Shown piece after piece: positions 1 to 64,000 of a stretch of 64,000 nt of DNA. Made by a program: the position numbers and the translations under genes. The notes under the pieces were generated by a model that saw only the letters and a list, made by a program, of their open reading frames with translations, made no database searches and had not been told where the DNA came from. Position 1 is the stretch's first letter, and each line of letters begins with the position of its first letter. The DNA is from Octopus sinensis (lineage: Eukaryota), in NCBI RefSeq assembly GCF_006345805.1, contig NC_043001.1, forward strand, positions 45,818,001 to 45,882,000, in the 5' to 3' direction.

Positions 1-194
1 CTAAAGTTTGAAAACTTCTGGAATGCACCACGTGTGTGTGTGTGTGTGTGTGTATGCTCATGCATACTAGCAAGCTCACTTACAATGCTGCACTAGGGAA
101 CATTTGTAGAACTGATTTGCTTCTTACAAGATGTTGCATGAACATGACCAATAATAACCAATCAACAAGCATTATTAATCCTCTCAAAAGCAGC

Positions 195-400
195 AGGCTG
201 GCAGAATCGTTAGCACTGTGGACAAAATGCTTAGCGGTATTTCGCCCGTTGCTACATTCTAAGTTCAAATTCTGCCGAGGTCAACTTTGCCTTTCATCCT
301 TTCAGGGTTGATAAAATAAATATCAGTTGAATACTGGGGTTGATGTAATCAACTCATTCCCACCTCCCACAAGCTGCCCTTCTGGCAAAGCTTGAAATAA
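195..400 (+). mobile_element. tRNA-derived SINE, family A (decayed)
   Basis: gctggcagaatcgttagca head, B-box-like gttcaaattc, core gcctttcatcc; more than 10 homologous copies in the window. Confidence 0.8.
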
Positions 401-1049
401 TTATTAATCCTCTCAAATAAACAATATGAAACCTTGTTAAATTTCAATCCCTAGTTACTTCAAAAACATGCAAAATTCAATCATACAACTAACTCCCACT
501 ACCTAAAATTACTGGTCTTGTAACCAAAATTGGAAACCATTATTATTACTAGTATCTTAATTCAATTTATTGTGGTATTATCATTAGGTTTGTAAGGATA
601 GCACAGATGGTAATGAGCTAAACAGTAATTAACTTCGTTGACTGATGACAGTGTTCAAATACTGCTAGTCTGCTTCATCACTGGATTTGGTCCTACCATT
701 GGCCTGCAGGAAATATTTACCATATTCAGTTCAAGAGACTACAGCTGCTCCAATACATCATACATGCATGTAGGGTACATATTACATTATGCAAAGAAGT
801 TTATACAGCGTCAAGGGGTCATGAACTGACTGGGGGAAATACACACCAAAACTCTTGAAGCATAGTGACCAGAGACTACAACAATAGCATAACTTTCCAT
901 TTAGTATATAGGAAATAAAAAACAACATACACAAATATACATATATGCATCTAAACACATATATATACATATAAAAACACATATACATAGATAGGTATAT
1001 ATATATATATATATAAACATGTAAATACATACATACACACACACATATA

Positions 1050-2299
1050 CAGGGTGCATAAGGTATTTGAGGACATACCTTTTTGGGGGTCATTTCTGCA
1101 TTTTTTGCTAATTCTGTATAATCTTTGTTTCAGAAAATAATAATAGCAGTCCTGCTTACTCAAGAAATGAAGAGGCATGCGTGGTTATAAAGGCTAAGCA
1201 TAGCTATTCAGAAATATCGCTATCTTTAAAAGTTGCCAGATCTTTCGTCCGCAGAGTTTGTAAGGAGCTAGAGACTGAAGATGGAAACCTGTCACTAGTA
1301 TCAAAGCATAAAAAGCAATCTAAACACACTGAAATCATCAGAACACCTGAATTTATCCAGCAAGTTCAACAGACCATTGATTACAATCCCAGAAAGTCCA
1401 TGAGGTCAATTGCAAAAGATCTCCATGTGTCAGAAAGAACAGTCAGAAATGTTGTTCATGAAGACATCAGATATAAGTCTTATATGATGAGGAAAGGTCA
1501 ATTTGTCAGAAAAAACAAAAGAAAATTACTACATCAGATTACTAAAAGGCTCTTAAACAAACTGAAAAATCCGGCAGAAGATTTGATTTGGTTTTTCTCA
1601 AATAAGAAAAGCTTTGACCAAGATCAAAAAGTTAATAGGGAATGACAGATGGTTATGTGCAGACCCTTCTGAAGTTCCAAGTGTTATGCATACAAAATTT
1701 CCTGCAATAGTGATGGTTTTAGGGGTCGTCAGTAATGAAGGACATGTGATGCCTCCTTACTTCTTTCCACAAGGCCTTAGAGTTAACTCTTCTGCCTACA
1801 TTGAGGTCCTGGAAATAATTGTTAACCCTGGGATAGACAGTGTATGCAATGGAAGGCCATATGTTTCAGTAAGACTCTGCACTATCACACATGGCTCTAG
1901 TAATACAGGAATGGATGGCTGAAAATTTTTATGATCACATAACCCCTAACATTTGGCCTCTTAATTCCCCAGATCTCAATCCATTGGACTATTACATGTG
2001 GAGCATTGTTGAGAGAGAGGTCAATGAACACACCCATAACACCAAAGATTCTTTGAAAGTTGCCATACTCAGAGTAATGTCCAAAATGAACCAGGACTGC
2101 TTGATTTGAGCAGGTAGATGATTCAGATCTCATATAGAAGCAGTTGTTGAAGCTGAAGGTGACTTTATTGAATAACATTATAGAAAAGAAGGTTATTTTT
2201 ATCCTCATAGCATTTTTTGATAAATAAAGTTATTATCTGTTATTATATATCTGTTTTTTTATAAACATAAATCTGTCCTCAAATATCTTATGCACCCTG
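1050..2299 (+). mobile_element. Full-length maT (DD37D) Tc1/mariner transposon with disrupted transposase
   Basis: 26-bp TIRs cagggtgcataag(g/a)tatttgaggaca, 1 mismatch; TA at 1048-49 and 2300-01; transposase split over ORFs 1181-1645, 1614-1922, 1891-2109; 37 residues between D(SAL) and D of SPDLNPLD. Confidence 0.93.
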
Positions 2300-2329
2300 T
2301 ATGTGTGTGTGTGTATGTATATATATATC

Positions 2330-4065
2330 GGACAGATTTCATGGATCTGGACACTTTACCTGCACACTATAATATTTGGGAGGCTGGTAAAAGTATTGAA
2401 CTCCTTGCATTGGATGAATTTGTAAAAGAAATGATCTCTTCTGATACAAAGTTAGTAATTACTTATTCTGGTAATGGATCTAAAAAACAAGGAGCCATAT
2501 CTTTCTCCATCCTGGGGCTGACTATTGATGGTCATTACAGACCTCTGCCAATTCCGCTTGTAGCATCAGAAGCAAGAAATAACCTGGCTGACTTGAAAGT
2601 GGCTGTACTTTTGTTACTAGAAGCAGCAAGTAATATCCCAGTTAAAATACTATTTGAAAAAATTGATTCTGTTATCTCAGACTAAACATCACACAATGTT
2701 GGGGTTGAAGAGGTTGTAGCAGGAAATCTCAGCAGAACACATACCTGAACATCTGTTTTGCAATGTGCACTCTTCACTTATGTTCAATTTAATAATAACT
2801 AAATTGTGGAGTGACATTGAGAACACAACTGGACGAGACAAAATTTATTTGAGTTTTCTTGTAAATGTAACATCAAGCTCATCCAGTGTCGCTGAACAGG
2901 CTCTTGACTGCATGACAAAATTAATCAATCATAATTTTGATCACAAGTCCTAGAACAAAGCCATTGAATTCGACATGCTCACTCAACCATGGGTTAATAA
3001 ATTTGTTGCCCTGAAGAATGAACGCTTTAACCGTCTCATTTTGACATGTGGAATAACTTTGTACCACCTGGATTATGTTGCATCGTATTTGGCAAAATAT
3101 GAGCATGTTACAAACCAACTGGCTTGTATCGTATGTTTCATAGATCTGGAGTTCCTCAAAGTATTATATTGCACAGGAGCACTGATTGGATTGCACCTTC
3201 TTGAACCATTCCTTTCACTCATCACTTCAACAAACACAACCTACTCAAAACTTGTACCTGCTTTCAAACAACTTTATGATGACCTTTCCATAGTAGATCC
3301 AAACCTACTGCTAAATGTATATAGTCCTGCACTCAGTTTTGTATCTTCAGGCAGATTCCAAGAAACCAGATATAATGAAGATATATGCTGTACTGTTGAA
3401 GCTATTGCAACCAAGTTGAAGCCAGAGGTTATTCAAAGTACTGTCAAGGCTTCTTCCAAAGTTAGCAGATGGTTTCCAGAACCAGAAGGAAGTTCTGTTT
3501 CATTTTGGAAACATCATCAGTCTCCTCATGCTCTGGCAAACACAGACTTAGCTAGAGAGAGCTTCCATTCACAATCTTGACTCAGAACACAGTGTGGAAT
3601 TTATCAATGAGTTGAGTTGTTGAGGTGCCAAGCAACTCAAATTAGCATCTTCTTCCCAAGTTAAATCCAAGTCGGCTGATCTGATTGAACGTCGAGAGTC
3701 CAGGGCATTGAGGCAATATACCAAATTCACCAAACTTGGTGGGATTGGGTGGTGGGATGAGTGCCTGACATCATTAAAGAATGGGATAACTGCCAGCAGT
3801 AGTTAATGGTGGAGGGACTGGAGAAGAAAATCAACATTGCAGTGGATAGATGACAAACAGCTGACTGAGATATTTTGAAAAATCATGGTGGACTGTTTAC
3901 TAGCAGCACTGAGGTAGATGGTTATCTCATGGCAGATATACCAGATAAAGAAAAGGTTTATTTAGAAATCAGATATGCCAGAGACACTGCCCTTTCTGTG
4001 TCAAAAACCAGCGATGTTTTTCATCTTAAACAAAATTATCAAAAAATTGTCAGTATGCAATAAAT
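2330..4065 (+). pseudogene. Divergent DDE transposase relic, hAT-like (CxxH type)
   Basis: Frame-stitched translation: TYSGNGS...ISD*TSHN...HLFCNVH...KNERFNRL...LHLLEPFL...HNLDSEHSV...HGGLFTS...YLEIRYARD; many stops and frameshifts; no TIRs found. Confidence 0.6.
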
Positions 4066-4204
4066 TCGAAAATTTACTTGGATGATGTGATTTGCAAAAC
4101 AGACGTTATACTTATTTCAATCATGCATTGGATGACTTGGTGTGAGGTTTTGAAGCCATAATGGTTGTAAAAATATTGTATTGTGTGGTAGATACCAGAG
4201 TCAC

Positions 4205-4398
4205 ACAAATGGAACCCACGCTGGTGGCATGTAAAAGCACCCATTACACTCTCAGATTGGTTGGCAATAGGAAGGGTATTTAGCCATAGAAACCATGCCA
4301 AATTAGACTGGAGTCTGGTTCAGCCTTCCAGCTTGCCAGCCCTGGTCAAACTATCCAACCCATGCTAGCACAGACAACGGACATTAAATGATGATGAT
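4205..4398 (+). mobile_element. RTE 3' tail fragment ending in (GAT)n
   Basis: Homologous to 17610-17792 (taaaagcaccc...ggaaggg...ccatgctagca...gatgatgat). Confidence 0.8.
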
Positions 4399-4529
4399 AT
4401 AGGATTTGGGGGCTAAATTTGATGATATACTATGTCTCCTTTCTTCAGGAAAAGCTAGATGTATTGGTGAACAGTTAATGTTGGAGAGCATAAAGATTAA
4501 GGTTATAGTTAAGAAAAAGTTAGCTGATG

Positions 4530-5102
4530 TGAAAGATTGGAAGTCATCTGAATACTGGAAAAGAGTTACATGATGATTTGTGCCAGGTATCAAAATGCTG
4601 ACATCGTGATTGCTAGTCAGTGCTCTGTGAACACTGTAAAGGTTGTATGACATGACAAGGACAGCTGAAATGGAGACTACAAAGCTGTGGCCAGCAGGCT
4701 TTCTGACTTCACTTGCATGCCAGAATTCATCCCCACATCTCTGAACAGGGTCTTAGGCTCAATTCAGACTACAATGTGAAGTTGCTGCAGACTAGTCACT
4801 CCCTGGTTGGATAGGGTTGCTGCTGGAAGGCCTTATATCTCCACAAAGAGTGAGAAGTGGTTGTCGGAGAATTTCTATGACTTCACCAGCCCCCAATTTC
4901 TGTCCTAATTCCCACATTTGCAATCTCATGGATTACTATGTGTGAGCACAGTTGAGAAAGACACCAACTACTCTGTCTGCAACACTGAGGCAAAGTTGGT
5001 GGCCAAGATCAAGGAGGTGTTTAAAGATTTTCTCAGGGACAGAGTGAGGAACACATGTACCAGGTTCTAGAGCTGTCTTGGGGCCATGGTGGAAGCTGAG
5101 AC
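4530..5102 (+). mobile_element. Internally deleted, decayed maT transposase relic
   Basis: N-terminal NADIVIASQCSVNTVK and C-terminal ENFYDF..MDYYV...AMVEAE, homologous to 1050-2299 and 5565-6428. Confidence 0.7.
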
Positions 5103-5202
5103 CTTTTGCAGTATATTGGAAATTAAGGACACCATTTGCATTATGGTGGCAATGTCAAAGCAAGGAAACATTAACACACATGCACACACAACAACACATA
5201 TA

Positions 5203-5343
5203 AAATTGGCTTCTTTCAGTTTCCATCTACCAAAGCTACTAACACGGCTTTAGTTGGCCTGGATTTATAGTCAAAGGCATTTATCCAAGGTGCTATGCAG
5301 TGTGACTGAACATAGAACCATGTGGTTGAAAAGCAAACTTCTT
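5203..5343 (-). mobile_element. CORE-type SINE, family B fragment
   Basis: Reverse complement matches the head and ccttgg(g)caagtg core of copies at 30072-30232 and 32527. Confidence 0.7.
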
Positions 5344-5564
5344 ACCTATATTCAAATATAGATACATATACATGTGTATATGTGTACATAAATACATATG
5401 TATGTGTATATAAAAATGTATATATATGTGTATGTATATCATGATCATCATCAACATTTAACAGCCGCTGTCCATGCTGGTATGGGTTGGATGGTTTGAC
5501 AGAGCTGGTAAGCTGAGGGGCTGCACCAGACTCCAGTCTGATATGCCTGACACACACACACACA

Positions 5565-6428
5565 CATGGTGCGATGAGTAAATTGTCACCATTTTATATT
5601 CTTAATTTTGCATATGTGCATAATTTGTTTTTGATTTTGACAACTACACAGTATAGTAGGGTCAGTTGGGCAGTCTGTGAGAAAAACAGCACCATGATGC
5701 AATTCACTCTGCCAGGAATTGGGAATTGGCATGCTGCACTGCTTGGCATTTATGCCAGAAGCTCCAATATGAACATTTCAGAATGTTTGGGTGTCAATCT
5801 GAGGACATGTACCGAGAAGGATAAAAATTGAATATCCAGTCAACATCATGGTGTTTGGTGTGATCACTAGTGATAGTGAAGTTATGCCTCCATTCATCTT
5901 CCCACAAGGCCTCACACTCAACACGGAGGCCTACATCAAGTGCCTGGAGGAGGTAGTGCTGCCTTGGGTCAAGAGGGTGGCTGCTGGAAGACCCTATGTC
6001 TGGCAACAGGACTCTGCACCATGCCACACAAGCAGGAGAACCCAGTCATGGCTGTCAGACACTTTCTGCGACTACATCAATCCTAACATTTGGCCAGCTA
6101 AGTCCCCAGACTACAAACCCCTTGATTATTATGTGTGGGGTGCAATTGAGTGAGAGACCAACAAAACTCCTTGTAACACCAAAGATAAACTGAAGGCAAG
6201 GATTATGGCAGCGTTCAGCAACTTAAACAAAAAGACCATCCAGAAGAGTTGCAGGAGATTCCTAAGTCGTCTGGAGGCCATGGTTGAAGCTAATGGCGAT
6301 TTTATTGAATAAATTTACTCTTTAATATTTCAAGATATTTTTATGTAATTTTGGTAAATATATCTGTTAAAATAAGATGTGTTTTCATTTTTGCGTAATT
6401 CAGACGACAGTTTATTCACTACACCCTG
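5565..6428 (+). mobile_element. Internally deleted maT (DD37D) element
   Basis: Imperfect TIRs catggtgcgatgagtaaattgtc / gacagtttattcactacaccctg; ORF 5848-6153 WQQDSAP...SPDYKPLD with 37-aa spacing; HTH fragment at 5692-5800. Confidence 0.85.
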
Positions 6429-7229
6429 TGTGTGTGTGTGTGTGTGTGTATATAATCTCATCGTTTTAACATCCACTTCTCTATGTTTGCATGGATCAGA
6501 TGGTATTTAATGAGACAGATTCTCTAAGACCAAACACTCTTCCTGCTGCCATATGAATACACACTTAATAGGCCAGTTGCTATAGTATTTGATCTGAGAT
6601 ATCATCTCTTGTGGATTTGCTGTATTAAGAAAAAAATAATTTCAGACAGAGACAAAACTTGTCCCAACAAAGAATTTTTAAACAGTTGGGCAACTATTCA
6701 CTGCATTAGTGAATGTTTCATTTACCATTTCCTATATCAGACACAAAAATTTCTTATCTGAGCATGTGCCTGGCTGCAAACATGCACAATTGAAAAGACC
6801 CAAAAACACTGAAATGCAACTGGCACTCCCACTGGCCACTGCTAGGACAAAGTTTCATCTGTTGGTTCTAACACAGAAAGTCCATAAGAGGTGTGATCTT
6901 GGGACAAATACTGCAGTGACTGGCCTATCAACTGTGTATGTTCATTAAAGTATAATACATAGATGGCTATATCATCATCATCATCGTTTAGCGTCATATA
7001 TATATATATATATATATGTCTGTGTGTGTGTGCATGTGTTTATACATATATGTAATGTGCAAATGAATGTATACATTTTATGTATTTGTAGACATAACAG
7101 AAGCCTGGTGCAGTCTCCTGCTTAGCCAGCCCCTGTCAAACAGTCCAACCATGCCAGCATGGAAAACGGACTTTTGATATATATTTATGCATATGCGTGT
7201 GTGTGTGATTGTGCAAACATGCATCACCC

Positions 7230-7860
7230 ATATAATTATTCAAGTTATACTGGAACGTGTCATAGCCAAAGACATGCAGTGTAGTATCTGCATGAATTGC
7301 TACAAAGACAAAGGAGATGCCTTAGGAGAGGAATTTATAGAAGAGTTAAACTACTGGATCAAGTTATGAAGGTCATGGGGAGAGTTACAAGACAAATACC
7401 TTAATAGAATTACATGAGACGCTGCTTGGTCTCTTGCCTACTGTATGGGCTGTATAAGCAATGTAAACGATGCTGTGAGTGAGTGCTAACAATGATTTCA
7501 GTGACAAATTTATCATGAGGGTAGGAGTCCATCAGGACTTAACCATCAGTCCCCTCTTATTCATCATCGTCCTACAATCCATCACAGAGAAATTTAAAAC
7601 TGGCTGTCCATGGGAACTCTTGTATGCTGATAATCTAGTTGTCATAACTGAATCTATAGCGGAATCATGATCATCATCCTTTAATGTCTGTTTTCTATGC
7701 TGGCATGGGTTGGATGGTTTGACAGGAAATTCCAAGCATGGAATCTAAACCTAGATCAAGAGGCCTGAAGGTAAAATTAACAAAGACTGAGGTTTTAGTC
7801 AGTAGGAAAGAAGACAGGACCCTATCTCCAAAGAAATGGCTTTGCTAAATATGCAGAAAA
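7230..7860 (+). mobile_element. Decayed RTE reverse transcriptase fragments
   Basis: NCYKDKGDAL, VGVHQ..LLFIIVLQ..TGCPWELLYADNL, homologous to the 15389-17026 ORF; interrupted by a minus-strand RTE tail at about 7670-7740. Confidence 0.8.
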
Positions 7861-7959
7861 GAAGCTCCATTGAAACTGGCACTCTGTTGGTTATGATGAC
7901 AAGGGTTACAGTTGATCCGATCAATGGAACAGCTTGCTCCTGAAATTAATGTGCAAATG

Positions 7960-8175
7960 GCTGAGCACTCAGCAGACATGCATATCCTTAACGTAGTTCC
8001 CAAGGAGATTCAGTGTGACACAGAATGTGATAAAGCTGATGCTTTTGAATTACAACTCACTTTTGCCAGCAGAGTGAACTAGAGTAACAAGACAAAGTGT
8101 CTTGCTTAAGGGTACAATGTGCTGCCAAGTGTGAAACTCATGACCTTACAATCATGAGCTGAATACTTGAAACCA
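7960..8175 (-). mobile_element. tRNA/CORE-like SINE, family C (decayed)
   Basis: Homologous to 14921-15230 and 17793-18048. Confidence 0.6.
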
Positions 8176-9489
8176 TGAAGTTGCATGCCTTTAGAGAAGT
8201 ATCATACACTGCACCCAATGTAAGCTATGGACACATGTGGTAGAGTAGAATCACAGGCAGACTCAAAGAGAAAGTAAGCTTCATCTGTGACAAATGCACT
8301 GCAGCAGTATGTATTAACAGCACATTGGAAATAAATTTTCTTAAATGCTGGGATGGCTCTCTACAAGTAGTTGATGGCTTTTGTTAACTAGAAGATATAA
8401 TTAGCAGGGGAAGTTATAGTAAATAGAGTAAGAATAGCTTTGAAAAGTTCAGGGAGCTACTGCTGCTAGTATTAACTAAGTTCTTTGTCCTCAGAGTAGA
8501 TGGCAGATTGTATGACCTCTGTGTTATAACTGAAACTGCATAGTGGTGAGACATGAGCCTTGAAAGACTGGAAAGAACTGATGCTAGCATATTCCAATGG
8601 CTATGCAATGTAAATTAGCATGAATGACATAGTACAAAAGGGAAATTAAATGTAGTGTGCTCGACAGAAGATTGCACTAGTATGACCAAATGATGCATAT
8701 GGATAATGGCTGCAGTATAAAAAAGTGCAATCACTTAATGTGGATGAAACTATGTAGGAGAGATTTGTTGTTCATTCATAAGATTGTCCTCTCTATACAC
8801 ATTTTACATTGTTCACCCTTCTGAGCTACCAAACTATTCTACCTCTCCTTCTCTATTTACTATGCCTGCCCCATACTTATATCTCTCTGCCTCATCTTCT
8901 CTCTTCCTTCCTCTGTCTGCTGTATTATTATTACTATTCTGCTACTCTTTACCTATCTCCTTCAACACTCAGCCACAGCTGCTTCCCTATCTCCCACAAC
9001 TGACCCATATCACTGATCACCTCTCAACCCTACATAATTTTTACAGTTATCACCTACTCTTCCTTATTTATTCCCTCAACGCTTGTTCTTTATATTCACC
9101 CTCTCACACATTCTCTATTTGTAACCATCTCTCTCCTCCATACACTTCTACATCTACTCACCCACACTTCTTGTTCTCCTATCCCCAACTTATCCACTTT
9201 GTACCTTAAGAGCCCACCCTGACACATCAATATCACTATTTTAAAAAATTTCCTTCCAGCTCCACTCCAACTACTCCCAGTCGCCCTTGTAGAATTTGAG
9301 TAGTCATGCAGCTCATCTACAGCAAGAAACCTGTTCTGGAACCTCTCAAATTTCAGTTATTCCATTATATAAAGCTGCCCATCACACTCGCTAATGTAGA
9401 CCTACTCAATCAAAGGAGATTGCAGTTATGCAGGCTGTGTAGCAACTTCAATGGTGCTGGTGCCACGAAGGAAAACAAACTGTACATGC

Positions 9490-9632
9490 TGTAAAGTGGT
9501 TGACATTAGGAAAGGCATCCAGTTGTAGAAACTATGTCAAAGCAGACACTGAAGCATGATGCAGTCTTTGGATCAGTTGGCTCCTGTCAAACCATTCAAT
9601 CCATGCCAGCATGGAAGATGGAAGTTAAATGT
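9490..9632 (+). mobile_element. RTE 3' tail fragment
   Basis: ggaaaggcatccagttgtagaaac...ccatgccagcatggaag. Confidence 0.7.
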
Positions 9633-10727
9633 TTTTTTATATATATATATACACACACACACATAATCATAAGAGTTACAGGTACGTTTGAAATAAAATT
9701 TCCAATGTAGATATTTTTTTTTGTTATTGATACAAAGACAAAATATAACCTGGTTGAAATGTGATATAAACAATATTTGCACATATATATTATGTTGCTC
9801 CTCCTCCATAACGAGTTAAAATCTTCAACAATACTAATAACTGCTTCAAAATGTTGGCATAAGGCAAGCAATTTAGTGGGTGTGCAGGTGTCTATTAAAT
9901 TGACCTCAGTACTTAATTTTATCGATGTGATTTAAACTTAGAACGTAAATACTAGAATAAATATTGGAAGTTAATTTTCCAACAATAACGAACGTGCCAA
10001 TTCACTTCCCTCAACTATCTAAATAATAAATGAACTTTTAACATAAGCACAAGGCCATGAATCTGGGAATGGGTTTAGTCAAACCAACCCTAGTATTTGA
10101 CTGGTACTGTATTTCATCTGACTAGAAAGATTTGAACTCAGGACGTCAAAAGTCAGAAGAAACAGAGAAAGGTATTTTTTTTTAAACCTAATATTTCAAC
10201 GATTCTGTTAGGTGATCGCCCAAGTAACAATTGTTTCTAACGTAGCTGCAAGGCCTGAAATGGATTTGTGTGTGTGTGTGTGGGGGGGGGGGGTTGATTA
10301 TATCGACCCAGGAAGGATAAAAAGCTAAGTTGGCCTTAGTGCGATTTGAACTTAGAGCATAAAGGGATGTAATTAAACACTGCAAGACATTTGTCCGGCG
10401 TTGTATTCTGATACTCCACTCAATAATAATAATTATTATTCTCATACAGGCACAAGGCAATCGAAGTAATATAACTTTTTAAAAATAAATTAACTGTTTT
10501 GAACTGTTGTTTTGGCCTATCATCGTCCTCTTTATTGGTAAAGGTATACACACACACACATGATAGATAGACAGATACATAAAAATGAAGCTTCTCGAAA
10601 CGTACCAACACAATGAGAAACGTCAAAATCAGTGCTTACACTACTTCAGGTAGTTATTTTTTCCGTTTGTAACGACTATCTGTTGTCTACCTGTCTTCGT
10701 CTTTTGTTTTTTCTTGTGAATTCTCAC

Positions 10728-10770
<43 letters not shown>

Positions 10771-11163
10771 ATATATATGTGTGTGTGTGTATGTGTGTGT
10801 ATATATATATATATATAGAGAGAGAGAGATAGATTGTATGTATGTATGTATGTATAAGAGAGAGTTTATTACTCGTATTATTCTGGAATAATTTTAGATA
10901 ACAGTAGTTACAAACATAGTAGCTGACAAGGCTTCCATTATTTTTAAAATGTATATATATTTGGCCATGCGATCAACAATTCTTAAAATGTCAGTTTTGC
11001 AGAAAAGGAGAAACATGGCATGCTTATAAAAACAACAACAATAATAATAATAATGATATCACATAATCTTGTGTGTAATTGGTATAGCGAAGACACAAAC
11101 GTTACAATTTTGTATTATACCAAACATTTCTTTGAATATACGAACAGACACACATAATTATAT

Positions 11164-11207
<44 letters not shown>

Positions 11208-11216
11208 CACACAAAC

Positions 11217-11260
<44 letters not shown>

Positions 11261-11403
11261 ATTCATTATCTACATTGTCACAAGGCCGATTTAAAAGGGA
11301 GAGTTGGTCATAAAAATAAACAAAGACAGAATTGCAAAATGATTTCAAATGAATGTTATTGATATAGGTGTGTGAGTGTGTGTATACACACACACACACA
11401 CAC

Positions 11404-11458
<55 letters not shown>

Positions 11459-12366
11459 TTTACGGCATGGACGGTGATATACAACTATATTTTAATACAT
11501 GTCACACACTAAGATATGTTGTGTTATTTTACGACAAAATTGTGGTACTTACCTCGAAATAAACTGCTAGAGATATATAGAGAAACAAAAGGCTGTTAAG
11601 AAATATCTGTTTGTAAGTCACTCCACATTGCACAAACACACACACACAAAACAAACATATATATATATATATATACACGCACACACAAAGACAGAACGAG
11701 AGAGAGTGAGTGTGTGTTTAACTGTGATCGAGTAGATAGATCTATGAGCAAAGGTATTTCAGCCGTGACTATCCCGTCTTTCAATGTGCAAGGAACCTAG
11801 AATGAAACATTATCCAACGTGTCCTCGAAGACACTGGATGTGATTCGAGGGAAATTTTGCTGCTATTTCTAGCAAGTTGGACAACTACACAGAAAGCACC
11901 TTTCTTCGTTGGCTCGATATGAATGATGTGTTTGAGCCAGAAGTAATTTTACAAACGTTTGCGTGCGCGTGTCACACACACACACACACACACACACATA
12001 CATACACACACACATATATATATATATCATGAAAGAGACTCTTGTGTATATCATATACATTTTTGTATATTACGTGTGTAGATATATTTACCTGTCACTC
12101 CTGTCGCCCGTGTCTAGCAGTCTTAAGTACAGCTCTGTCTCTCTTCTCTTCCGTATTAACTCAGTGTTTTGACTTCGTCTCTTCTTCCTCCCGATTACGA
12201 GTAGCCCAGCTTCAATCTTTTCATATCGATATTAGTTTTACCTTAGCTTCTTTCTCAGGAAGTCTTTTTCGATTAATATTCTTAATTTTTTGTTGTTTTT
12301 GGTTATAAAAATCCTGCCCACATCAATAAAATGTATCTTTTCTATTACATAAATTTATAATATATA

Positions 12367-12399
<33 letters not shown>

Positions 12400-12404
<5 letters not shown>

Positions 12405-12891
12405 AAAGAAATGTGAGAATCACGTCACCCGCCTTTCAATCATTAACTCTTAGGTTTCGCTTTCTGACAGATCTTTAAAGCGTCTCGACATGATTATCTC
12501 ACGAGTTACTTCCACTTGATTGCTGTATGCCAAAGTAAGGTGGTGGCGCTTTTTCTCAAGGAATTTTTATTTTTAGTGTTTCGTTTCAGTTCCATATTTT
12601 GATTTTACGCTTTGTATTGTTTAGTTTTTGTTTATTACTTATTTGTTTTTTTTTTACTTCTAACTTTCAATTCTTCGCCGCTATGTGGCGCTCGCGCTAT
12701 AAGGAGCTCCTAAAATGCGACGAAACGCAGAGAAAGTTTATTTAAAAATAATAATAATGTAAATAAAATATTACGAAATGTAACGAAAGTTTGTAGAAAA
12801 CAAAAGTGAAATTGTCTGAATCGAAAAGGAAAGAATAAAATCTCTTTCAAAATATTAATATTGGTTTAATATCCGAACGTCGTGAAATTCC

Positions 12892-12900
<9 letters not shown>
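12400..12900. promoter_or_regulatory. Candidate promoter in CpG-retaining unique sequence
   Basis: Non-repeat, CpG-rich for this window; minus-strand donor cag|gtaaat at 12092/12091; plus-strand donor aaa|gtaagg near 12535; ccgctatgtggcgct at 12678-12692. Confidence 0.35.
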
Positions 12901-12959
<59 letters not shown>

Positions 12960-13599
12960 CGCACTCGTTTCAAACAAGGAGCCAGTGGTTAAAAGCGTCA
13001 TTACCCTTTGTATTAGCATAAAGATTTGTTATTCAAATCCAGTTTTAGAACTATGTACAGATTAAGAAAAAAACACCTGACGACGACCAGACAGCAAACT
13101 GATATATATATAGTGTAATTATTTTTAAAAAGATGAAGATTAATAATCTGATCGTATTAACAATAATTCATCTTAGACATTAAGAAAGAAAAGAACAAGT
13201 GAATTATGATTGTATTACTTTCTTTTTCTTAACCAAAGAATAATTAATTCCACCTCCACATACCATGGACAGAGTATAGTGTGTTTCTAAAACAAAACAT
13301 CAAAATATGAGAATTAAAAACAAGACAAAAGGATAAGCCAGAGAATATTGTCTTTTCGTTATCACCTATTTATTTTTAGAGGAGTAGCGTCAATGAGTAA
13401 TTAACCTCAGTGATTTATTTTTTTAATATGCTAATTTTCTACTAGTGATTCCCTTACAGTTCTTTTCACAAATATAACGATGTATATTTTTTCCATCGTG
13501 GAGGTCAAATAAAGTCGAAATATATCCAAAGTTGTTTCTCAATTTGCCAAAACAATGAAAATAATATTAATTTGTTTGGCTGATATTTGCAGACAACAT

Positions 13600-14465
13600 G
13601 TTGCTACTTGGTTTATCAGAAGGTGATCTCCAGCATACACGGTTTGTTGCTGAGTGCTGCAAAGCAAGGATGAAAATTAGTGTTGCAAAGACAGACATTT
13701 GTCCTCTTAAAAAAGTCTTCCCAATGAACTCTACATACTAGTGGAACATCATGTGGAGAAGTTTAAGCATCTTAGGGCCATATTAAGTGATGAGAAGCAG
13801 GAAGCTGAATTTAAAGCTAAAAGTGCAGGTGTTGGTACAGTAATGTGCCAAAATCCAGCATTCAATCTTCAGAAGAGGAAAAGTTGGTAAAAAAGGCCAA
13901 ATCTTCTATTTTCAATTTTGTTTTTTGTGCCTATTCTCACCTATAGTCAAAACTGTTGGGTAAATACAATGGGTAATGTCCAAAAGAATACAATTGCAAA
14001 TACAATGGGTAATGACCAAAAGAGTACAATTGCAAATACAATGGGTAATGTCCAAAAGAGTACAATTGCAAATACAAACAGCTGCAATGAAGTTCCTCCA
14101 AAGGATCTGTGGAGTAACGTTACTCAACAGGGTGCATAGCTCAGAGATCAGGGAGTCTCTTTAGAACAAGTCACTACCTTTCCACATTCAGAGGTCACAG
14201 ATCCAGTACTATGAACATGTGGTTAGAATTTTGAAGGAAGCAATTGTAAGACAGATTCTTTAAGCTGGGCCAACTGGCAGGAAACCTAAGGACAGACTAA
14301 GAATGAGATGGTTGGGTAATGTCCATAGTCTCAGTTGGTCATGCTTAAGAATCCAGCCAGAAAGTCTAATGGCAGTTGCTCTTGATAGGACTATGTGGTA
14401 GAAGTACCTGCAGACTCTACCCCAGCAACCCTCTTAAGAATAGTGGACAGAGAAGAAGGATGGAT
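13600..14465 (+). mobile_element. Second RTE family (Expander/Rex3-like) C-terminal fragment
   Basis: FVPILTYS..WVMTKRV..AAMKFLQRICGVTLLNRVHSSEIRESL..RKPKDRLR; ends in gaagaaggatggat. Confidence 0.75.
13962..14077 (+). repeat. 36-bp tandem repeat, 3.2 copies
   Basis: Unit aaatacaatgggtaatg(t/a)ccaaaaga(a/g)tacaattgc. Confidence 0.95.
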
Positions 14466-14920
14466 CTCAGTACATTAAATATGTTAACACAAACAGTGGT
14501 ATGATCATACCTTCTACCAATGTTCTAAGTCTGTTGGCAAAAGAAAATGAAAAAGGGAGAGAAAGAGAGAGAGAAGTAACTCACCTATCAGAGGAGATCT
14601 GACCTGGATAGATTTAACACAGGGGAACACTTAAAAGCATGTAAAAACCAGTTAAGATGTTATATAGATTAAGTCTACAACCCAGAGACAGAAAATCGCT
14701 GTATTTCACACACAAAAAAAGAGAGGAAATAAGTGTGTGTGTGTGTTTGTATGCATGTATGTATATATATTTGTATAAATAATTTATACCATATTAACAT
14801 CTAATCTCCTCCATTTATAAAAAATATGATTGAATTTGTTGAACTTCATTCTATAACTTAAATCATATACTTAATATACTTATATTTGTATAAAAATATA
14901 TATAGATACATGTGAATGTG

Positions 14921-15230
14921 CTTGGCTTAAGTGGTTAGCGTATTCAGCTCACAGTCGTAAGCTGATTAATGGCAGTGTGTTGTGTCCTTGAGCAAGACTT
15001 TTATTTCATGTTGCTCTAGTCCACTTAGCTGGAAAAATGAGTTGTACCTGTATTTCAAAGGACCAACCTTGTCAAATTCTGTGTCATGCTGAATCTCTTT
15101 TAGAACTACATTAAGGGTAAACATGTTTGTGGTGTGCTCAGCCACTTGCTTGTTGATTTTTATGAACAGGCTGTTCCATTGATTGGATCAACTGGAACCC
15201 TTGTTGTAACCAATGGAGTTCCATGCACAT
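14921..15230 (+). mobile_element. tRNA/CORE-like SINE, family C
   Basis: A-box-like tggcttaagtgg and core tgtccttgagcaag. Confidence 0.7.
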
Positions 15231-15348
15231 GTAATAAATATATGTATGTATATGTATATACACTCACGCATATATATATCACGGTTTCAGCCAGACTATC
15301 TGATGTTGTTATACACCACTGGTCTCAATGTGTTTTGTACTGTTCAAG

Positions 15349-15388
<40 letters not shown>

Positions 15389-15393
<5 letters not shown>

Positions 15394-17026
15394 GGCAATT
15401 AGAAGCATGAAGACAGGGAAAGCCCCAGGCCCATCAGGTATCACTGCAGAGATGCTCAAAATATCTGGTAGTGTCGGCTATAGCCTAGTCACCTGTATAG
15501 TTAATCAGGTGATACATGAAGGAGTCATACCCAATGACTGGTGTAGCAGCATAATAGTCAACTGCTACAAAGGTAAAGGTGATGCCCTAGATACAAATAA
15601 TTACAGAGGTATCAAGCTGTTGGATCAGGTGATGAAGGTTACAGAGAGGGTCATAAGCCAACTAATTAGAGAGAGAGTTAGTTTAGATGAGATGCAGTTT
15701 GGTTTCGTGCCAGGGAAAAGTACCACTGATGCTATATTCCTGGTAAGGCAGCTGCAGGAGAAATACCTAGCCAAAGATAAGGCCCTGTATCTGGCTTTTG
15801 TTGACATGGAGAAAGCCTTCGACACGGTCCCCCGATCCCTCATATGGTGGTCAATGAGGAAACTAGGAATAGAAGAATGGTTAGTGAGAGCTGTGCAAGC
15901 CATGTACAGGGACGCTGCTAGTAAGGTGAGGGTTGGAAATGAGTACAGTGAAGAATTCCGGGTAGAGGTAGGGGTCCACCAAGGCTCAGTCCTCAGCCCC
16001 CTCCTATTTATCATAGTCCTCCAGGCAATAACGGAGGAATTCAAGACAGGATGCCCCTGGGAGCTCCTCTATGCTGATGACCTTGCTCTAATTGCTGAGT
16101 CATTATCAGAACTGGAGAAGAAGTTTCAGGTGTGGAAGCATGGTTTAGAATCGAAGGGCCTTAGAGTCAACCTAGCTAAAACCAAAGTCCTAATAAGTAG
16201 GAAGGTAGACAAATCACAAACGCCTTCAGGTAGATGGCCCTGCTCGATCTGTAGAAAAGGTGTAGGTAGAAACTCTATAAGATGCACCAAGTGTAAGCTA
16301 TGGACACATAAGAGGTGCAGCAATGTCATAGGAAGGCTAACTAGGAAGATGGTTTTTGTATGTGGCAGATGCTCAGGAGCATTAACCTCTGAAAATCTGC
16401 AGAAAACAACTTCCGTCACTTTCCAGGGGGAAAAACTAGAAGTAGTTGATAGCTTCCGTTATCTTGGTGACCAAGTCAGTAGTGGGGGTGGGTGTGCTGA
16501 AAGTGTAACGGCTAGAGTAAGAATAGCCTGGGCAAAGTTTAGGGAGCTCTTACCTCTGTTGGTGACTAAAGGCCTCTTGCTCAGAGTAAAAGGCAGACTG
16601 TATGATGCATGTGTACGAACAGCCATGCTACATGGCAGTGAAACATGGGCCGTGACTGCTGAGGACATGCGTAAGCTCGCGAGAAATGAAGCTAGTATGC
16701 TCCGTTGGATGTGTAATGTCAGTGTTCATAGTCGACAGAGTGTAAGTACCTTGAGAGAAAAGTTGGACCTAAGAGGAATCAGATGTTGTGTGCAAGAGAG
16801 ACGATTGCGCTGGTATGGTCATGTGGTGAGAATGGATGAAGATAGGTGTGTGAAAAAGTGCCACACCCTGGCAGTTGAGGGGACCTGTGGAAGAGGTAGA
16901 CCCAGGAAAACCTGGGTCGAGGTGGTGAAGCACGACCTTCGAACTCTAGGTCTCACCAAGGAAATGACCAGAGACCGAGACCTATGGAAGTATGCTGTGC
17001 GTGAGAAGACCCGGCAAGACCAGTGA
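15389..17026 (+). CDS. RTE reverse transcriptase ORF (partial; N-terminus of the track ORF is SINE/microsatellite read-through)
   Basis: KAPGPSG, NYRGIKLL, QFGFVPGKST, FVDMEKAFD, GVHQGS, LLYADDL, FRYLG, GRGRPRKTW. Confidence 0.9.
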
Positions 17027-17070
17027 GAACAATCAAATCAAATCATATATCAGAAAGCAGGGGTTAAGTG

Positions 17071-17618
17071 ACCCATCCGTTCGTGTCCGCTGTCAGCCTC
17101 GTCTGGCACCCGTGCCGGTGATACGTAAAAGCACCATTCGCTCATGGCCGTTTGCCAGCTCTGCCTGGCCCCGTGTCGGTGGCACGTAAAAGCACCATCC
17201 GTTCGTGTTCGTTGCCAGCCTCGCCTGGCCCCGTGCCGGTGACACGTAAAAGCACCGTCCGTTCGTGGCCGTTTGCCAGCTCTGTCTGGCTCCGTGTCAG
17301 TGGCACGTAAAAGTACCATCCGTTCGTGGCCATTTGCCAGCTCTGTCTGGCCCCGTGTCGGTGGCACGTAAAAGCACCATCCGTCCGCGTCCGTTGCCAG
17401 CCTCGGCTGGCCCCCGTGCCGGTGACACGTAAAAGCACCGTCCGCTTGTGGCCGGTTGCCAGCTCTGTCTGGCCCCGTGTCGGTGGCACGTAAAAGCACC
17501 ATCCGTTCGTGTCCGTCGCCAGCATCGCCTGGCCCCATGCCGGTGACACGTAAAAGCACCATCCGTTCGTGGCCGTTCGCCAGCTCTGTCTGGCACCTGT
17601 GCAGGTGGCACGTAAAAA
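17071..17618 (+). repeat. Nine 60/61-bp tandem units of two types (B-A-B-A-A-B-A-B-A') in the RTE 3' UTR
   Basis: acgtaaaa ends at 17130, 17191, 17251, 17312, 17373, 17434, 17495, 17555 and about 17618. Confidence 0.95.
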
Positions 17619-17792
17619 ACACCCACTACACTCGTGGAGTGGTTGGCGTTAGGAAGGGCATCCAGCCGTAGAAACACTGCCAGATCTGACTGGGCCTGAC
17701 GGAGCCTTCCAGCTTCACAGACCCCAGTTGACCCGTCCAATCCATGCTAGCATGGAAAGTGGACGCTAAACGATGATGATGATGATGATGAT

Positions 17793-18048
17793 ATAAAATA
17801 AATGCGCCCTTTTAAAGCCTAGCTAGGCTCAAGGGCCCAGTTTCCTGGTTTCAATGGTGTATGTGTTCCCCAGCTGGACGGGACGCCAGTCCATCACAGC
17901 ATTACTCATTTTTGCCAGCTGAGTGGACTGGAGCAATGTGAAATGTAGTGTTTTGCTCAAGAACACAACATGTTGCTTGGTCCAGGAATCAAAACCACAA
18001 TCTTACGTTCATGATACTGACACCCTAACCACTAAGCCACGCGCCTAC
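17793..18048 (-). mobile_element. tRNA/CORE-like SINE, family C
   Basis: Minus strand: tggcttagtggttagg A-box, gattcctgg B-box remnant, gttcttgagcaaaac core. Confidence 0.8.
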
Positions 18049-18399
18049 ACACACACACATATATATATAATATATATATATATATAAAATGGACTCTCCC
18101 ATTGTTAGATGATGTATGAGGGTTCAACAATTTCTTACAAAACAACCACACAGATGATTTGTTTATAGTGATCAAATGTTTGTGTAGACATAATCTCACT
18201 CTCTCCGTCATATTGCCATTACCTGTACAGGTACAACTGGGTGCTGCATGTCATATATTGAAATGATCGCAGAGCAACATGAAACAATACCACATTGATG
18301 AATGGATCATTTATTTTAATAGAATCGGTAGTGTTAATGCAGTACCAATGGTTTCATGCAAAGTATTTACAATTTTTCAATAATAATATTGGCATAGCA

Positions 18400-18660
18400 C
18401 TGACAAAGTACAAATGTGTTGGTAGAAAAACTGGAATCACATGTTATATACAAGAAGGAAAACTGTGCTGGTATAGACAAGTGATGTGTATAGGTATTGA
18501 CTTTATAAAGACGTGTCAATCACATAATGTGGATAGAGCTTGTGGAAGAGGGAGATCCAAGAAAACATTGGTTGAAGTGAAGGTTGAATTTATGATCAAC
18601 CTTATGTAGCTGATGATAAAAGAGTTGGGTGACCAACAATATGCGATGCTTGAAAAGACC
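18400..18660 (+). mobile_element. Decayed RTE C-terminal fragment
   Basis: GITCYIQEGKLCWYRQV...ACGRGRSKKT. Confidence 0.7.
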
Positions 18661-18727
18661 TGTTTGATGAAATTCAGCAGTTATTATGTATGTATATATA
18701 TATATATATATAATATATATATATATA

Positions 18728-18790
18728 CTAGCAGAGATACCTAGGCCTTGCTCAGAATTAAAATAGAATAGATTTTTATTGCTTTACTTG
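18728..18790 (-). mobile_element. Helitron-like 3' terminus
   Basis: Minus strand ends gagcaaggcctaggtatctctg-CTAG followed by T. Confidence 0.5.
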
Positions 18791-18996
18791 TTTCAGTCAT
18801 GCGACTGTGGCAATGCTGGAGCACCGCTGTTGGTTAAAGAAATCAACCACAGGATTTATTCCTTGTAAGCCTAGTACTCATTCTGTTAGTGTCTTTTACC
18901 AAACCGCTAAGTTACAGGAATGTAAACACAGCAACATCAGTTGTCAAGCAATGGTGGGTGTACAAACACAAGACAGGTACACACATACACAAATAT

Positions 18997-19032
<36 letters not shown>

Positions 19033-19111
19033 GACAGTCTTCTTTCAGTTCCCGAGTACGAAATCCACTCATAAGGTTTTGGTCGGCCTGAGGCTACAAT
19101 AAGCAAATATA

Positions 19112-19537
19112 TATATGCTTTCGGTGTGAATGGTTTTATTATATGGTGCCATATTTTACAATCCTGTAAATAATAATAATGGTATTTTTATATAAGCTTA
19201 AAGCTTATGCCATTCACAGTGCAATGACTAAGGAAAATAGTCTAATAACAAGGCATATAAGCCCTCGACAGAAAAAAAGAAGGCTTTCCCATCCGTGTGG
19301 GACGTGAACCTACATCCTTTTGTTAACATGACTAAGTGTGTTACCTTTACACATGGATGGGAAAGCCTTCTTTTTTTCTGTCGAAGTCTTATATGCCCCT
19401 TTATTAGACTATTTACCTTAGTCATTGCATGGTGAATGCCATAAACTTTAAGCTTATATAAAAATACCATTATTATTATTTACAGGATTGTAAAATACGG
19501 TGTTGTATAACAAAACCATTTGCACTGAAAGCATATA
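19112..19537. mobile_element. TA-flanked fold-back (MITE-like) element with tRNA-like loop
   Basis: About 185-bp inverted arms tatatgctttcgg... / ...gaaagcatata; the central 74 nt have A/B-box-like motifs on the minus strand. Confidence 0.8.
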
Positions 19538-19538
19538 A

Positions 19539-19585
<47 letters not shown>

Positions 19586-19596
19586 TATATATATCC

Positions 19597-19629
<33 letters not shown>

Positions 19630-19669
19630 GGTGGATGGGTTATTTCCCTTGGAAGCTTAAAATAATTAC

Positions 19670-19855
19670 GCCCACTGTTCAACTGCACCCAAATGTTATT
19701 CTTCCCGCCGTTTACTTGAATATTTTTTTGAAACCTCCCCAGACATATAAGCAATGTGCGTGTGAACTTTAAGAAAAATCGGTCGAGCTGTTTTGGCGCA
19801 AAATGAGGACATACCGATACACACACACACACATTTTCATTTTTAATAAGTAAGA
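19670..19855 (-). mobile_element. Non-autonomous Helitron-like 5' segment
   Basis: Minus strand starts A|TCttacttattaaaaatg then (TG)n and ccgatttttcttaaagtt; same layout as 57350-57741. Confidence 0.5.
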
Positions 19856-20400
19856 TATATATATATTTATTTATTTATATATACATGCATACATGAAATG
19901 CATTCAAAAAGTATCCAACTTTATTTTTCCTGCCAAAACAAATGGCATGCGAGCAAAATCCTTTTTTGTGAGCAGTGGATGCTACCATTCCTGCACATGC
20001 ATGAATATTTTCACACCAGTAAGCCATGTCAATTTGTGGCTGTTAATCCTAGAGTACAGATCTGCAGTGTGTATGTGTGGACAAGGGTGAAGAGGTGGTA
20101 GGGAAGAGTAGGTGGTGACTGACAGTACAGAAAGGGGTGAAGAGCAGCAGAATAGCAATAATGACAAAAAAAGCACCCAGTATATTCTATAAAGTTGTTG
20201 GCATTAGGAAAGACATTGAGCCATAGAAACCATGGCAATGAATATAGTGAAGAATTCCGGGTAGAAGTAGGGGTCCACCAAGGTTCAGCTCTCCTAAATC
20301 ATTCAAGCTTCCAAGGGAAATAACCCATCCACCTATATATATGTATTCACATTATATAAGTATGTATATGTATATACACTCACTCATATATAGTAGAAAA

Positions 20401-21098
20401 GGAATTTTTAACTCCTATTTCTAAATTCGGTATGTGGTGAAGCAATTAGCTAACCCCTAATTGTAATTATGTTTATAATTATAGAATATTTGTGTAATTT
20501 TACCTAAAGAGGTTATTTTAATGTACTGATCTACTTGGTAAAATTATTAATTAATTTTACCCTTTTATTATTAATATTGAAATTATGATTTACTCCCTGA
20601 TTGAAAACTGCAGTTTCTGTGGGATCACTTGTAACATACATGTGAGTACAAGGGACAAATATGTATTCACATTCGGCTGTGTATATTTTGAAAGTGTTGG
20701 TTGGATATCCTTTGTGTGATGATGCTTGATTGTGCGTGTATTTAACCCAAGCACTTTCAAATTTTATATTTGAAATGCTACACTGATAATGAGAAATAAG
20801 TAAGTAAATATACTTTAATCTCGAAATGCCTATATGGCTAATTGGAGTTGTGTGGATTCATTATTTTTCTTTTTGCCTACATAAAAAATGTGTTACTGTC
20901 TGGGAGATTCTTACGGTAGGAATTTTTAACTCCTATTTCTAAATTCGATATGTGGTGAAGCAATTAGCTGAACCCTAATTATAATTATGTTTATAATTAT
21001 AGAATATTTATGTAATTTCACTTGAAAAAAGGTTATTTTAACATACCGATCTACTTGGTAAAATTATAAATTAATTTTACCCTTTTATTATTATTAAT
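20401..21098 (+). repeat. About 178-bp direct repeat pair, 518-bp period (possibly Penelope-like tandem pLTR)
   Basis: ggaatttttaactcctatttctaaattcg at 20401 and 20919; the repeat is clear, the Penelope assignment is weak. Confidence 0.7.
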
Positions 21099-21179
21099 AT
21101 ATATATATATATAAAACACGGAAACCTTCTTTTCAGGTGCTGAATAACATCTCCCCTTCCCATACCTCATCCCACATTC

Positions 21180-24100
21180 ATTTCCCAGTTTTTAGAGTTG
21201 GCACTGTTAATGTACGCACATTGAAATGAAGGTCTAATGAGATTGTATAGATGCTTGAATGGAGATATGTTGCTGTTTGCTGGAGGAGCTTCACAGGCAA
21301 GGCACATAGGTATAAAATCTTCTGGGAAGGTAACAGTGATAGAGTAGGGGGTGTAGGCAAACTCCTTGCAGAGAAATGGGTAGATAAGGTCATAAAGGTA
21401 GTCAGGGTATGCGATAGAGTGCTTAAACTCAGGTTAGTCATGCAGAATAGTATAGCTACAATTATCTCTGCCTACACCCCACATGTGGGCCTACCAAATG
21501 ATCAGAAGGACCACTTTTATGCTATCCTTCATCAGGCTACCTTAAAGACGAGTGGCAATGACCTCATCTTTGTGGCTGGAGATTTTAATGGGCATGTTAG
21601 ATGGCAATCTGTTATCTTCCATGGTGTTCATGGGGACCATGGAATTGGTTCCTGAAACGAAGAGGGAACTAGGCTACAGGAGTTCTTTGATTCAAGCAAC
21701 CTATTAATTTGCAACACCAATTTCAGGAAGCCAGACAGCCACCTGATAACCTATCAATCAGGCGACTCTGCCAGCCTGATTGATTTCATCCTCACCAGAC
21801 AGCAGGATGCATGTTTGCTCTTAAATGCAAAGACCCTCCCTGGTGAAGAATGTACCTCCAGCATAGGCTAGTCATTAGTGACTTTAGAATCGAGGCCAGA
21901 AGGATGCCAAGAAGCAGACTAATCCAGAGAAGAAGGAGATTTAGGGACATCTTCACTTAATGAGAGAGAGGAGGAGCCACAGACTTGTGACATAGAGGGT
22001 AAGTGGAAATTCCTATGTGACAGCTTACTGAGCACCACATACCAAATCTGTGGCTAGTGCAAAGTCCCTTTCAGACCTATGGTAACGTGGTGGTGGAATT
22101 ATATGGTAGACAAGGCCATTAGAGCAAAGAAACAGACCTGGAAAACCTGGAAGAGTGGGAGCAGCAGGAACTGTACCAGATAGTCAGTAGGGAGGCTGGG
22201 AGACAGGTATATATAGCCAAAGGAGAAGCAGAAAAGAAGTCTGTGAATGTTCAGTGAAGTGAGGACCAAACAACTAAAGTATTTCGGATTGCAAGACAGT
22301 GTATTAGAGAAAACTGTGATGTTAGAGGAGAGAAATGTGTTTGCATAGATGATGGTGCACTTACTTTTAATCATTCTTCAAAGAAATAGGCTTGGAGATG
22401 CCATTATGAAAGGCTGCTGAATGTGGAGAATGAATGGGAGAAAAAAATCCTGCTAGATGTTGACCCAATCGAGGGACCAGCTACCTGAATCAACAGCACC
22501 CTGGCAGATAAAGCAATTAAGGATAAAAAGTCAGAAAAGCTCCCAGCCTATCAGGAATCACTGCTGAGATGCTTAAAATATCTGGTGGTGTGGGTTATAG
22601 TCTAGTCATCCGTATTGTAAATCAAGTAGTTCACGAAGGAGCCATACCCAATGACTGGCATAGCAGCACCATAGTCAACTGCTACAAAAGTAAAGGTGAT
22701 GTTTTAGATAGAAATAGCTACAGGGCTATCAAACTGATGGATCAGGTGATGAAGGTCCCGGAGAGGGTTATAGCCCAACTAATTATTGAGTGACTCTGCT
22801 TAAATGAGATGCAGTTCAGTTTTGTGCCAGGCAGAAGCACCACTGATACTATATTTCTGGTAAGGCAACTGCAGGAGAAATACCTAGCCAAAGATAAACC
22901 CATATACTTGGCTTTTGTTGACTTGGAGAAAGCCTTCGACAGGGTCTCCTAATCCCTTATCTTGTGGGTGGTGTGGAAACTAGGGATAGATGAGTGGTTA
23001 ATAAGAGCCATACAGAGATGCTGTCAGTAAGGTAAGGTTGGCAACAAGTATAGCGAAGAATTCTGGGTAGAAATAGGGGTTCACCAAAGATCAGTCCCCT
23101 CTTATTCATCATAGTCCTCCAGGCAATAACAGAGGAATTCAAAACAGACTGCCCCTGGGAGCTCCTCTATGCTGATGACCTTGTTCTCATAGCTGAATCA
23201 CTACCAGAACTAGAGAAGAAATTTCAGGTGCGGAAGGTAAGTTAAGAATTGAAAGGCCTTAGAGTTAATGTTGCAAAAACCAAAGTCCAAGTAAGTAGGA
23301 AGGCGAACAAACCACAAATCCCTTCAGGTAGATAGCCCTGCTCGATCTGTAGAAAAGGTGTAGGTAGAGACTCCATAAGATGTACCCAGTGTAAGCTATG
23401 GAAGCATAAGAGGTGCAGCAACATCAAAGGAAGGTTAACCAGGATGATAGCTTTTGTGTGCGGCAGATGCACAGGGGCAATAAACACTGAAGATGCTCAG
23501 AAAACAGATTCCATCACATGCCAGGGAGAGAAACTAGAAGTAGTTGATAGCTTCTGCTACCTAGGTGACGAAGTCTGTGGTGGAGGTGGATACTCTGAGA
23601 GAATAAGAATAGTCTGGGCAAAGTTCAGAAAGCTCCTACGTCTAACGGTGACAAAAGGCCTCTCGCTCAGAGTGAAGGGTAGATTGTACAATGCATGTGT
23701 GCATACTGCCATGCTACATTGCAGTGAAATATGGGCTGTGACTGTTGAGGACATAGGCTTGAAATAAATGAAGCTAGTATGTTGGACATAAGAAGCATCA
23801 AATGTGGTGGGCAAGAGAGACGACTGTGTTGGTATGGTCATGTGCTGCATCTGGATGAGGAGAGCTGTGTGAAGAAGTGTCACTCCCTAACAGTGGAAGA
23901 TATGGGATGAGGTGGTGAAGCACAGCCTTCAAACGTTAGGTCTCATAGAGGCAATGTCAAGAGACTGAGACCTCTGGAGACACGCTGTGATTGAAAAGAC
24001 CTGGCAAGTAAAGTGAGATTACAGACATAAGCCTATACCAGTGTCGCATAACCAGCCTATTTAAAAAATACCATTGAATTGTCAGGTGACATGTCATGCT

Positions 24101-24480
24101 TGAGGAGATCTATTGAGTAAGTAAAATCAAAAATCAAAATGGAAATTGTAGTTGTGGCCGATGCCAGTGCCACCTGACTGGCTCCCATGCTGGTGACATG
24201 CAATAAGCACCATTCATGCATGGGTCATTGCTAGTGCTACCTGACCAGCTCCCTGTGCTGGTGGCACGTAAAAAAGCACCATCCAAATGTGGTTGATGCC
24301 AGCCTGTCCCTCGCTCTGACTGGCTCCTGTGCCAGTAGCATGTAAAAAGCACCCAGCTGTAGAAACCTTCCCAGACCAGATTGGAACCTGGTGTAGCCTC
24401 CTGGCTTGCCAGTTCCCAGTCAAACTGTCCAATCCATGCCAGTATGGAAAAGGGATGTTAAACAATGATGATGATAATGA
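21180..24480 (+). mobile_element. Near full-length decayed RTE LINE (APE endonuclease + RT + PHD-like finger + 3' UTR); same family as 15389
   Basis: RVGTVNV, ISAYTPH, VAGDFNGH, IDFIL, FVDLEKAFD, LLYADDL, C4HC3 block, (GAT)n tail; many stops and frameshifts. Confidence 0.92.
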
Positions 24481-25105
24481 CACACACACACACATATATA
24501 TATTCAAACACCATCACTGAGTATCCTGTCATTGCCAGGAAATTTTCACAACAGAATGCCTTGGTGGGCTTTCTGAATTGCACAATCATATAAGTTGGAT
24601 TTTCTATTTTGCTGGTGAATTTTTTACATTCCCTCTTACTCATACCTTTGCAAATGATGGAGGGAAGGTTTTCATGAAAAAAATCCTTGCAAATTTATGA
24701 ATCCCCAGTTCCAGACTGATTTTGTCCAAGAAAACAATTTTGAAAATGTATAAATATTTTGGAACCCTGTCCATTCAGTACTGATTTTGGCTAATGTTTT
24801 TTTTTTTTGCACTATGCCCTTAAAAACCTCAGGAGAAGCCTTGGAGGTTAAAAAAGAATATTATATATAAAAAAAGCATATCGCTCATGCTGAGTCTGTG
24901 TGTGTGTTTGTCAGTGAGTGTGTATGGATGTATGAAATAAATTTCATTAGGTTGATAAATCGATTCTTTTCTTTTCTGTCAGTAAATATGACTTTCCTTT
25001 ATATGCACACACACACGCATATTTTAAAACTATAATTAAAAAAATTTTCAATAAGAAGCTGAAATTTTAGGATTTATTATTTTTTTTTATCACGTTATCC
25101 TTTTA

Positions 25106-25516
25106 TGATGTTTTCAGTTTGAACGGCAGTTTTTTTAAATAATTTCCACGTAACTAAACACTTTTAAACTTCGTATACTGGTAGAATGTGTTTATAAAAC
25201 ATCTTTTTCTCTTGGCTTTATTGAGAAAATTCTATAGTTTGTAAGATATTTGTTTTTTTTCTTCAATTTCAACCAATCACTGACGTCTATTGAGGTAAAA
25301 AAAAACATTCTGTGCCGTATGAATATGTCCCTCGTTTAAGAAACAGATTGGGTTTATTTACATTTGTGAAGAAAAAAAGATACCCTTCCCCCACCCCTAA
25401 CTACCCTAACCCTAAAACAGATTGAAATGCAATAGATTGATACTAGGGTCATAATTATGGGTGACAATTTCATATGACACCGCTAGAAAAAACTGCCGTT
25501 CAAACCGAAAAGATCC
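25106..25516 (+). mobile_element. MITE with GGATCTTTTCGGTTTGAACGGCAG-type TIRs and internal CCCTAA repeats
   Basis: Left TIR decayed, right TIR intact; inverted homolog at 33685-34101. Confidence 0.85.
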
Positions 25517-26498
25517 AAAAAAAAAAGGGACAAAATCGGTCAGGAAGTGGAGGATTCATAAAAAAGTTCCCCCTACCCCAACCATTTGCAAGAGTGCAGG
25601 GGAAAAAATTGGAAAATCCCCGCCAAAAAGGAGAAAATCTAACTTGTGTGGGCGTGCTATTCTGAAAGTTGGCTACAGGATATTACTCGGCAATGACAGG
25701 ATACTCAGCTGTCTTTGTGTGTGTATTCTTCCTTTTCTTGAGATGGTAGTGTGTGAAGGGAAATTTACTGCTATTTCTGGCAGAGTGAGCGAGGATGATA
25801 TCTAGTTTTTAGTTGGAATAATTTTTTAAAGGAAGGTTGTTTAAGTCTCGTTAATAACGTATGTTTGTATGTGTGTGTATTTCAAAGTCCCCCCAGTGTG
25901 ACGTATAATCGACAAAAATAACACAATGCTTTCAGTTTTGGAAAAGTCTTTTTTTCCTGTGTGCGAGTTGTGGGAATTTCCAACTGATCGTCCGTGTTGT
26001 AATAACTAAACAAACAAAGCATTGATTAACGAAAGTTAGTGTGATTTGTGTTGTTCAGAAGCTGTGCTAAAGTACTTTTTCTTGTGAGCTGCTGAAAAGT
26101 AAGTTACGTATAACAAACTTAAATGGGATCTTGTTAACTTTCAACCAACTCAAATTCTCATCCACAGTGTAGCTAAAGCGAATAACTCGATTGGTTCAAG
26201 TTACATAACTTTAAATGCTTGTAATTTCTTTTTTTCAGTAATTTCTAGAAAAATGAACACGAAAATTCGGAGCGAATTACCGTAATCTGTCGATAAATTA
26301 CGGTTTTTAACATGTGGCTATAGAGACGTTATGGGGGAATTGAACTGCTGACTATGAGGCTTCACTGAAGTATCCGATGATGCTTAGGAGGGTGCCTAGT
26401 TATTCTAGAGCTTCGACTACGCCATCATCCTCGTAATGATTCACTGTTTTGAGGAGTTTTAGATTTCTTTTTTTTTTTAATTTAGAAAATAACACCAC

Positions 26499-26793
26499 AT
26501 CCTTTCGGGGTCGATTAAATAAGTACCAGTTACGCACTGAGGTCGAAATAGTCGACTTAATCCGTTTGTCTGTCCTTGTTTGTCCCCCCTGTGTGTAGCC
26601 CCTTGAGGGCAGTAAAGAAATAAGTATTTCGTTTGTCTTTACATTCTGAGTTCAAATTCCGCCGAGGTCGACTTTGCCTTTCAAACTTTTGGGATCGATA
26701 AATTAAGTACCAGTTACGTACCGAGGTCGATCTAATCGATTGGCCCCCCTCCTAAAAAATTTCGGGCCTTGTGCATAGAGTAGAAAAGAATAT
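26499..26793 (+). mobile_element. Two adjacent family A SINE segments, CpG-retaining
   Basis: gttcaaattccgccgaggtcgactttgcc; two alternative 3' bodies. Confidence 0.85.
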
Positions 26794-27854
26794 TTTCAAA
26801 GTAAGAAAAGAAAAGAGCTTTCACTTTTTGCTTGGAAGTTGGAATTCTCAACCAATGAAAACAAATGACTCAAGAGACTCCTGTATACACTTAGTTGTAA
26901 AATTAGAGGGTGGACTTTAAAAATCTGAAGGATAAAATGAAGAGATCTCGGATGCCTTTACAGGAATTGATTTGATTTAACATCTACATTGGTACAGAAC
27001 TTATGTGTTTATCTAAACTAAATAAGTGGGAGATAACATGTATAAAAAGATGTTCTTAAGGGTTAAAGAACTAGAGTATTGAATAAGAATATGTTTACTT
27101 ATTAGTAATTGTAAAACTTCCATTTCCACCGGCTTTTTCTTTAGTCTTCAAGAGAAAGCTTTCACCTTCATTTACTTCGCAGCCAACTCCACACTGCACA
27201 CATTTTGTTTTAGGCAAATCTCTTACAGTTTTATCCCTGCACCCTTCCAGGTATACAACCTTGCATACAATCATAGCTAAGTGCAAGAGTACCTTCACTG
27301 GCTTCAAACCAACAAAGCCACCAGTCATGAAAGTGTCTTTCAAATGCCTTCAAGCATTGCATCCAAGAGTTAGCCCTTATATTCTCCAAAATTTGCAAGG
27401 TATACCTACACAAGTGTGGCCCCTGTGACTGTGTTTCTCATAACTTCCAGAAAAATGGATATTTTTTTAATGAAAGTTTCTATAAATGCGTTTCAGATGA
27501 TATAGATTCCGATTACATTTGTGAATTTTTGAAAAACATTTTTCCATGGGTGGGGAGAAGAATTTAGGTAAATTCACACAAGTCAGCTTTGTTTCCTCAT
27601 AACATACAGAAAAATGAAGATCTTTTAATGAAATTTTCTACAAATACCTATCAGATAATGTAGATTACCATTATATAAGACATATGAAGTGTTTAGGTGG
27701 TGCCCTCAGAGAAAATTAATGTTGAAGACTGAATTCCCTAATTACCGACTAGTCAACAAAAATCGCTCATAAACTGACTCAAAAACAAAAGTATTTGCAT
27801 AAATGCTTTCTACTTACAGCCTATTCTTGGTGACCCATTTGCTGTTATAATCAT

Positions 27855-29105
27855 TATCATTTAGCATCTGTTTTCAATGCTGGCATGGGTTGGACAGTTT
27901 GACTGAAAACTGGTAAGCTGCACCAGGTTCCAGTTTGATTAGGCATGGTTTTAACAGCTGGATGCCCTTCCTAATGTCAACCACTCCAAAAATGTAGTAA
28001 GTGCTTTTTATGTGCCAGTTATATAACACTGGTATTGGCCATGACTACAATCTCACTTGTCTTGACAAGTCTTCTCAAGCACATTTGAATGGTGCTTTTT
28101 ATGTACCAGTTATGTGGAGAAAATCCCTGGAGAAGGACATCATGCTCAGAATGGTCAGTGGCAAGGGGAGGCTGACCAAGAACCCACTGGCTTGACACCA
28201 TCAAGAGTGACACAGGAATGGCCATAGCCAATCTGAAAGAAGTGACCCAGGATGAAACTGGCTGGAGAACACTGATCCATCGAGTAACCGAGAGTCGACT
28301 TTGACTGAACGGATAGATGCAACGCTGGCATCAGCCATGACTATGATTTCACTTGGCTTGACGATTCTTCTCAAGCATGGCATATCACCAAAGATTTCCA
28401 TCACTTGTCATTGCCTCTGTGAGGCCCAACGTTCGACAGTCATGCTTCACCACCTCATCCCATGTCTTTCTAGGTTTACCTCTTTCACAGGTTCCCTCTA
28501 CTGCTAGAGTATGATGCTTCTTCACACAGCTGTCCTCATCCATATACAACACATTACCATACCAGTGTAGTTGTCTCTCTTGCACATCACATCTGATGCC
28601 TCTTATGTCCAACTTTTTTCTCAAGACGCTTACACTCTGTATGTATGCACACTGACATTACACATCCAGTGAAGCAGACTAGCTTCATTTCTTTCAAGCC
28701 TACACATGCTCTTGTTGGTCACAGCCCATGTTTCACTGCCATGTAGCATGGCTGTTCGTACACAGGCATTATACAATCTGCCTTTCACTCTGAGAGAGAA
28801 GCCTTTTGTTACCAACAGAGGTAGGAGCTCTCTGAACTTTACCCAGCCTATTCTTATTCTAGCAGCTATGCTCTCAGAACATTCATCCCAGCTACTGACT
28901 TGGTCACCTACATAATGGAAGTTCTCAACTACTTCTAGTTTTTCCCCTTGGCATTTGATGGAGTCTATTTTCTGTACATTTTTAGTGTTAATTGTACCTG
29001 TGCACCTTCCACACACAAAAATTATTTTCCCTGTTAACCTTCCTTTGATATTGCTGCATTTCTTATGTGTCCATAGCTTACACTGGGTACATCTTATGGA
29101 GTTTC
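27855..29105 (-). mobile_element. RTE 3' portion (PHD region to tail), decayed
   Basis: Minus ORFs 28630-29016 and 28385-28624 match the C-terminus of the 15389 ORF; tail at 27855. Confidence 0.9.
28111..28319 (+). mobile_element. Nested 3' fragment of a BovB-like RTE
   Basis: RKSLEKDIML.MVSGK..PRTHWLDTIK...WRTLIHRVTESRL*LNG*. Confidence 0.65.
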
Positions 29106-29453
29106 ATATCATCTTTATTGTACCTTATCTTTTATTTACAATCCTTCATTCACTTGTTTATGACAGTCGACCATCTTGTCCCTTTGTTGGACCTTTAAAA
29201 TCCTTTAAGTTGATAAGAGATTCTGTCTCTTTTTCCCTTTTCCCTTTCCCTTTTTTTTTTCTCCCTTTGTATTTCTCTTCCTGTCCTTCCTCTATTTCAA
29301 TCCCTTAAACAAGTCCATTAGTTTATTATTACCATGTATGTTTACCCTGAAATAGCATTCTCTATTCACTCTCTCAGCTGATACCAAAATGGGAGGGTCA
29401 ATATGCATTATGTATTTATGTGAAAAATCCTAAATGTTAAATTTTACTCTTAA

Positions 29454-29536
29454 TTCACCTGAAGAAAACAATGTTTTTACACTATATAATTTTTTTGTTC
29501 ATTAGTAAAAAGCACGTCTGAAATAGCTGTAGTGAA
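29454..29536 (+). ncRNA. Degenerate type-I hammerhead ribozyme motif (Penelope-type)
   Basis: ttcac-CTGAAGA-aaac...gtct-GAAA-tagctg-TA-gtgaa: perfect 5-bp stem I, near-palindromic stem III, GUA triplet. Confidence 0.55.
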
Positions 29537-29809
29537 CCTCAACCCATTTGTGTTATTGTTTATACTTCACCACACTCAGAACCTTCCTTGGATAGATCAT
29601 GAGTCTATAGTTGACTGTGGAATATGTGCTGGAGTGTACTCTTGTGTGACTTTGTGTATTTGTGAATGGAGGGACAAATTCATATTAACTTTAGTAAGCA
29701 TGTGTGTATCTGTACACATTGTTAATGCATAGGTGTGCTATCCCTGACACTACTTTTGTTATTTAAATACTTTGATTCTATTGGATCCTGAAAATTTATA
29801 TATATATAT

Positions 29810-29989
29810 TCTTTACTCTTTTACTTGTTTCAGTCATTTGATTGCGGCCATGCTGGACTTAATCTTTGGAAGCCTAGTACTTATTCTATCAGTCTCTTTT
29901 GCTGAACTGCTAAGTTACGGGGGACGTAAACACACCACCATTGGTTGTCAACTGATTTTGGGGGGACAAACACAGACACACAAACTTAT

Positions 29990-30072
<83 letters not shown>

Positions 30073-30232
30073 GACAATGGGCTTCTTTCAGTTTCCGTTT
30101 ACCAAATCCACTCACAAGGCTTTGGTCGGCCCAAGGCTATAGTAGAAGACACTTGCCCAAAGTGCCATGCAGTGGGAACGAACCCAGAACCATGTGGTTG
30201 GTAAGCAAGCTACTTACCACACAGCCACTCCT
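29810..30232 (-). mobile_element. CORE-type SINE, family B, with internal (TA)n
   Basis: tRNA-like head, ctttgggcaagtgtc core, microsatellite, body and gaaacaagtaaaaga tail; compare 32527-32850. Confidence 0.85.
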
Positions 30233-30251
30233 GCACCTATACATATACATA

Positions 30252-30292
<41 letters not shown>

Positions 30293-30294
30293 CA

Positions 30295-30640
30295 TCACCA
30301 CTGTTGTTTAACGTCTGCTTTCCATGCTAGCATGGGTTGACTGAGAACTGGCAAGCTGGGAGGCTGCACTAGGCTCCAATCTGACTTGGCAAGGCTTCTA
30401 CAGTTGGATGCCCTTCCTAACACCAGCCACTCAGAGTGTAGAGGGTGCTTTTTATGTGCCACCGGCACAGGAGCCAGTCAAGTGGCACTGGCAATCGGCC
30501 ACATTTGAATGGTGCTTTTTACGTGTCACCAGCATGGACGCCAGTCAGGTAGCACTGGCATCAGCCACGACTACAATTTCACTCGGTTTAACAGGTCTTC
30601 ACAAGTATGGCATATCTCCAAAGGTCTCAATGTTTGATGG
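30295..30640 (-). mobile_element. RTE 3' UTR and tail
   Basis: gtttaacgtc..ccatgctagc..ggatgcccttcc. Confidence 0.8.
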
Positions 30641-30934
30641 TTGTGCTCCACCACCTCATATATATATATATTTATTTGCTGCCCCTCTTAGTCTTGCAAG
30701 CTACACAGCAACTTCAATAGTGTTGGCTGCATGAACAAAGCACCCTGTATGCACTGCAAAGTCATTGGCATTAGGAAGGGCATTGAGTTGCAGAAACCAT
30801 GCAAATACTGGAGTATGATGCAATCATTGGACCATCTTGGATTCTGTGAAACCATCTAATTGAAGCAAGTATAGAACATAGACATTCAATGACAATGATG
30901 TTTTATCTATCTACCTATCTATCTGTCTCTCTCT

Positions 30935-31250
30935 CATCATCATCGTTTAACGTCCGCTTTCCATGCTAGCATGGGTTGGACGATTTGACTGAGGTCTGGC
31001 AAACCAGATGGCTGCACCAGACTCCAATCTGATCTGGCAGGGTTTCTACAGCTGGATGCCCTTCCTAATGCCAACCTCACCAAGAGTGTAGTGGGTGCTA
31101 TTACGTACCACTGGCACAGAGGGCCAGTCAGGTGGTACAAGCAATGACCACGATCAAATGGTGTTTTTTATGGCAACGACCTCGCTTGAATGTTTTTTCA
31201 CGTGCCACCAGTGCCAGTAAGGTGACGCAGGTAACAATCACAATCTCTCT
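30935..31250 (-). mobile_element. RTE 3' UTR and tail
   Basis: (CAT)n-cgtttaacgtccg..ggatgcccttcc. Confidence 0.85.
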
Positions 31251-31378
31251 ATATATATATCTTCTATCTTTTACTTGTTTCAGCCATTATGACTGTGGCC
31301 ATGCTGTGGTACCGCCTTGAAAGTTTTAGATGAACAAATCAACCCCAGGGCTTATTTTTTAAAGCCTAGTACTTATTC

Positions 31379-31591
31379 CATTCTACTCTAGGCACAAGGC
31401 CTGATATTTTTGGGGGAGGGGGCCAGTCGATTAGATTGACCCCAGTATGCAACTGGTACTTAATTTATCAACCCCGAAAGGATGAAAAGCAAAGTCGATC
31501 TCAGCGGAATTTGAACTCAGAACGTAAAGACAGACGAAATAACACTAAGCATTCGCCCGGCGTGCTAACGTTTCTGCCAGCTCGCCACCTT
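31379..31591 (-). mobile_element. Family A SINE inserted in a family B SINE, 17-bp TSD
   Basis: aagcctagtacttattc at 31362-31378 and 31592-31608. Confidence 0.9.
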
Positions 31592-31865
31592 AAGCCTAGT
31601 ACTTATTCTATCAGTCTCATTTATGTGTGTGTGTTTGTTTTTATGTCAATATAAAAAGAATTTAACATTAAACTGAAGGATTACTCAATACTTTGTCAGA
31701 GAGTACATATTTATTGATAGTTTCAAGTAAAAGGTTGACAGTGACTTTGAAATTTCAGCTTGCTTGCTATTATCAGACTGGTGATGGTGAGCACTCCATA
31801 CCTTTATCTGTGTATATATAATGTAAATATATATGTATGTGTGTGTGTGTGTATATATATATATG

Positions 31866-32145
31866 TATATTACTCAAAGAAATTCCAACTTTGTCTGATT
31901 TTCACGTTTTATTTACAATCTTATAATAATATAATATAATATAATGAAATGATAGAATATTAAATGTCCATTCTGATTAAACTAGTACTTTCATGAACCT
32001 GAAGATTGTATAGTTTAATGCATGAATGTACTAGTTTAATCAGAATGGACATTTAATATTCTATCATTTCATTATATTATATTATTATAAGATTGTAAAT
32101 AAAACGTGAAAATCAGACAAAGCTGCAATTTCTTTGAGTAATATA
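31866..32145. repeat. Fold-back with about 125-bp arms and a hammerhead-like junction (Penelope-like inverted pLTR)
   Basis: tatattactcaaagaaatt... / ...aatttctttgagtaatata; a single-arm homolog lies at 54395-54510. Confidence 0.85.
31996..32037 (+). ncRNA. Degenerate minimal hammerhead ribozyme
   Basis: aac-CTGAAGA-ttgta..tgcat-GAAT-gtac-TA-gttt; the inverted arm retains GAAA (tttc at 31989-31992); palindromic stem III agtact. Confidence 0.55.
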
Positions 32146-32189
32146 TTCTTCTATATACAATCATACACACCCATGTATGTTTATGTTTG

Positions 32190-32242
<53 letters not shown>

Positions 32243-32314
32243 TTATATGAAAAAATAAGGTATTCAGAGACCTTATTTTTTCTAATATATAATATCTATA
32301 CATCACCTCCAAAA

Positions 32315-32476
32315 GCACCCACTACACTCTCAGAGTGGTTGGCATTAGGAAGGGCATCCAGCTGTAGAAACTGCCAGATCAGATTGAAATCTGGTGCAGC
32401 CATCTGGTTTGCCAGATGTCAGTCAAATCGTTCAACCCATACTAGCATGGAAAGCGGACGTTAAACGATGATGATG
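32315..32476 (+). mobile_element. RTE 3' tail
   Basis: aaagcacccactacactctc...ggacgttaaacgatgatgat. Confidence 0.85.
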
Positions 32477-32526
32477 GTGATATATATATATATAGATATA
32501 TGTATATATATATATATGTATGTATG

Positions 32527-32850
32527 TAGTGGCTGTGTGGTAAGATGCTTGCTTCACAACATGGTTTTGGGTTCAGTCCCACTGCATGTGATACATTGGA
32601 CAAGCGTCTTTTACTATAGGCAAAGCCTTGTGAGTGAAAGAAGCTCTGCGCATATTTATGTGTGGATCCACCACCGCTTGACAACCGGTGTTGGTGTACT
32701 TATGTCCTTGTAACTTAACGGTTCGACAAGAGACCGATAAGTACCAGGCTTTAAAAAAAAAAATTATTAGGGTCAATAAGTTCGACCAAAATTCTTCAAG
32801 GCGATACCCCATCATGGCCGCAGTCTAATGACTGACGTAAGTAAAAGAAT
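32527..32850 (+). mobile_element. CORE-type SINE, family B
   Basis: tggctgtgtggtaag A-box, ggttcagtccc B-box, tail atggccgcagtc...gtaaaaga. Confidence 0.8.
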
Positions 32851-33684
32851 ATAAAGGGGGTGGGCTAGAATGAATAAGATTTACTGACTTTGAGAGAAAA
32901 AATTTTTCTCCAAATGTTTCCTACCTTACAAAAACTCTAAGCAAATGACCATTAAATGCGTGAAAACACTATAACATATTCATAACACTATTTCATAAAA
33001 TTAAATACCCCCGTTCTCTTTGAGCATATAAACGACAAGTTTAGCTGGGGCAAAATGAGTAAGGCATGATAAGGTAAATCTGCCTCTTCAATTCTTCAGA
33101 ATTACATTTGAAAAAAAGACTCATACACATCAATATCCATCTTTAAGCATCGTTAAGATCAGAAATGCAACAAAAATTTTAAATATCTATGTCAAATGAA
33201 AGAGATGAAATTCCACGAAATCTAAGAACTCAGCTTAAAATATTCTCTAGCTTCTTCGCGATCTACCGGAATGGACTCTTTTCTTGATATATTTTACGCA
33301 CCATGCATTCAAAGGGAAGAAATTATTAACATTAGTCATTACTCATTCTGCCCCAATTTAGACACATTTTTTGAAAATTAGTAAATAAAACATTGCAGTG
33401 GGAAAAGATTGACTTGGAATCCAAAAAAAAAAGAAAAGGATATTGATTGTTAAGCATCAAAACTTATCCAGATATTTTATTAGCAACTTCAATTGCAATC
33501 GGTTCAAAGTCGAGGAAAAAATTTCTTGAAAAAGTACCTGCCATTTGACTATGTTTCAAACTCTCAACTCTAACTATGCTGGCTGACTTTAAAACCCCAA
33601 TGATGATGCAATATAATGATTTCGAGCTTGTAGAAAGTGATGAAAAATCAGAAATTACTCATTCCCCACCACTTTCTCTCTCTC

Positions 33685-34100
33685 GGATCTTTTCGGTTTG
33701 AACGGCAGTTTTTTCTAGCGGTGTCATATATGAAATTGTCACCCATAATTATGACCCTAGTATCGATCTATTGCATTTCAATCTGTTTTAGGGTTAAGGG
33801 TGGGGGGAAGGGTATATTTTTTTTCTTCACAAATGTAAATAAACCCAATCTGTTTCTTAAACGAGGGACATATTCATACAGCACAGAATGTTTTTTTTTT
33901 TATCTCAATAGACGTCAGTGATTGGTTGAAATTGCAGAAATTGAAAAAAAAACAACAAATATTTTACAAACTATAGAATTTTCTCAATAAAGCCAAGAGA
34001 AAAAGATGTTTTATAAACACATTCTATCAGTATACGAAGTTTAAAATATTTTAGTTACCTAGAAATTATGTTAAAAACTGCCGTTCAAACCGAAAAGATC

Positions 34101-34101
<1 letters not shown>
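33685..34101 (-). mobile_element. MITE with GGATC TIRs and 8-bp TSD (Merlin-like)
   Basis: ggatcttttcggtttgaacggcagttttt / aaaactgccgttcaaaccgaaaagatcc; tctctctc on both flanks; internal ttagggttaaggg. Confidence 0.85.
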
Positions 34102-34172
<71 letters not shown>

Positions 34173-35689
34173 TTGGCATTTATTTTCATTAATTTGCTAG
34201 AGTATTCTACAATAGGTTGACAGTATTAGATAAATGGGGGGTTAGTTAGCTACATCTCTAGTCAGATCGATGATTTTCTTAGCGAAGTATATTAAATGAA
34301 AAAAACGTTCTATTTTCACAGCCCTAGTTTCGTAGCGAAAGTTTTCGTTCGTTAAAACAAGTGGGGGAGAGTAATAGAAATAAATATACTAAGAGGTGAC
34401 ACATACTCTCACTTTTGGAATTAACACTTATTCGAGGAAAATAAAGCCATTAAAATTCAGATGTGATTAATATTATGGAAAAAATGAAATAGAGTTCCGA
34501 TATTGAATGCATTTCCAAGAAAAAGATGATCAATGAAAGCGATAAATTCAGTTTCTCAAACGAAACGGAATTTACTAAGGTTATTTTCAAGACAATGAAG
34601 TTTTTTGGTGTGATGTTACGCCTAGAAATTTCATCGGGAAACCTGAACAGAAATCCCAATATCATATTTGAATTTTACCGGAAATTTTGTTATACATAAT
34701 TAATATGATTAAGAAAATTTATATAAATACCTTTTATTATTAACGTTATTAATTCTCCGAGAAATTCAAGATCATCTATTTTATCACAGGATGAAGGAGC
34801 TGCAATACTTTGCTTAGATTTCTACCAAAAATTCGAAAATTACAACTTAAAGTCTATGGAATTCGAAAAACATATCACGTGACTGATGCGGTTAGTTACC
34901 AAATAACAAATGATTGACTTATTAACTCTACACTGTACGATATTATCTCCAAGAATTAGCTAACCGCTCGTCTTTAAAATAGTTGTCTGCTCGATATTGA
35001 CAGTGGTGGATAGGTAGAATCCTTAGGATGGTGGGCAAATGCTATGCAGTGTCATCTCGAATTCGACTATGCTTTTCATTTCTTTGGGATTGATAAAAAA
35101 GGTAATGGTTGGAAATTGAAACATACTGCTTAAAAGTTTTTGCAAAACAAAAAGCTGCTGGGTAAAGTAAAAGCGCCGCGTTATTTCTGTTCAGTTCTAC
35201 GTGATGTAGGCATTCTTTCGGTTTGACTGTCTAAAATGAAAAATATTTATTTCTTCTCGTGCGCAGACAGACGTTTGTGTGTGTGTTAATATATGTAAGT
35301 GTTCCTATAAAATAGTGTCGGAAATTATCTAGTGCATCCAAAGCTGTGGTTTCATTGGTTTTATGCATCGTAAGTTTCTGAATAAAAAGTTCTCCCACCC
35401 CACCACCTACAAAAATTAACGATAGTTTTAATATTTACTTATAAATGGATTTCTGATATCCACCAAACGATTTTATTTTACTGATTCCATTCCTTGTATT
35501 GCAGTCATGCTAGGGTAGTGTCCAAGAGGGTTTTTTTCTTTTGCTTATATTGATCCTAGTATGCATTCTATCAATCTTTGTCCATTGATCTGCAATTTTC
35601 GGATACACCACGATAAATACACTCTCAGATATATGTGTGTATAGTTCACAGTTTCTACGTATCATATTCTACTCCTAATGCATTAGTTA

Positions 35690-36405
35690 AGTGAAAGTAA
35701 CAGAAGATATTATTTGAGGTATTACACGGTGAGATTGAATGATGAACTAAAAGATCCTGCAGTTGGGAATTGGTTTAGAGAAATTTTGACACATTTGATG
35801 ACTGTTAGGAGAAAGATGTAGACATCTGTAGCATAGATGACAACTGGGAATTTCAATGCAATAACTTGCTTGAGGTAATGTGTTGATGAAATGATACAGT
35901 TGATAGGGCAATAAAGGCTAAAGACAAATTTGAAAAACTGGAAGGTAAGAAAGATGGTGGGGACCATTATCAAATGGCTAAGCAGCTAGGCAACTGATAT
36001 CCTAGGCTAAGGGTGAGATAGAAAGGAAAAGATTTGTGCATGTCATGCAACATAAAAATCAGAAGCACGAAATGCTCAGAACTGCGAGGTAGTGGGTGAA
36101 AAGGAACAGGGACGTCATTGATAAGAAACGTATCTGGAATGCCAACAATATGTAGAACGAAAAACTAGCATGGAAGTGGTAAAGAGGGTATACATTATGC
36201 TGACGCCACAGAGGGACTGGCAATTCAAGTTGAAAGCAGCAAGGTAGATAAAGTGAAAGACAACAAAAGAGACAGTTGCAGAAGTGTTCAAAATATGTGG
36301 TGAGTTGAAAATATTATCACCTGGATAATCAATCAAGTTATGCAGGAATGTGTCATACCCAATGACTGGCATAGTGACATTATCACAAAGGCAAAGGAGA
36401 TGCGC
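35690..36405 (+). mobile_element. Decayed RTE linker/RT-start fragment
   Basis: Homologous to 21900-22700 (gtcatacccaatgactggcatag). Confidence 0.7.
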
Positions 36406-36582
36406 ATAACTTCCCTAATCATAGCCCTTAATTGGAGCCATCCTTGATCCTAAAGAGTAGCTACTACCTCCATACAATATTCCTCCTATGAATGTTTGTC
36501 TAGCTTCCTAAGTGCCATCGTCTCTTTATATACCATTGTTTAAAATACAGTTGCTAATTAACTAACAGTATATGACATGTCT

Positions 36583-36800
36583 AAGGTGGCGAGCTGGCAG
36601 AATTGTCAGCACGCTCGGCAAAATGTTTAGTGGCATTTCATCCGTCTTTACGTTCTGAATTCAAATTCCGCCGAGGTCAACGTCGCTTTTCATCCTTTTG
36701 GGGTCGATAAAACAAGTATCTGTTGAACACTGAAGTCAATGTAATCAACTTAGCCCCTCCACTTAAATTGCTGGCCTTCTGCCAAAAATTGAAACCAATA
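36583..36800 (+). mobile_element. Family A SINE
   Basis: ggtggcgagctggcagaa head, ttcaaattcc B-box, ttttcatcc core. Confidence 0.85.
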
Positions 36801-37345
36801 TATGGCATGTCTGATGATTACACAACTTACATGATTTAATCACTTGTATGTGAAGTTACAGAAGTTTTTGTTTCTTGAGCATTTTCCTGACTTTTCGTTA
36901 CTTATCAAATGATTAATTGCTGCTTAATAAATGTTTAATATATATAACTGCACCCATTTAGACACTATTTATTATTATTTATATATATTTTTATTTGATA
37001 GTTAAACATGCTGAACGATAAATGGAACTTTATTAAGCATCGACCAACGTCCAAGTAGTGGTTTAGTGATCACATGACAAACACGTAAAGATAGCCAGTC
37101 TGCTCTTAAGATACAGTTTGTTAAAGAGGAAATCTTATATATTTCAGATTTATTTTACAAAAATACAATTATTCTCTTTCAATTATTGACTACATAAACC
37201 GCCAATCGTATTTAAAAAAAGTATAAACTTTATTCTGTTACGAGATAATATACAATATATTAATATAAAAAGATTCATGTTTTCTACAAGTTGGCTATCT
37301 TTCGTTTGTTTATATAAACAAAACTTAGAAACTACCTATAAATCT

Positions 37346-37569
37346 ATTTCTTTACTACCCACAAGGGGTTAAACACAGAGGGGACAAACAAGGACAGACA
37401 AACGGATTAAGTCGATTACATCGATCCCAGTGCGTAACTGGTGCTTAATTTATCGACCCCGAAAGGATGAAAGGCAAAGTCGACCTCGGCGGAATTTGAA
37501 CTCAGAATGTAACGGCAGACGAAATACAGCTACGCATTTCGCCCGGCGGGCTAACAGTTCTGCCAGCTC
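37346..37569 (-). mobile_element. Family A SINE, young or CpG-retaining
   Basis: gtcgacctcggcggaatttgaactcag; nearly all CpGs kept. Confidence 0.9.
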
Positions 37570-37779
37570 AAATCTATAAAAATCGAGACTAAGCAGTGGT
37601 TTTCGTAGTGTTACAAAATTAAGCTTTTATGCGTATATATTTCGCTCTAGCTCTTTTATAATGTAAACCCCAAGTTCCTGATTTAGATCTAATTTTAATA
37701 ATGTAGCTCAGACACCTCCCATCCATACGAAATACGTAAATTATAAAATGCTTTCAGTATTGTTTTCAGTTTGTCAATT

Positions 37780-38240
37780 GCGCTCATTGGTTAAGTCCAC
37801 CTCCGGGACAACACGGAAAGGACCACAGAAAAACGACATACTACATACGCCCAATTTGCAATTGAATCATTTTACACAGCTGCCTGCCGAGAAAAGTTAA
37901 AGTGAGTCAATTACCATTTTATAGTATACAGGCGTACCTCAACATATTTCTGAAAGACAAGCGACTTAACCAAAAAGAAAAAAATGTAACTTGAAAAAAC
38001 ATTTAAAAAATTATATTCACTTAGTTTTTCATATGTTCACACATCTTGTATTTACCTTTCCGCTTCAGTATGAGTTTTAGGTATTTCTATTTTTATTTTT
38101 ATGCTTTTAAATATGTTTGCTGAGACCGACGTAAAGTCAAATAAATCGACTGAAGTTGAAGTGTAATTTTTCCGTTGACTTCTTTAAAAAATGATGTCGA
38201 AAAAGATGTAACTCGAAATTACGTAAATTGAGGTATGCGT
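37780..38240. promoter_or_regulatory. Candidate (bidirectional) promoter and 5' UTR exons of the zinc-finger gene
   Basis: CpG-retaining unique DNA; ATTGG 37786, CCAAT 37851; plus donors at 37902 (gtgagt) and 38233 (gtatgc); minus donor at 38055 (gtaaat). Confidence 0.4.
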
Positions 38241-38586
38241 GTATTTTATAAGCTTGGAATTTTTGTAGACATTTGGGGGAATCCAACATGTTTCTGTGTG
38301 ATCCCTACTGTCTTGACCTGGAGGTCGTTGTTTATGTATATATTTGACAACTTTACCAACTTTTTTTTTATAAATGTTCCATTTGTCAAATAGAGGATGC
38401 GAAAGAATATTTGGATCTATAATGCAGTAAAGGGAAAGAAAAACAAACGAAACAAAACATCAATTGATGTTTTGACCCGGAAATGAAAATAACAAAAAAC
38501 AAAAGAACGAAAGTATTGGAATGGGTGTAAACAATATGTAGGAAACAAATATAAAAAAAATGCGCGTAAAGCAACGAGAGGGAGGG

Positions 38587-38930
38587 GAGAGGACTTCGGA
38601 AAATTCACAAGATCCGAGCTTTTTCCCTCATAACTTTTAGGAAAATGAGGCTTTTTCATTGAAATTTTATAGAAATACCATTCAAACGACATATATTACG
38701 ATTAAAGAAATTTGTGGGGAAAATCTTTTCCAAGGGGGTGAGGAGAGGACTTCGGAAAATTCACAAAATCCTAGTTTTACCCTCATAACTTTTAGGAAAA
38801 TGGGATTTTTTCTTTATATAAATACTTTGAAATGGCATACATTATAACTATAAAGTAAGTTGTGGGGAAAATCTTGAGGTGGAGAGAGGACTTCGGAAAA
38901 TTCCCAAGATCCGAATTTTTCCTCATTATA
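38587..38930 (+). repeat. Degenerate 141-156-bp tandem repeat (about 2.4 units) with an inverted partial copy at 39184-39222
   Basis: gagaggacttcggaaaattc at 38587, 38743 and 38884. Confidence 0.8.
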
Positions 38931-39516
38931 TTCCGAAATCACATTCAACTTTCTACAGATACCTTAGTGTAGTACAACTACACTACGTAGTGCTTATTTC
39001 TACCCACTTTCAATAATTTTTAATGTTTTGGCTTCAAATTTTATTTCATTTTCAATCATTTTTATGCTTTTTTAACCCTTCGTCGTTATTCTCATTCACT
39101 TGTTATTACTTTCTCTCTCTATCTCTATCTATCTGTATATATATACATACATACATATATAGACACACACATATATATATACAGTTATGAGGGAAAAACT
39201 CGAGATTTTTGTGAATTTTCATAAAGGTCAAATGTAGACCACGTGCTATTTGTTTATATTCCTGAACAAGATCGTCGCTTTCCGTAAAAAAAATTCATTT
39301 ATTTACTAATTTGTGTGTAGGGGTGGGGGTGAATCTTTTGAAGCCGGCGTAAAAGCAAAAGAGACAAAACGATTGGATCAGAGAAGTTATTTTTTGAAGT
39401 TGGTGTGACGGAAGAATTGATGTGTGTGTGTTTGATGGTGTGGGCAAGACAAAGTGTGGTGTGTATGTGAAGTTGTTTTGTTAGTGTGTGTGAAGAGAAA
39501 GAGAGAGAGAGTTCGA

Positions 39517-40216
39517 GGATCTTTTCCTTTTGAACGGCAGTTTTCAACACAATTTCTAGTTAACTAAACACTTTTAAACTTCGTATACTGGTAGAATGTG
39601 TCAAAATAAAACATTTTTTTCTCTTGGCTTTCTTGAGAAAATTGTAATTTCTAAGTTTAACGTAGTTTAATTTTTCGAATTTTAACCAATCCTATGGCCT
39701 CTATTGAGCTAAAATCATTTCCTGCGTCTAAAACAGACAACATCCTGTCACTAACTCTAACCCTCACCCTAACCCTAAATTTTAGCCTTTCGTTTTTTTT
39801 TTCTTAATTGTTAAATCAATTTAATTGTTACGCGTGTGTCTAAAATTATTCGTTTTGTTTTTGTTTTGAGTTTTTGTTTTCGTTTTAGCCTTTCGTTTTT
39901 TTTTTCTTAATTGTTATCCTTAAATTAATTTAACAATTAAGAAAAAAAAAAACGAAAGGCTAAAATTTAGGGTTTGGGTTAGTGACAGGATGTTGTCTGT
40001 TTTAGACGCAGCAAATGATTTCAGCTCAATAGAGGCCATAGAATTGGTTAAAATTCGAAAAATTAAACTACGTTAAACTTACAAATTACAATTTTCTCAA
40101 GAAAGCCAAGAGAAAAAAATGTTTTATTTTGACACATTCTACCAGTATACGAAGTTTAAAAGTGTTTAGTTAACTAGAAATTGTGTTGAAAGCTGCCGTT
40201 CAAAAAGAAAAGATCA
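39517..40216. mobile_element. 700-bp fold-back MITE, GGATC termini, 8-bp TSD (Merlin-like)
   Basis: Near-perfect arms of about 300 bp; gagttcga (39509-16) / gaggtcga (40217-24); CCCTAA repeats inside the arms. Confidence 0.88.
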
Positions 40217-40224
40217 GAGGTCGA

Positions 40225-42100
40225 TATAACAGGTACTACCTCCACCCCATAGCAGTTGGTTATACTTTGCGATGGCTTACAACAAAAGTGTGCCTGTCCT
40301 CAGTTTCTAACTACCTGTCCGAGAAATTTTCTCCTGTTCAGCTAGGAGTGGGTACTAAGCTAGGTTGTGAGGCTGCTGCTCATGCCACCACGGCTTTCAC
40401 CAACTTGCCCTTTCAGTTCTCAAAGGTCATCCTCAAACTAGACCTTAAGAATGGTTTTAACTCCATCGGTTGAGACATGATCCTCTGCACAGTAAGGGAA
40501 AATTCCCCACCACTTTATCACTTTGCTTGGCAAGTTTATCGAGAGCTTTGGTGACCACCTCATCCCATCTGTCTCTGGAGTCCAACAGGGTTATGCACTC
40601 AGTTCTTTCATATTCATATTGGGTATTGATGATGTTAAGAATTTGGGAACCGACCTAGACCTAAATGTCTGGTACATCAATGGTGCTTGTTGCAACAGCG
40701 AGGATGATCGAGGAGCTTGGTTGTGGAGGTCTTAGTGTTAACAGTTCCAAATGTGAGCTCTGGCTCCTCAATTACCCAGTTTTACATGAGCAGACTACTA
40801 AACTATTTGTTAACTTCCTTTCCTCACTCCTTCGTCAGTGTGGTGCTCCCTGGAGCCCCAATTACTGACCTAGCTTTCGAGTCTATCTTTAGATCTAAAA
40901 TGGCTAAACTTGAACAACTTTTAAAAAGCCTTGAAGTAATTGAACCCCACCAAGGTTTTTTTTTTTATACTTAGGAATTACTTGTCAATTCCTAAGCTAT
41001 TGTATTTTCTGGGAGTTAGTCCCACTTACAGATTCCTGTCGTCCCTCCAATACTTTGATGACCTAGTCTTCAGAAAACTTGAATGCTTGGTCAATGTCAA
41101 GCCCTCCCCAAACTCCCATGGCAAAGCTGCTTTGCTCAATTGGTTTGGGGGTCTAGGTCTGCACAAGTGCTCGACTTTATCTCTTTCTTCCATTCATGCT
41201 TGCTCCTTTTTGGTAGGCAACATCCTCTCCTCTCCAACATGGACTAATTCCAACACAGAGATGGATGAAGCTATATCACAGTGGAGAGAGCTGGTTTTGT
41301 CAGTTCTGGTTACAGTGGAGGATAGATGGAAAAGAGAGTAGGGGACAATCTGTGTTCAGGCGCAACTTTCAACTCTCTCCTTGATCAATCTGATCAATTT
41401 CCATAGTGTCACCTACTGTCAGCTAGTGCAAAATTCTTGGGCGACTGGATTGATGCCTTGCCTGTGGCCAGCATTAGAAGTCTACTTAGTCTAGATGAGC
41501 TCTGCATCTCCATTGCACTCAGAGTGGGAGCTGACATCTGTAGGGGACTGAGATGTCGCTGTGGTAGGCTCCACGACCATACAGGTCTTCATGGTCTGTC
41601 TTGCCATCTAAATGCTGGTCACTTTGCTTGTCATACCAAGCTAAACCTAATCATTAAGTGGGCCCTTGCTCAGATTAATATCCCCTCAGTTCTGGAGCCA
41701 TTGGGGGGGCTATCCAGAAGTGATGGAAAGAGTAATGGTCTTACCCTCTGTCTTTGGGTTAGTGGTAGGTACCTCATTGGGACGCCACAGTCTGTGACTC
41801 CTTTGCTCCCTCCCACATCCTGAATGCTGCTGTTAATGAGAGGGTCACAGCTTCCGTAGCTGAATGGAAGAAAACCCTGCACTAATGGACCTGACTTTCA
41901 GCCTGTGGTATTTGAGACGTTTGGAGGGACTGGGCCACTAACCGCAAAATTCTTGTCATGTTGACAGCTCACCTCACTGAGGCGTCAGGTGATGCCCATG
42001 AAGGTGCTTGACTTTCCCAATGCCTTAGCCTTGCCATCGCCTGTGGTAATGCTGCTAGCATGCTGGCTTGCTTCAGTAAGTTCCGTTAAACCTTGTGGTG
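40225..42100 (+). mobile_element. CRE-clade RLE non-LTR retrotransposon relic (RT, CCHC knuckle, restriction-like endonuclease)
   Basis: PIAVG, QLGVGTKLGCEAAAHA, LKLDLKNGFNS, GVQQG, WIDALP, CRCG..GLHGLSC, LEP.G..RSDGK, GNAASML; 5'-truncated and frameshifted. Confidence 0.85.
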
Positions 42101-42294
42101 TGCGACCAATTACCATGATAACAAAAATTCTCACACATGGCTTCAATACAGTTTTAACAGAAAGATTTGGAAGAATTCGATGAAAGTTCCCTGGTAATTT
42201 TCTTTCATGTAAATAAATGTTTCTGTTAATTTAAAAATTTGCCAGCAAAATCTTAGAAAATGACAATGTTCTAAAAGATGTACGTGTTTATGTT

Positions 42295-42500
42295 CATCAT
42301 CATCATCATCGTTTAGCGTCCGTTTTCCATGCTAGCATGGGTTGGACGGTTCTACTGGGGTCTGTGAAGCCAGAAGGCTTCATCAGGCCCAGTCAAAATC
42401 TGGCAGTGTTTCTACGGCTGGATGCCCTTCCTAACGCCAACCACTCCGTGAGTGTAGTGGGTGCTTTTTACGTGCCACCCACACAGGTGCCAGACAGAGC
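42295..42500 (-). mobile_element. RTE 3' tail (young)
   Basis: (CAT)n-cgtttagcgtccg; close to the reverse complement of 17590-17792. Confidence 0.9.
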
Positions 42501-43598
42501 GAAAATTTTTAAATAGATATAGGAAACTAAACAAAATACCCATCATAGACAGGGAATTGGTGTTAATGTTTCTGAACAAACAATAGGCAGAATATCTGAC
42601 TAAACCCATATAACCTGTTTTTCTACAAACTTTATTTGAATTTCTGATTTTAGCAGCAGATTATATTCTGGGGAAAAAACGGAATGTTTTGAATCTCACT
42701 TCTTTTAATCCTAAACATAATACTAAATGCTAAACCTTAAACTCTAAAACTTAACCTTACCCTAAAATACTAATCAGAATCATGTTGCAAGGGACCTAAC
42801 ATAAGTACTTCCTACTTAATTTATTATTGCCTGTACCATTGTTAACAAACTTAATGATGTTTTGCCATTTTCAACCAGACAAATGTCTGAATTTATAGAT
42901 TGATTAATGAATGAGACATGTAAAAATGATCTTGTGAAAATATAATTAAACTGTCATTCTCTCACTTCTTTTGTATTTCTAACAGCAAGTCCTCCTTCCT
43001 GAATTATTTAGACATCTACCACCAGGTCATTTATATAACTGAACTCACCCATTATATAGCTAATCTATTTGTTCACAAGGATTATTATGAGATGAATATG
43101 GATATCTCATTACATAATCAATATTATATAATTGATAAGACAACAAGTGTGCAGAACCATTAGCAATCTGGGTGAAATGCTTAGTGGCATTTTGTCCATC
43201 TTCATGCTCTGAGTTCAAATTCTGCTGAGGTCAACTTTGCCCTTCATCTGTTTGGGGAGGATAAAATAAGTACCAGTTGAGTACTAGAGTCAATGTAATT
43301 AACTTACCCCCTCCTCAGAAATTGCTGGCCTTGTTCCAGAATTTGAAACCAATATTATATAATTGATATGATAGTATCATTTCTCTCTTTCATGTTTTCA
43401 TGCATATTATATTGTTTGTCACTCTTATGTTATTGGAACAATTGTAATCCATGGAATAAATGTAATACCAAAAGCCCTATTCTTCACCTTTTATACACAT
43501 GCACACACACACACACACACACACATACACACATGCACGCACACACACATGCACACACATTGTTTTATATGACTTATTCTTTTAACTTCAGTACTACA

Positions 43599-43772
43599 AT
43601 GGCCTGCAAGACTCCCGAAACTTTGGAAGAAATTCATTATCCAACTTGTGAAGATTCCTTGAGTGAAAAAACTAGTGTCAGTTATCAGTCATATATTGCT
43701 CTTTTAGATGAAATGACAAATCTGAGGAAAATAATAGACTCCTGTAAGAATTTTTCTGAAAAACCTGTTAAG
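43599..43772 (+). CDS. Coiled-coil/C2H2 protein, coding exon 1 (MACKTP...SEKPVK, 58 aa)
   Basis: Acceptor ttcttttaacttcag|43592, ATG 43599, donor AAG|gtaggt; phase 0. Confidence 0.75.
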
Positions 43773-44129
43773 GTAGGTTACAGTTTAAATTTTTAATTTT
43801 CTTTTTCCTTTCTATCTTTACCTACTTCTGTGTGTGTGTGTATGTGTGTGCGTGTGTGTATGCACATTTACATATGTGGAAAATTCTGTATTTGGGTGTG
43901 TTTGTTTGTGGAGTTGTTAGCTAACATGATTTCATATAAATTAAATTGAGTATGCTTATTTCTTAGTATTTGAACTGTTAGTTATTTTCGCAATTTATCC
44001 TGTATAACCCTTAAACAAATAAATAGTATTTTTCTAAACAATAGATCCACTTATTTCGGTTAGTGACTTATTCATGAATATACTATGAATGACTATGCCT
44101 TTCATGTCACTTCAGTCAATTGACAAGCG

Positions 44130-45130
44130 CTGCATGAAGAACTGTTCTGCTTTTAGACAAATGCACTGTCAGCACAAAAGTCACACCCTGTTTACATGTA
44201 GGAACACCTTAAAATTTATCTGTTTATCTTGAAAACGGCCAGCATGTATATTTCACAGAAGACAATGTTCGAAACGTAGTTCTGAATCCACTAGAAACCA
44301 CTTTGACAGCTCTCTTCAAATTATGTCAATGTGATCTGTTTGCCTGAACACTGTTGTATGTAGAGGTCCCCGTGTACTCTACCTGGGCACAGAATAGATG
44401 GAAGAGACACAAGCAAGGAACACACCTTGAGGGCTGGGAAGAAGATGCTGTCTTCAGAAGTGGGGCCATTGGGCGGGTGTATATTGTGCACCCTAATCGG
44501 CAGGAGTGCTTCTTTCTGCATCTACTGCTACACCCTATCAGACACAATGGGAAGTCTGCATGACCTATAGAGAAGCCTGCGCCAAACATGGACTACCGGA
44601 GGACAATGCTCACTGGGACCAGACACTGGAGGAGTCAGCGCAGCACTAAGTCAACTGCACCAGCTATTTTCTATCATATTGATGACATGTGGCTTGCATG
44701 AACCTCACAAGCTTGGGCAATCCACAAAACCAGCATAGCAGAGGACATCTAGAAAGGATTCAAAGGCAAACCTCAGCGGAAATTGCCATGTACAATAATG
44801 CCACTTACAATGAGGCATTACTTGACCTGGACACACAAGATCAAGCTATGGGAGGTCAAGGCAATTCCACATTTGGTTATTACATAACTAACTTCACAAT
44901 TTGGGAATTCCTAAGACAGTTCAGTATTCTCTGTAAATGCACAAAAACCGTTTTTAGGGCTACATACTTTGTATTGTTATTGGATTAGTGAAACAATTAT
45001 GAGAACAGAACCAAGGGATAAGCCCCACTTTTCCAGGAATTACCAGGTATGTCAGCTAGTAAATACATATGTCAGAGGTTACTGAGTATTCCCTACACAT
45101 ACAATGTACAAGGCATCCTATCTTTTATGC
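44130..45130 (+). mobile_element. Helitron RepHel relic (intronic)
   Basis: HLENGQ.VYFTE, TTLTA.FKLCQ, YVEVP..W..RKQG..IGRVYIVHP..ECFFL.LLLH, TYREAC..GL.EDNAHWDQTLEE. Confidence 0.85.
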
Positions 45131-45459
45131 TTGGCACCCTACACACAATCTAGAGTGATTGGTGACTAGAAGAAAAGTAAGATTGAGAGGTTCCTTACTC
45201 CTCTGTCATTGAGGGCTTCACAATCTCCCTTGTGTTGGTGTCACGAGAAAAAACAACTGGTACACTCTGTAAAGTGTTTGACAATAGAAAGGTATCTAGA
45301 AAGGGTATCTAGCTTTGGAAGCTAAACCAAAGTCACACAAACCCCAGTGTTTGAGGGTAGTTGCTCCCAATAAGAAAGAACTTGGATTGTGATTACACAG
45401 CCAACTCATGCCAGTCTGGAAAGCAGATATAAAAATGATCAGAGTGCTATATGGCTGTG

Positions 45460-45840
45460 TGTTTAAGAAGTTTGTTTCCAAACTGCATGGTTTCAGGCTC
45501 AGTTCAACATTGGCAAGTGTCTCCTACTATAGCCCTGGGCTGACCAAAGTCTTGTGAGTGGATATGGTAGATGGAAACTGAAATAAGCCTGTTGTTTATA
45601 TGTGTATATGTGCGCAAGTGTGTGTTTGTGATTCCTTGTCTTGACATCACATGATTGTTGTAAATAAATGTCATTCATTTCCAGTATTCTGTGAACACAT
45701 GTCTGGCTATGAGAAAATATTACCTTGCTTGGAAATGGGTAAGGTTTAGCAACAGGAAGGTCATAGAAAATCTGCCTCAATAAGCTCCATCTGACCCATG
45801 CAAGCATGGAAAAGTGGCCATTAAAATAATAATGGTGATA
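45460..45840 (+). mobile_element. Family B CORE-type SINE ending in an RTE-like tail
   Basis: ttggcaagtgtc core, (TG)n, then gacccatgcaagcatggaaaagtggccattaaa. Confidence 0.75.
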
Positions 45841-46170
45841 TATCTTCACAAGGAAAATGTTGACAATGACTTAGTTTTACTGGTTATTGGCTTCACCATC
45901 TGATGAAAATAAACATAGTACTCTATTTAAATGTATTGAGTGATTCTTCTATTAATGTTTGGCTGTTTTTATAGATACCCTTGCCTTTACTACCTCTTCC
46001 CCATTATTCTTCTAACACACTGTTTCTTTCTATCTCTCTCTTCTTCCCACTCTATCATCCTAGTCATTGTTCATCCCCACCTTACTGTCATACTTCCTTT
46101 TCTTTCTCCCTTTTACCTTTCATCATCATCTTCAATTTTTCTCTCTTTTTCTCACTTTATTTGTCTAAAC

Positions 46171-46687
46171 CAGGGGTGGGGAAACTTTAGTGTGGTGGGC
46201 AAAAATTTTCTAAGAAAAAGGTCTGCAGGTGGATCACAGGTTCTAACTCTTATATCTGTGTAAATCTTGTATATATCTATGTATAATTTGATATTCATTA
46301 AGAAAGATAAGTTTAACACATTAAATTAATGCGTTACATCTTCATTAATGCTGCCACTGAATTTAGGACGTTTATAATACTTATAAAGTATTCTATTTCT
46401 TTCAGCTAAAGTGTAGTTGGGTCTGAAAGGGGTGGTATAAACCTAGCAATATGTGTTTTATAGTGAAAACGAAATTTCCATTCAAATGGCAATTACTAGA
46501 TGATTTCTGACCATTTTAAGTCGTAGTGGAAATGTGACCTATGTTGCAAATAGGTGTACGAATATTGTATAAATTTTGATTGAAAAATTTACTATATTTT
46601 GTACATATGAGTATATCAGCCTGTGGGCACAATAAAATGGGTTCACAGGTGCAATTGTGTCTGTGGTTGGGGGTTTCTCTACCCCTG
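46171..46687. mobile_element. hAT (Charlie-type) MITE
   Basis: TIRs caggggtggggaaac / gtttctctacccctg; 8-bp flanks gtctaaac / gtgaaaac (6/8). Confidence 0.7.
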
Positions 46688-46920
46688 GTGAAAACAAATG
46701 GATTTCTGTAGCATTATGAAATCTTTCAATCCTGAAATGAGATATTAGAGTAAATGCCACACGCAGGGAATACCATAGGAATATTTGAACTGGTGATGCT
46801 TAAGAGTTTAGGGGCTTTATGCCATATGTAACTTATCACTTTCAACATCAATAATTTATAGGGGAAAACATTGTTATTGTATTATTTTGCTTAATTAAAA
46901 AAAAATCATTTATTTTTCAG

Positions 46921-47016
46921 TTTGATGCTTGTATGCAGACAACAGAAGCATTAGAATATGAAGATATGCTACGTTGTTTGGCTTCTGCTTATGATGCAAA
47001 ACAAGAAGACTGCAAG
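46921..47016 (+). CDS. Coding exon 2 (FDACMQ...KQEDCK, 32 aa)
   Basis: tatttttcag| ... AAG|gtaatt; 96 nt, open, phase 0-0. Confidence 0.8.
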
Positions 47017-47364
47017 GTAATTCATTAAAATTCATCACTTTCCATCCTAATCTAGGGTCAGTTCTTAGTCCAGTTGCCTCAATGATAGTTAAAAAAAGTA
47101 TTTTAGTTCGGTGTTTACCATTTTTGCTAACTTATTGTCCTCAAGCCAATGAAGCAGCCTCTATGTGGTCACTCAACCTGTCTTAAAAAAGAAGTGTTGG
47201 TATTGTGTAGTCATAGGTGAACAATAAGACCTGATTGTCATGACTGGAAAGCCTTAAGTCTTAGGTATGCTTAATCAGACCTGAGCTGCAGCTAAACTAC
47301 AATAACAGCTTATCACTTGTTTATGGAAAATATTGATTATGTTTTGTTATTTTTTTCTTTCAAG

Positions 47365-47421
47365 AAACTAGAAATGAAACTGAAAGATTCTGAAGAAATA
47401 ATCAAAGAACTCTATGAGAAG
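47365..47421 (+). CDS. Coding exon 3 (KLEMKLKDSEEIIKELYEK, 19 aa)
   Basis: ttttttctttcaag| ... AAG|gtaaat; 57 nt. Confidence 0.8.
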
Positions 47422-47763
47422 GTAAATAAATATATTGTTTCTTATTTGGAGATTTTCCTTCCCTGTGTCTGAGGAGTTGATTATCTTTGAAGCAGTGTGT
47501 GCGTGGGAGGGAGGGAGGGAGGGTCATTTAAAGAATATTATGAATATGGTGTTATTGTTTAGCCAAGTATTTCTCAACCTTTTGTCTCTTGTCACCCACT
47601 ATTCATTATTTTACATCTCCAAACCCATATCCAGCAACGATCATTACAAGTACACCTCAACAAATTCAATCCAACTCATACCAGCATGGAAAAGTGAACA
47701 TTAAAAACAATGATGATACAAACACACACACACATAGTTTGTTTTTGACTTTCTATATGTGTG

Positions 47764-47810
<47 letters not shown>

Positions 47811-47854
47811 TCTGAAATCTTAACCCTTCTTTTGTTTTTCTTCCCATCATGCAG

Positions 47855-47938
47855 CTGGATAAAGTAATGCAAGACTTGAAGTCTGAGAAAGAAGAATGTA
47901 ATCATTTGAAACAATTAAACATGGTGACTGGAACACTT
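47855..47938 (+). CDS. Coding exon 4 (LDKVMQ...MVTGTL, 28 aa)
   Basis: ttcttcccatcatgcag| ... |gtaagt; 84 nt. Confidence 0.8.
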
Positions 47939-47991
47939 GTAAGTGAACAGTAATTTTTTATCCTGCTCTACTGCATCCTTCTTGGTCACTC

Positions 47992-48235
47992 ATCATCATC
48001 ATCATCATCGTTTAACGTCCGTTCTCCATGCTAGCATGGGTTGGATGGTTCGACCGGAGATCTGGGAAGCCAGAAGGCTGCTCCAGGCTCCAGTCTGATC
48101 TGGCAGTGTTTCTACAGCTGGATGCCCTTCCTAACGCCAACCACTCTGTGAGTGTAGTGGGTGCTTTTTATGTGCCAGGCGAGGCTGGCAATGGCCACAA
48201 TCGGATTGGTGCTTTTTACGTGCCATCGGCATATC
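47992..48235 (-). mobile_element. RTE 3' tail in intron 4
   Basis: (CAT)n-cgtttaacgtccg..ggatgcccttcc. Confidence 0.85.
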
Positions 48236-48499
48236 TCCATACTCATATCTCCATACTCATATGTTGGCCCAAACTCCACTAGGCTGTGTCATTTTGTTGT
48301 TATTCTTGTTGTTTAGCTCCAAGCTGGTTCTGAATATGTGTTTCTATTTTTAAAACTGTTGGTGATTATTTGAAGAACTTGGCAACTACTACTGGTAGGT
48401 GAGACTCACATGGAGTATTGCTTTCAAATCACCTCCACCAGCTTTTACATACTCCCCCAACAACACCAATTTTAACAAGTCTATCAGTAAATGTGATCT

Positions 48500-49050
48500 G
48501 GATATTATTGACAACAGTAATCTGCATTGGATAAACCACATCTCTAAGATTGTCAAGAAGGCTTAAGGTGTCTTAGCATTACTCAGTAAGACCTTTGTCA
48601 GCTGCTCTCCAGCTATCTGTTTAAAGTTGTACATGACTATGGTATGTCCATACTTAGAGTTTGTATCACCAGTCTGGAACCCCTATCTTGCTCAGCATAT
48701 CAATCTCCTGAAAACTGTTCAGAAACATGCAACCAAAGGAATACCAGCCATCAGGCATCTACCATACTCTGAACATCTTGCTTCCCTGGGCATGGACACA
48801 TTTACGTTGACATCTGGCAACTGACTTGGTAGATACCCACAAGATTATCAATCATCTTTCCAACAACAACCTTGGGTATCTTTTTGAATTCCATACATCT
48901 AACACTCATGGACATGCTTACAAAATCAAAAAACAACACAGCACCCATGGCTTTTGGAAACATTTTTTCATGCTCAGGATTGCTGAACCATAGAATAAAA
49001 TACCTACATCAGTTGTTAGTAGTTGAGATACTACATCCTTCAAAACTTCC
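48500..49050 (+). mobile_element. CR1-clade LINE C-terminal fragment
   Basis: LYMTMVCPYLEFVSPVWNPY...VQKHATK..LPYSE.L..L. Confidence 0.8.
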
Positions 49051-49712
49051 ATCATCATCATCATCATCGTTTAATGTCCGCTTTCAGTCTGATCTGAAAT
49101 TCTCCAACAGTACACCCGATGCCCCCACCCTTGTTTCTTCTTCCATTTTTTTAAAGACTTTTTCACTGTTCATTTCCTGTGCATACTCTATGTACTGTTC
49201 ATGATGAGTTGTAGTGCACCTGAACACTGTATACAATAAGATCATTATATATCATTATATTCTGTTGATACTACCTCCAATTATTCTACTCTATAAACTA
49301 TGTCATCAAAATTACTACACCTTGTCTTTCCACAACCTTACTATGGCAGACAACCAGCCCAACCTAATGATACACTTCTGTCATCTCTTTCTATTTCTAA
49401 GCAAACACTTCAGTCTTTACATTTAGATAGAACCTTTAGCATTCATATTACCCTTTCAAATGTAATGCTTATTTGTTTACATTGTTTTTAATTAATCATG
49501 CATTATCTCATAGCATTGAGATTTCAATGGTGTGATTGTTTATTTTTAGAATGATTGTAGGGTAGGTGTGAGGGACCAGATTCTAGCTGGTTTGAACAGA
49601 AAATGGGTAGAGTATTTGGGTTGGATATGGCCAGTTTAAATTCTAAGGTGTCAATACTGGGGACTTATTTCCTTTGTTAATTTAAAAAAAATTTTTTTTT
49701 TTACATTTACAG

Positions 49713-49916
49713 AATACTATGATGGCATCCCCCAGCAGAAGCTGTTCTACTGCAAGTCAACTGCATTCTAAGCCATGCCGTCAACCTTCTGAGCTGCGAG
49801 TCGATTGTGCACCGATGAGCACTGTTAGAAACTATGAATGTTTAGTTTGTCAGCAAACCTTCAACAACGAGGCAGATTTGAAAGAACATCAGAAGAGATA
49901 TCATTTAAACAAATGA
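49713..49916 (+). CDS. Coding exon 5 with C2H2 zinc finger and stop (67 aa)
   Basis: tttttacatttacag|AAT ACT ATG; YECLVCQQTFNNEADLKEHQKRYH; TGA 49914-16. Confidence 0.85.
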   Translation, partial: NTMMASPSRSCSTASQLHSKPCRQPSELRVDCAPMSTVRNYECLVCQQTFNNEADLKEHQKRYHLNK

Positions 49917-50224
49917 GTGTATGTATAAATAGTGTGGTTAGACATTGCTTTTTTCTGTGTAACACATCAAAGTGCACAATATGCTCTCACCATAGCATCA
50001 TTCTATATTGACTTTTGATGCAAACATTTTTACCAAAGCTGACTGAAGATGACAAAATCCAAATTCCTGGATTTTAGCATGAAACCATAGTATGGAAGTA
50101 ATGATACACACATGCACACACACACACACACACATACACACACACACACACACACATACACACACACACACAAACATGAATACACACGCACGCGTGCACG
50201 CACACACAGAAGTATACATATGAG

Positions 50225-50530
50225 AAGTCTTTTTCAGCTTCCATATACCAAGGTTCCATTCACTCACAAGGCTTTGATTGGCCCAGGGTTATAGAAGTCA
50301 TGCACTCAAGGTGCTGTACAGTAGGATTGAACCCAAAACTACATGGTTTGAAAGGAAACTTTCTTTTCTTTAACCATAATGTGTCTGTTTGACTGCATGG
50401 CTGTGTGGTTAAGAAGCTTGCTTCCAACCATGTGGTCCCCTCTGCATGACGCCTTGGATGGGTGTCTTCTATAGCTTGGGCTGACCAAAGCCTTGTGAGT
50501 GGATTTGGTAGACGGAAACTGAAAGAAGTG
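50225..50530. mobile_element. Head-to-head pair of family B SINEs
   Basis: Minus copy about 50225-50376, plus copy 50398-50530 (continues to about 50780). Confidence 0.75.
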
Positions 50531-50914
50531 TGTTGTATATGTTTATATATATTTATATATGTACCCCTTGTTTTTACATCATGTGATAATGGTAAATAAG
50601 CATCACTGTCATACAATTGATGCTGTTCATTTTTCTGTTCTCTCTCATGAAATATTACTTTGCTTGGAAGTAGGTGAGGGTTGGCAATAGGAAGGATATT
50701 TGTCACATTGAAAATTTGCTTCAATAAATTTCATCTGCTCTACCATTCAATCACGAATAAGAGAACATTAAATGAACAATAGGTTACACACACACACACA
50801 CATACATACTTTACATGCATATATATATATTTATATACATATATACACACACATATATACACATAGATAAGTACATACACACATACATACATATATACAC
50901 ACACACACACACAA

Positions 50915-50946
<32 letters not shown>

Positions 50947-50982
50947 ATGGAGTTAAACGCAGGTGTTATTCAAATTCTTTTA

Positions 50983-51066
50983 CTTCCGACTCGTTTTGAA
51001 GATATCACTGGTATTATTCCAAAGGATTAAATGGTGTAAAACAATGTAATCTTCTCTTCAAGGAAA
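50983..51066 (-). ncRNA. Hammerhead ribozyme copy (core mutated at C3 and G12)
   Basis: tttcc-TTGAAGA-gaagat..atcttc-AAAA-cgagTC-ggaag. Confidence 0.55.
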
Positions 51067-51403
51067 TGATGAAATGAAACTTGTCAATAAGACATTTCAA
51101 CCAAATATGATGGATATGTATAGTGATTAACTGAACGCTATTAAGTTTGTTTTAAAATATCGTTAGAGGATATAACGTCAAAGATAGCCTATAGAAAGAG
51201 GAGGGGTAAAGGAAAGTCTGTTTGACTGCATGGCTGTGTGGTTAAGAAGCATGCTTCCTTTACCCCTCCACTTTCTATAGCCTACCTTTGACGTTATATC
51301 TTCTAACGTTTTTTTTTAAATAAACTTAATATCGTTCAGTTAATCACTATACATATCCATCATATTCTGTTAAAATGTCTTATTGACGAGTTTCATTTCT
51401 TCA

Positions 51404-51488
51404 TTTCCCTGAAGCGAAGATTACATTGTTTTACACCATTTTATTCTTTTGGAATAATACCAGTGATATCTTCGAAATGTGTCGGAAT
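51404..51488 (+). ncRNA. Hammerhead ribozyme copy (core mutated at A9)
   Basis: tttcc-CTGAAGC-gaagat..atcttc-GAAA-tgtgTC-ggaa. Confidence 0.6.
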
Positions 51489-51674
51489 TAAAAGAATTTG
51501 AATAACACCTGCGTTTAACTCTATTTATATATTATACAAAATATTTCATGTAAACTTGGAGTTTCTACCTTTAGAAACAAGAAGCTGCACCCTTTTTACT
51601 TGTGTGATTTTTTTTTGCTACCCTGGTAACTATTTATCTATTTTTTCTATGTTAATTGTTAATAAGGGAAAAAT

Positions 51675-51685
<11 letters not shown>

Positions 51686-51751
<66 letters not shown>

Positions 51752-51775
51752 ATATATATATATATAATATATATA

Positions 51776-51806
<31 letters not shown>

Positions 51807-51823
51807 CATATTATATATATATA

Positions 51824-51899
<76 letters not shown>

Positions 51900-51936
51900 T
51901 ATATAATATATTATATATAATACATATATATATATA

Positions 51937-51983
<47 letters not shown>

Positions 51984-52028
51984 TATATATATAATATATA
52001 CACATATACATATATATATATATATATA
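51686..52028. repeat. Long imperfect (TA)n microsatellite, about 340 bp
   Basis: Direct inspection. Confidence 0.95.
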
Positions 52029-52325
52029 GTGGAGGTACATGGCCTAGTGGTTAGAGCAGAGGACTCGGATCACAGGTTCGAATCTCAGACTGGGCGATGT
52101 GTGTGTTTATGAGCGAAACACCTAAGCTCCACGCAGCTCCGGCAGAAGGTAATGGCGAACTACTGCTGACTCTTTTGCCACAACTTTCTTTCACTCTTTC
52201 CTCCTGCATCTTGCAGCTCACCTGCGATGGACCGGCGTCCTGTCCAGGTGGGGAACCTATGTGCTTAGGAAACCGAGAAACCGGCACTATGAGCCAGGCG
52301 TGGCTTGAGAAGGAACAAACAACAA
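52028..52325 (+). mobile_element. tRNA-headed SINE (family C variant), near complete
   Basis: A-box tggcctagtgg, B-box ggttcgaatct, gatggaccggcgtcctgtccag body, (AAC)n tail. Confidence 0.85.
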
Positions 52326-52382
52326 CATATATATATATACATACACACACACACACACACATACATATATATACACATATAT

Positions 52383-52416
<34 letters not shown>

Positions 52417-52423
52417 CATCATC

Positions 52424-52768
52424 ATCATTTAGCGTCCGTTTTCCATGCTAGCATGGGTTGGACGGTTTAACTGGGGTCTGTGAAGCCGGAAGGCTTCATC
52501 AGGCCCAGTCAGATTTGGCAGTGTTTCTACGGCTGGATGCCCTTCCTAACGCCAACCACTCCGCAAGTGTAGTGGGTGTTTTTTACGTGCCACCTGCACA
52601 GGTGCCAGACAGAGCTGGCACAACGGCCACGAACGGATGGTGCTTTTACGTGTCACCGGCACGGGGCCAGGCGATGCTGGCAACGGACACGAATGGATGG
52701 TGCTTTTACGTGCCACCGACACGGGGCCAGACAGAGCTGGCAAACGGCCACGAACGGACGGTGCTTTT
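52424..52768 (-). mobile_element. RTE 3' UTR with three 60/61-bp units and tail
   Basis: Reverse complement of about 17450-17792. Confidence 0.92.
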
Positions 52769-52867
52769 ACACACACATACATACACATATACATGCATGC
52801 ATGCATACATACATACATATCATACATTCATATATATACCTATATAGATATCTATATATATATCTTT

Positions 52868-53157
52868 GGTCATGACTGACCATGGGATTGCACCTAGAAA
52901 GTTACCCTCCCAGGCACAAGTCCAGCAGTCGCCCATGCATACCAGCTTCCCCTCTCCACACCACCAGGGTTATCCAAGGGAAAGGCAAAGGCCGATACAA
53001 CTTGGCACCTGTGACGTCGCAACTCATTTCTACAGCTGAGTGAACTGGAGCAACGTGAAATAAAGTGTCTTAATCAAGAACAACACGCAGCCCAGTCCGG
53101 GATTCAAACTCACAACCTCCTGATCATAAGCTCAATGCTCTAACCACTGAGCCATAC
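52868..53157 (-). mobile_element. Family C SINE with an alternative 3' body
   Basis: tggctcagtggttagag A-box, ttgctccagttcactcagctg core. Confidence 0.8.
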
Positions 53158-54007
53158 ACATACATACATATATATCATCAGACACACACACACACATGCA
53201 CATATATATGGAGTAGAGTGCATTTATGGCCTAGGTAATTTGCAAAATTTAAGCAGAAATGAGCTAAGAGAAATAACATAGTGCTTGTTGGAATGTATTT
53301 GATCAACAAACATAGGCAATTACAGGTCTGTTAAATACCATACAACATAAATTCTTGATTTTATTATCTCTGCTTCAGGATGATGCGTCGTGACTACCAA
53401 ATGGCAATTAAGACTCATCTCTTATCTCCTATAAGCCTGTCCTTTTCTTTAATGACCTATCAAATTTGGAGAATTCTTGATTTTTTTTTAGATCATCTCC
53501 CCTTACCATATGAAGCTGATTTTAATTGCTTTTTAGTAATTATGACCCATCCTAGGGGATAGAGATAATTTTAATGAATCAGGAATTTATGTTGTGTGTT
53601 ATTTAATATACCTGCAATTGTCTATGTTGTTCAAAAACATGCGACAGGTCACTCTTAATTATGCAAATTACCTAAGCCATATATGTATTTTACTCTTTTT
53701 GTATATGTTGTATATGTCTAAGTCTTGACTACCAGCAGTTAGATGGGACAATTGCCATGCTGATTCCTTGACAGTCTTCTTATTTCTAGACAATAAACCT
53801 GTGCTTTATTGTCTAAAATACTGTGCTTAACAGCATGATAACTTTTGAGAATCCTTGTTTCTTGTGGCTATGTTTGCTTCTCATATTGATCTTGCTTTAA
53901 TTGCTTTTTGCTAATTATGATACATCCTCTACAAGTGGAGATAATGCTAATAAATCTAGACTAAGAACCTTTGTGGTATAGTTTTTAATATACTTCTGTG
54001 TATCTGA

Positions 54008-54070
<63 letters not shown>

Positions 54071-54079
54071 TAAATAAAT

Positions 54080-54292
54080 AAATGGAGTTAAACACGGGTG
54101 TTATTCAAATTCTTTTACTTCTGACACATTTATTTATTTATATATATATCATACAAAAAATTTCACATAAACCCGAAATTTCTACCTTTAAAAACAAGGA
54201 GTTACAACCTTTTTACTTGTGTAATTTTTTGCTACCCTGGTAACTATTTATCTATTTTTTCTGTGTTAATTGTTAACAAGGGAAAAATACAC
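54080..54292 (+). repeat. Shortened copy of the 50939-51690 element
   Basis: First 50 nt of arm 1 joined directly to the 3' extension. Confidence 0.8.
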
Positions 54293-55519
54293 ACATCTCT
54301 CTCTCTCTCTCCCTCTATATATATATATATATATATACATATATGTTCACACACACGGGTTTGTATTATTGTGTGTAGAAGAATATATTAATCAATGAAA
54401 TTCCAACCTCATCTGATTTTCATATTTTATTATTTACAATTTTTACAATTTTACAATAATATATTAATAGAATATTATATATTTATTGTGATAAAACTAG
54501 TACTTTTACATCCATACATCGATTGATGGCGGCGACGCAGGTCATCAGCATCATTCAGGCTCATCACAGATTTCACATAAGACACATGCCTGCTCAAAGA
54601 GTTTCACATTTTTTTGCTCTATTTCTACCTCCAAATGGCTTATTTTTTTTATATCTAGCACTATGTTAAGGGTAGAATATAAAGCAACACTGCAAAACAC
54701 TGTTAATCTTTACACACAGACACACAGAATAACAGCAATCAAATAACGACAGCAGAGTGCACAACAAACATCAGTAATCTGACTGTCACCTGTACTCTTG
54801 ACAAGGGATGCCAGTTAGTCTTTTACACCTACCAGGCTCATTCGTACCAGCTTGAGTTGCTGGATAATTTTTTGTTCTGTTAAGGATATTGTAGAACGGA
54901 AACTTTTCATAGATTACAATTTAAATCCTAATCTCTATAGAAATTTATTGTTTCAAGAAAACAGAATTTGAATTACTTTTAATTTTTAGGATTATAGATA
55001 ACAACCCGGGCTGTAACTTCTGAGCCCGAGTCAGGCGCGTGTGAACGTTGTTGAGAGAACGGCTGCTACGAATAGATTTTGACACAAGGCATCTCTAATA
55101 CGACCGCCAGACACTGAATGAAAATAAATGAACTATGACCAAGTTCAATAAAAAAAGCCCGAGTTATTGGCTGAAATTACATACTGAAATTACATACATA
55201 CAAGTCAATTATAAAAACCAAAGAGAATTTCTCCTTTCTTGAACTGTTGCAGTACTATTGAAGTCTTTGTTACCATAATGAATGTTAAAAGAAAACTGAC
55301 CAGTTGTGGTTAGAATGTTTACAATTACTGTATATTTAATTAAATGATTTGTTTCTTTGTATTTAATAAAATAAAATAATTCTACCAAAACAGAATGCAA
55401 TTCAAAGTCTCAATTTGTTTGTTCCTTTGTATGGTGCATAAATATATGTGTGTACCTGTACACACACACACAGTTACATATTTGAATGCTTATTTACATA
55501 TAGACGTTATTTTTTAAAA

Positions 55520-55712
55520 TTTATTTTAATTTAATTTAATTTAATTTTTTTTTGGCTCAAAAAGCAAAAGCAAGTCCATGTAGGGGGACATGGAGTTATG
55601 TACAGGAACGGTGTTCATATAAAGAGTTCAGGCCATTTCTGGTCAAGAGAGACTTTGAACTGAGGGTCGTTGGCATCTTCACTATCTCGTCCGGCAGCTT
55701 ATTCCACGGATC
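55520..55712 (-). mobile_element. CR1-like LINE 3' end with A-rich/(ATTAA)n tail
   Basis: PWNKLPDEIVKMPT..FK..LDQKWPELF, then UTR and tail. Confidence 0.65.
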
Positions 55713-55829
55713 CTTTACTCTTTCATGATAACATCGTCTGTCAGAAACAGATTATCAGATTCTCAGCTCATCATTCAAACTTTACTCTTCAAACATCCAA
55801 ATGATGATTTTAGCCCTAACATGTGATTC

Positions 55830-56340
55830 AGGTGTAGGGGCATGTACCATTGCAGAACATTGCTGCATCCACCACTTTCAGGTGACCCATTTAGCAGAGT
55901 CCCAGTCAGTCCTCATCCCCGTGAGATACCTCCTCATCTTTTGCGACCATGTGATATGTTGTTGACCAATATGAGATGCCTCAGTGAAGAGAACTAGGTA
56001 AACAAAATCTGGCTTGGAAAATCGAGCAACATGGCCAGACTGTCTCAGCTGGCATTCTCATATTGTACAAGAAACCGGATGCATCCTAGTTTCTGAGTAT
56101 CAGTACTAAAGGAGTTCAGGCAGCTCCTAAAGGTCCTGGACAGTGTCAAAATCTCACAACTATAGAGCAAGACAGGGGTGACCAGAAACCTAAAAACCTG
56201 AATCTTTATCCTGTTTAGATGTCAGCAGTGCCAAACAACCTTGTCCAATGAGTCCACAGCTGCACCAGCTTGTCCGAATATTTTTCTGGAGCTGTGCCGT
56301 ATACTTCCTTAACTGATTGGAACATGTGATTGATACCCAT
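55830..56340 (-). mobile_element. Further RTE-family C-terminal fragment
   Basis: IGQAGAAVDSLDK.VW..KIQVFRFLVTPVLLYSCE; ends VDAAMFCNGTCPYT*. Confidence 0.65.
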
Positions 56341-56354
56341 TAATATTTATATAG

Positions 56355-56565
56355 GTGGTAAGCTGGCAGAATCATTAGCACAACTGCTGTTACGTTCTGA
56401 GTTCAAATTCCACCAAGGTCGACTTTGCCTTTCATCCATTCAGGGTTGATTAAATAAGAACCAGTTACGCACTGGAGTTGATGTAATTGACTTAATCCCT
56501 TTGCCCGTCCTTGTTTGCCCCCTCTATGTTTAGCCCCCACCCCAATGTGGGCAATAAAGAAGTAA
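56355..56565 (+). mobile_element. Family A SINE
   Basis: gttcaaattcc B-box, gcctttcatcc core. Confidence 0.85.
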
Positions 56566-56999
56566 ATATTTATATAGTCCTTCATGAACTCTGCTTCTAT
56601 CATAAACATTGGCACTACCTTTCATAAACAGATCATCATCATCATTGTTTGCTAAGGTAGATTTTGTTGAGGCTCAAAACATCCAACTCCACTTCTAATT
56701 AGGTCACCTATGTAATAAAAGCTATCAAGAGACTCCAGAGAGCTTTCTGGGCATTTGAGAGAATCAGTTTCACTTTTGTTCTTTATGCTTGCTGCATCTG
56801 TACTGTATATATATGAAGTCTACATTTTCTTTTAGTCTGCCCATCATCGCAATGCAACTCTTGTGCTTTCATAATCTATACAAGTACGCCATATAGAATT
56901 TCTACCTGCTCCTTTTTTTTTATCTTTATACCAAGCATGGCCATTTCCATGATGATAGATGATCTTGTATTCTTTCCTACATTTTATGCATAAGTTTTC

Positions 57000-57960
57000 T
57001 TTGAAGTCCTTTGATTCCAGGTTTTGCTTCCATGTCTGAAATTTTTTCTCTAAATCTAGATTTTCATATAAGAATTATTTCATCAGCACACAGGGATTTC
57101 CTTAGACAGTCAATCTTAAATACCTCTGTTATGGTTTGGAGCTCTAAAATAAACAAGACTGAGCCTTGATAGACTCCTGCATGCATGCTAAATTCATTGT
57201 TAAACTCATTGCTGACCCTCACCTTGCTGACTGTACTTCTGTACATGGTTTGTACAACCATCATATGCTTTATTTATCTCTAGTTTCTTTAGCAACAACC
57301 AGATTAAAGAACATGGAATCTTGTCAAAAGCCTTCTCTGGGTTCACAAATCTATTATATAAAATCTGTTCTGTCTGTGTGTGTGTGTGTGTATCTTATAG
57401 AATCTCGGGCATCCTCCGTCTGATTGCACTCAAATTTGCTATGTAGATAGCGATGGTATCAGGGCGTGTATAAGTCTTGAAAAAAATTACAAAAATCAAT
57501 TCCAGGTGAGAATGCAATCAATAAAGCCGTGGGAACGAGCATTTGTATGCGCAAGTACATCAGCTGTTGCGATTGATACTATGCGTATGTGAGAAAAATG
57601 CACAGGCAGTTTGCACAAAAAAACCCGGCTGGCTTGAAATAATGACACAAAGTGGGACGGTTGGACAAGTTGTTTTGAGAAAATTTGGTTTAAATGTTTG
57701 ACAACTCAGCACCGTCCATTGGACAGGGGGCGTTTTGCTTGTGTTTGATATAGGGGCATATTTCTAGCTAAGAACTTCTGCAGTTGTCTCTCAAGGATAT
57801 AATATTGGTGGTGCTTCTTCTTGGCATGAATCTACATTGTATTTCAACTTGGCTAATTCTGTTCCTAATTAATTGTAGTACAACTTTTTCTGTAACTTTA
57901 ATATCTTGCTCCAATAATTTGATACCTCTGTAATTGCCTTTCTCTTTCTGGTACATCTCC
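57000..57960 (-). mobile_element. Decayed RTE RT fragment split by a Helitron
   Basis: NYRGIKLLEQ..KFLARNMPLY | FVNPEKAFDKIP..GVYQGS. Confidence 0.8.
57350..57741 (+). mobile_element. Non-autonomous Helitron, 392 bp
   Basis: 5' TC, 3' CTTG (CTAG variant), subterminal hairpin gtcc-att-ggac, inserted between A (57349) and T (57742) without a TSD. Confidence 0.8.
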
Positions 57961-59084
57961 TTTACTTAGGAACAATGACAGTAACACTATCATTGTTATT
58001 GGGTATGTCACCTTTCTGTACTACGTAGCCTGATTAGCTATGCAAATGACTAGGACTTGCCTTTTTAGGTCTATAGTGCTATCTTCATTACTATTCTACC
58101 ACCATATCACCTTCTGTTCAGCTGAAACCTTACACCATAGATCTGGCCTGTAGCCTTCAACAGGTTGTCTCGAAGAAGCCTCTAGCTGCATATGTGTGTC
58201 TCTGTTGCACTGTTTACGATCATATTCTGTATTCTAGTGGCTTGACGAAGATAAATGGATGAAATATATACCAGGCCTTAGAAATAAGTACTGTCGTTAT
58301 GATCAGTGAAATGTATGAAGGCCAAGAAAGATTAAAACGTCTACAAAACAAAATTAACGGCAAAACATTTTAAAGAAATAAGTGGAAATTTTACCGGTGA
58401 GTGTGTTAAGTAATAAGGCACTAAAAGAGAATTACTCTCCCTAGACACAACAATATGCTTCAACACACGAACTCATATAAAAAATCTTGCAAACCAAATC
58501 CAAAAACGAAATATTTTAAAGGGACGTAACTCATATAAGAGTTGCCTCCCATGAAGTTTGTAGCTTAGTCGACTGAATAGTAAGCAACAGTGTTGTTAAA
58601 AAAACTGCGCCTTTCAATATTAATGTATGATGCAAACGGTTATTTGTCCTTTATATTTCCAAGTCACCACAAAAGATTTGATAACATTTACAATTAATCT
58701 CGCCCGTGAGCGTCACTTCTTTTCAGCTCCAGTGTTTCACCCCTCTGTTTTTCTGGGCATACCATTTTTATGTCGGTCAATTCCACCAGCTGTTAGAAAC
58801 AATAACAGATTGCAGTAGAATGCTTTCTACTTACCATGGATTCGTGTCCCATGACTGAGTTACAGTTAATGCAAAAATTCATTATTCATCATTGTTTTTA
58901 CATCTGTTTTTGTTTTTTTTTCATGCCAGCATTGGGTTGGGTGAAATTTTTTGAGGCAAGTGATTTATGACTGGATGTCCTTCATGCCCCTTATGATATG
59001 TAGGGACATAGTGTAAAAATTTTTAAAATTAGGATCCTCATAATTACTATTAAGAATAAAGCATAATTAAAAGTTATTAATGTA

Positions 59085-59720
59085 AGGCGGCAAGCTGTTA
59101 GTGAGTTGGATAAAATTCTTAGCAGCATTTCTTCCGGTTCTTCATGGCCTGAGTTCAAATCCCATCAAGGTCTACATCACCTTTCATTCTTTTGAGGCCA
59201 ATAAAAGAAAGTACCAGTCAAGTACTGAGATCGATATAATTGACTACACTCTACTCCGTAATTGCTAGCCTTGTGCCAAAATTTGAAAGAATTATTATTG
59301 AAAGGCAGCAAACTGGCAGAGCCATTAGCAAAGCTGGATAAAATGCTTAGTGCCATTTCTTCCGGCTTTTCACATCTTGAATTCAAATCCTGCCAAGGTT
59401 AATTTTACTTTTCATCCCTTTGTGGTTGATAAAATAAAGCACCAGTTAGTTCCTGGGCCAATGGTATCGACTTATTCCCTCTTCTCAAAATTGCTTGCTT
59501 CATGTCTAAATTAGAAACAAGTATCATTTAAAGTGATGGCAAGCTGGCAGAATAATTAGTGTCATTAGTGTATATGCAAAGAGGCTTTGTGGTACTTGTT
59601 TTAGCTCCTTATGTTCTGAGTTCAATTTTTGCTTTCATCCATTTGGGGGTCGATAAAATAAAGTACTGAAGTCAACTAACCTCCTCCCCTCAAAAATCCT
59701 GGCCTTGTGACAAAATTTGA
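59085..59720 (+). mobile_element. Three tandem decayed family A SINEs
   Basis: Heads at about 59085, 59300 and 59535. Confidence 0.75.
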
Positions 59721-60377
59721 AGCAATTACACTGTATAGCATGATTTTTGTCCTTGGGTAGCAACTGTTATTTTCTATTTGCTTACCCCTAGAAAGTATGA
59801 AAAACGGCTAATATTTCCTTCAAACTTTGCTTTGTTACATTATTCAAACCCCAAAGAATCCCTCTCAACACATGGGTATGATTCTCCCCCACTACTCCTG
59901 ATCATGATCAGAGATGCACATATTATCAGCCACTAGGGGACATGCTCAAGTGTTTAAGGCCAAGTAACTGACAAGCAAATTTGTAGCAGTTAGCAGAATA
60001 TTTGCTATAATGAAATTTCTGCTTCAGCAATTCAGGGTTGAATCTGTCTGTAATGTAATGGAAAACAGGTCAGTTTCAAAACATTGATGTCCAGGTGATA
60101 AAAGCAAAGTTTGAAGGGAATTGCTGTCATTCCTTTTGAATTCTAGATAGAAGCAATGAAGGAAATAACATTGACCAAAAACAAAAAGAACAAAAATTTG
60201 TTACAGTGCTGTTATTATTATTATTATATTGCATTCATATGGAAAATCAGAAAAATATTAGATTAAAAGCTTTGTATGCTATGTATTAAAATTCCATCAG
60301 AATCAACTTTATCTTTCCTTTTTTTATTTGTTTGTGGGGTTGATGTGGCTATATAACAATGTTAGAAATTGTAATTA

Positions 60378-60517
60378 TAAGGTTGTCCCAAAAGTTCGTA
60401 GAAAGTCTTGGAAAATAATGGTCTTTATTTTGAGGAATAATTTTTGTTGTTTTTGTTAGTACTTGGCGAGTAAAAATTCAATTTCGCAAGTGTTTACAAA
60501 CTTTTGGGACAACCTAA
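60378..60517. mobile_element. 140-bp mariner-type MITE
   Basis: TIR t(t/a)aggttgtcccaaaagtt; TA on both flanks. Confidence 0.85.
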
Positions 60518-60738
60518 TATTTTGGTTAAGAGTCAGAATAGAATGCTTTGTAGTATTGTGCTAATTGTGTTTTGAGGGCAATTCAATTGACCATAAAAAT
60601 ATTTTGTGCAATCATTAGACTCATTATTATTCTATATCCATCATTTTAAAACTTCCCTTTCAATGGGGAAAAGTAAAAAACGTGCCTGTTTAAGTCTATC
60701 TTCATACATCAAGTTATCTTTCTATCTAGCTCTCCCTA

Positions 60739-62014
60739 CAGGGGTTAGACAAAATAATGGAAACACCTTCAAATTTCAAACAAATTTATTTTAGTATGGG
60801 ATAGGACTGCCTTTGGCAGTAATAATAGCTTGAATTCTATGAGATATGGTCTTGTAGAAAGTTTGAATTGTTTCCAAAGGAATTTTTGTCCATTCTTCAG
60901 GTAAAACAGTCTCCAGTTCTTGTAGTGATGATGGTGGAGGATATCGACTCCTTACTTGTTTTCTAAAATGTAGCATAAATGTTCAATAATATTGAGATCT
61001 GGGGACTGTGGTGGCCAGATAAGATGTTCAACTTCACTAGAATGTTCTTCATGCCATTCAGTAACAACTTTAGCTGTGTGAATTGCTGCATTATCATCCT
61101 GAAAGACTGCGATTCCCTCCGGAAACAGTTCCACAACCATAGGATGAATCTGATCAGATAAAATGCTTAAATAGGCTTGACTATTCTGCCTTGTAGGGAT
61201 ATGAGTGGGCCAGCAGATTTCCAAGATATAGCCCCCCCCCCCCACCAGATTATCACAGATCCTCCTCCATGTTTAACAGTTGGAAGAAGGCAGTCTGAGT
61301 CAAATGCCTCTTTTGGCTGTCTCCACACGTATACTTGGTTGGTAGTTGGAAATAAGGTAAAGGATGACTCGTCCAAGAAAATAACATTCTTCCACTACTT
61401 TGGGGACCAATTCTGTAGGTTTTTACTCCACTCTAAATGCTTTGCAATGTTTGTTTTTGAAAGTAGTGGTTTTCTGATTGCAGCCCTCCTGTGAAATCCA
61501 GATTTGTGCAGCTCTCGGTGAACAGTTTTTGTGGAAACTGGGTTCTTGAGGTGGTCATTAAGCTCTGCAGTAATTTTGGGAACTGTACTTTTGTGATTCT
61601 TTCTAACAATTCATGTAAGTGTCTGAGGGTCCCTTATCTGAAAGTTTTGGTTTTCTTCTGGAGTTATGTTTTGACAAGGAGGTTTTCCCCCTTTCTCAAA
61701 GGCTGGCATTACTTTCAAGACAGTACTTCTTAATACACCAAGCATTTCAGCTGCTTTTGTTATATTAGCATCTGCCATTCAAGCACCAACAATTCGACTC
61801 TTTCAAAGTCCAATAGATCTGTATTTTTAATGAATTTTAATTACCTTTTTCTGATGATATCTGAAAAGAAACAGCAATTTTAGCAAAACATATTAAACAA
61901 GACTAATAATAAATCAAAAAACATAAAACCAAACAAGCTTTTAATGGTTTTATAGATATTTCATATTTATGGTACTATGATGCTAGGTGTTTCCATTATT
62001 TTGTCCAACCCCTG
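60739..62014 (-). mobile_element. Full-length Tc1 element with DD36E transposase (disrupted)
   Basis: 30-bp TIRs caggggtt(a/g)gacaaaataatggaaacacct; TA TSD; MDESSF, TVKHGGGSV, FQDDNA..SPDLNIIE with 36 residues between D and E. Confidence 0.92.
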
Positions 62015-62639
62015 TATCTATTCTCATGCAGCTGTTTATCTCTTTATCTTACTAACTATCTACTTAGTCATCTCTGTAACTGTATTTTTCCAGCAGTTTG
62101 TTTGTTTCTATCTATTCATCCTCCCACATATGCATATCTGTTTGTGTTCTATCTGATAATGTATATTGTAGTAACTCATTGCATTAAAATAAAATAATTG
62201 AAACTATAAAAAGAAAACAACCCAAAACAAAGAAACAAATTAGTAATACAAAGAAAAAGCCTCCTAAAATTAACAAACTCTCACTCAACCTCTACAGACA
62301 TATATATCCATCCTATCAAACAAGATAAACAGCTAATATTTAAAAATGTTTGTCCTTTACGTAAAGAAATAAGAAGAACAAAAACAAAAACAAAAACAAA
62401 AACATAAAACAGAAGATAACAATCTATTTGTGTTGATTTATCGAGCTTATCATGCTTATCTGCTGGTTCAGTCATTCTTTTTCCTTGTGTCAGTGGATTA
62501 AATTACACAAGGAACTCCTCAAAACAAAAACATCTGTGTAATTTCATTACACAGATGATGCAAGAATGATTAATGAGTCTTATATTTTTTCGTTGCTTAT
62601 TTCTTAATCTCCATTTTTCTTTTACTTATGGATTCTGTG

Positions 62640-62756
62640 ACATCATCGTCATCATCACCACCACCACCGCCGCCGCCGCCGCCGCCGCCGCCACCCCACC
62701 ACCATCACCACCACCACCACCACCACCACCACCATCATCATCATCATTATCATCAT
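62640..62756 (+). repeat. Compound trinucleotide tract (CAT)-(CAC)-(CGC)-(CAC)-(CAT)
   Basis: Direct inspection. Confidence 0.9.
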
Positions 62757-63267
62757 ACTCTGGTAGCTTCTGTATTTTAGCTACAGAACCTTAAAATGGT
62801 GACAAGTCTCCTAAATCTCAAGAGTTGAATGGCCACAAGTAAAAACAACTTGGCTTCTCCAGTTATAAATAATTTTTTTCAGTGGTGAGAGTGACAAGGA
62901 AGTGACTGTACAATGAGGGCAGAATAAATAGCAAAAGTTGTTTTTGCTCAGAAATACCAGTTTTTATTTCTTGCATGCATCCACTTCTTTTGCTAAGATA
63001 CACGAGTGAAAGACATACTCACATACACATATATATTAAACTTTAGTGAGTCTTCACACCCTTACTGTCAGAGCACGGCTTTGTGGTTAAAAGGCTCATT
63101 TTGCAAGAATGTGGTTTTGGATTTGGTCCCATTATTTTGGCAGTGCTCTTCTACTACGGCTGCAAGCTGACCAGTTCTTTGTGAGTGAGTTTGGTAGGTG
63201 GAGGATGTATGGATGCCTATTGTGCATATATCATCTCATATTATGTCTGTTTTCCTTGCTGGCACCC

Positions 63268-63325
63268 CCCCCCCACACACACACACACTCACTCACTCAC
63301 TCATTCACTCACTCACTCACACACA

Positions 63326-63367
<42 letters not shown>

Positions 63368-63430
63368 ACACACACACTCACACACACACACACACACACA
63401 GACACACACACACACACACACATGCACACA
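63268..63430. repeat. (CA)n/(CACT)n microsatellite
   Basis: Direct inspection. Confidence 0.9.
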
Positions 63431-64000
63431 TATTGTTGACAGAGACTTTGAAGCTAGCCAAAACATCAAAGTTATTGTCAACACTATTCTTATATAGGAA
63501 TAATAAATTTGTACTCTACAAAAGCATAGAGTAACCCATCAGGTTAATGTAAAATTGCTTTTATTATAACTAAACATAAAAGCAAACATTAATATATATA
63601 TATATATATATATATAAACATTTAAATAATGAGGGAGATAAATTGAATATTAATTTAATTAATATCAATTTAAAACCAGTAGCCTAGCATACAAAAATCT
63701 GAAGAATCAGAGAATATATATATATATAAAATGAGATAGGGGTTGATGGTACTATGGTGGTGGTATTAACTTTATTGGCTTTTTGTGAAGTGACACATTT
63801 TAATATATTGAACTGTTTAATATATATGCCTGCATTGAGTGTGAGTGTGTCTGTTGTGGTTTCTTGATGTTGGCTGAGGAGCTGTGGCATTCAATATGGA
63901 ACATTATTGTGTTTATTGATGTATATTGATTTATATTGTTTATATTGTATTATTGTGTATTTGTATATATATGTAGGAATATGAGTATGTATGCACTCAT

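What the first reader, a model, noticed from the sequence alone, without database searches (positions are those of the whole stretch)
43599..49916. Hidden five-exon gene: 204-aa coiled-coil protein with one C-terminal C2H2 finger
Seen: exons of 174, 96, 57, 84 and 204 nt join through four phase-0 GT-AG introns with no internal stop; exons 2-4 are invisible to the ORF track. Exons 2-4 give an E/K/L-rich heptad region, followed by an S/P-rich linker and Y-x-C-x2-C-x3-F-x5-L-x2-H-x4-H. I do not recognise an orthologue. Inference: the architecture recalls TANK/AZI2/TAX1BP1-type adaptors (weak AY..K..LKDSE resemblance) or a lineage-specific gene, unlike tandem C2H2 arrays.
Basis: partly seen in the sequence, partly recalled or inferred. 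Interest (0 to 1): 0.7.

Follow-up and report, generated by a model that had tools for sequence, protein, structure and literature searches.

The report
Annotated octopus-only coiled-coil zinc-finger gene
The five-exon gene is real, but it is already in RefSeq as an uncharacterised Octopus sinensis protein (LOC115211581), it has relatives only in other octopods, and it shows no demonstrable kinship to TANK/AZI2-type immune adaptors.

Summary
Exons 43599-43772, 46921-47016, 47365-47421, 47855-47938 and 49713-49916 (+) join in phase 0 through GT-AG introns into a 204-aa ORF.

The gene is not hidden. The product is identical to RefSeq Octopus sinensis LOC115211581 isoform X3. The gene is also larger than reported, with alternative 5' exons back to about 10.6 kb.

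All five exons and their boundaries are conserved in O. vulgaris, O. bimaculoides and Argonauta hians, while the introns are not alignable. dN/dS is about 0.4 in the helical core, about 1 in the Ser/Pro linker and 0.07 in the finger within Octopus. Argonauta has replaced both zinc-binding histidines.

Searches of 5.8 billion protein clusters and 1.84 billion representatives find only these octopod orthologues.

The TANK/AZI2 resemblance fails every formal test: Pfam TBD gives no hit, hhalign gives 1.5% probability, and BLASTP gives E=0.076. Only a weak, partial match to the first half of the TBK1-binding domain remains (8 bits).

Best reading: a fast-evolving, octopod-restricted coiled-coil scaffold. 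Its conserved N-terminal helix-loop would be the main interaction surface, and the terminal classical C2H2 finger an accessory, dispensable module. Function is inferred, not shown.

The parts
10585..10649 (+). Alternative 5' exon. It carries the upstream ATG of RefSeq isoform X1 (MKLLETYQHNEKRQNQCLHYF). The donor gt is at 10650. The 5' edge of the exon was not determined.
   Evidence: tblastn gives 100% identity over 21 aa. The sequence and donor were read. The final 'ag' joins 't' at 43592 to make the Ser codon of '...HYF-S-TTM'.
36295..36299 (+). Candidate 3' end of the alternative 5' exon of isoform X2 (MC-TTMACK): ATGTG|gtgagt.
   Evidence: Pattern search. This is the candidate closest to the coding exons and the only one of the seven ATGTG|GT sites with a gtgagt donor. 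This is inference, not confirmed by transcript data.
37745..37901 (+). Alternative 5' exon, homologous to the N-terminal extension of O. vulgaris and O. bimaculoides isoform X1. The donor gt is at 37902.
   Evidence: tblastn gives 94% identity to O. vulgaris (2e-18) and 79% to O. bimaculoides. The sequence was read.
43592..43772 (+). First coding exon. It is an internal exon with acceptor cag| at 43591/43592. The conserved start codon is at 43599. It encodes residues 1-58: a disordered acidic tail followed by helix alpha-1.
   Evidence: The ATG is conserved in all four species.
43677..43748 (+). Codes for residues 27-50 (VSYQSYIALLDEMTNLRKIIDSCK). This is helix alpha-1, the most conserved stretch of the protein and the site of the weak TBD-like half-motif.
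   Evidence: Invariant columns. AF2 helix 29-50. Custom TBD HMM hit at residues 30-44, 8.0 bits.
46921..47016 (+). Coding exon 2, residues 59-90. It covers the conserved loop (FDAC.QTTEA) and the start of the long helix.
   Evidence: 85% DNA identity to Argonauta.
47365..47421 (+). Coding exon 3, residues 91-109. Coiled-coil helix containing KLKDSEEII.ELYEK.
   Evidence: 87% DNA identity to Argonauta.
47855..47938 (+). Coding exon 4, residues 110-137. End of the coiled-coil helix.
49713..49916 (+). Coding exon 5, residues 138-204 plus the stop. It encodes a disordered Ser/Thr/Pro linker with invariant Cys148, Cys159 and Cys169, followed by the C2H2 finger.
   Evidence: dN/dS of the linker is about 1.
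49833..49904 (+). Codes for the single classical C2H2 finger, residues 178-201 (YECLVCQQTFNNEADLKEHQKRYH).
   Evidence: Pfam zf-C2H2 at residues 178-201, 22.7 bits against a cut-off of 25.2. AF2 beta-beta-alpha fold with pLDDT about 78. Both His are replaced in Argonauta.
49917..50745 (+). Probable 3' UTR. An AATAAA signal lies at 50723.
   Evidence: Pattern search. 84% identity to O. bimaculoides across the region. The poly(A) site itself is inferred.

Best explanation
This is the protein-coding gene LOC115211581 of Octopus sinensis. It is a fast-evolving gene found so far only in octopods (Octopus and Argonauta).

The product is a small protein of 204 aa with five parts:
- a disordered acidic N-terminal tail (residues 1-25);
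- a highly conserved amphipathic helix and loop (27-68);
- a helix of about 75 residues with heptad periodicity (66-141);
- a neutrally evolving Ser/Thr/Pro linker with three invariant cysteines (142-176);
- one classical C2H2 finger at the extreme C-terminus (178-201).

The most likely mode of action is inferred, not shown. The long helix would pair into a parallel coiled-coil dimer, making a non-enzymatic scaffold or adaptor. The conserved helix-loop 27-68 would be the principal partner-binding surface. The two flexibly tethered fingers would add a zinc-dependent accessory contact, more likely with a protein than with DNA. That contact is maintained in Octopus but has been given up in Argonauta.

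My confidence differs by layer. That it is a real, annotated, constrained gene: about 0.97. That it is restricted to octopods or cephalopods: about 0.75. The scaffold mechanism as stated: about 0.45.
For: Gene reality:
- The ORF is identical to RefSeq isoform X3.
- Exon number, lengths, phases and splice sites are conserved in four species.
- Exons 1-4 align to Argonauta at 81-87% identity, while the introns do not align.
- The exons are single-copy and not derived from transposable elements.

Constraint (Nei-Gojobori method):
- Whole gene: dN/dS 0.48-0.55.
- Core, residues 26-133: 0.37-0.43 against Argonauta, with 72% amino-acid identity.
- Linker: about 1.0.
- Finger: 0.07 within Octopus (2 nonsynonymous against 4 synonymous changes).

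Restriction to octopods:
- phmmer finds only three octopod clusters among 5.8 billion.
- A full-length profile at E<=10 finds the same three among 3557 candidates.
- A core profile against 1.84 billion representatives finds only the family itself.
- A PDB profile search finds nothing meaningful.

Architecture:
- AF2 predicts helices 29-50 and 66-141 (pLDDT 85-97), disorder at 142-175, and a beta-beta-alpha finger with pLDDT about 78.
- Heptad register: 13 of 23 a/d positions are strongly hydrophobic, shuffle p=0.011.
- Foldseek returns only isolated classical C2H2 fingers, all with E>0.7.

Finger as an accessory module:
- In Argonauta, H196 is Leu and H201 is Met. These are multi-nucleotide changes, and no alternative reading frame restores a finger.
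- AF2 gives no hairpin in Argonauta and pLDDT below 50 up to residue 186.
- C180, C183, F187 and L193 are retained in Argonauta. This suggests a finger was ancestral and decayed in that lineage.

Finger unlikely to read DNA:
- It is a single finger.
- The base-contacting helix positions -1, 2, 3 and 6 are N, A, D and E. This is read from the sequence and interpreted from established knowledge of Zif268-type fingers.
Against: No experiment or transcript data were available here, so splicing rests on RefSeq models and cross-species conservation.

Dimerisation was not modelled, because only monomer AF2 was available. The heptad signal is only moderate.

dN/dS of about 0.5 is high, and the counts per region are small.

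The claim of octopod restriction depends on which cephalopod proteomes are in the libraries. Squid, cuttlefish, Vampyroteuthis and Nautilus genomes could not be searched at the DNA level.

The finger's strong conservation within Octopus could mean it is the key functional module there, not an accessory one.
Confidence: 0.55

Rival explanations
1. It is a very diverged or convergent TANK/NAP1(AZI2)/SINTBAD(TBKBP1)-type adaptor. Helix alpha-1 would bind the C-terminal coiled coil of an octopus TBK1/IKK-epsilon kinase. The coiled coil would dimerise the protein, and the terminal finger would bind ubiquitin, as in TANK.
For: The architecture is similar: a coiled coil plus one C-terminal zinc finger, as in TANK and TBKBP1.

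I built an HMM from 13 TBK1-binding domains. The human TANK and TBKBP1 entries were validated against Pfam TBD at E=2.4e-26 and 6.9e-21. Run without filters, it aligns model positions 8-22 to residues 30-44 (QSYIALLDEMTNLRK), the most conserved stretch of the protein. The score is 8.0 bits, reached by 0.14% of 20,000 composition shuffles. For O. bimaculoides the figure is 0.095%, and for Argonauta 3.3%.

The aligned Leu35 and Leu42 correspond to NAP1 L226 and L233. Mutating either of these abolishes TBK1 binding (PMC5027247).
Against: - Pfam's own TBD model gives no hit at E<=10 for the whole protein or for the excised region.
- Only the first half of the domain aligns. The positions equivalent to NAP1 L244 and L247 are Ser53 and Pro56, and the predicted helix ends at residue 50. 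In NAP1, L244Q largely decreased or abolished complex formation, and L247 forms the ninth layer of the interface.
- hhalign against an alignment of AZI2 proteins that includes the TBD in several members gives 1.5% probability.
- BLASTP against AZI2 residues 1-152 gives E=0.076 and 0.42 for a single comparison.
- The motif was noticed after looking at several regions, so the shuffle fraction overstates its significance.
- The finger spacing is classical, not TANK-like, and the finger is lost in Argonauta.
- In one search the AZI2 family was retrieved only from vertebrates.
Confidence: 0.08
2. It is a nuclear nucleic-acid-binding regulator. A coiled-coil dimer would present two C2H2 fingers to DNA or RNA. 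The finger exon would have been captured from the hugely expanded cephalopod C2H2 repertoire.
For: The finger matches classical DNA- and RNA-binding finger models: zf-C2H2 at 22.7 bits, zf-met at 20.4 and zf-C2H2_jaz at 17.4. The nearest PDB sequences and folds are Krüppel-type fingers. C2H2 genes are massively expanded in octopods (PMC12513265). The finger has the lowest dN/dS within Octopus.
Against: - There is one finger per chain, with no TGEKP linker and no flanking basic region.
- Acidic residues sit at helix positions 3 and 6.
- I saw no classical nuclear localisation signal by eye.
- All the Pfam finger scores are below the curated cut-offs.
- Both His ligands are lost in Argonauta while the rest of the protein stays conserved.
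- Exon 5 has no second copy in the 200 kb of sequence examined.
Confidence: 0.15
3. It is not a functional protein. On this reading it is a non-coding or decaying transcript whose ORF is kept by chance and carried forward by automated annotation.
For: The overall dN/dS is high (about 0.5), and the linker evolves neutrally. There are no homologues outside octopods. The finger has decayed in Argonauta. No source in the cluster listing comes from assembled sequencing runs.
Against: - The ORF is intact, with identical exon phases, in four species separated by dS of about 0.58.
- The core has dN/dS of about 0.4 and 72% identity to Argonauta.
- The exons align where the introns do not.
- All splice sites are conserved.
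- The helices are predicted with confidence.
Confidence: 0.04

Closest known systems
TANK / AZI2 (NAP1) / TBKBP1 (SINTBAD), the TBK1-binding adaptors
   Same: They are small non-enzymatic proteins built from coiled coils. TANK and TBKBP1 end in one zinc finger. Residues 30-44 weakly resemble the first half of the TBK1-binding domain (8 bits).
   Different: There is no significant sequence or profile similarity. The second half of the TBD is missing (Ser53 and Pro56 stand in place of NAP1 L244 and L247). The protein is much shorter: 204 aa, against 425 aa for the TANK sequence used and about 390 aa for AZI2 and about 615 aa for TBKBP1 from memory.
TAX1BP1 / CALCOCO2 (NDP52) autophagy receptors
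   Same: A coiled coil followed by C-terminal C2H2-type fingers.
   Different: There is no SKICH domain and no Pfam hit to their finger or coiled-coil families at E<=10. No ubiquitin-binding zinc finger (UBZ) structure appears among the 50 Foldseek matches shown.
NEMO / optineurin
   Same: Dimeric coiled-coil adaptors that end in a single zinc finger.
   Different: Their finger is CCHC, and they carry the UBAN/CC2-LZ motif. Neither is present here: there is no Pfam hit and no PDB profile hit.
Classical Krüppel-type C2H2 zinc fingers (Pfam PF00096)
   Same: The finger has the canonical Y-x-C-x2-C-x3-F-x5-L-x2-H-x4-H pattern and a predicted beta-beta-alpha fold.
   Different: It is a single terminal finger attached to a coiled coil, not a tandem array. 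Its score is below Pfam's cut-off (22.7 against 25.2). The His ligands are not conserved in Argonauta.
EEA1 (one C2H2 finger plus a long coiled coil)
   Same: A single C2H2 finger on a coiled-coil dimer that is used for protein binding (Rab5). The EEA1 finger appears among the Foldseek matches (ranks 11 and 22).
   Different: Those matches are not significant (E=2.4-3.6). In EEA1 the finger is N-terminal and the protein is about 1400 aa (both from my own knowledge). There is no sequence similarity.

Membership tests
TANK/AZI2/TBKBP1 adaptors | TBK1-binding domain (Pfam TBD, PF12845; NAP1 residues 215-254) | tested here: not met
   There is no Pfam TBD hit at E<=10 for the full protein or the excised region. 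A custom HMM aligns only the first 15 positions, at 8.0 bits. The equivalents of NAP1 L244 and L247 are Ser53 and Pro56.
TANK/AZI2/TBKBP1 adaptors | N-terminal SKICH-binding coiled coil of AZI2/TBKBP1 (SHFALVTAYEDIKKRLKDSE..., PDB 5Z7G) | tested here: not met
   BLASTP gives E=0.076 with two gaps in 24 columns. hhalign of the octopod alignment against the AZI2 alignment gives 1.5% probability and aligns a different region. No PDB hit to 5Z7G appears with either the sequence or the profile.
TANK/AZI2/TBKBP1 adaptors | C-terminal TANK/TBKBP1-type finger (C-x2-C with a long 'FP...' insert, H-x3-H) | tested here: not met
   The octopus finger is C180-x2-C183-x12-H196-x4-H201.
TANK/AZI2/TBKBP1 adaptors | Physical binding to TBK1/IKK-epsilon | not testable with these tools
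   This needs pull-down, ITC or a multimer structure prediction.
Classical C2H2 zinc finger (PF00096) | C-x2-4-C-x12-H-x3-5-H with the conserved aromatic and Leu core, scoring above Pfam's gathering score | tested here: inconclusive
   The pattern is fully present and AF2 predicts a beta-beta-alpha fold. The Pfam score is 22.7 bits, below the 25.2 cut-off.
Classical C2H2 zinc finger (PF00096) | All four zinc ligands conserved among orthologues | tested here: not met
   In Argonauta, H196 is Leu and H201 is Met. No frameshift rescues the finger, and no hairpin is predicted.
TAX1BP1/CALCOCO family | N-terminal SKICH domain and a CALCOCO coiled coil | tested here: not met
   There is no such Pfam hit at E<=10. 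The N-terminus is predicted to be disordered.
NEMO/optineurin/ABIN | UBAN (CC2-LZ) motif and a CCHC finger | tested here: not met
   There is no Pfam hit. The ligands are CCHH in Octopus.
Coiled-coil proteins (structural class) | A long helix with heptad a/d hydrophobic periodicity | tested here: met
   AF2 predicts a helix at 66-141 with pLDDT 85-97. A single register places 13 of 23 strongly hydrophobic residues at a/d positions, shuffle p=0.011. The oligomeric state was not tested.

The most novel reading that the evidence does not exclude
The octopod lineage invented, or diverged beyond recognition, a miniature TBK1/IKK-type kinase adaptor. Its conserved helix 29-50 would be a half-length TBK1-binding motif, and its terminal finger a ubiquitin or partner sensor. 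That would be a lineage-specific component of molluscan innate immune or autophagy signalling.
Probability: 0.07. Interest if true: 0.5.

Novelty: already known. Interest (0 to 1): 0.2.

Why it matters
The finding adds little. The exact protein is already in RefSeq and UniProt as an uncharacterised protein (XP_029635995.1; isoforms X1-X3), with annotated orthologues in O. bimaculoides, O. vulgaris and Argonauta.

What this analysis adds is a description:
- It is a genuine, selectively constrained gene, so far found only in octopods.
- The conserved part is the N-terminal helix-loop and the coiled coil.
- The finger is dispensable in one lineage.
- The TANK/AZI2 analogy is not supported.

It could serve as a tidy example of a young, fast-evolving cephalopod gene, or as a candidate for anyone screening octopus-specific signalling adaptors.

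Tried and rejected
1. Pfam scan of the whole protein and of residues 20-88 at E<=10. It returned only sub-threshold C2H2 models and generic coiled-coil noise, with no TBD, SKICH, UBAN or UBZ families.
2. PDB sequence and profile searches. They returned only generic fingers and a GCN4 chimera at E=0.021.
3. Foldseek of the AF2 model against the PDB. No hit had E<0.7.
4. Not significant.
5. A TBD half-motif that I spotted by eye. It is nominally unusual against shuffles but partial and post hoc, so I kept it only as a low-probability rival.
6. Synteny. tblastx of the Argonauta flanks against the window found only repeats. The upstream Argonauta neighbour has an Aminotran_5 domain, which does not recall any TANK, AZI2 or TBKBP1 neighbourhood that I know. 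I could not test the vertebrate T-box linkage of those genes.
7. Literature search for the locus and accession numbers. Zero papers. A search for invertebrate TANK orthologues found nothing useful.
8. A transposable-element origin for the exons. Rejected, because the exons are single-copy in about 200 kb of sequence.
9. A frameshift or assembly artefact as the cause of the missing His residues in Argonauta. Rejected, because no other frame encodes a finger and the codon changes involve several nucleotides.
10. The bacterial promoter and terminator scan is irrelevant to a eukaryotic locus and I ignored it.

Full report
**1. The observation**

I read window 43400-50100 and spliced the five stated exons. 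They are 43599-43772, 46921-47016, 47365-47421, 47855-47938 and 49713-49916 on the + strand. Their lengths are 174, 96, 57, 84 and 204 nt. Every intron begins with GT after a good donor context (AAG|gtaggt, AAG|gtaatt, AAG|gtaaat, CTT|gtaagt). Every intron ends with a pyrimidine tract plus cag or aag. The joined ORF is 615 nt and encodes 204 aa plus the stop. It ends in Y178-E-C180-L-V-C183-Q-Q-T-F187-N-N-E-A-D-L193-K-E-H196-Q-K-R-Y-H201-L-N-K. The description is accurate.

**2. It is an annotated gene, and larger than the finding**

- A search of 5.8 billion protein clusters returned three hits.
- The cluster listing and sequences show that the 204-aa product is identical to RefSeq 'uncharacterized protein LOC115211581 isoform X3' of Octopus sinensis (XP_029635995.1, P0006). 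The window is therefore O. sinensis.
- Isoforms X1 (228 aa) and X2 (208 aa) differ only by short N-terminal extensions from alternative upstream exons.
- I located these exons in the window at 10585-10649 (donor gt at 10650), at a candidate exon ending ATGTG|gtgagt at 36299, and at about 37745-37901.
The gene occupies about 10.5-50.7 kb of the window. An AATAAA signal lies at 50723.
- The long introns are full of repeats.
- No paper in the library mentions the locus or its accession numbers.

**3. Is it a real, constrained gene?**

- I fetched the orthologous loci of Argonauta hians (L001), O. bimaculoides (L002) and O. vulgaris (L003).
- All five coding exons are present in each, with the same phases and GT-AG boundaries.
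- At the DNA level, exons 1-4 align to Argonauta at 81-87% identity, while introns 2 and 3 give no alignment at all. The exons have no other copy in about 200 kb, so they are not repeat-derived.
- Nei-Gojobori estimates are as follows:

| Region | dN/dS |
|---|---|
| Whole gene | 0.48-0.55 (dS 0.11 to O. bimaculoides, 0.58 to Argonauta) |
| Core, residues 26-133 | 0.37-0.43 against Argonauta (72% amino-acid identity) |
| Ser/Thr/Pro linker, 134-176 | about 1.0 |
| Finger, 177-204 | 0.07 between Octopus species (2 nonsynonymous, 4 synonymous changes) |

- Within the linker, Cys148, Cys159 and Cys169 are invariant.
- The gene is therefore real and under purifying selection, but it evolves fast. 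The counts per region are small.

**4. The finger is not universally conserved**

- In Argonauta the final exon reads ...KECILCLKTFSSAAELRKLKKKCMLD*. C180, C183, F187 and L193 are kept, but H196 is Leu and H201 is Met.
- No other reading frame encodes a finger, and the codon differences involve several nucleotides.
- AF2 predicts a beta-beta-alpha unit for Octopus (pLDDT about 78).
- For Argonauta it predicts only a low-confidence helix, with pLDDT below 50 up to residue 186.
- Because the finger's core residues are retained, the most economical reading is that a finger was ancestral and decayed in the Argonauta lineage. This is an inference, since there is no outgroup.

**5. Structure**

- AF2 was run on the four-sequence alignment and gave mean pLDDT 66.
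- It predicts a disordered tail at residues 1-25, helix 29-50, a low-confidence loop at 54-63, one long helix at 66-141 (pLDDT 85-97), disorder at 142-175, and the finger.
- A single heptad register places strongly hydrophobic residues at 13 of 23 a/d positions over residues 64-141 (shuffle p=0.011). This is consistent with a coiled coil.
- The oligomeric state was not modelled.

**6. Relatives**

- A profile of the core (A1) against 1.84 billion representative proteins found only the family itself.
- The full-length profile (A2) at E<=10 again found only the three octopod clusters among 3557 word-sharing candidates.
- Pfam gives only sub-threshold finger models: zf-C2H2 22.7 bits against a cut-off of 25.2, plus zf-met, zf-C2H2_4 and zf-C2H2_jaz. 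The rest is coiled-coil noise.
- PDB sequence and profile searches and Foldseek give nothing significant.
- On present data the gene is restricted to octopods. One caveat applies: squid, cuttlefish and Nautilus genomes could not be searched at the DNA level with these tools.

**7. Testing the TANK/AZI2/TAX1BP1 idea**

Residues 33-75 are identical to PDB 5Z7G chain C. This is the coiled coil that contains 'AYEDIKKRLKDSE'.
A second weak pairing (AYDAKQEDC against AYHAYREVC) has E=0.42.
- I collected the AZI2 family, which came only from vertebrates, and aligned 12 diverse members (A3). hhalign of the octopod alignment against A3 gives 1.5% probability, and on a different segment.
- The feature that defines this family is the TBK1-binding domain. 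It is found by Pfam in TANK (133-186, E=2.4e-26), AZI2 (215-261) and TBKBP1 (E=6.9e-21). It is not found in the octopus protein or in its excised N-terminal region at E<=10.

By eye, helix alpha-1 (QSYIALLDEMTNLRK) resembles the first half of the TBD (AZI2 AYWELKREMSNLHLV; fish QTYQALCCEVTRLHS).

- An unfiltered search with my own HMM of 13 TBDs gives 8.0 bits, reached by 0.14% of 20,000 shuffles. For Argonauta the score is 2.7 bits, reached by 3.3% of shuffles.
- Only 15 of about 50 positions align.
- L35 and L42 match NAP1 L226 and L233. The positions of L244 and L247 are Ser53 and Pro56, beyond the end of the predicted helix. The L226Q, L233Q and L244Q mutations largely decreased or abolished complex formation with TBK1, and L247 forms the ninth layer of the interface (PMC5027247).
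- I noticed the motif after inspecting several regions, so the shuffle fraction overstates its significance.
- I treat this as a lead with low probability (about 0.08), not as evidence of membership.

**8. Most likely mechanism**

This section is inference.

- The protein has no enzymatic domain.
- Its conserved parts are an amphipathic helix plus loop (27-68) and a long heptad helix.
- Its linker is unconstrained apart from the cysteines.
- Its single finger carries N, A, D and E at the positions that contact bases in Zif268-type fingers. There is no basic flank and no second finger.

This pattern fits a dimeric coiled-coil scaffold or adaptor. The N-terminal helix-loop would be the main binding surface. 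The tethered fingers would provide an accessory zinc-dependent contact, probably with a protein. That contact is kept in Octopus and lost in Argonauta.

The rivals are a diverged TBK1-type adaptor (0.08), a dimeric nucleic-acid-binding regulator that borrowed a finger from the expanded cephalopod C2H2 repertoire (0.15; background in PMC12513265), and a non-functional ORF (0.04).

**9. Verdict**

The TANK/AZI2 analogy is unsupported, and the 'hidden' claim is wrong. The gene is already annotated, though uncharacterised. Interest is low (0.2). The residual novelty lies in an untested possibility that it is an octopod-specific signalling adaptor.

Noticed in passing
window 47990-48260 (intron 4). 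Other copies lie at 42294-42477, 17537-17791, 52415-52661, 30934-31102, 32311-32481, 4233-4398, 30291-30535, 27847-28018 and 24349-24480, with fragments elsewhere.: A SINE-like element of about 250 bp that starts with a (CAT)n run ('catcatcatcatcgtttaacgtcc...'). It is present in at least 12 copies or fragments on both strands, at 74-90% identity. Internal sub-repeats produce the spurious overlapping ORFs at 17050-17740 (-) and 52458-52847 (+).
   Followed up: partly
window 45440-45860, 50397-50780, 30060-30157 and 5152-5344: A second dispersed repeat family at 69-88% identity. It explains the ORFs that share the peptide '...PLTRLWSAQGYSRRHLP...'.
   Followed up: partly
window 15134-17026 (+), 28630-29016 (-) and 21251-21655 (+): A 630-aa ORF of a LINE-type retrotransposon, with RVT_1 at E=6.6e-32 and a weak PHD-like Cys cluster. 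It sits in the long 5' intron of the gene. A partial copy of the same C-terminal region lies on the minus strand at 28630-29016. A possible endonuclease-like fragment lies at 21251-21655, with no Pfam hit.
   Followed up: partly
window 1181-1645 (+): An ORF with helix-turn-helix motifs of the Tc1/mariner transposase type (HTH_Tnp_Tc3_2, HTH_32 and others, all below the curated cut-offs). It is probably a DNA-transposon remnant upstream of the gene.
   Followed up: no
window 43497-43560, 47767-47806 and 51556-52040: Three microsatellites. A (CA)n run lies immediately 5' of the first coding exon. A (TTA)n run lies in intron 3. A long TA-rich tract downstream generates 'YIYIYI' pseudo-ORFs on both strands.
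   Followed up: no
residues 148, 159 and 169 (window 49743-49745, 49776-49778 and 49806-49808): Three cysteines spaced 10-11 residues apart in a linker that otherwise evolves neutrally. They are invariant in all four octopods. Together with C180 and C183 they might form an alternative metal, disulfide or lipidation site. This is unexplained.
   Followed up: no
L001 1-238 (Argonauta hians, upstream of the orthologue): The upstream neighbour in Argonauta is a 661-aa protein with an Aminotran_5 domain. No counterpart is visible in the first 10 kb of the window, so synteny could not be assessed.
   Followed up: partly
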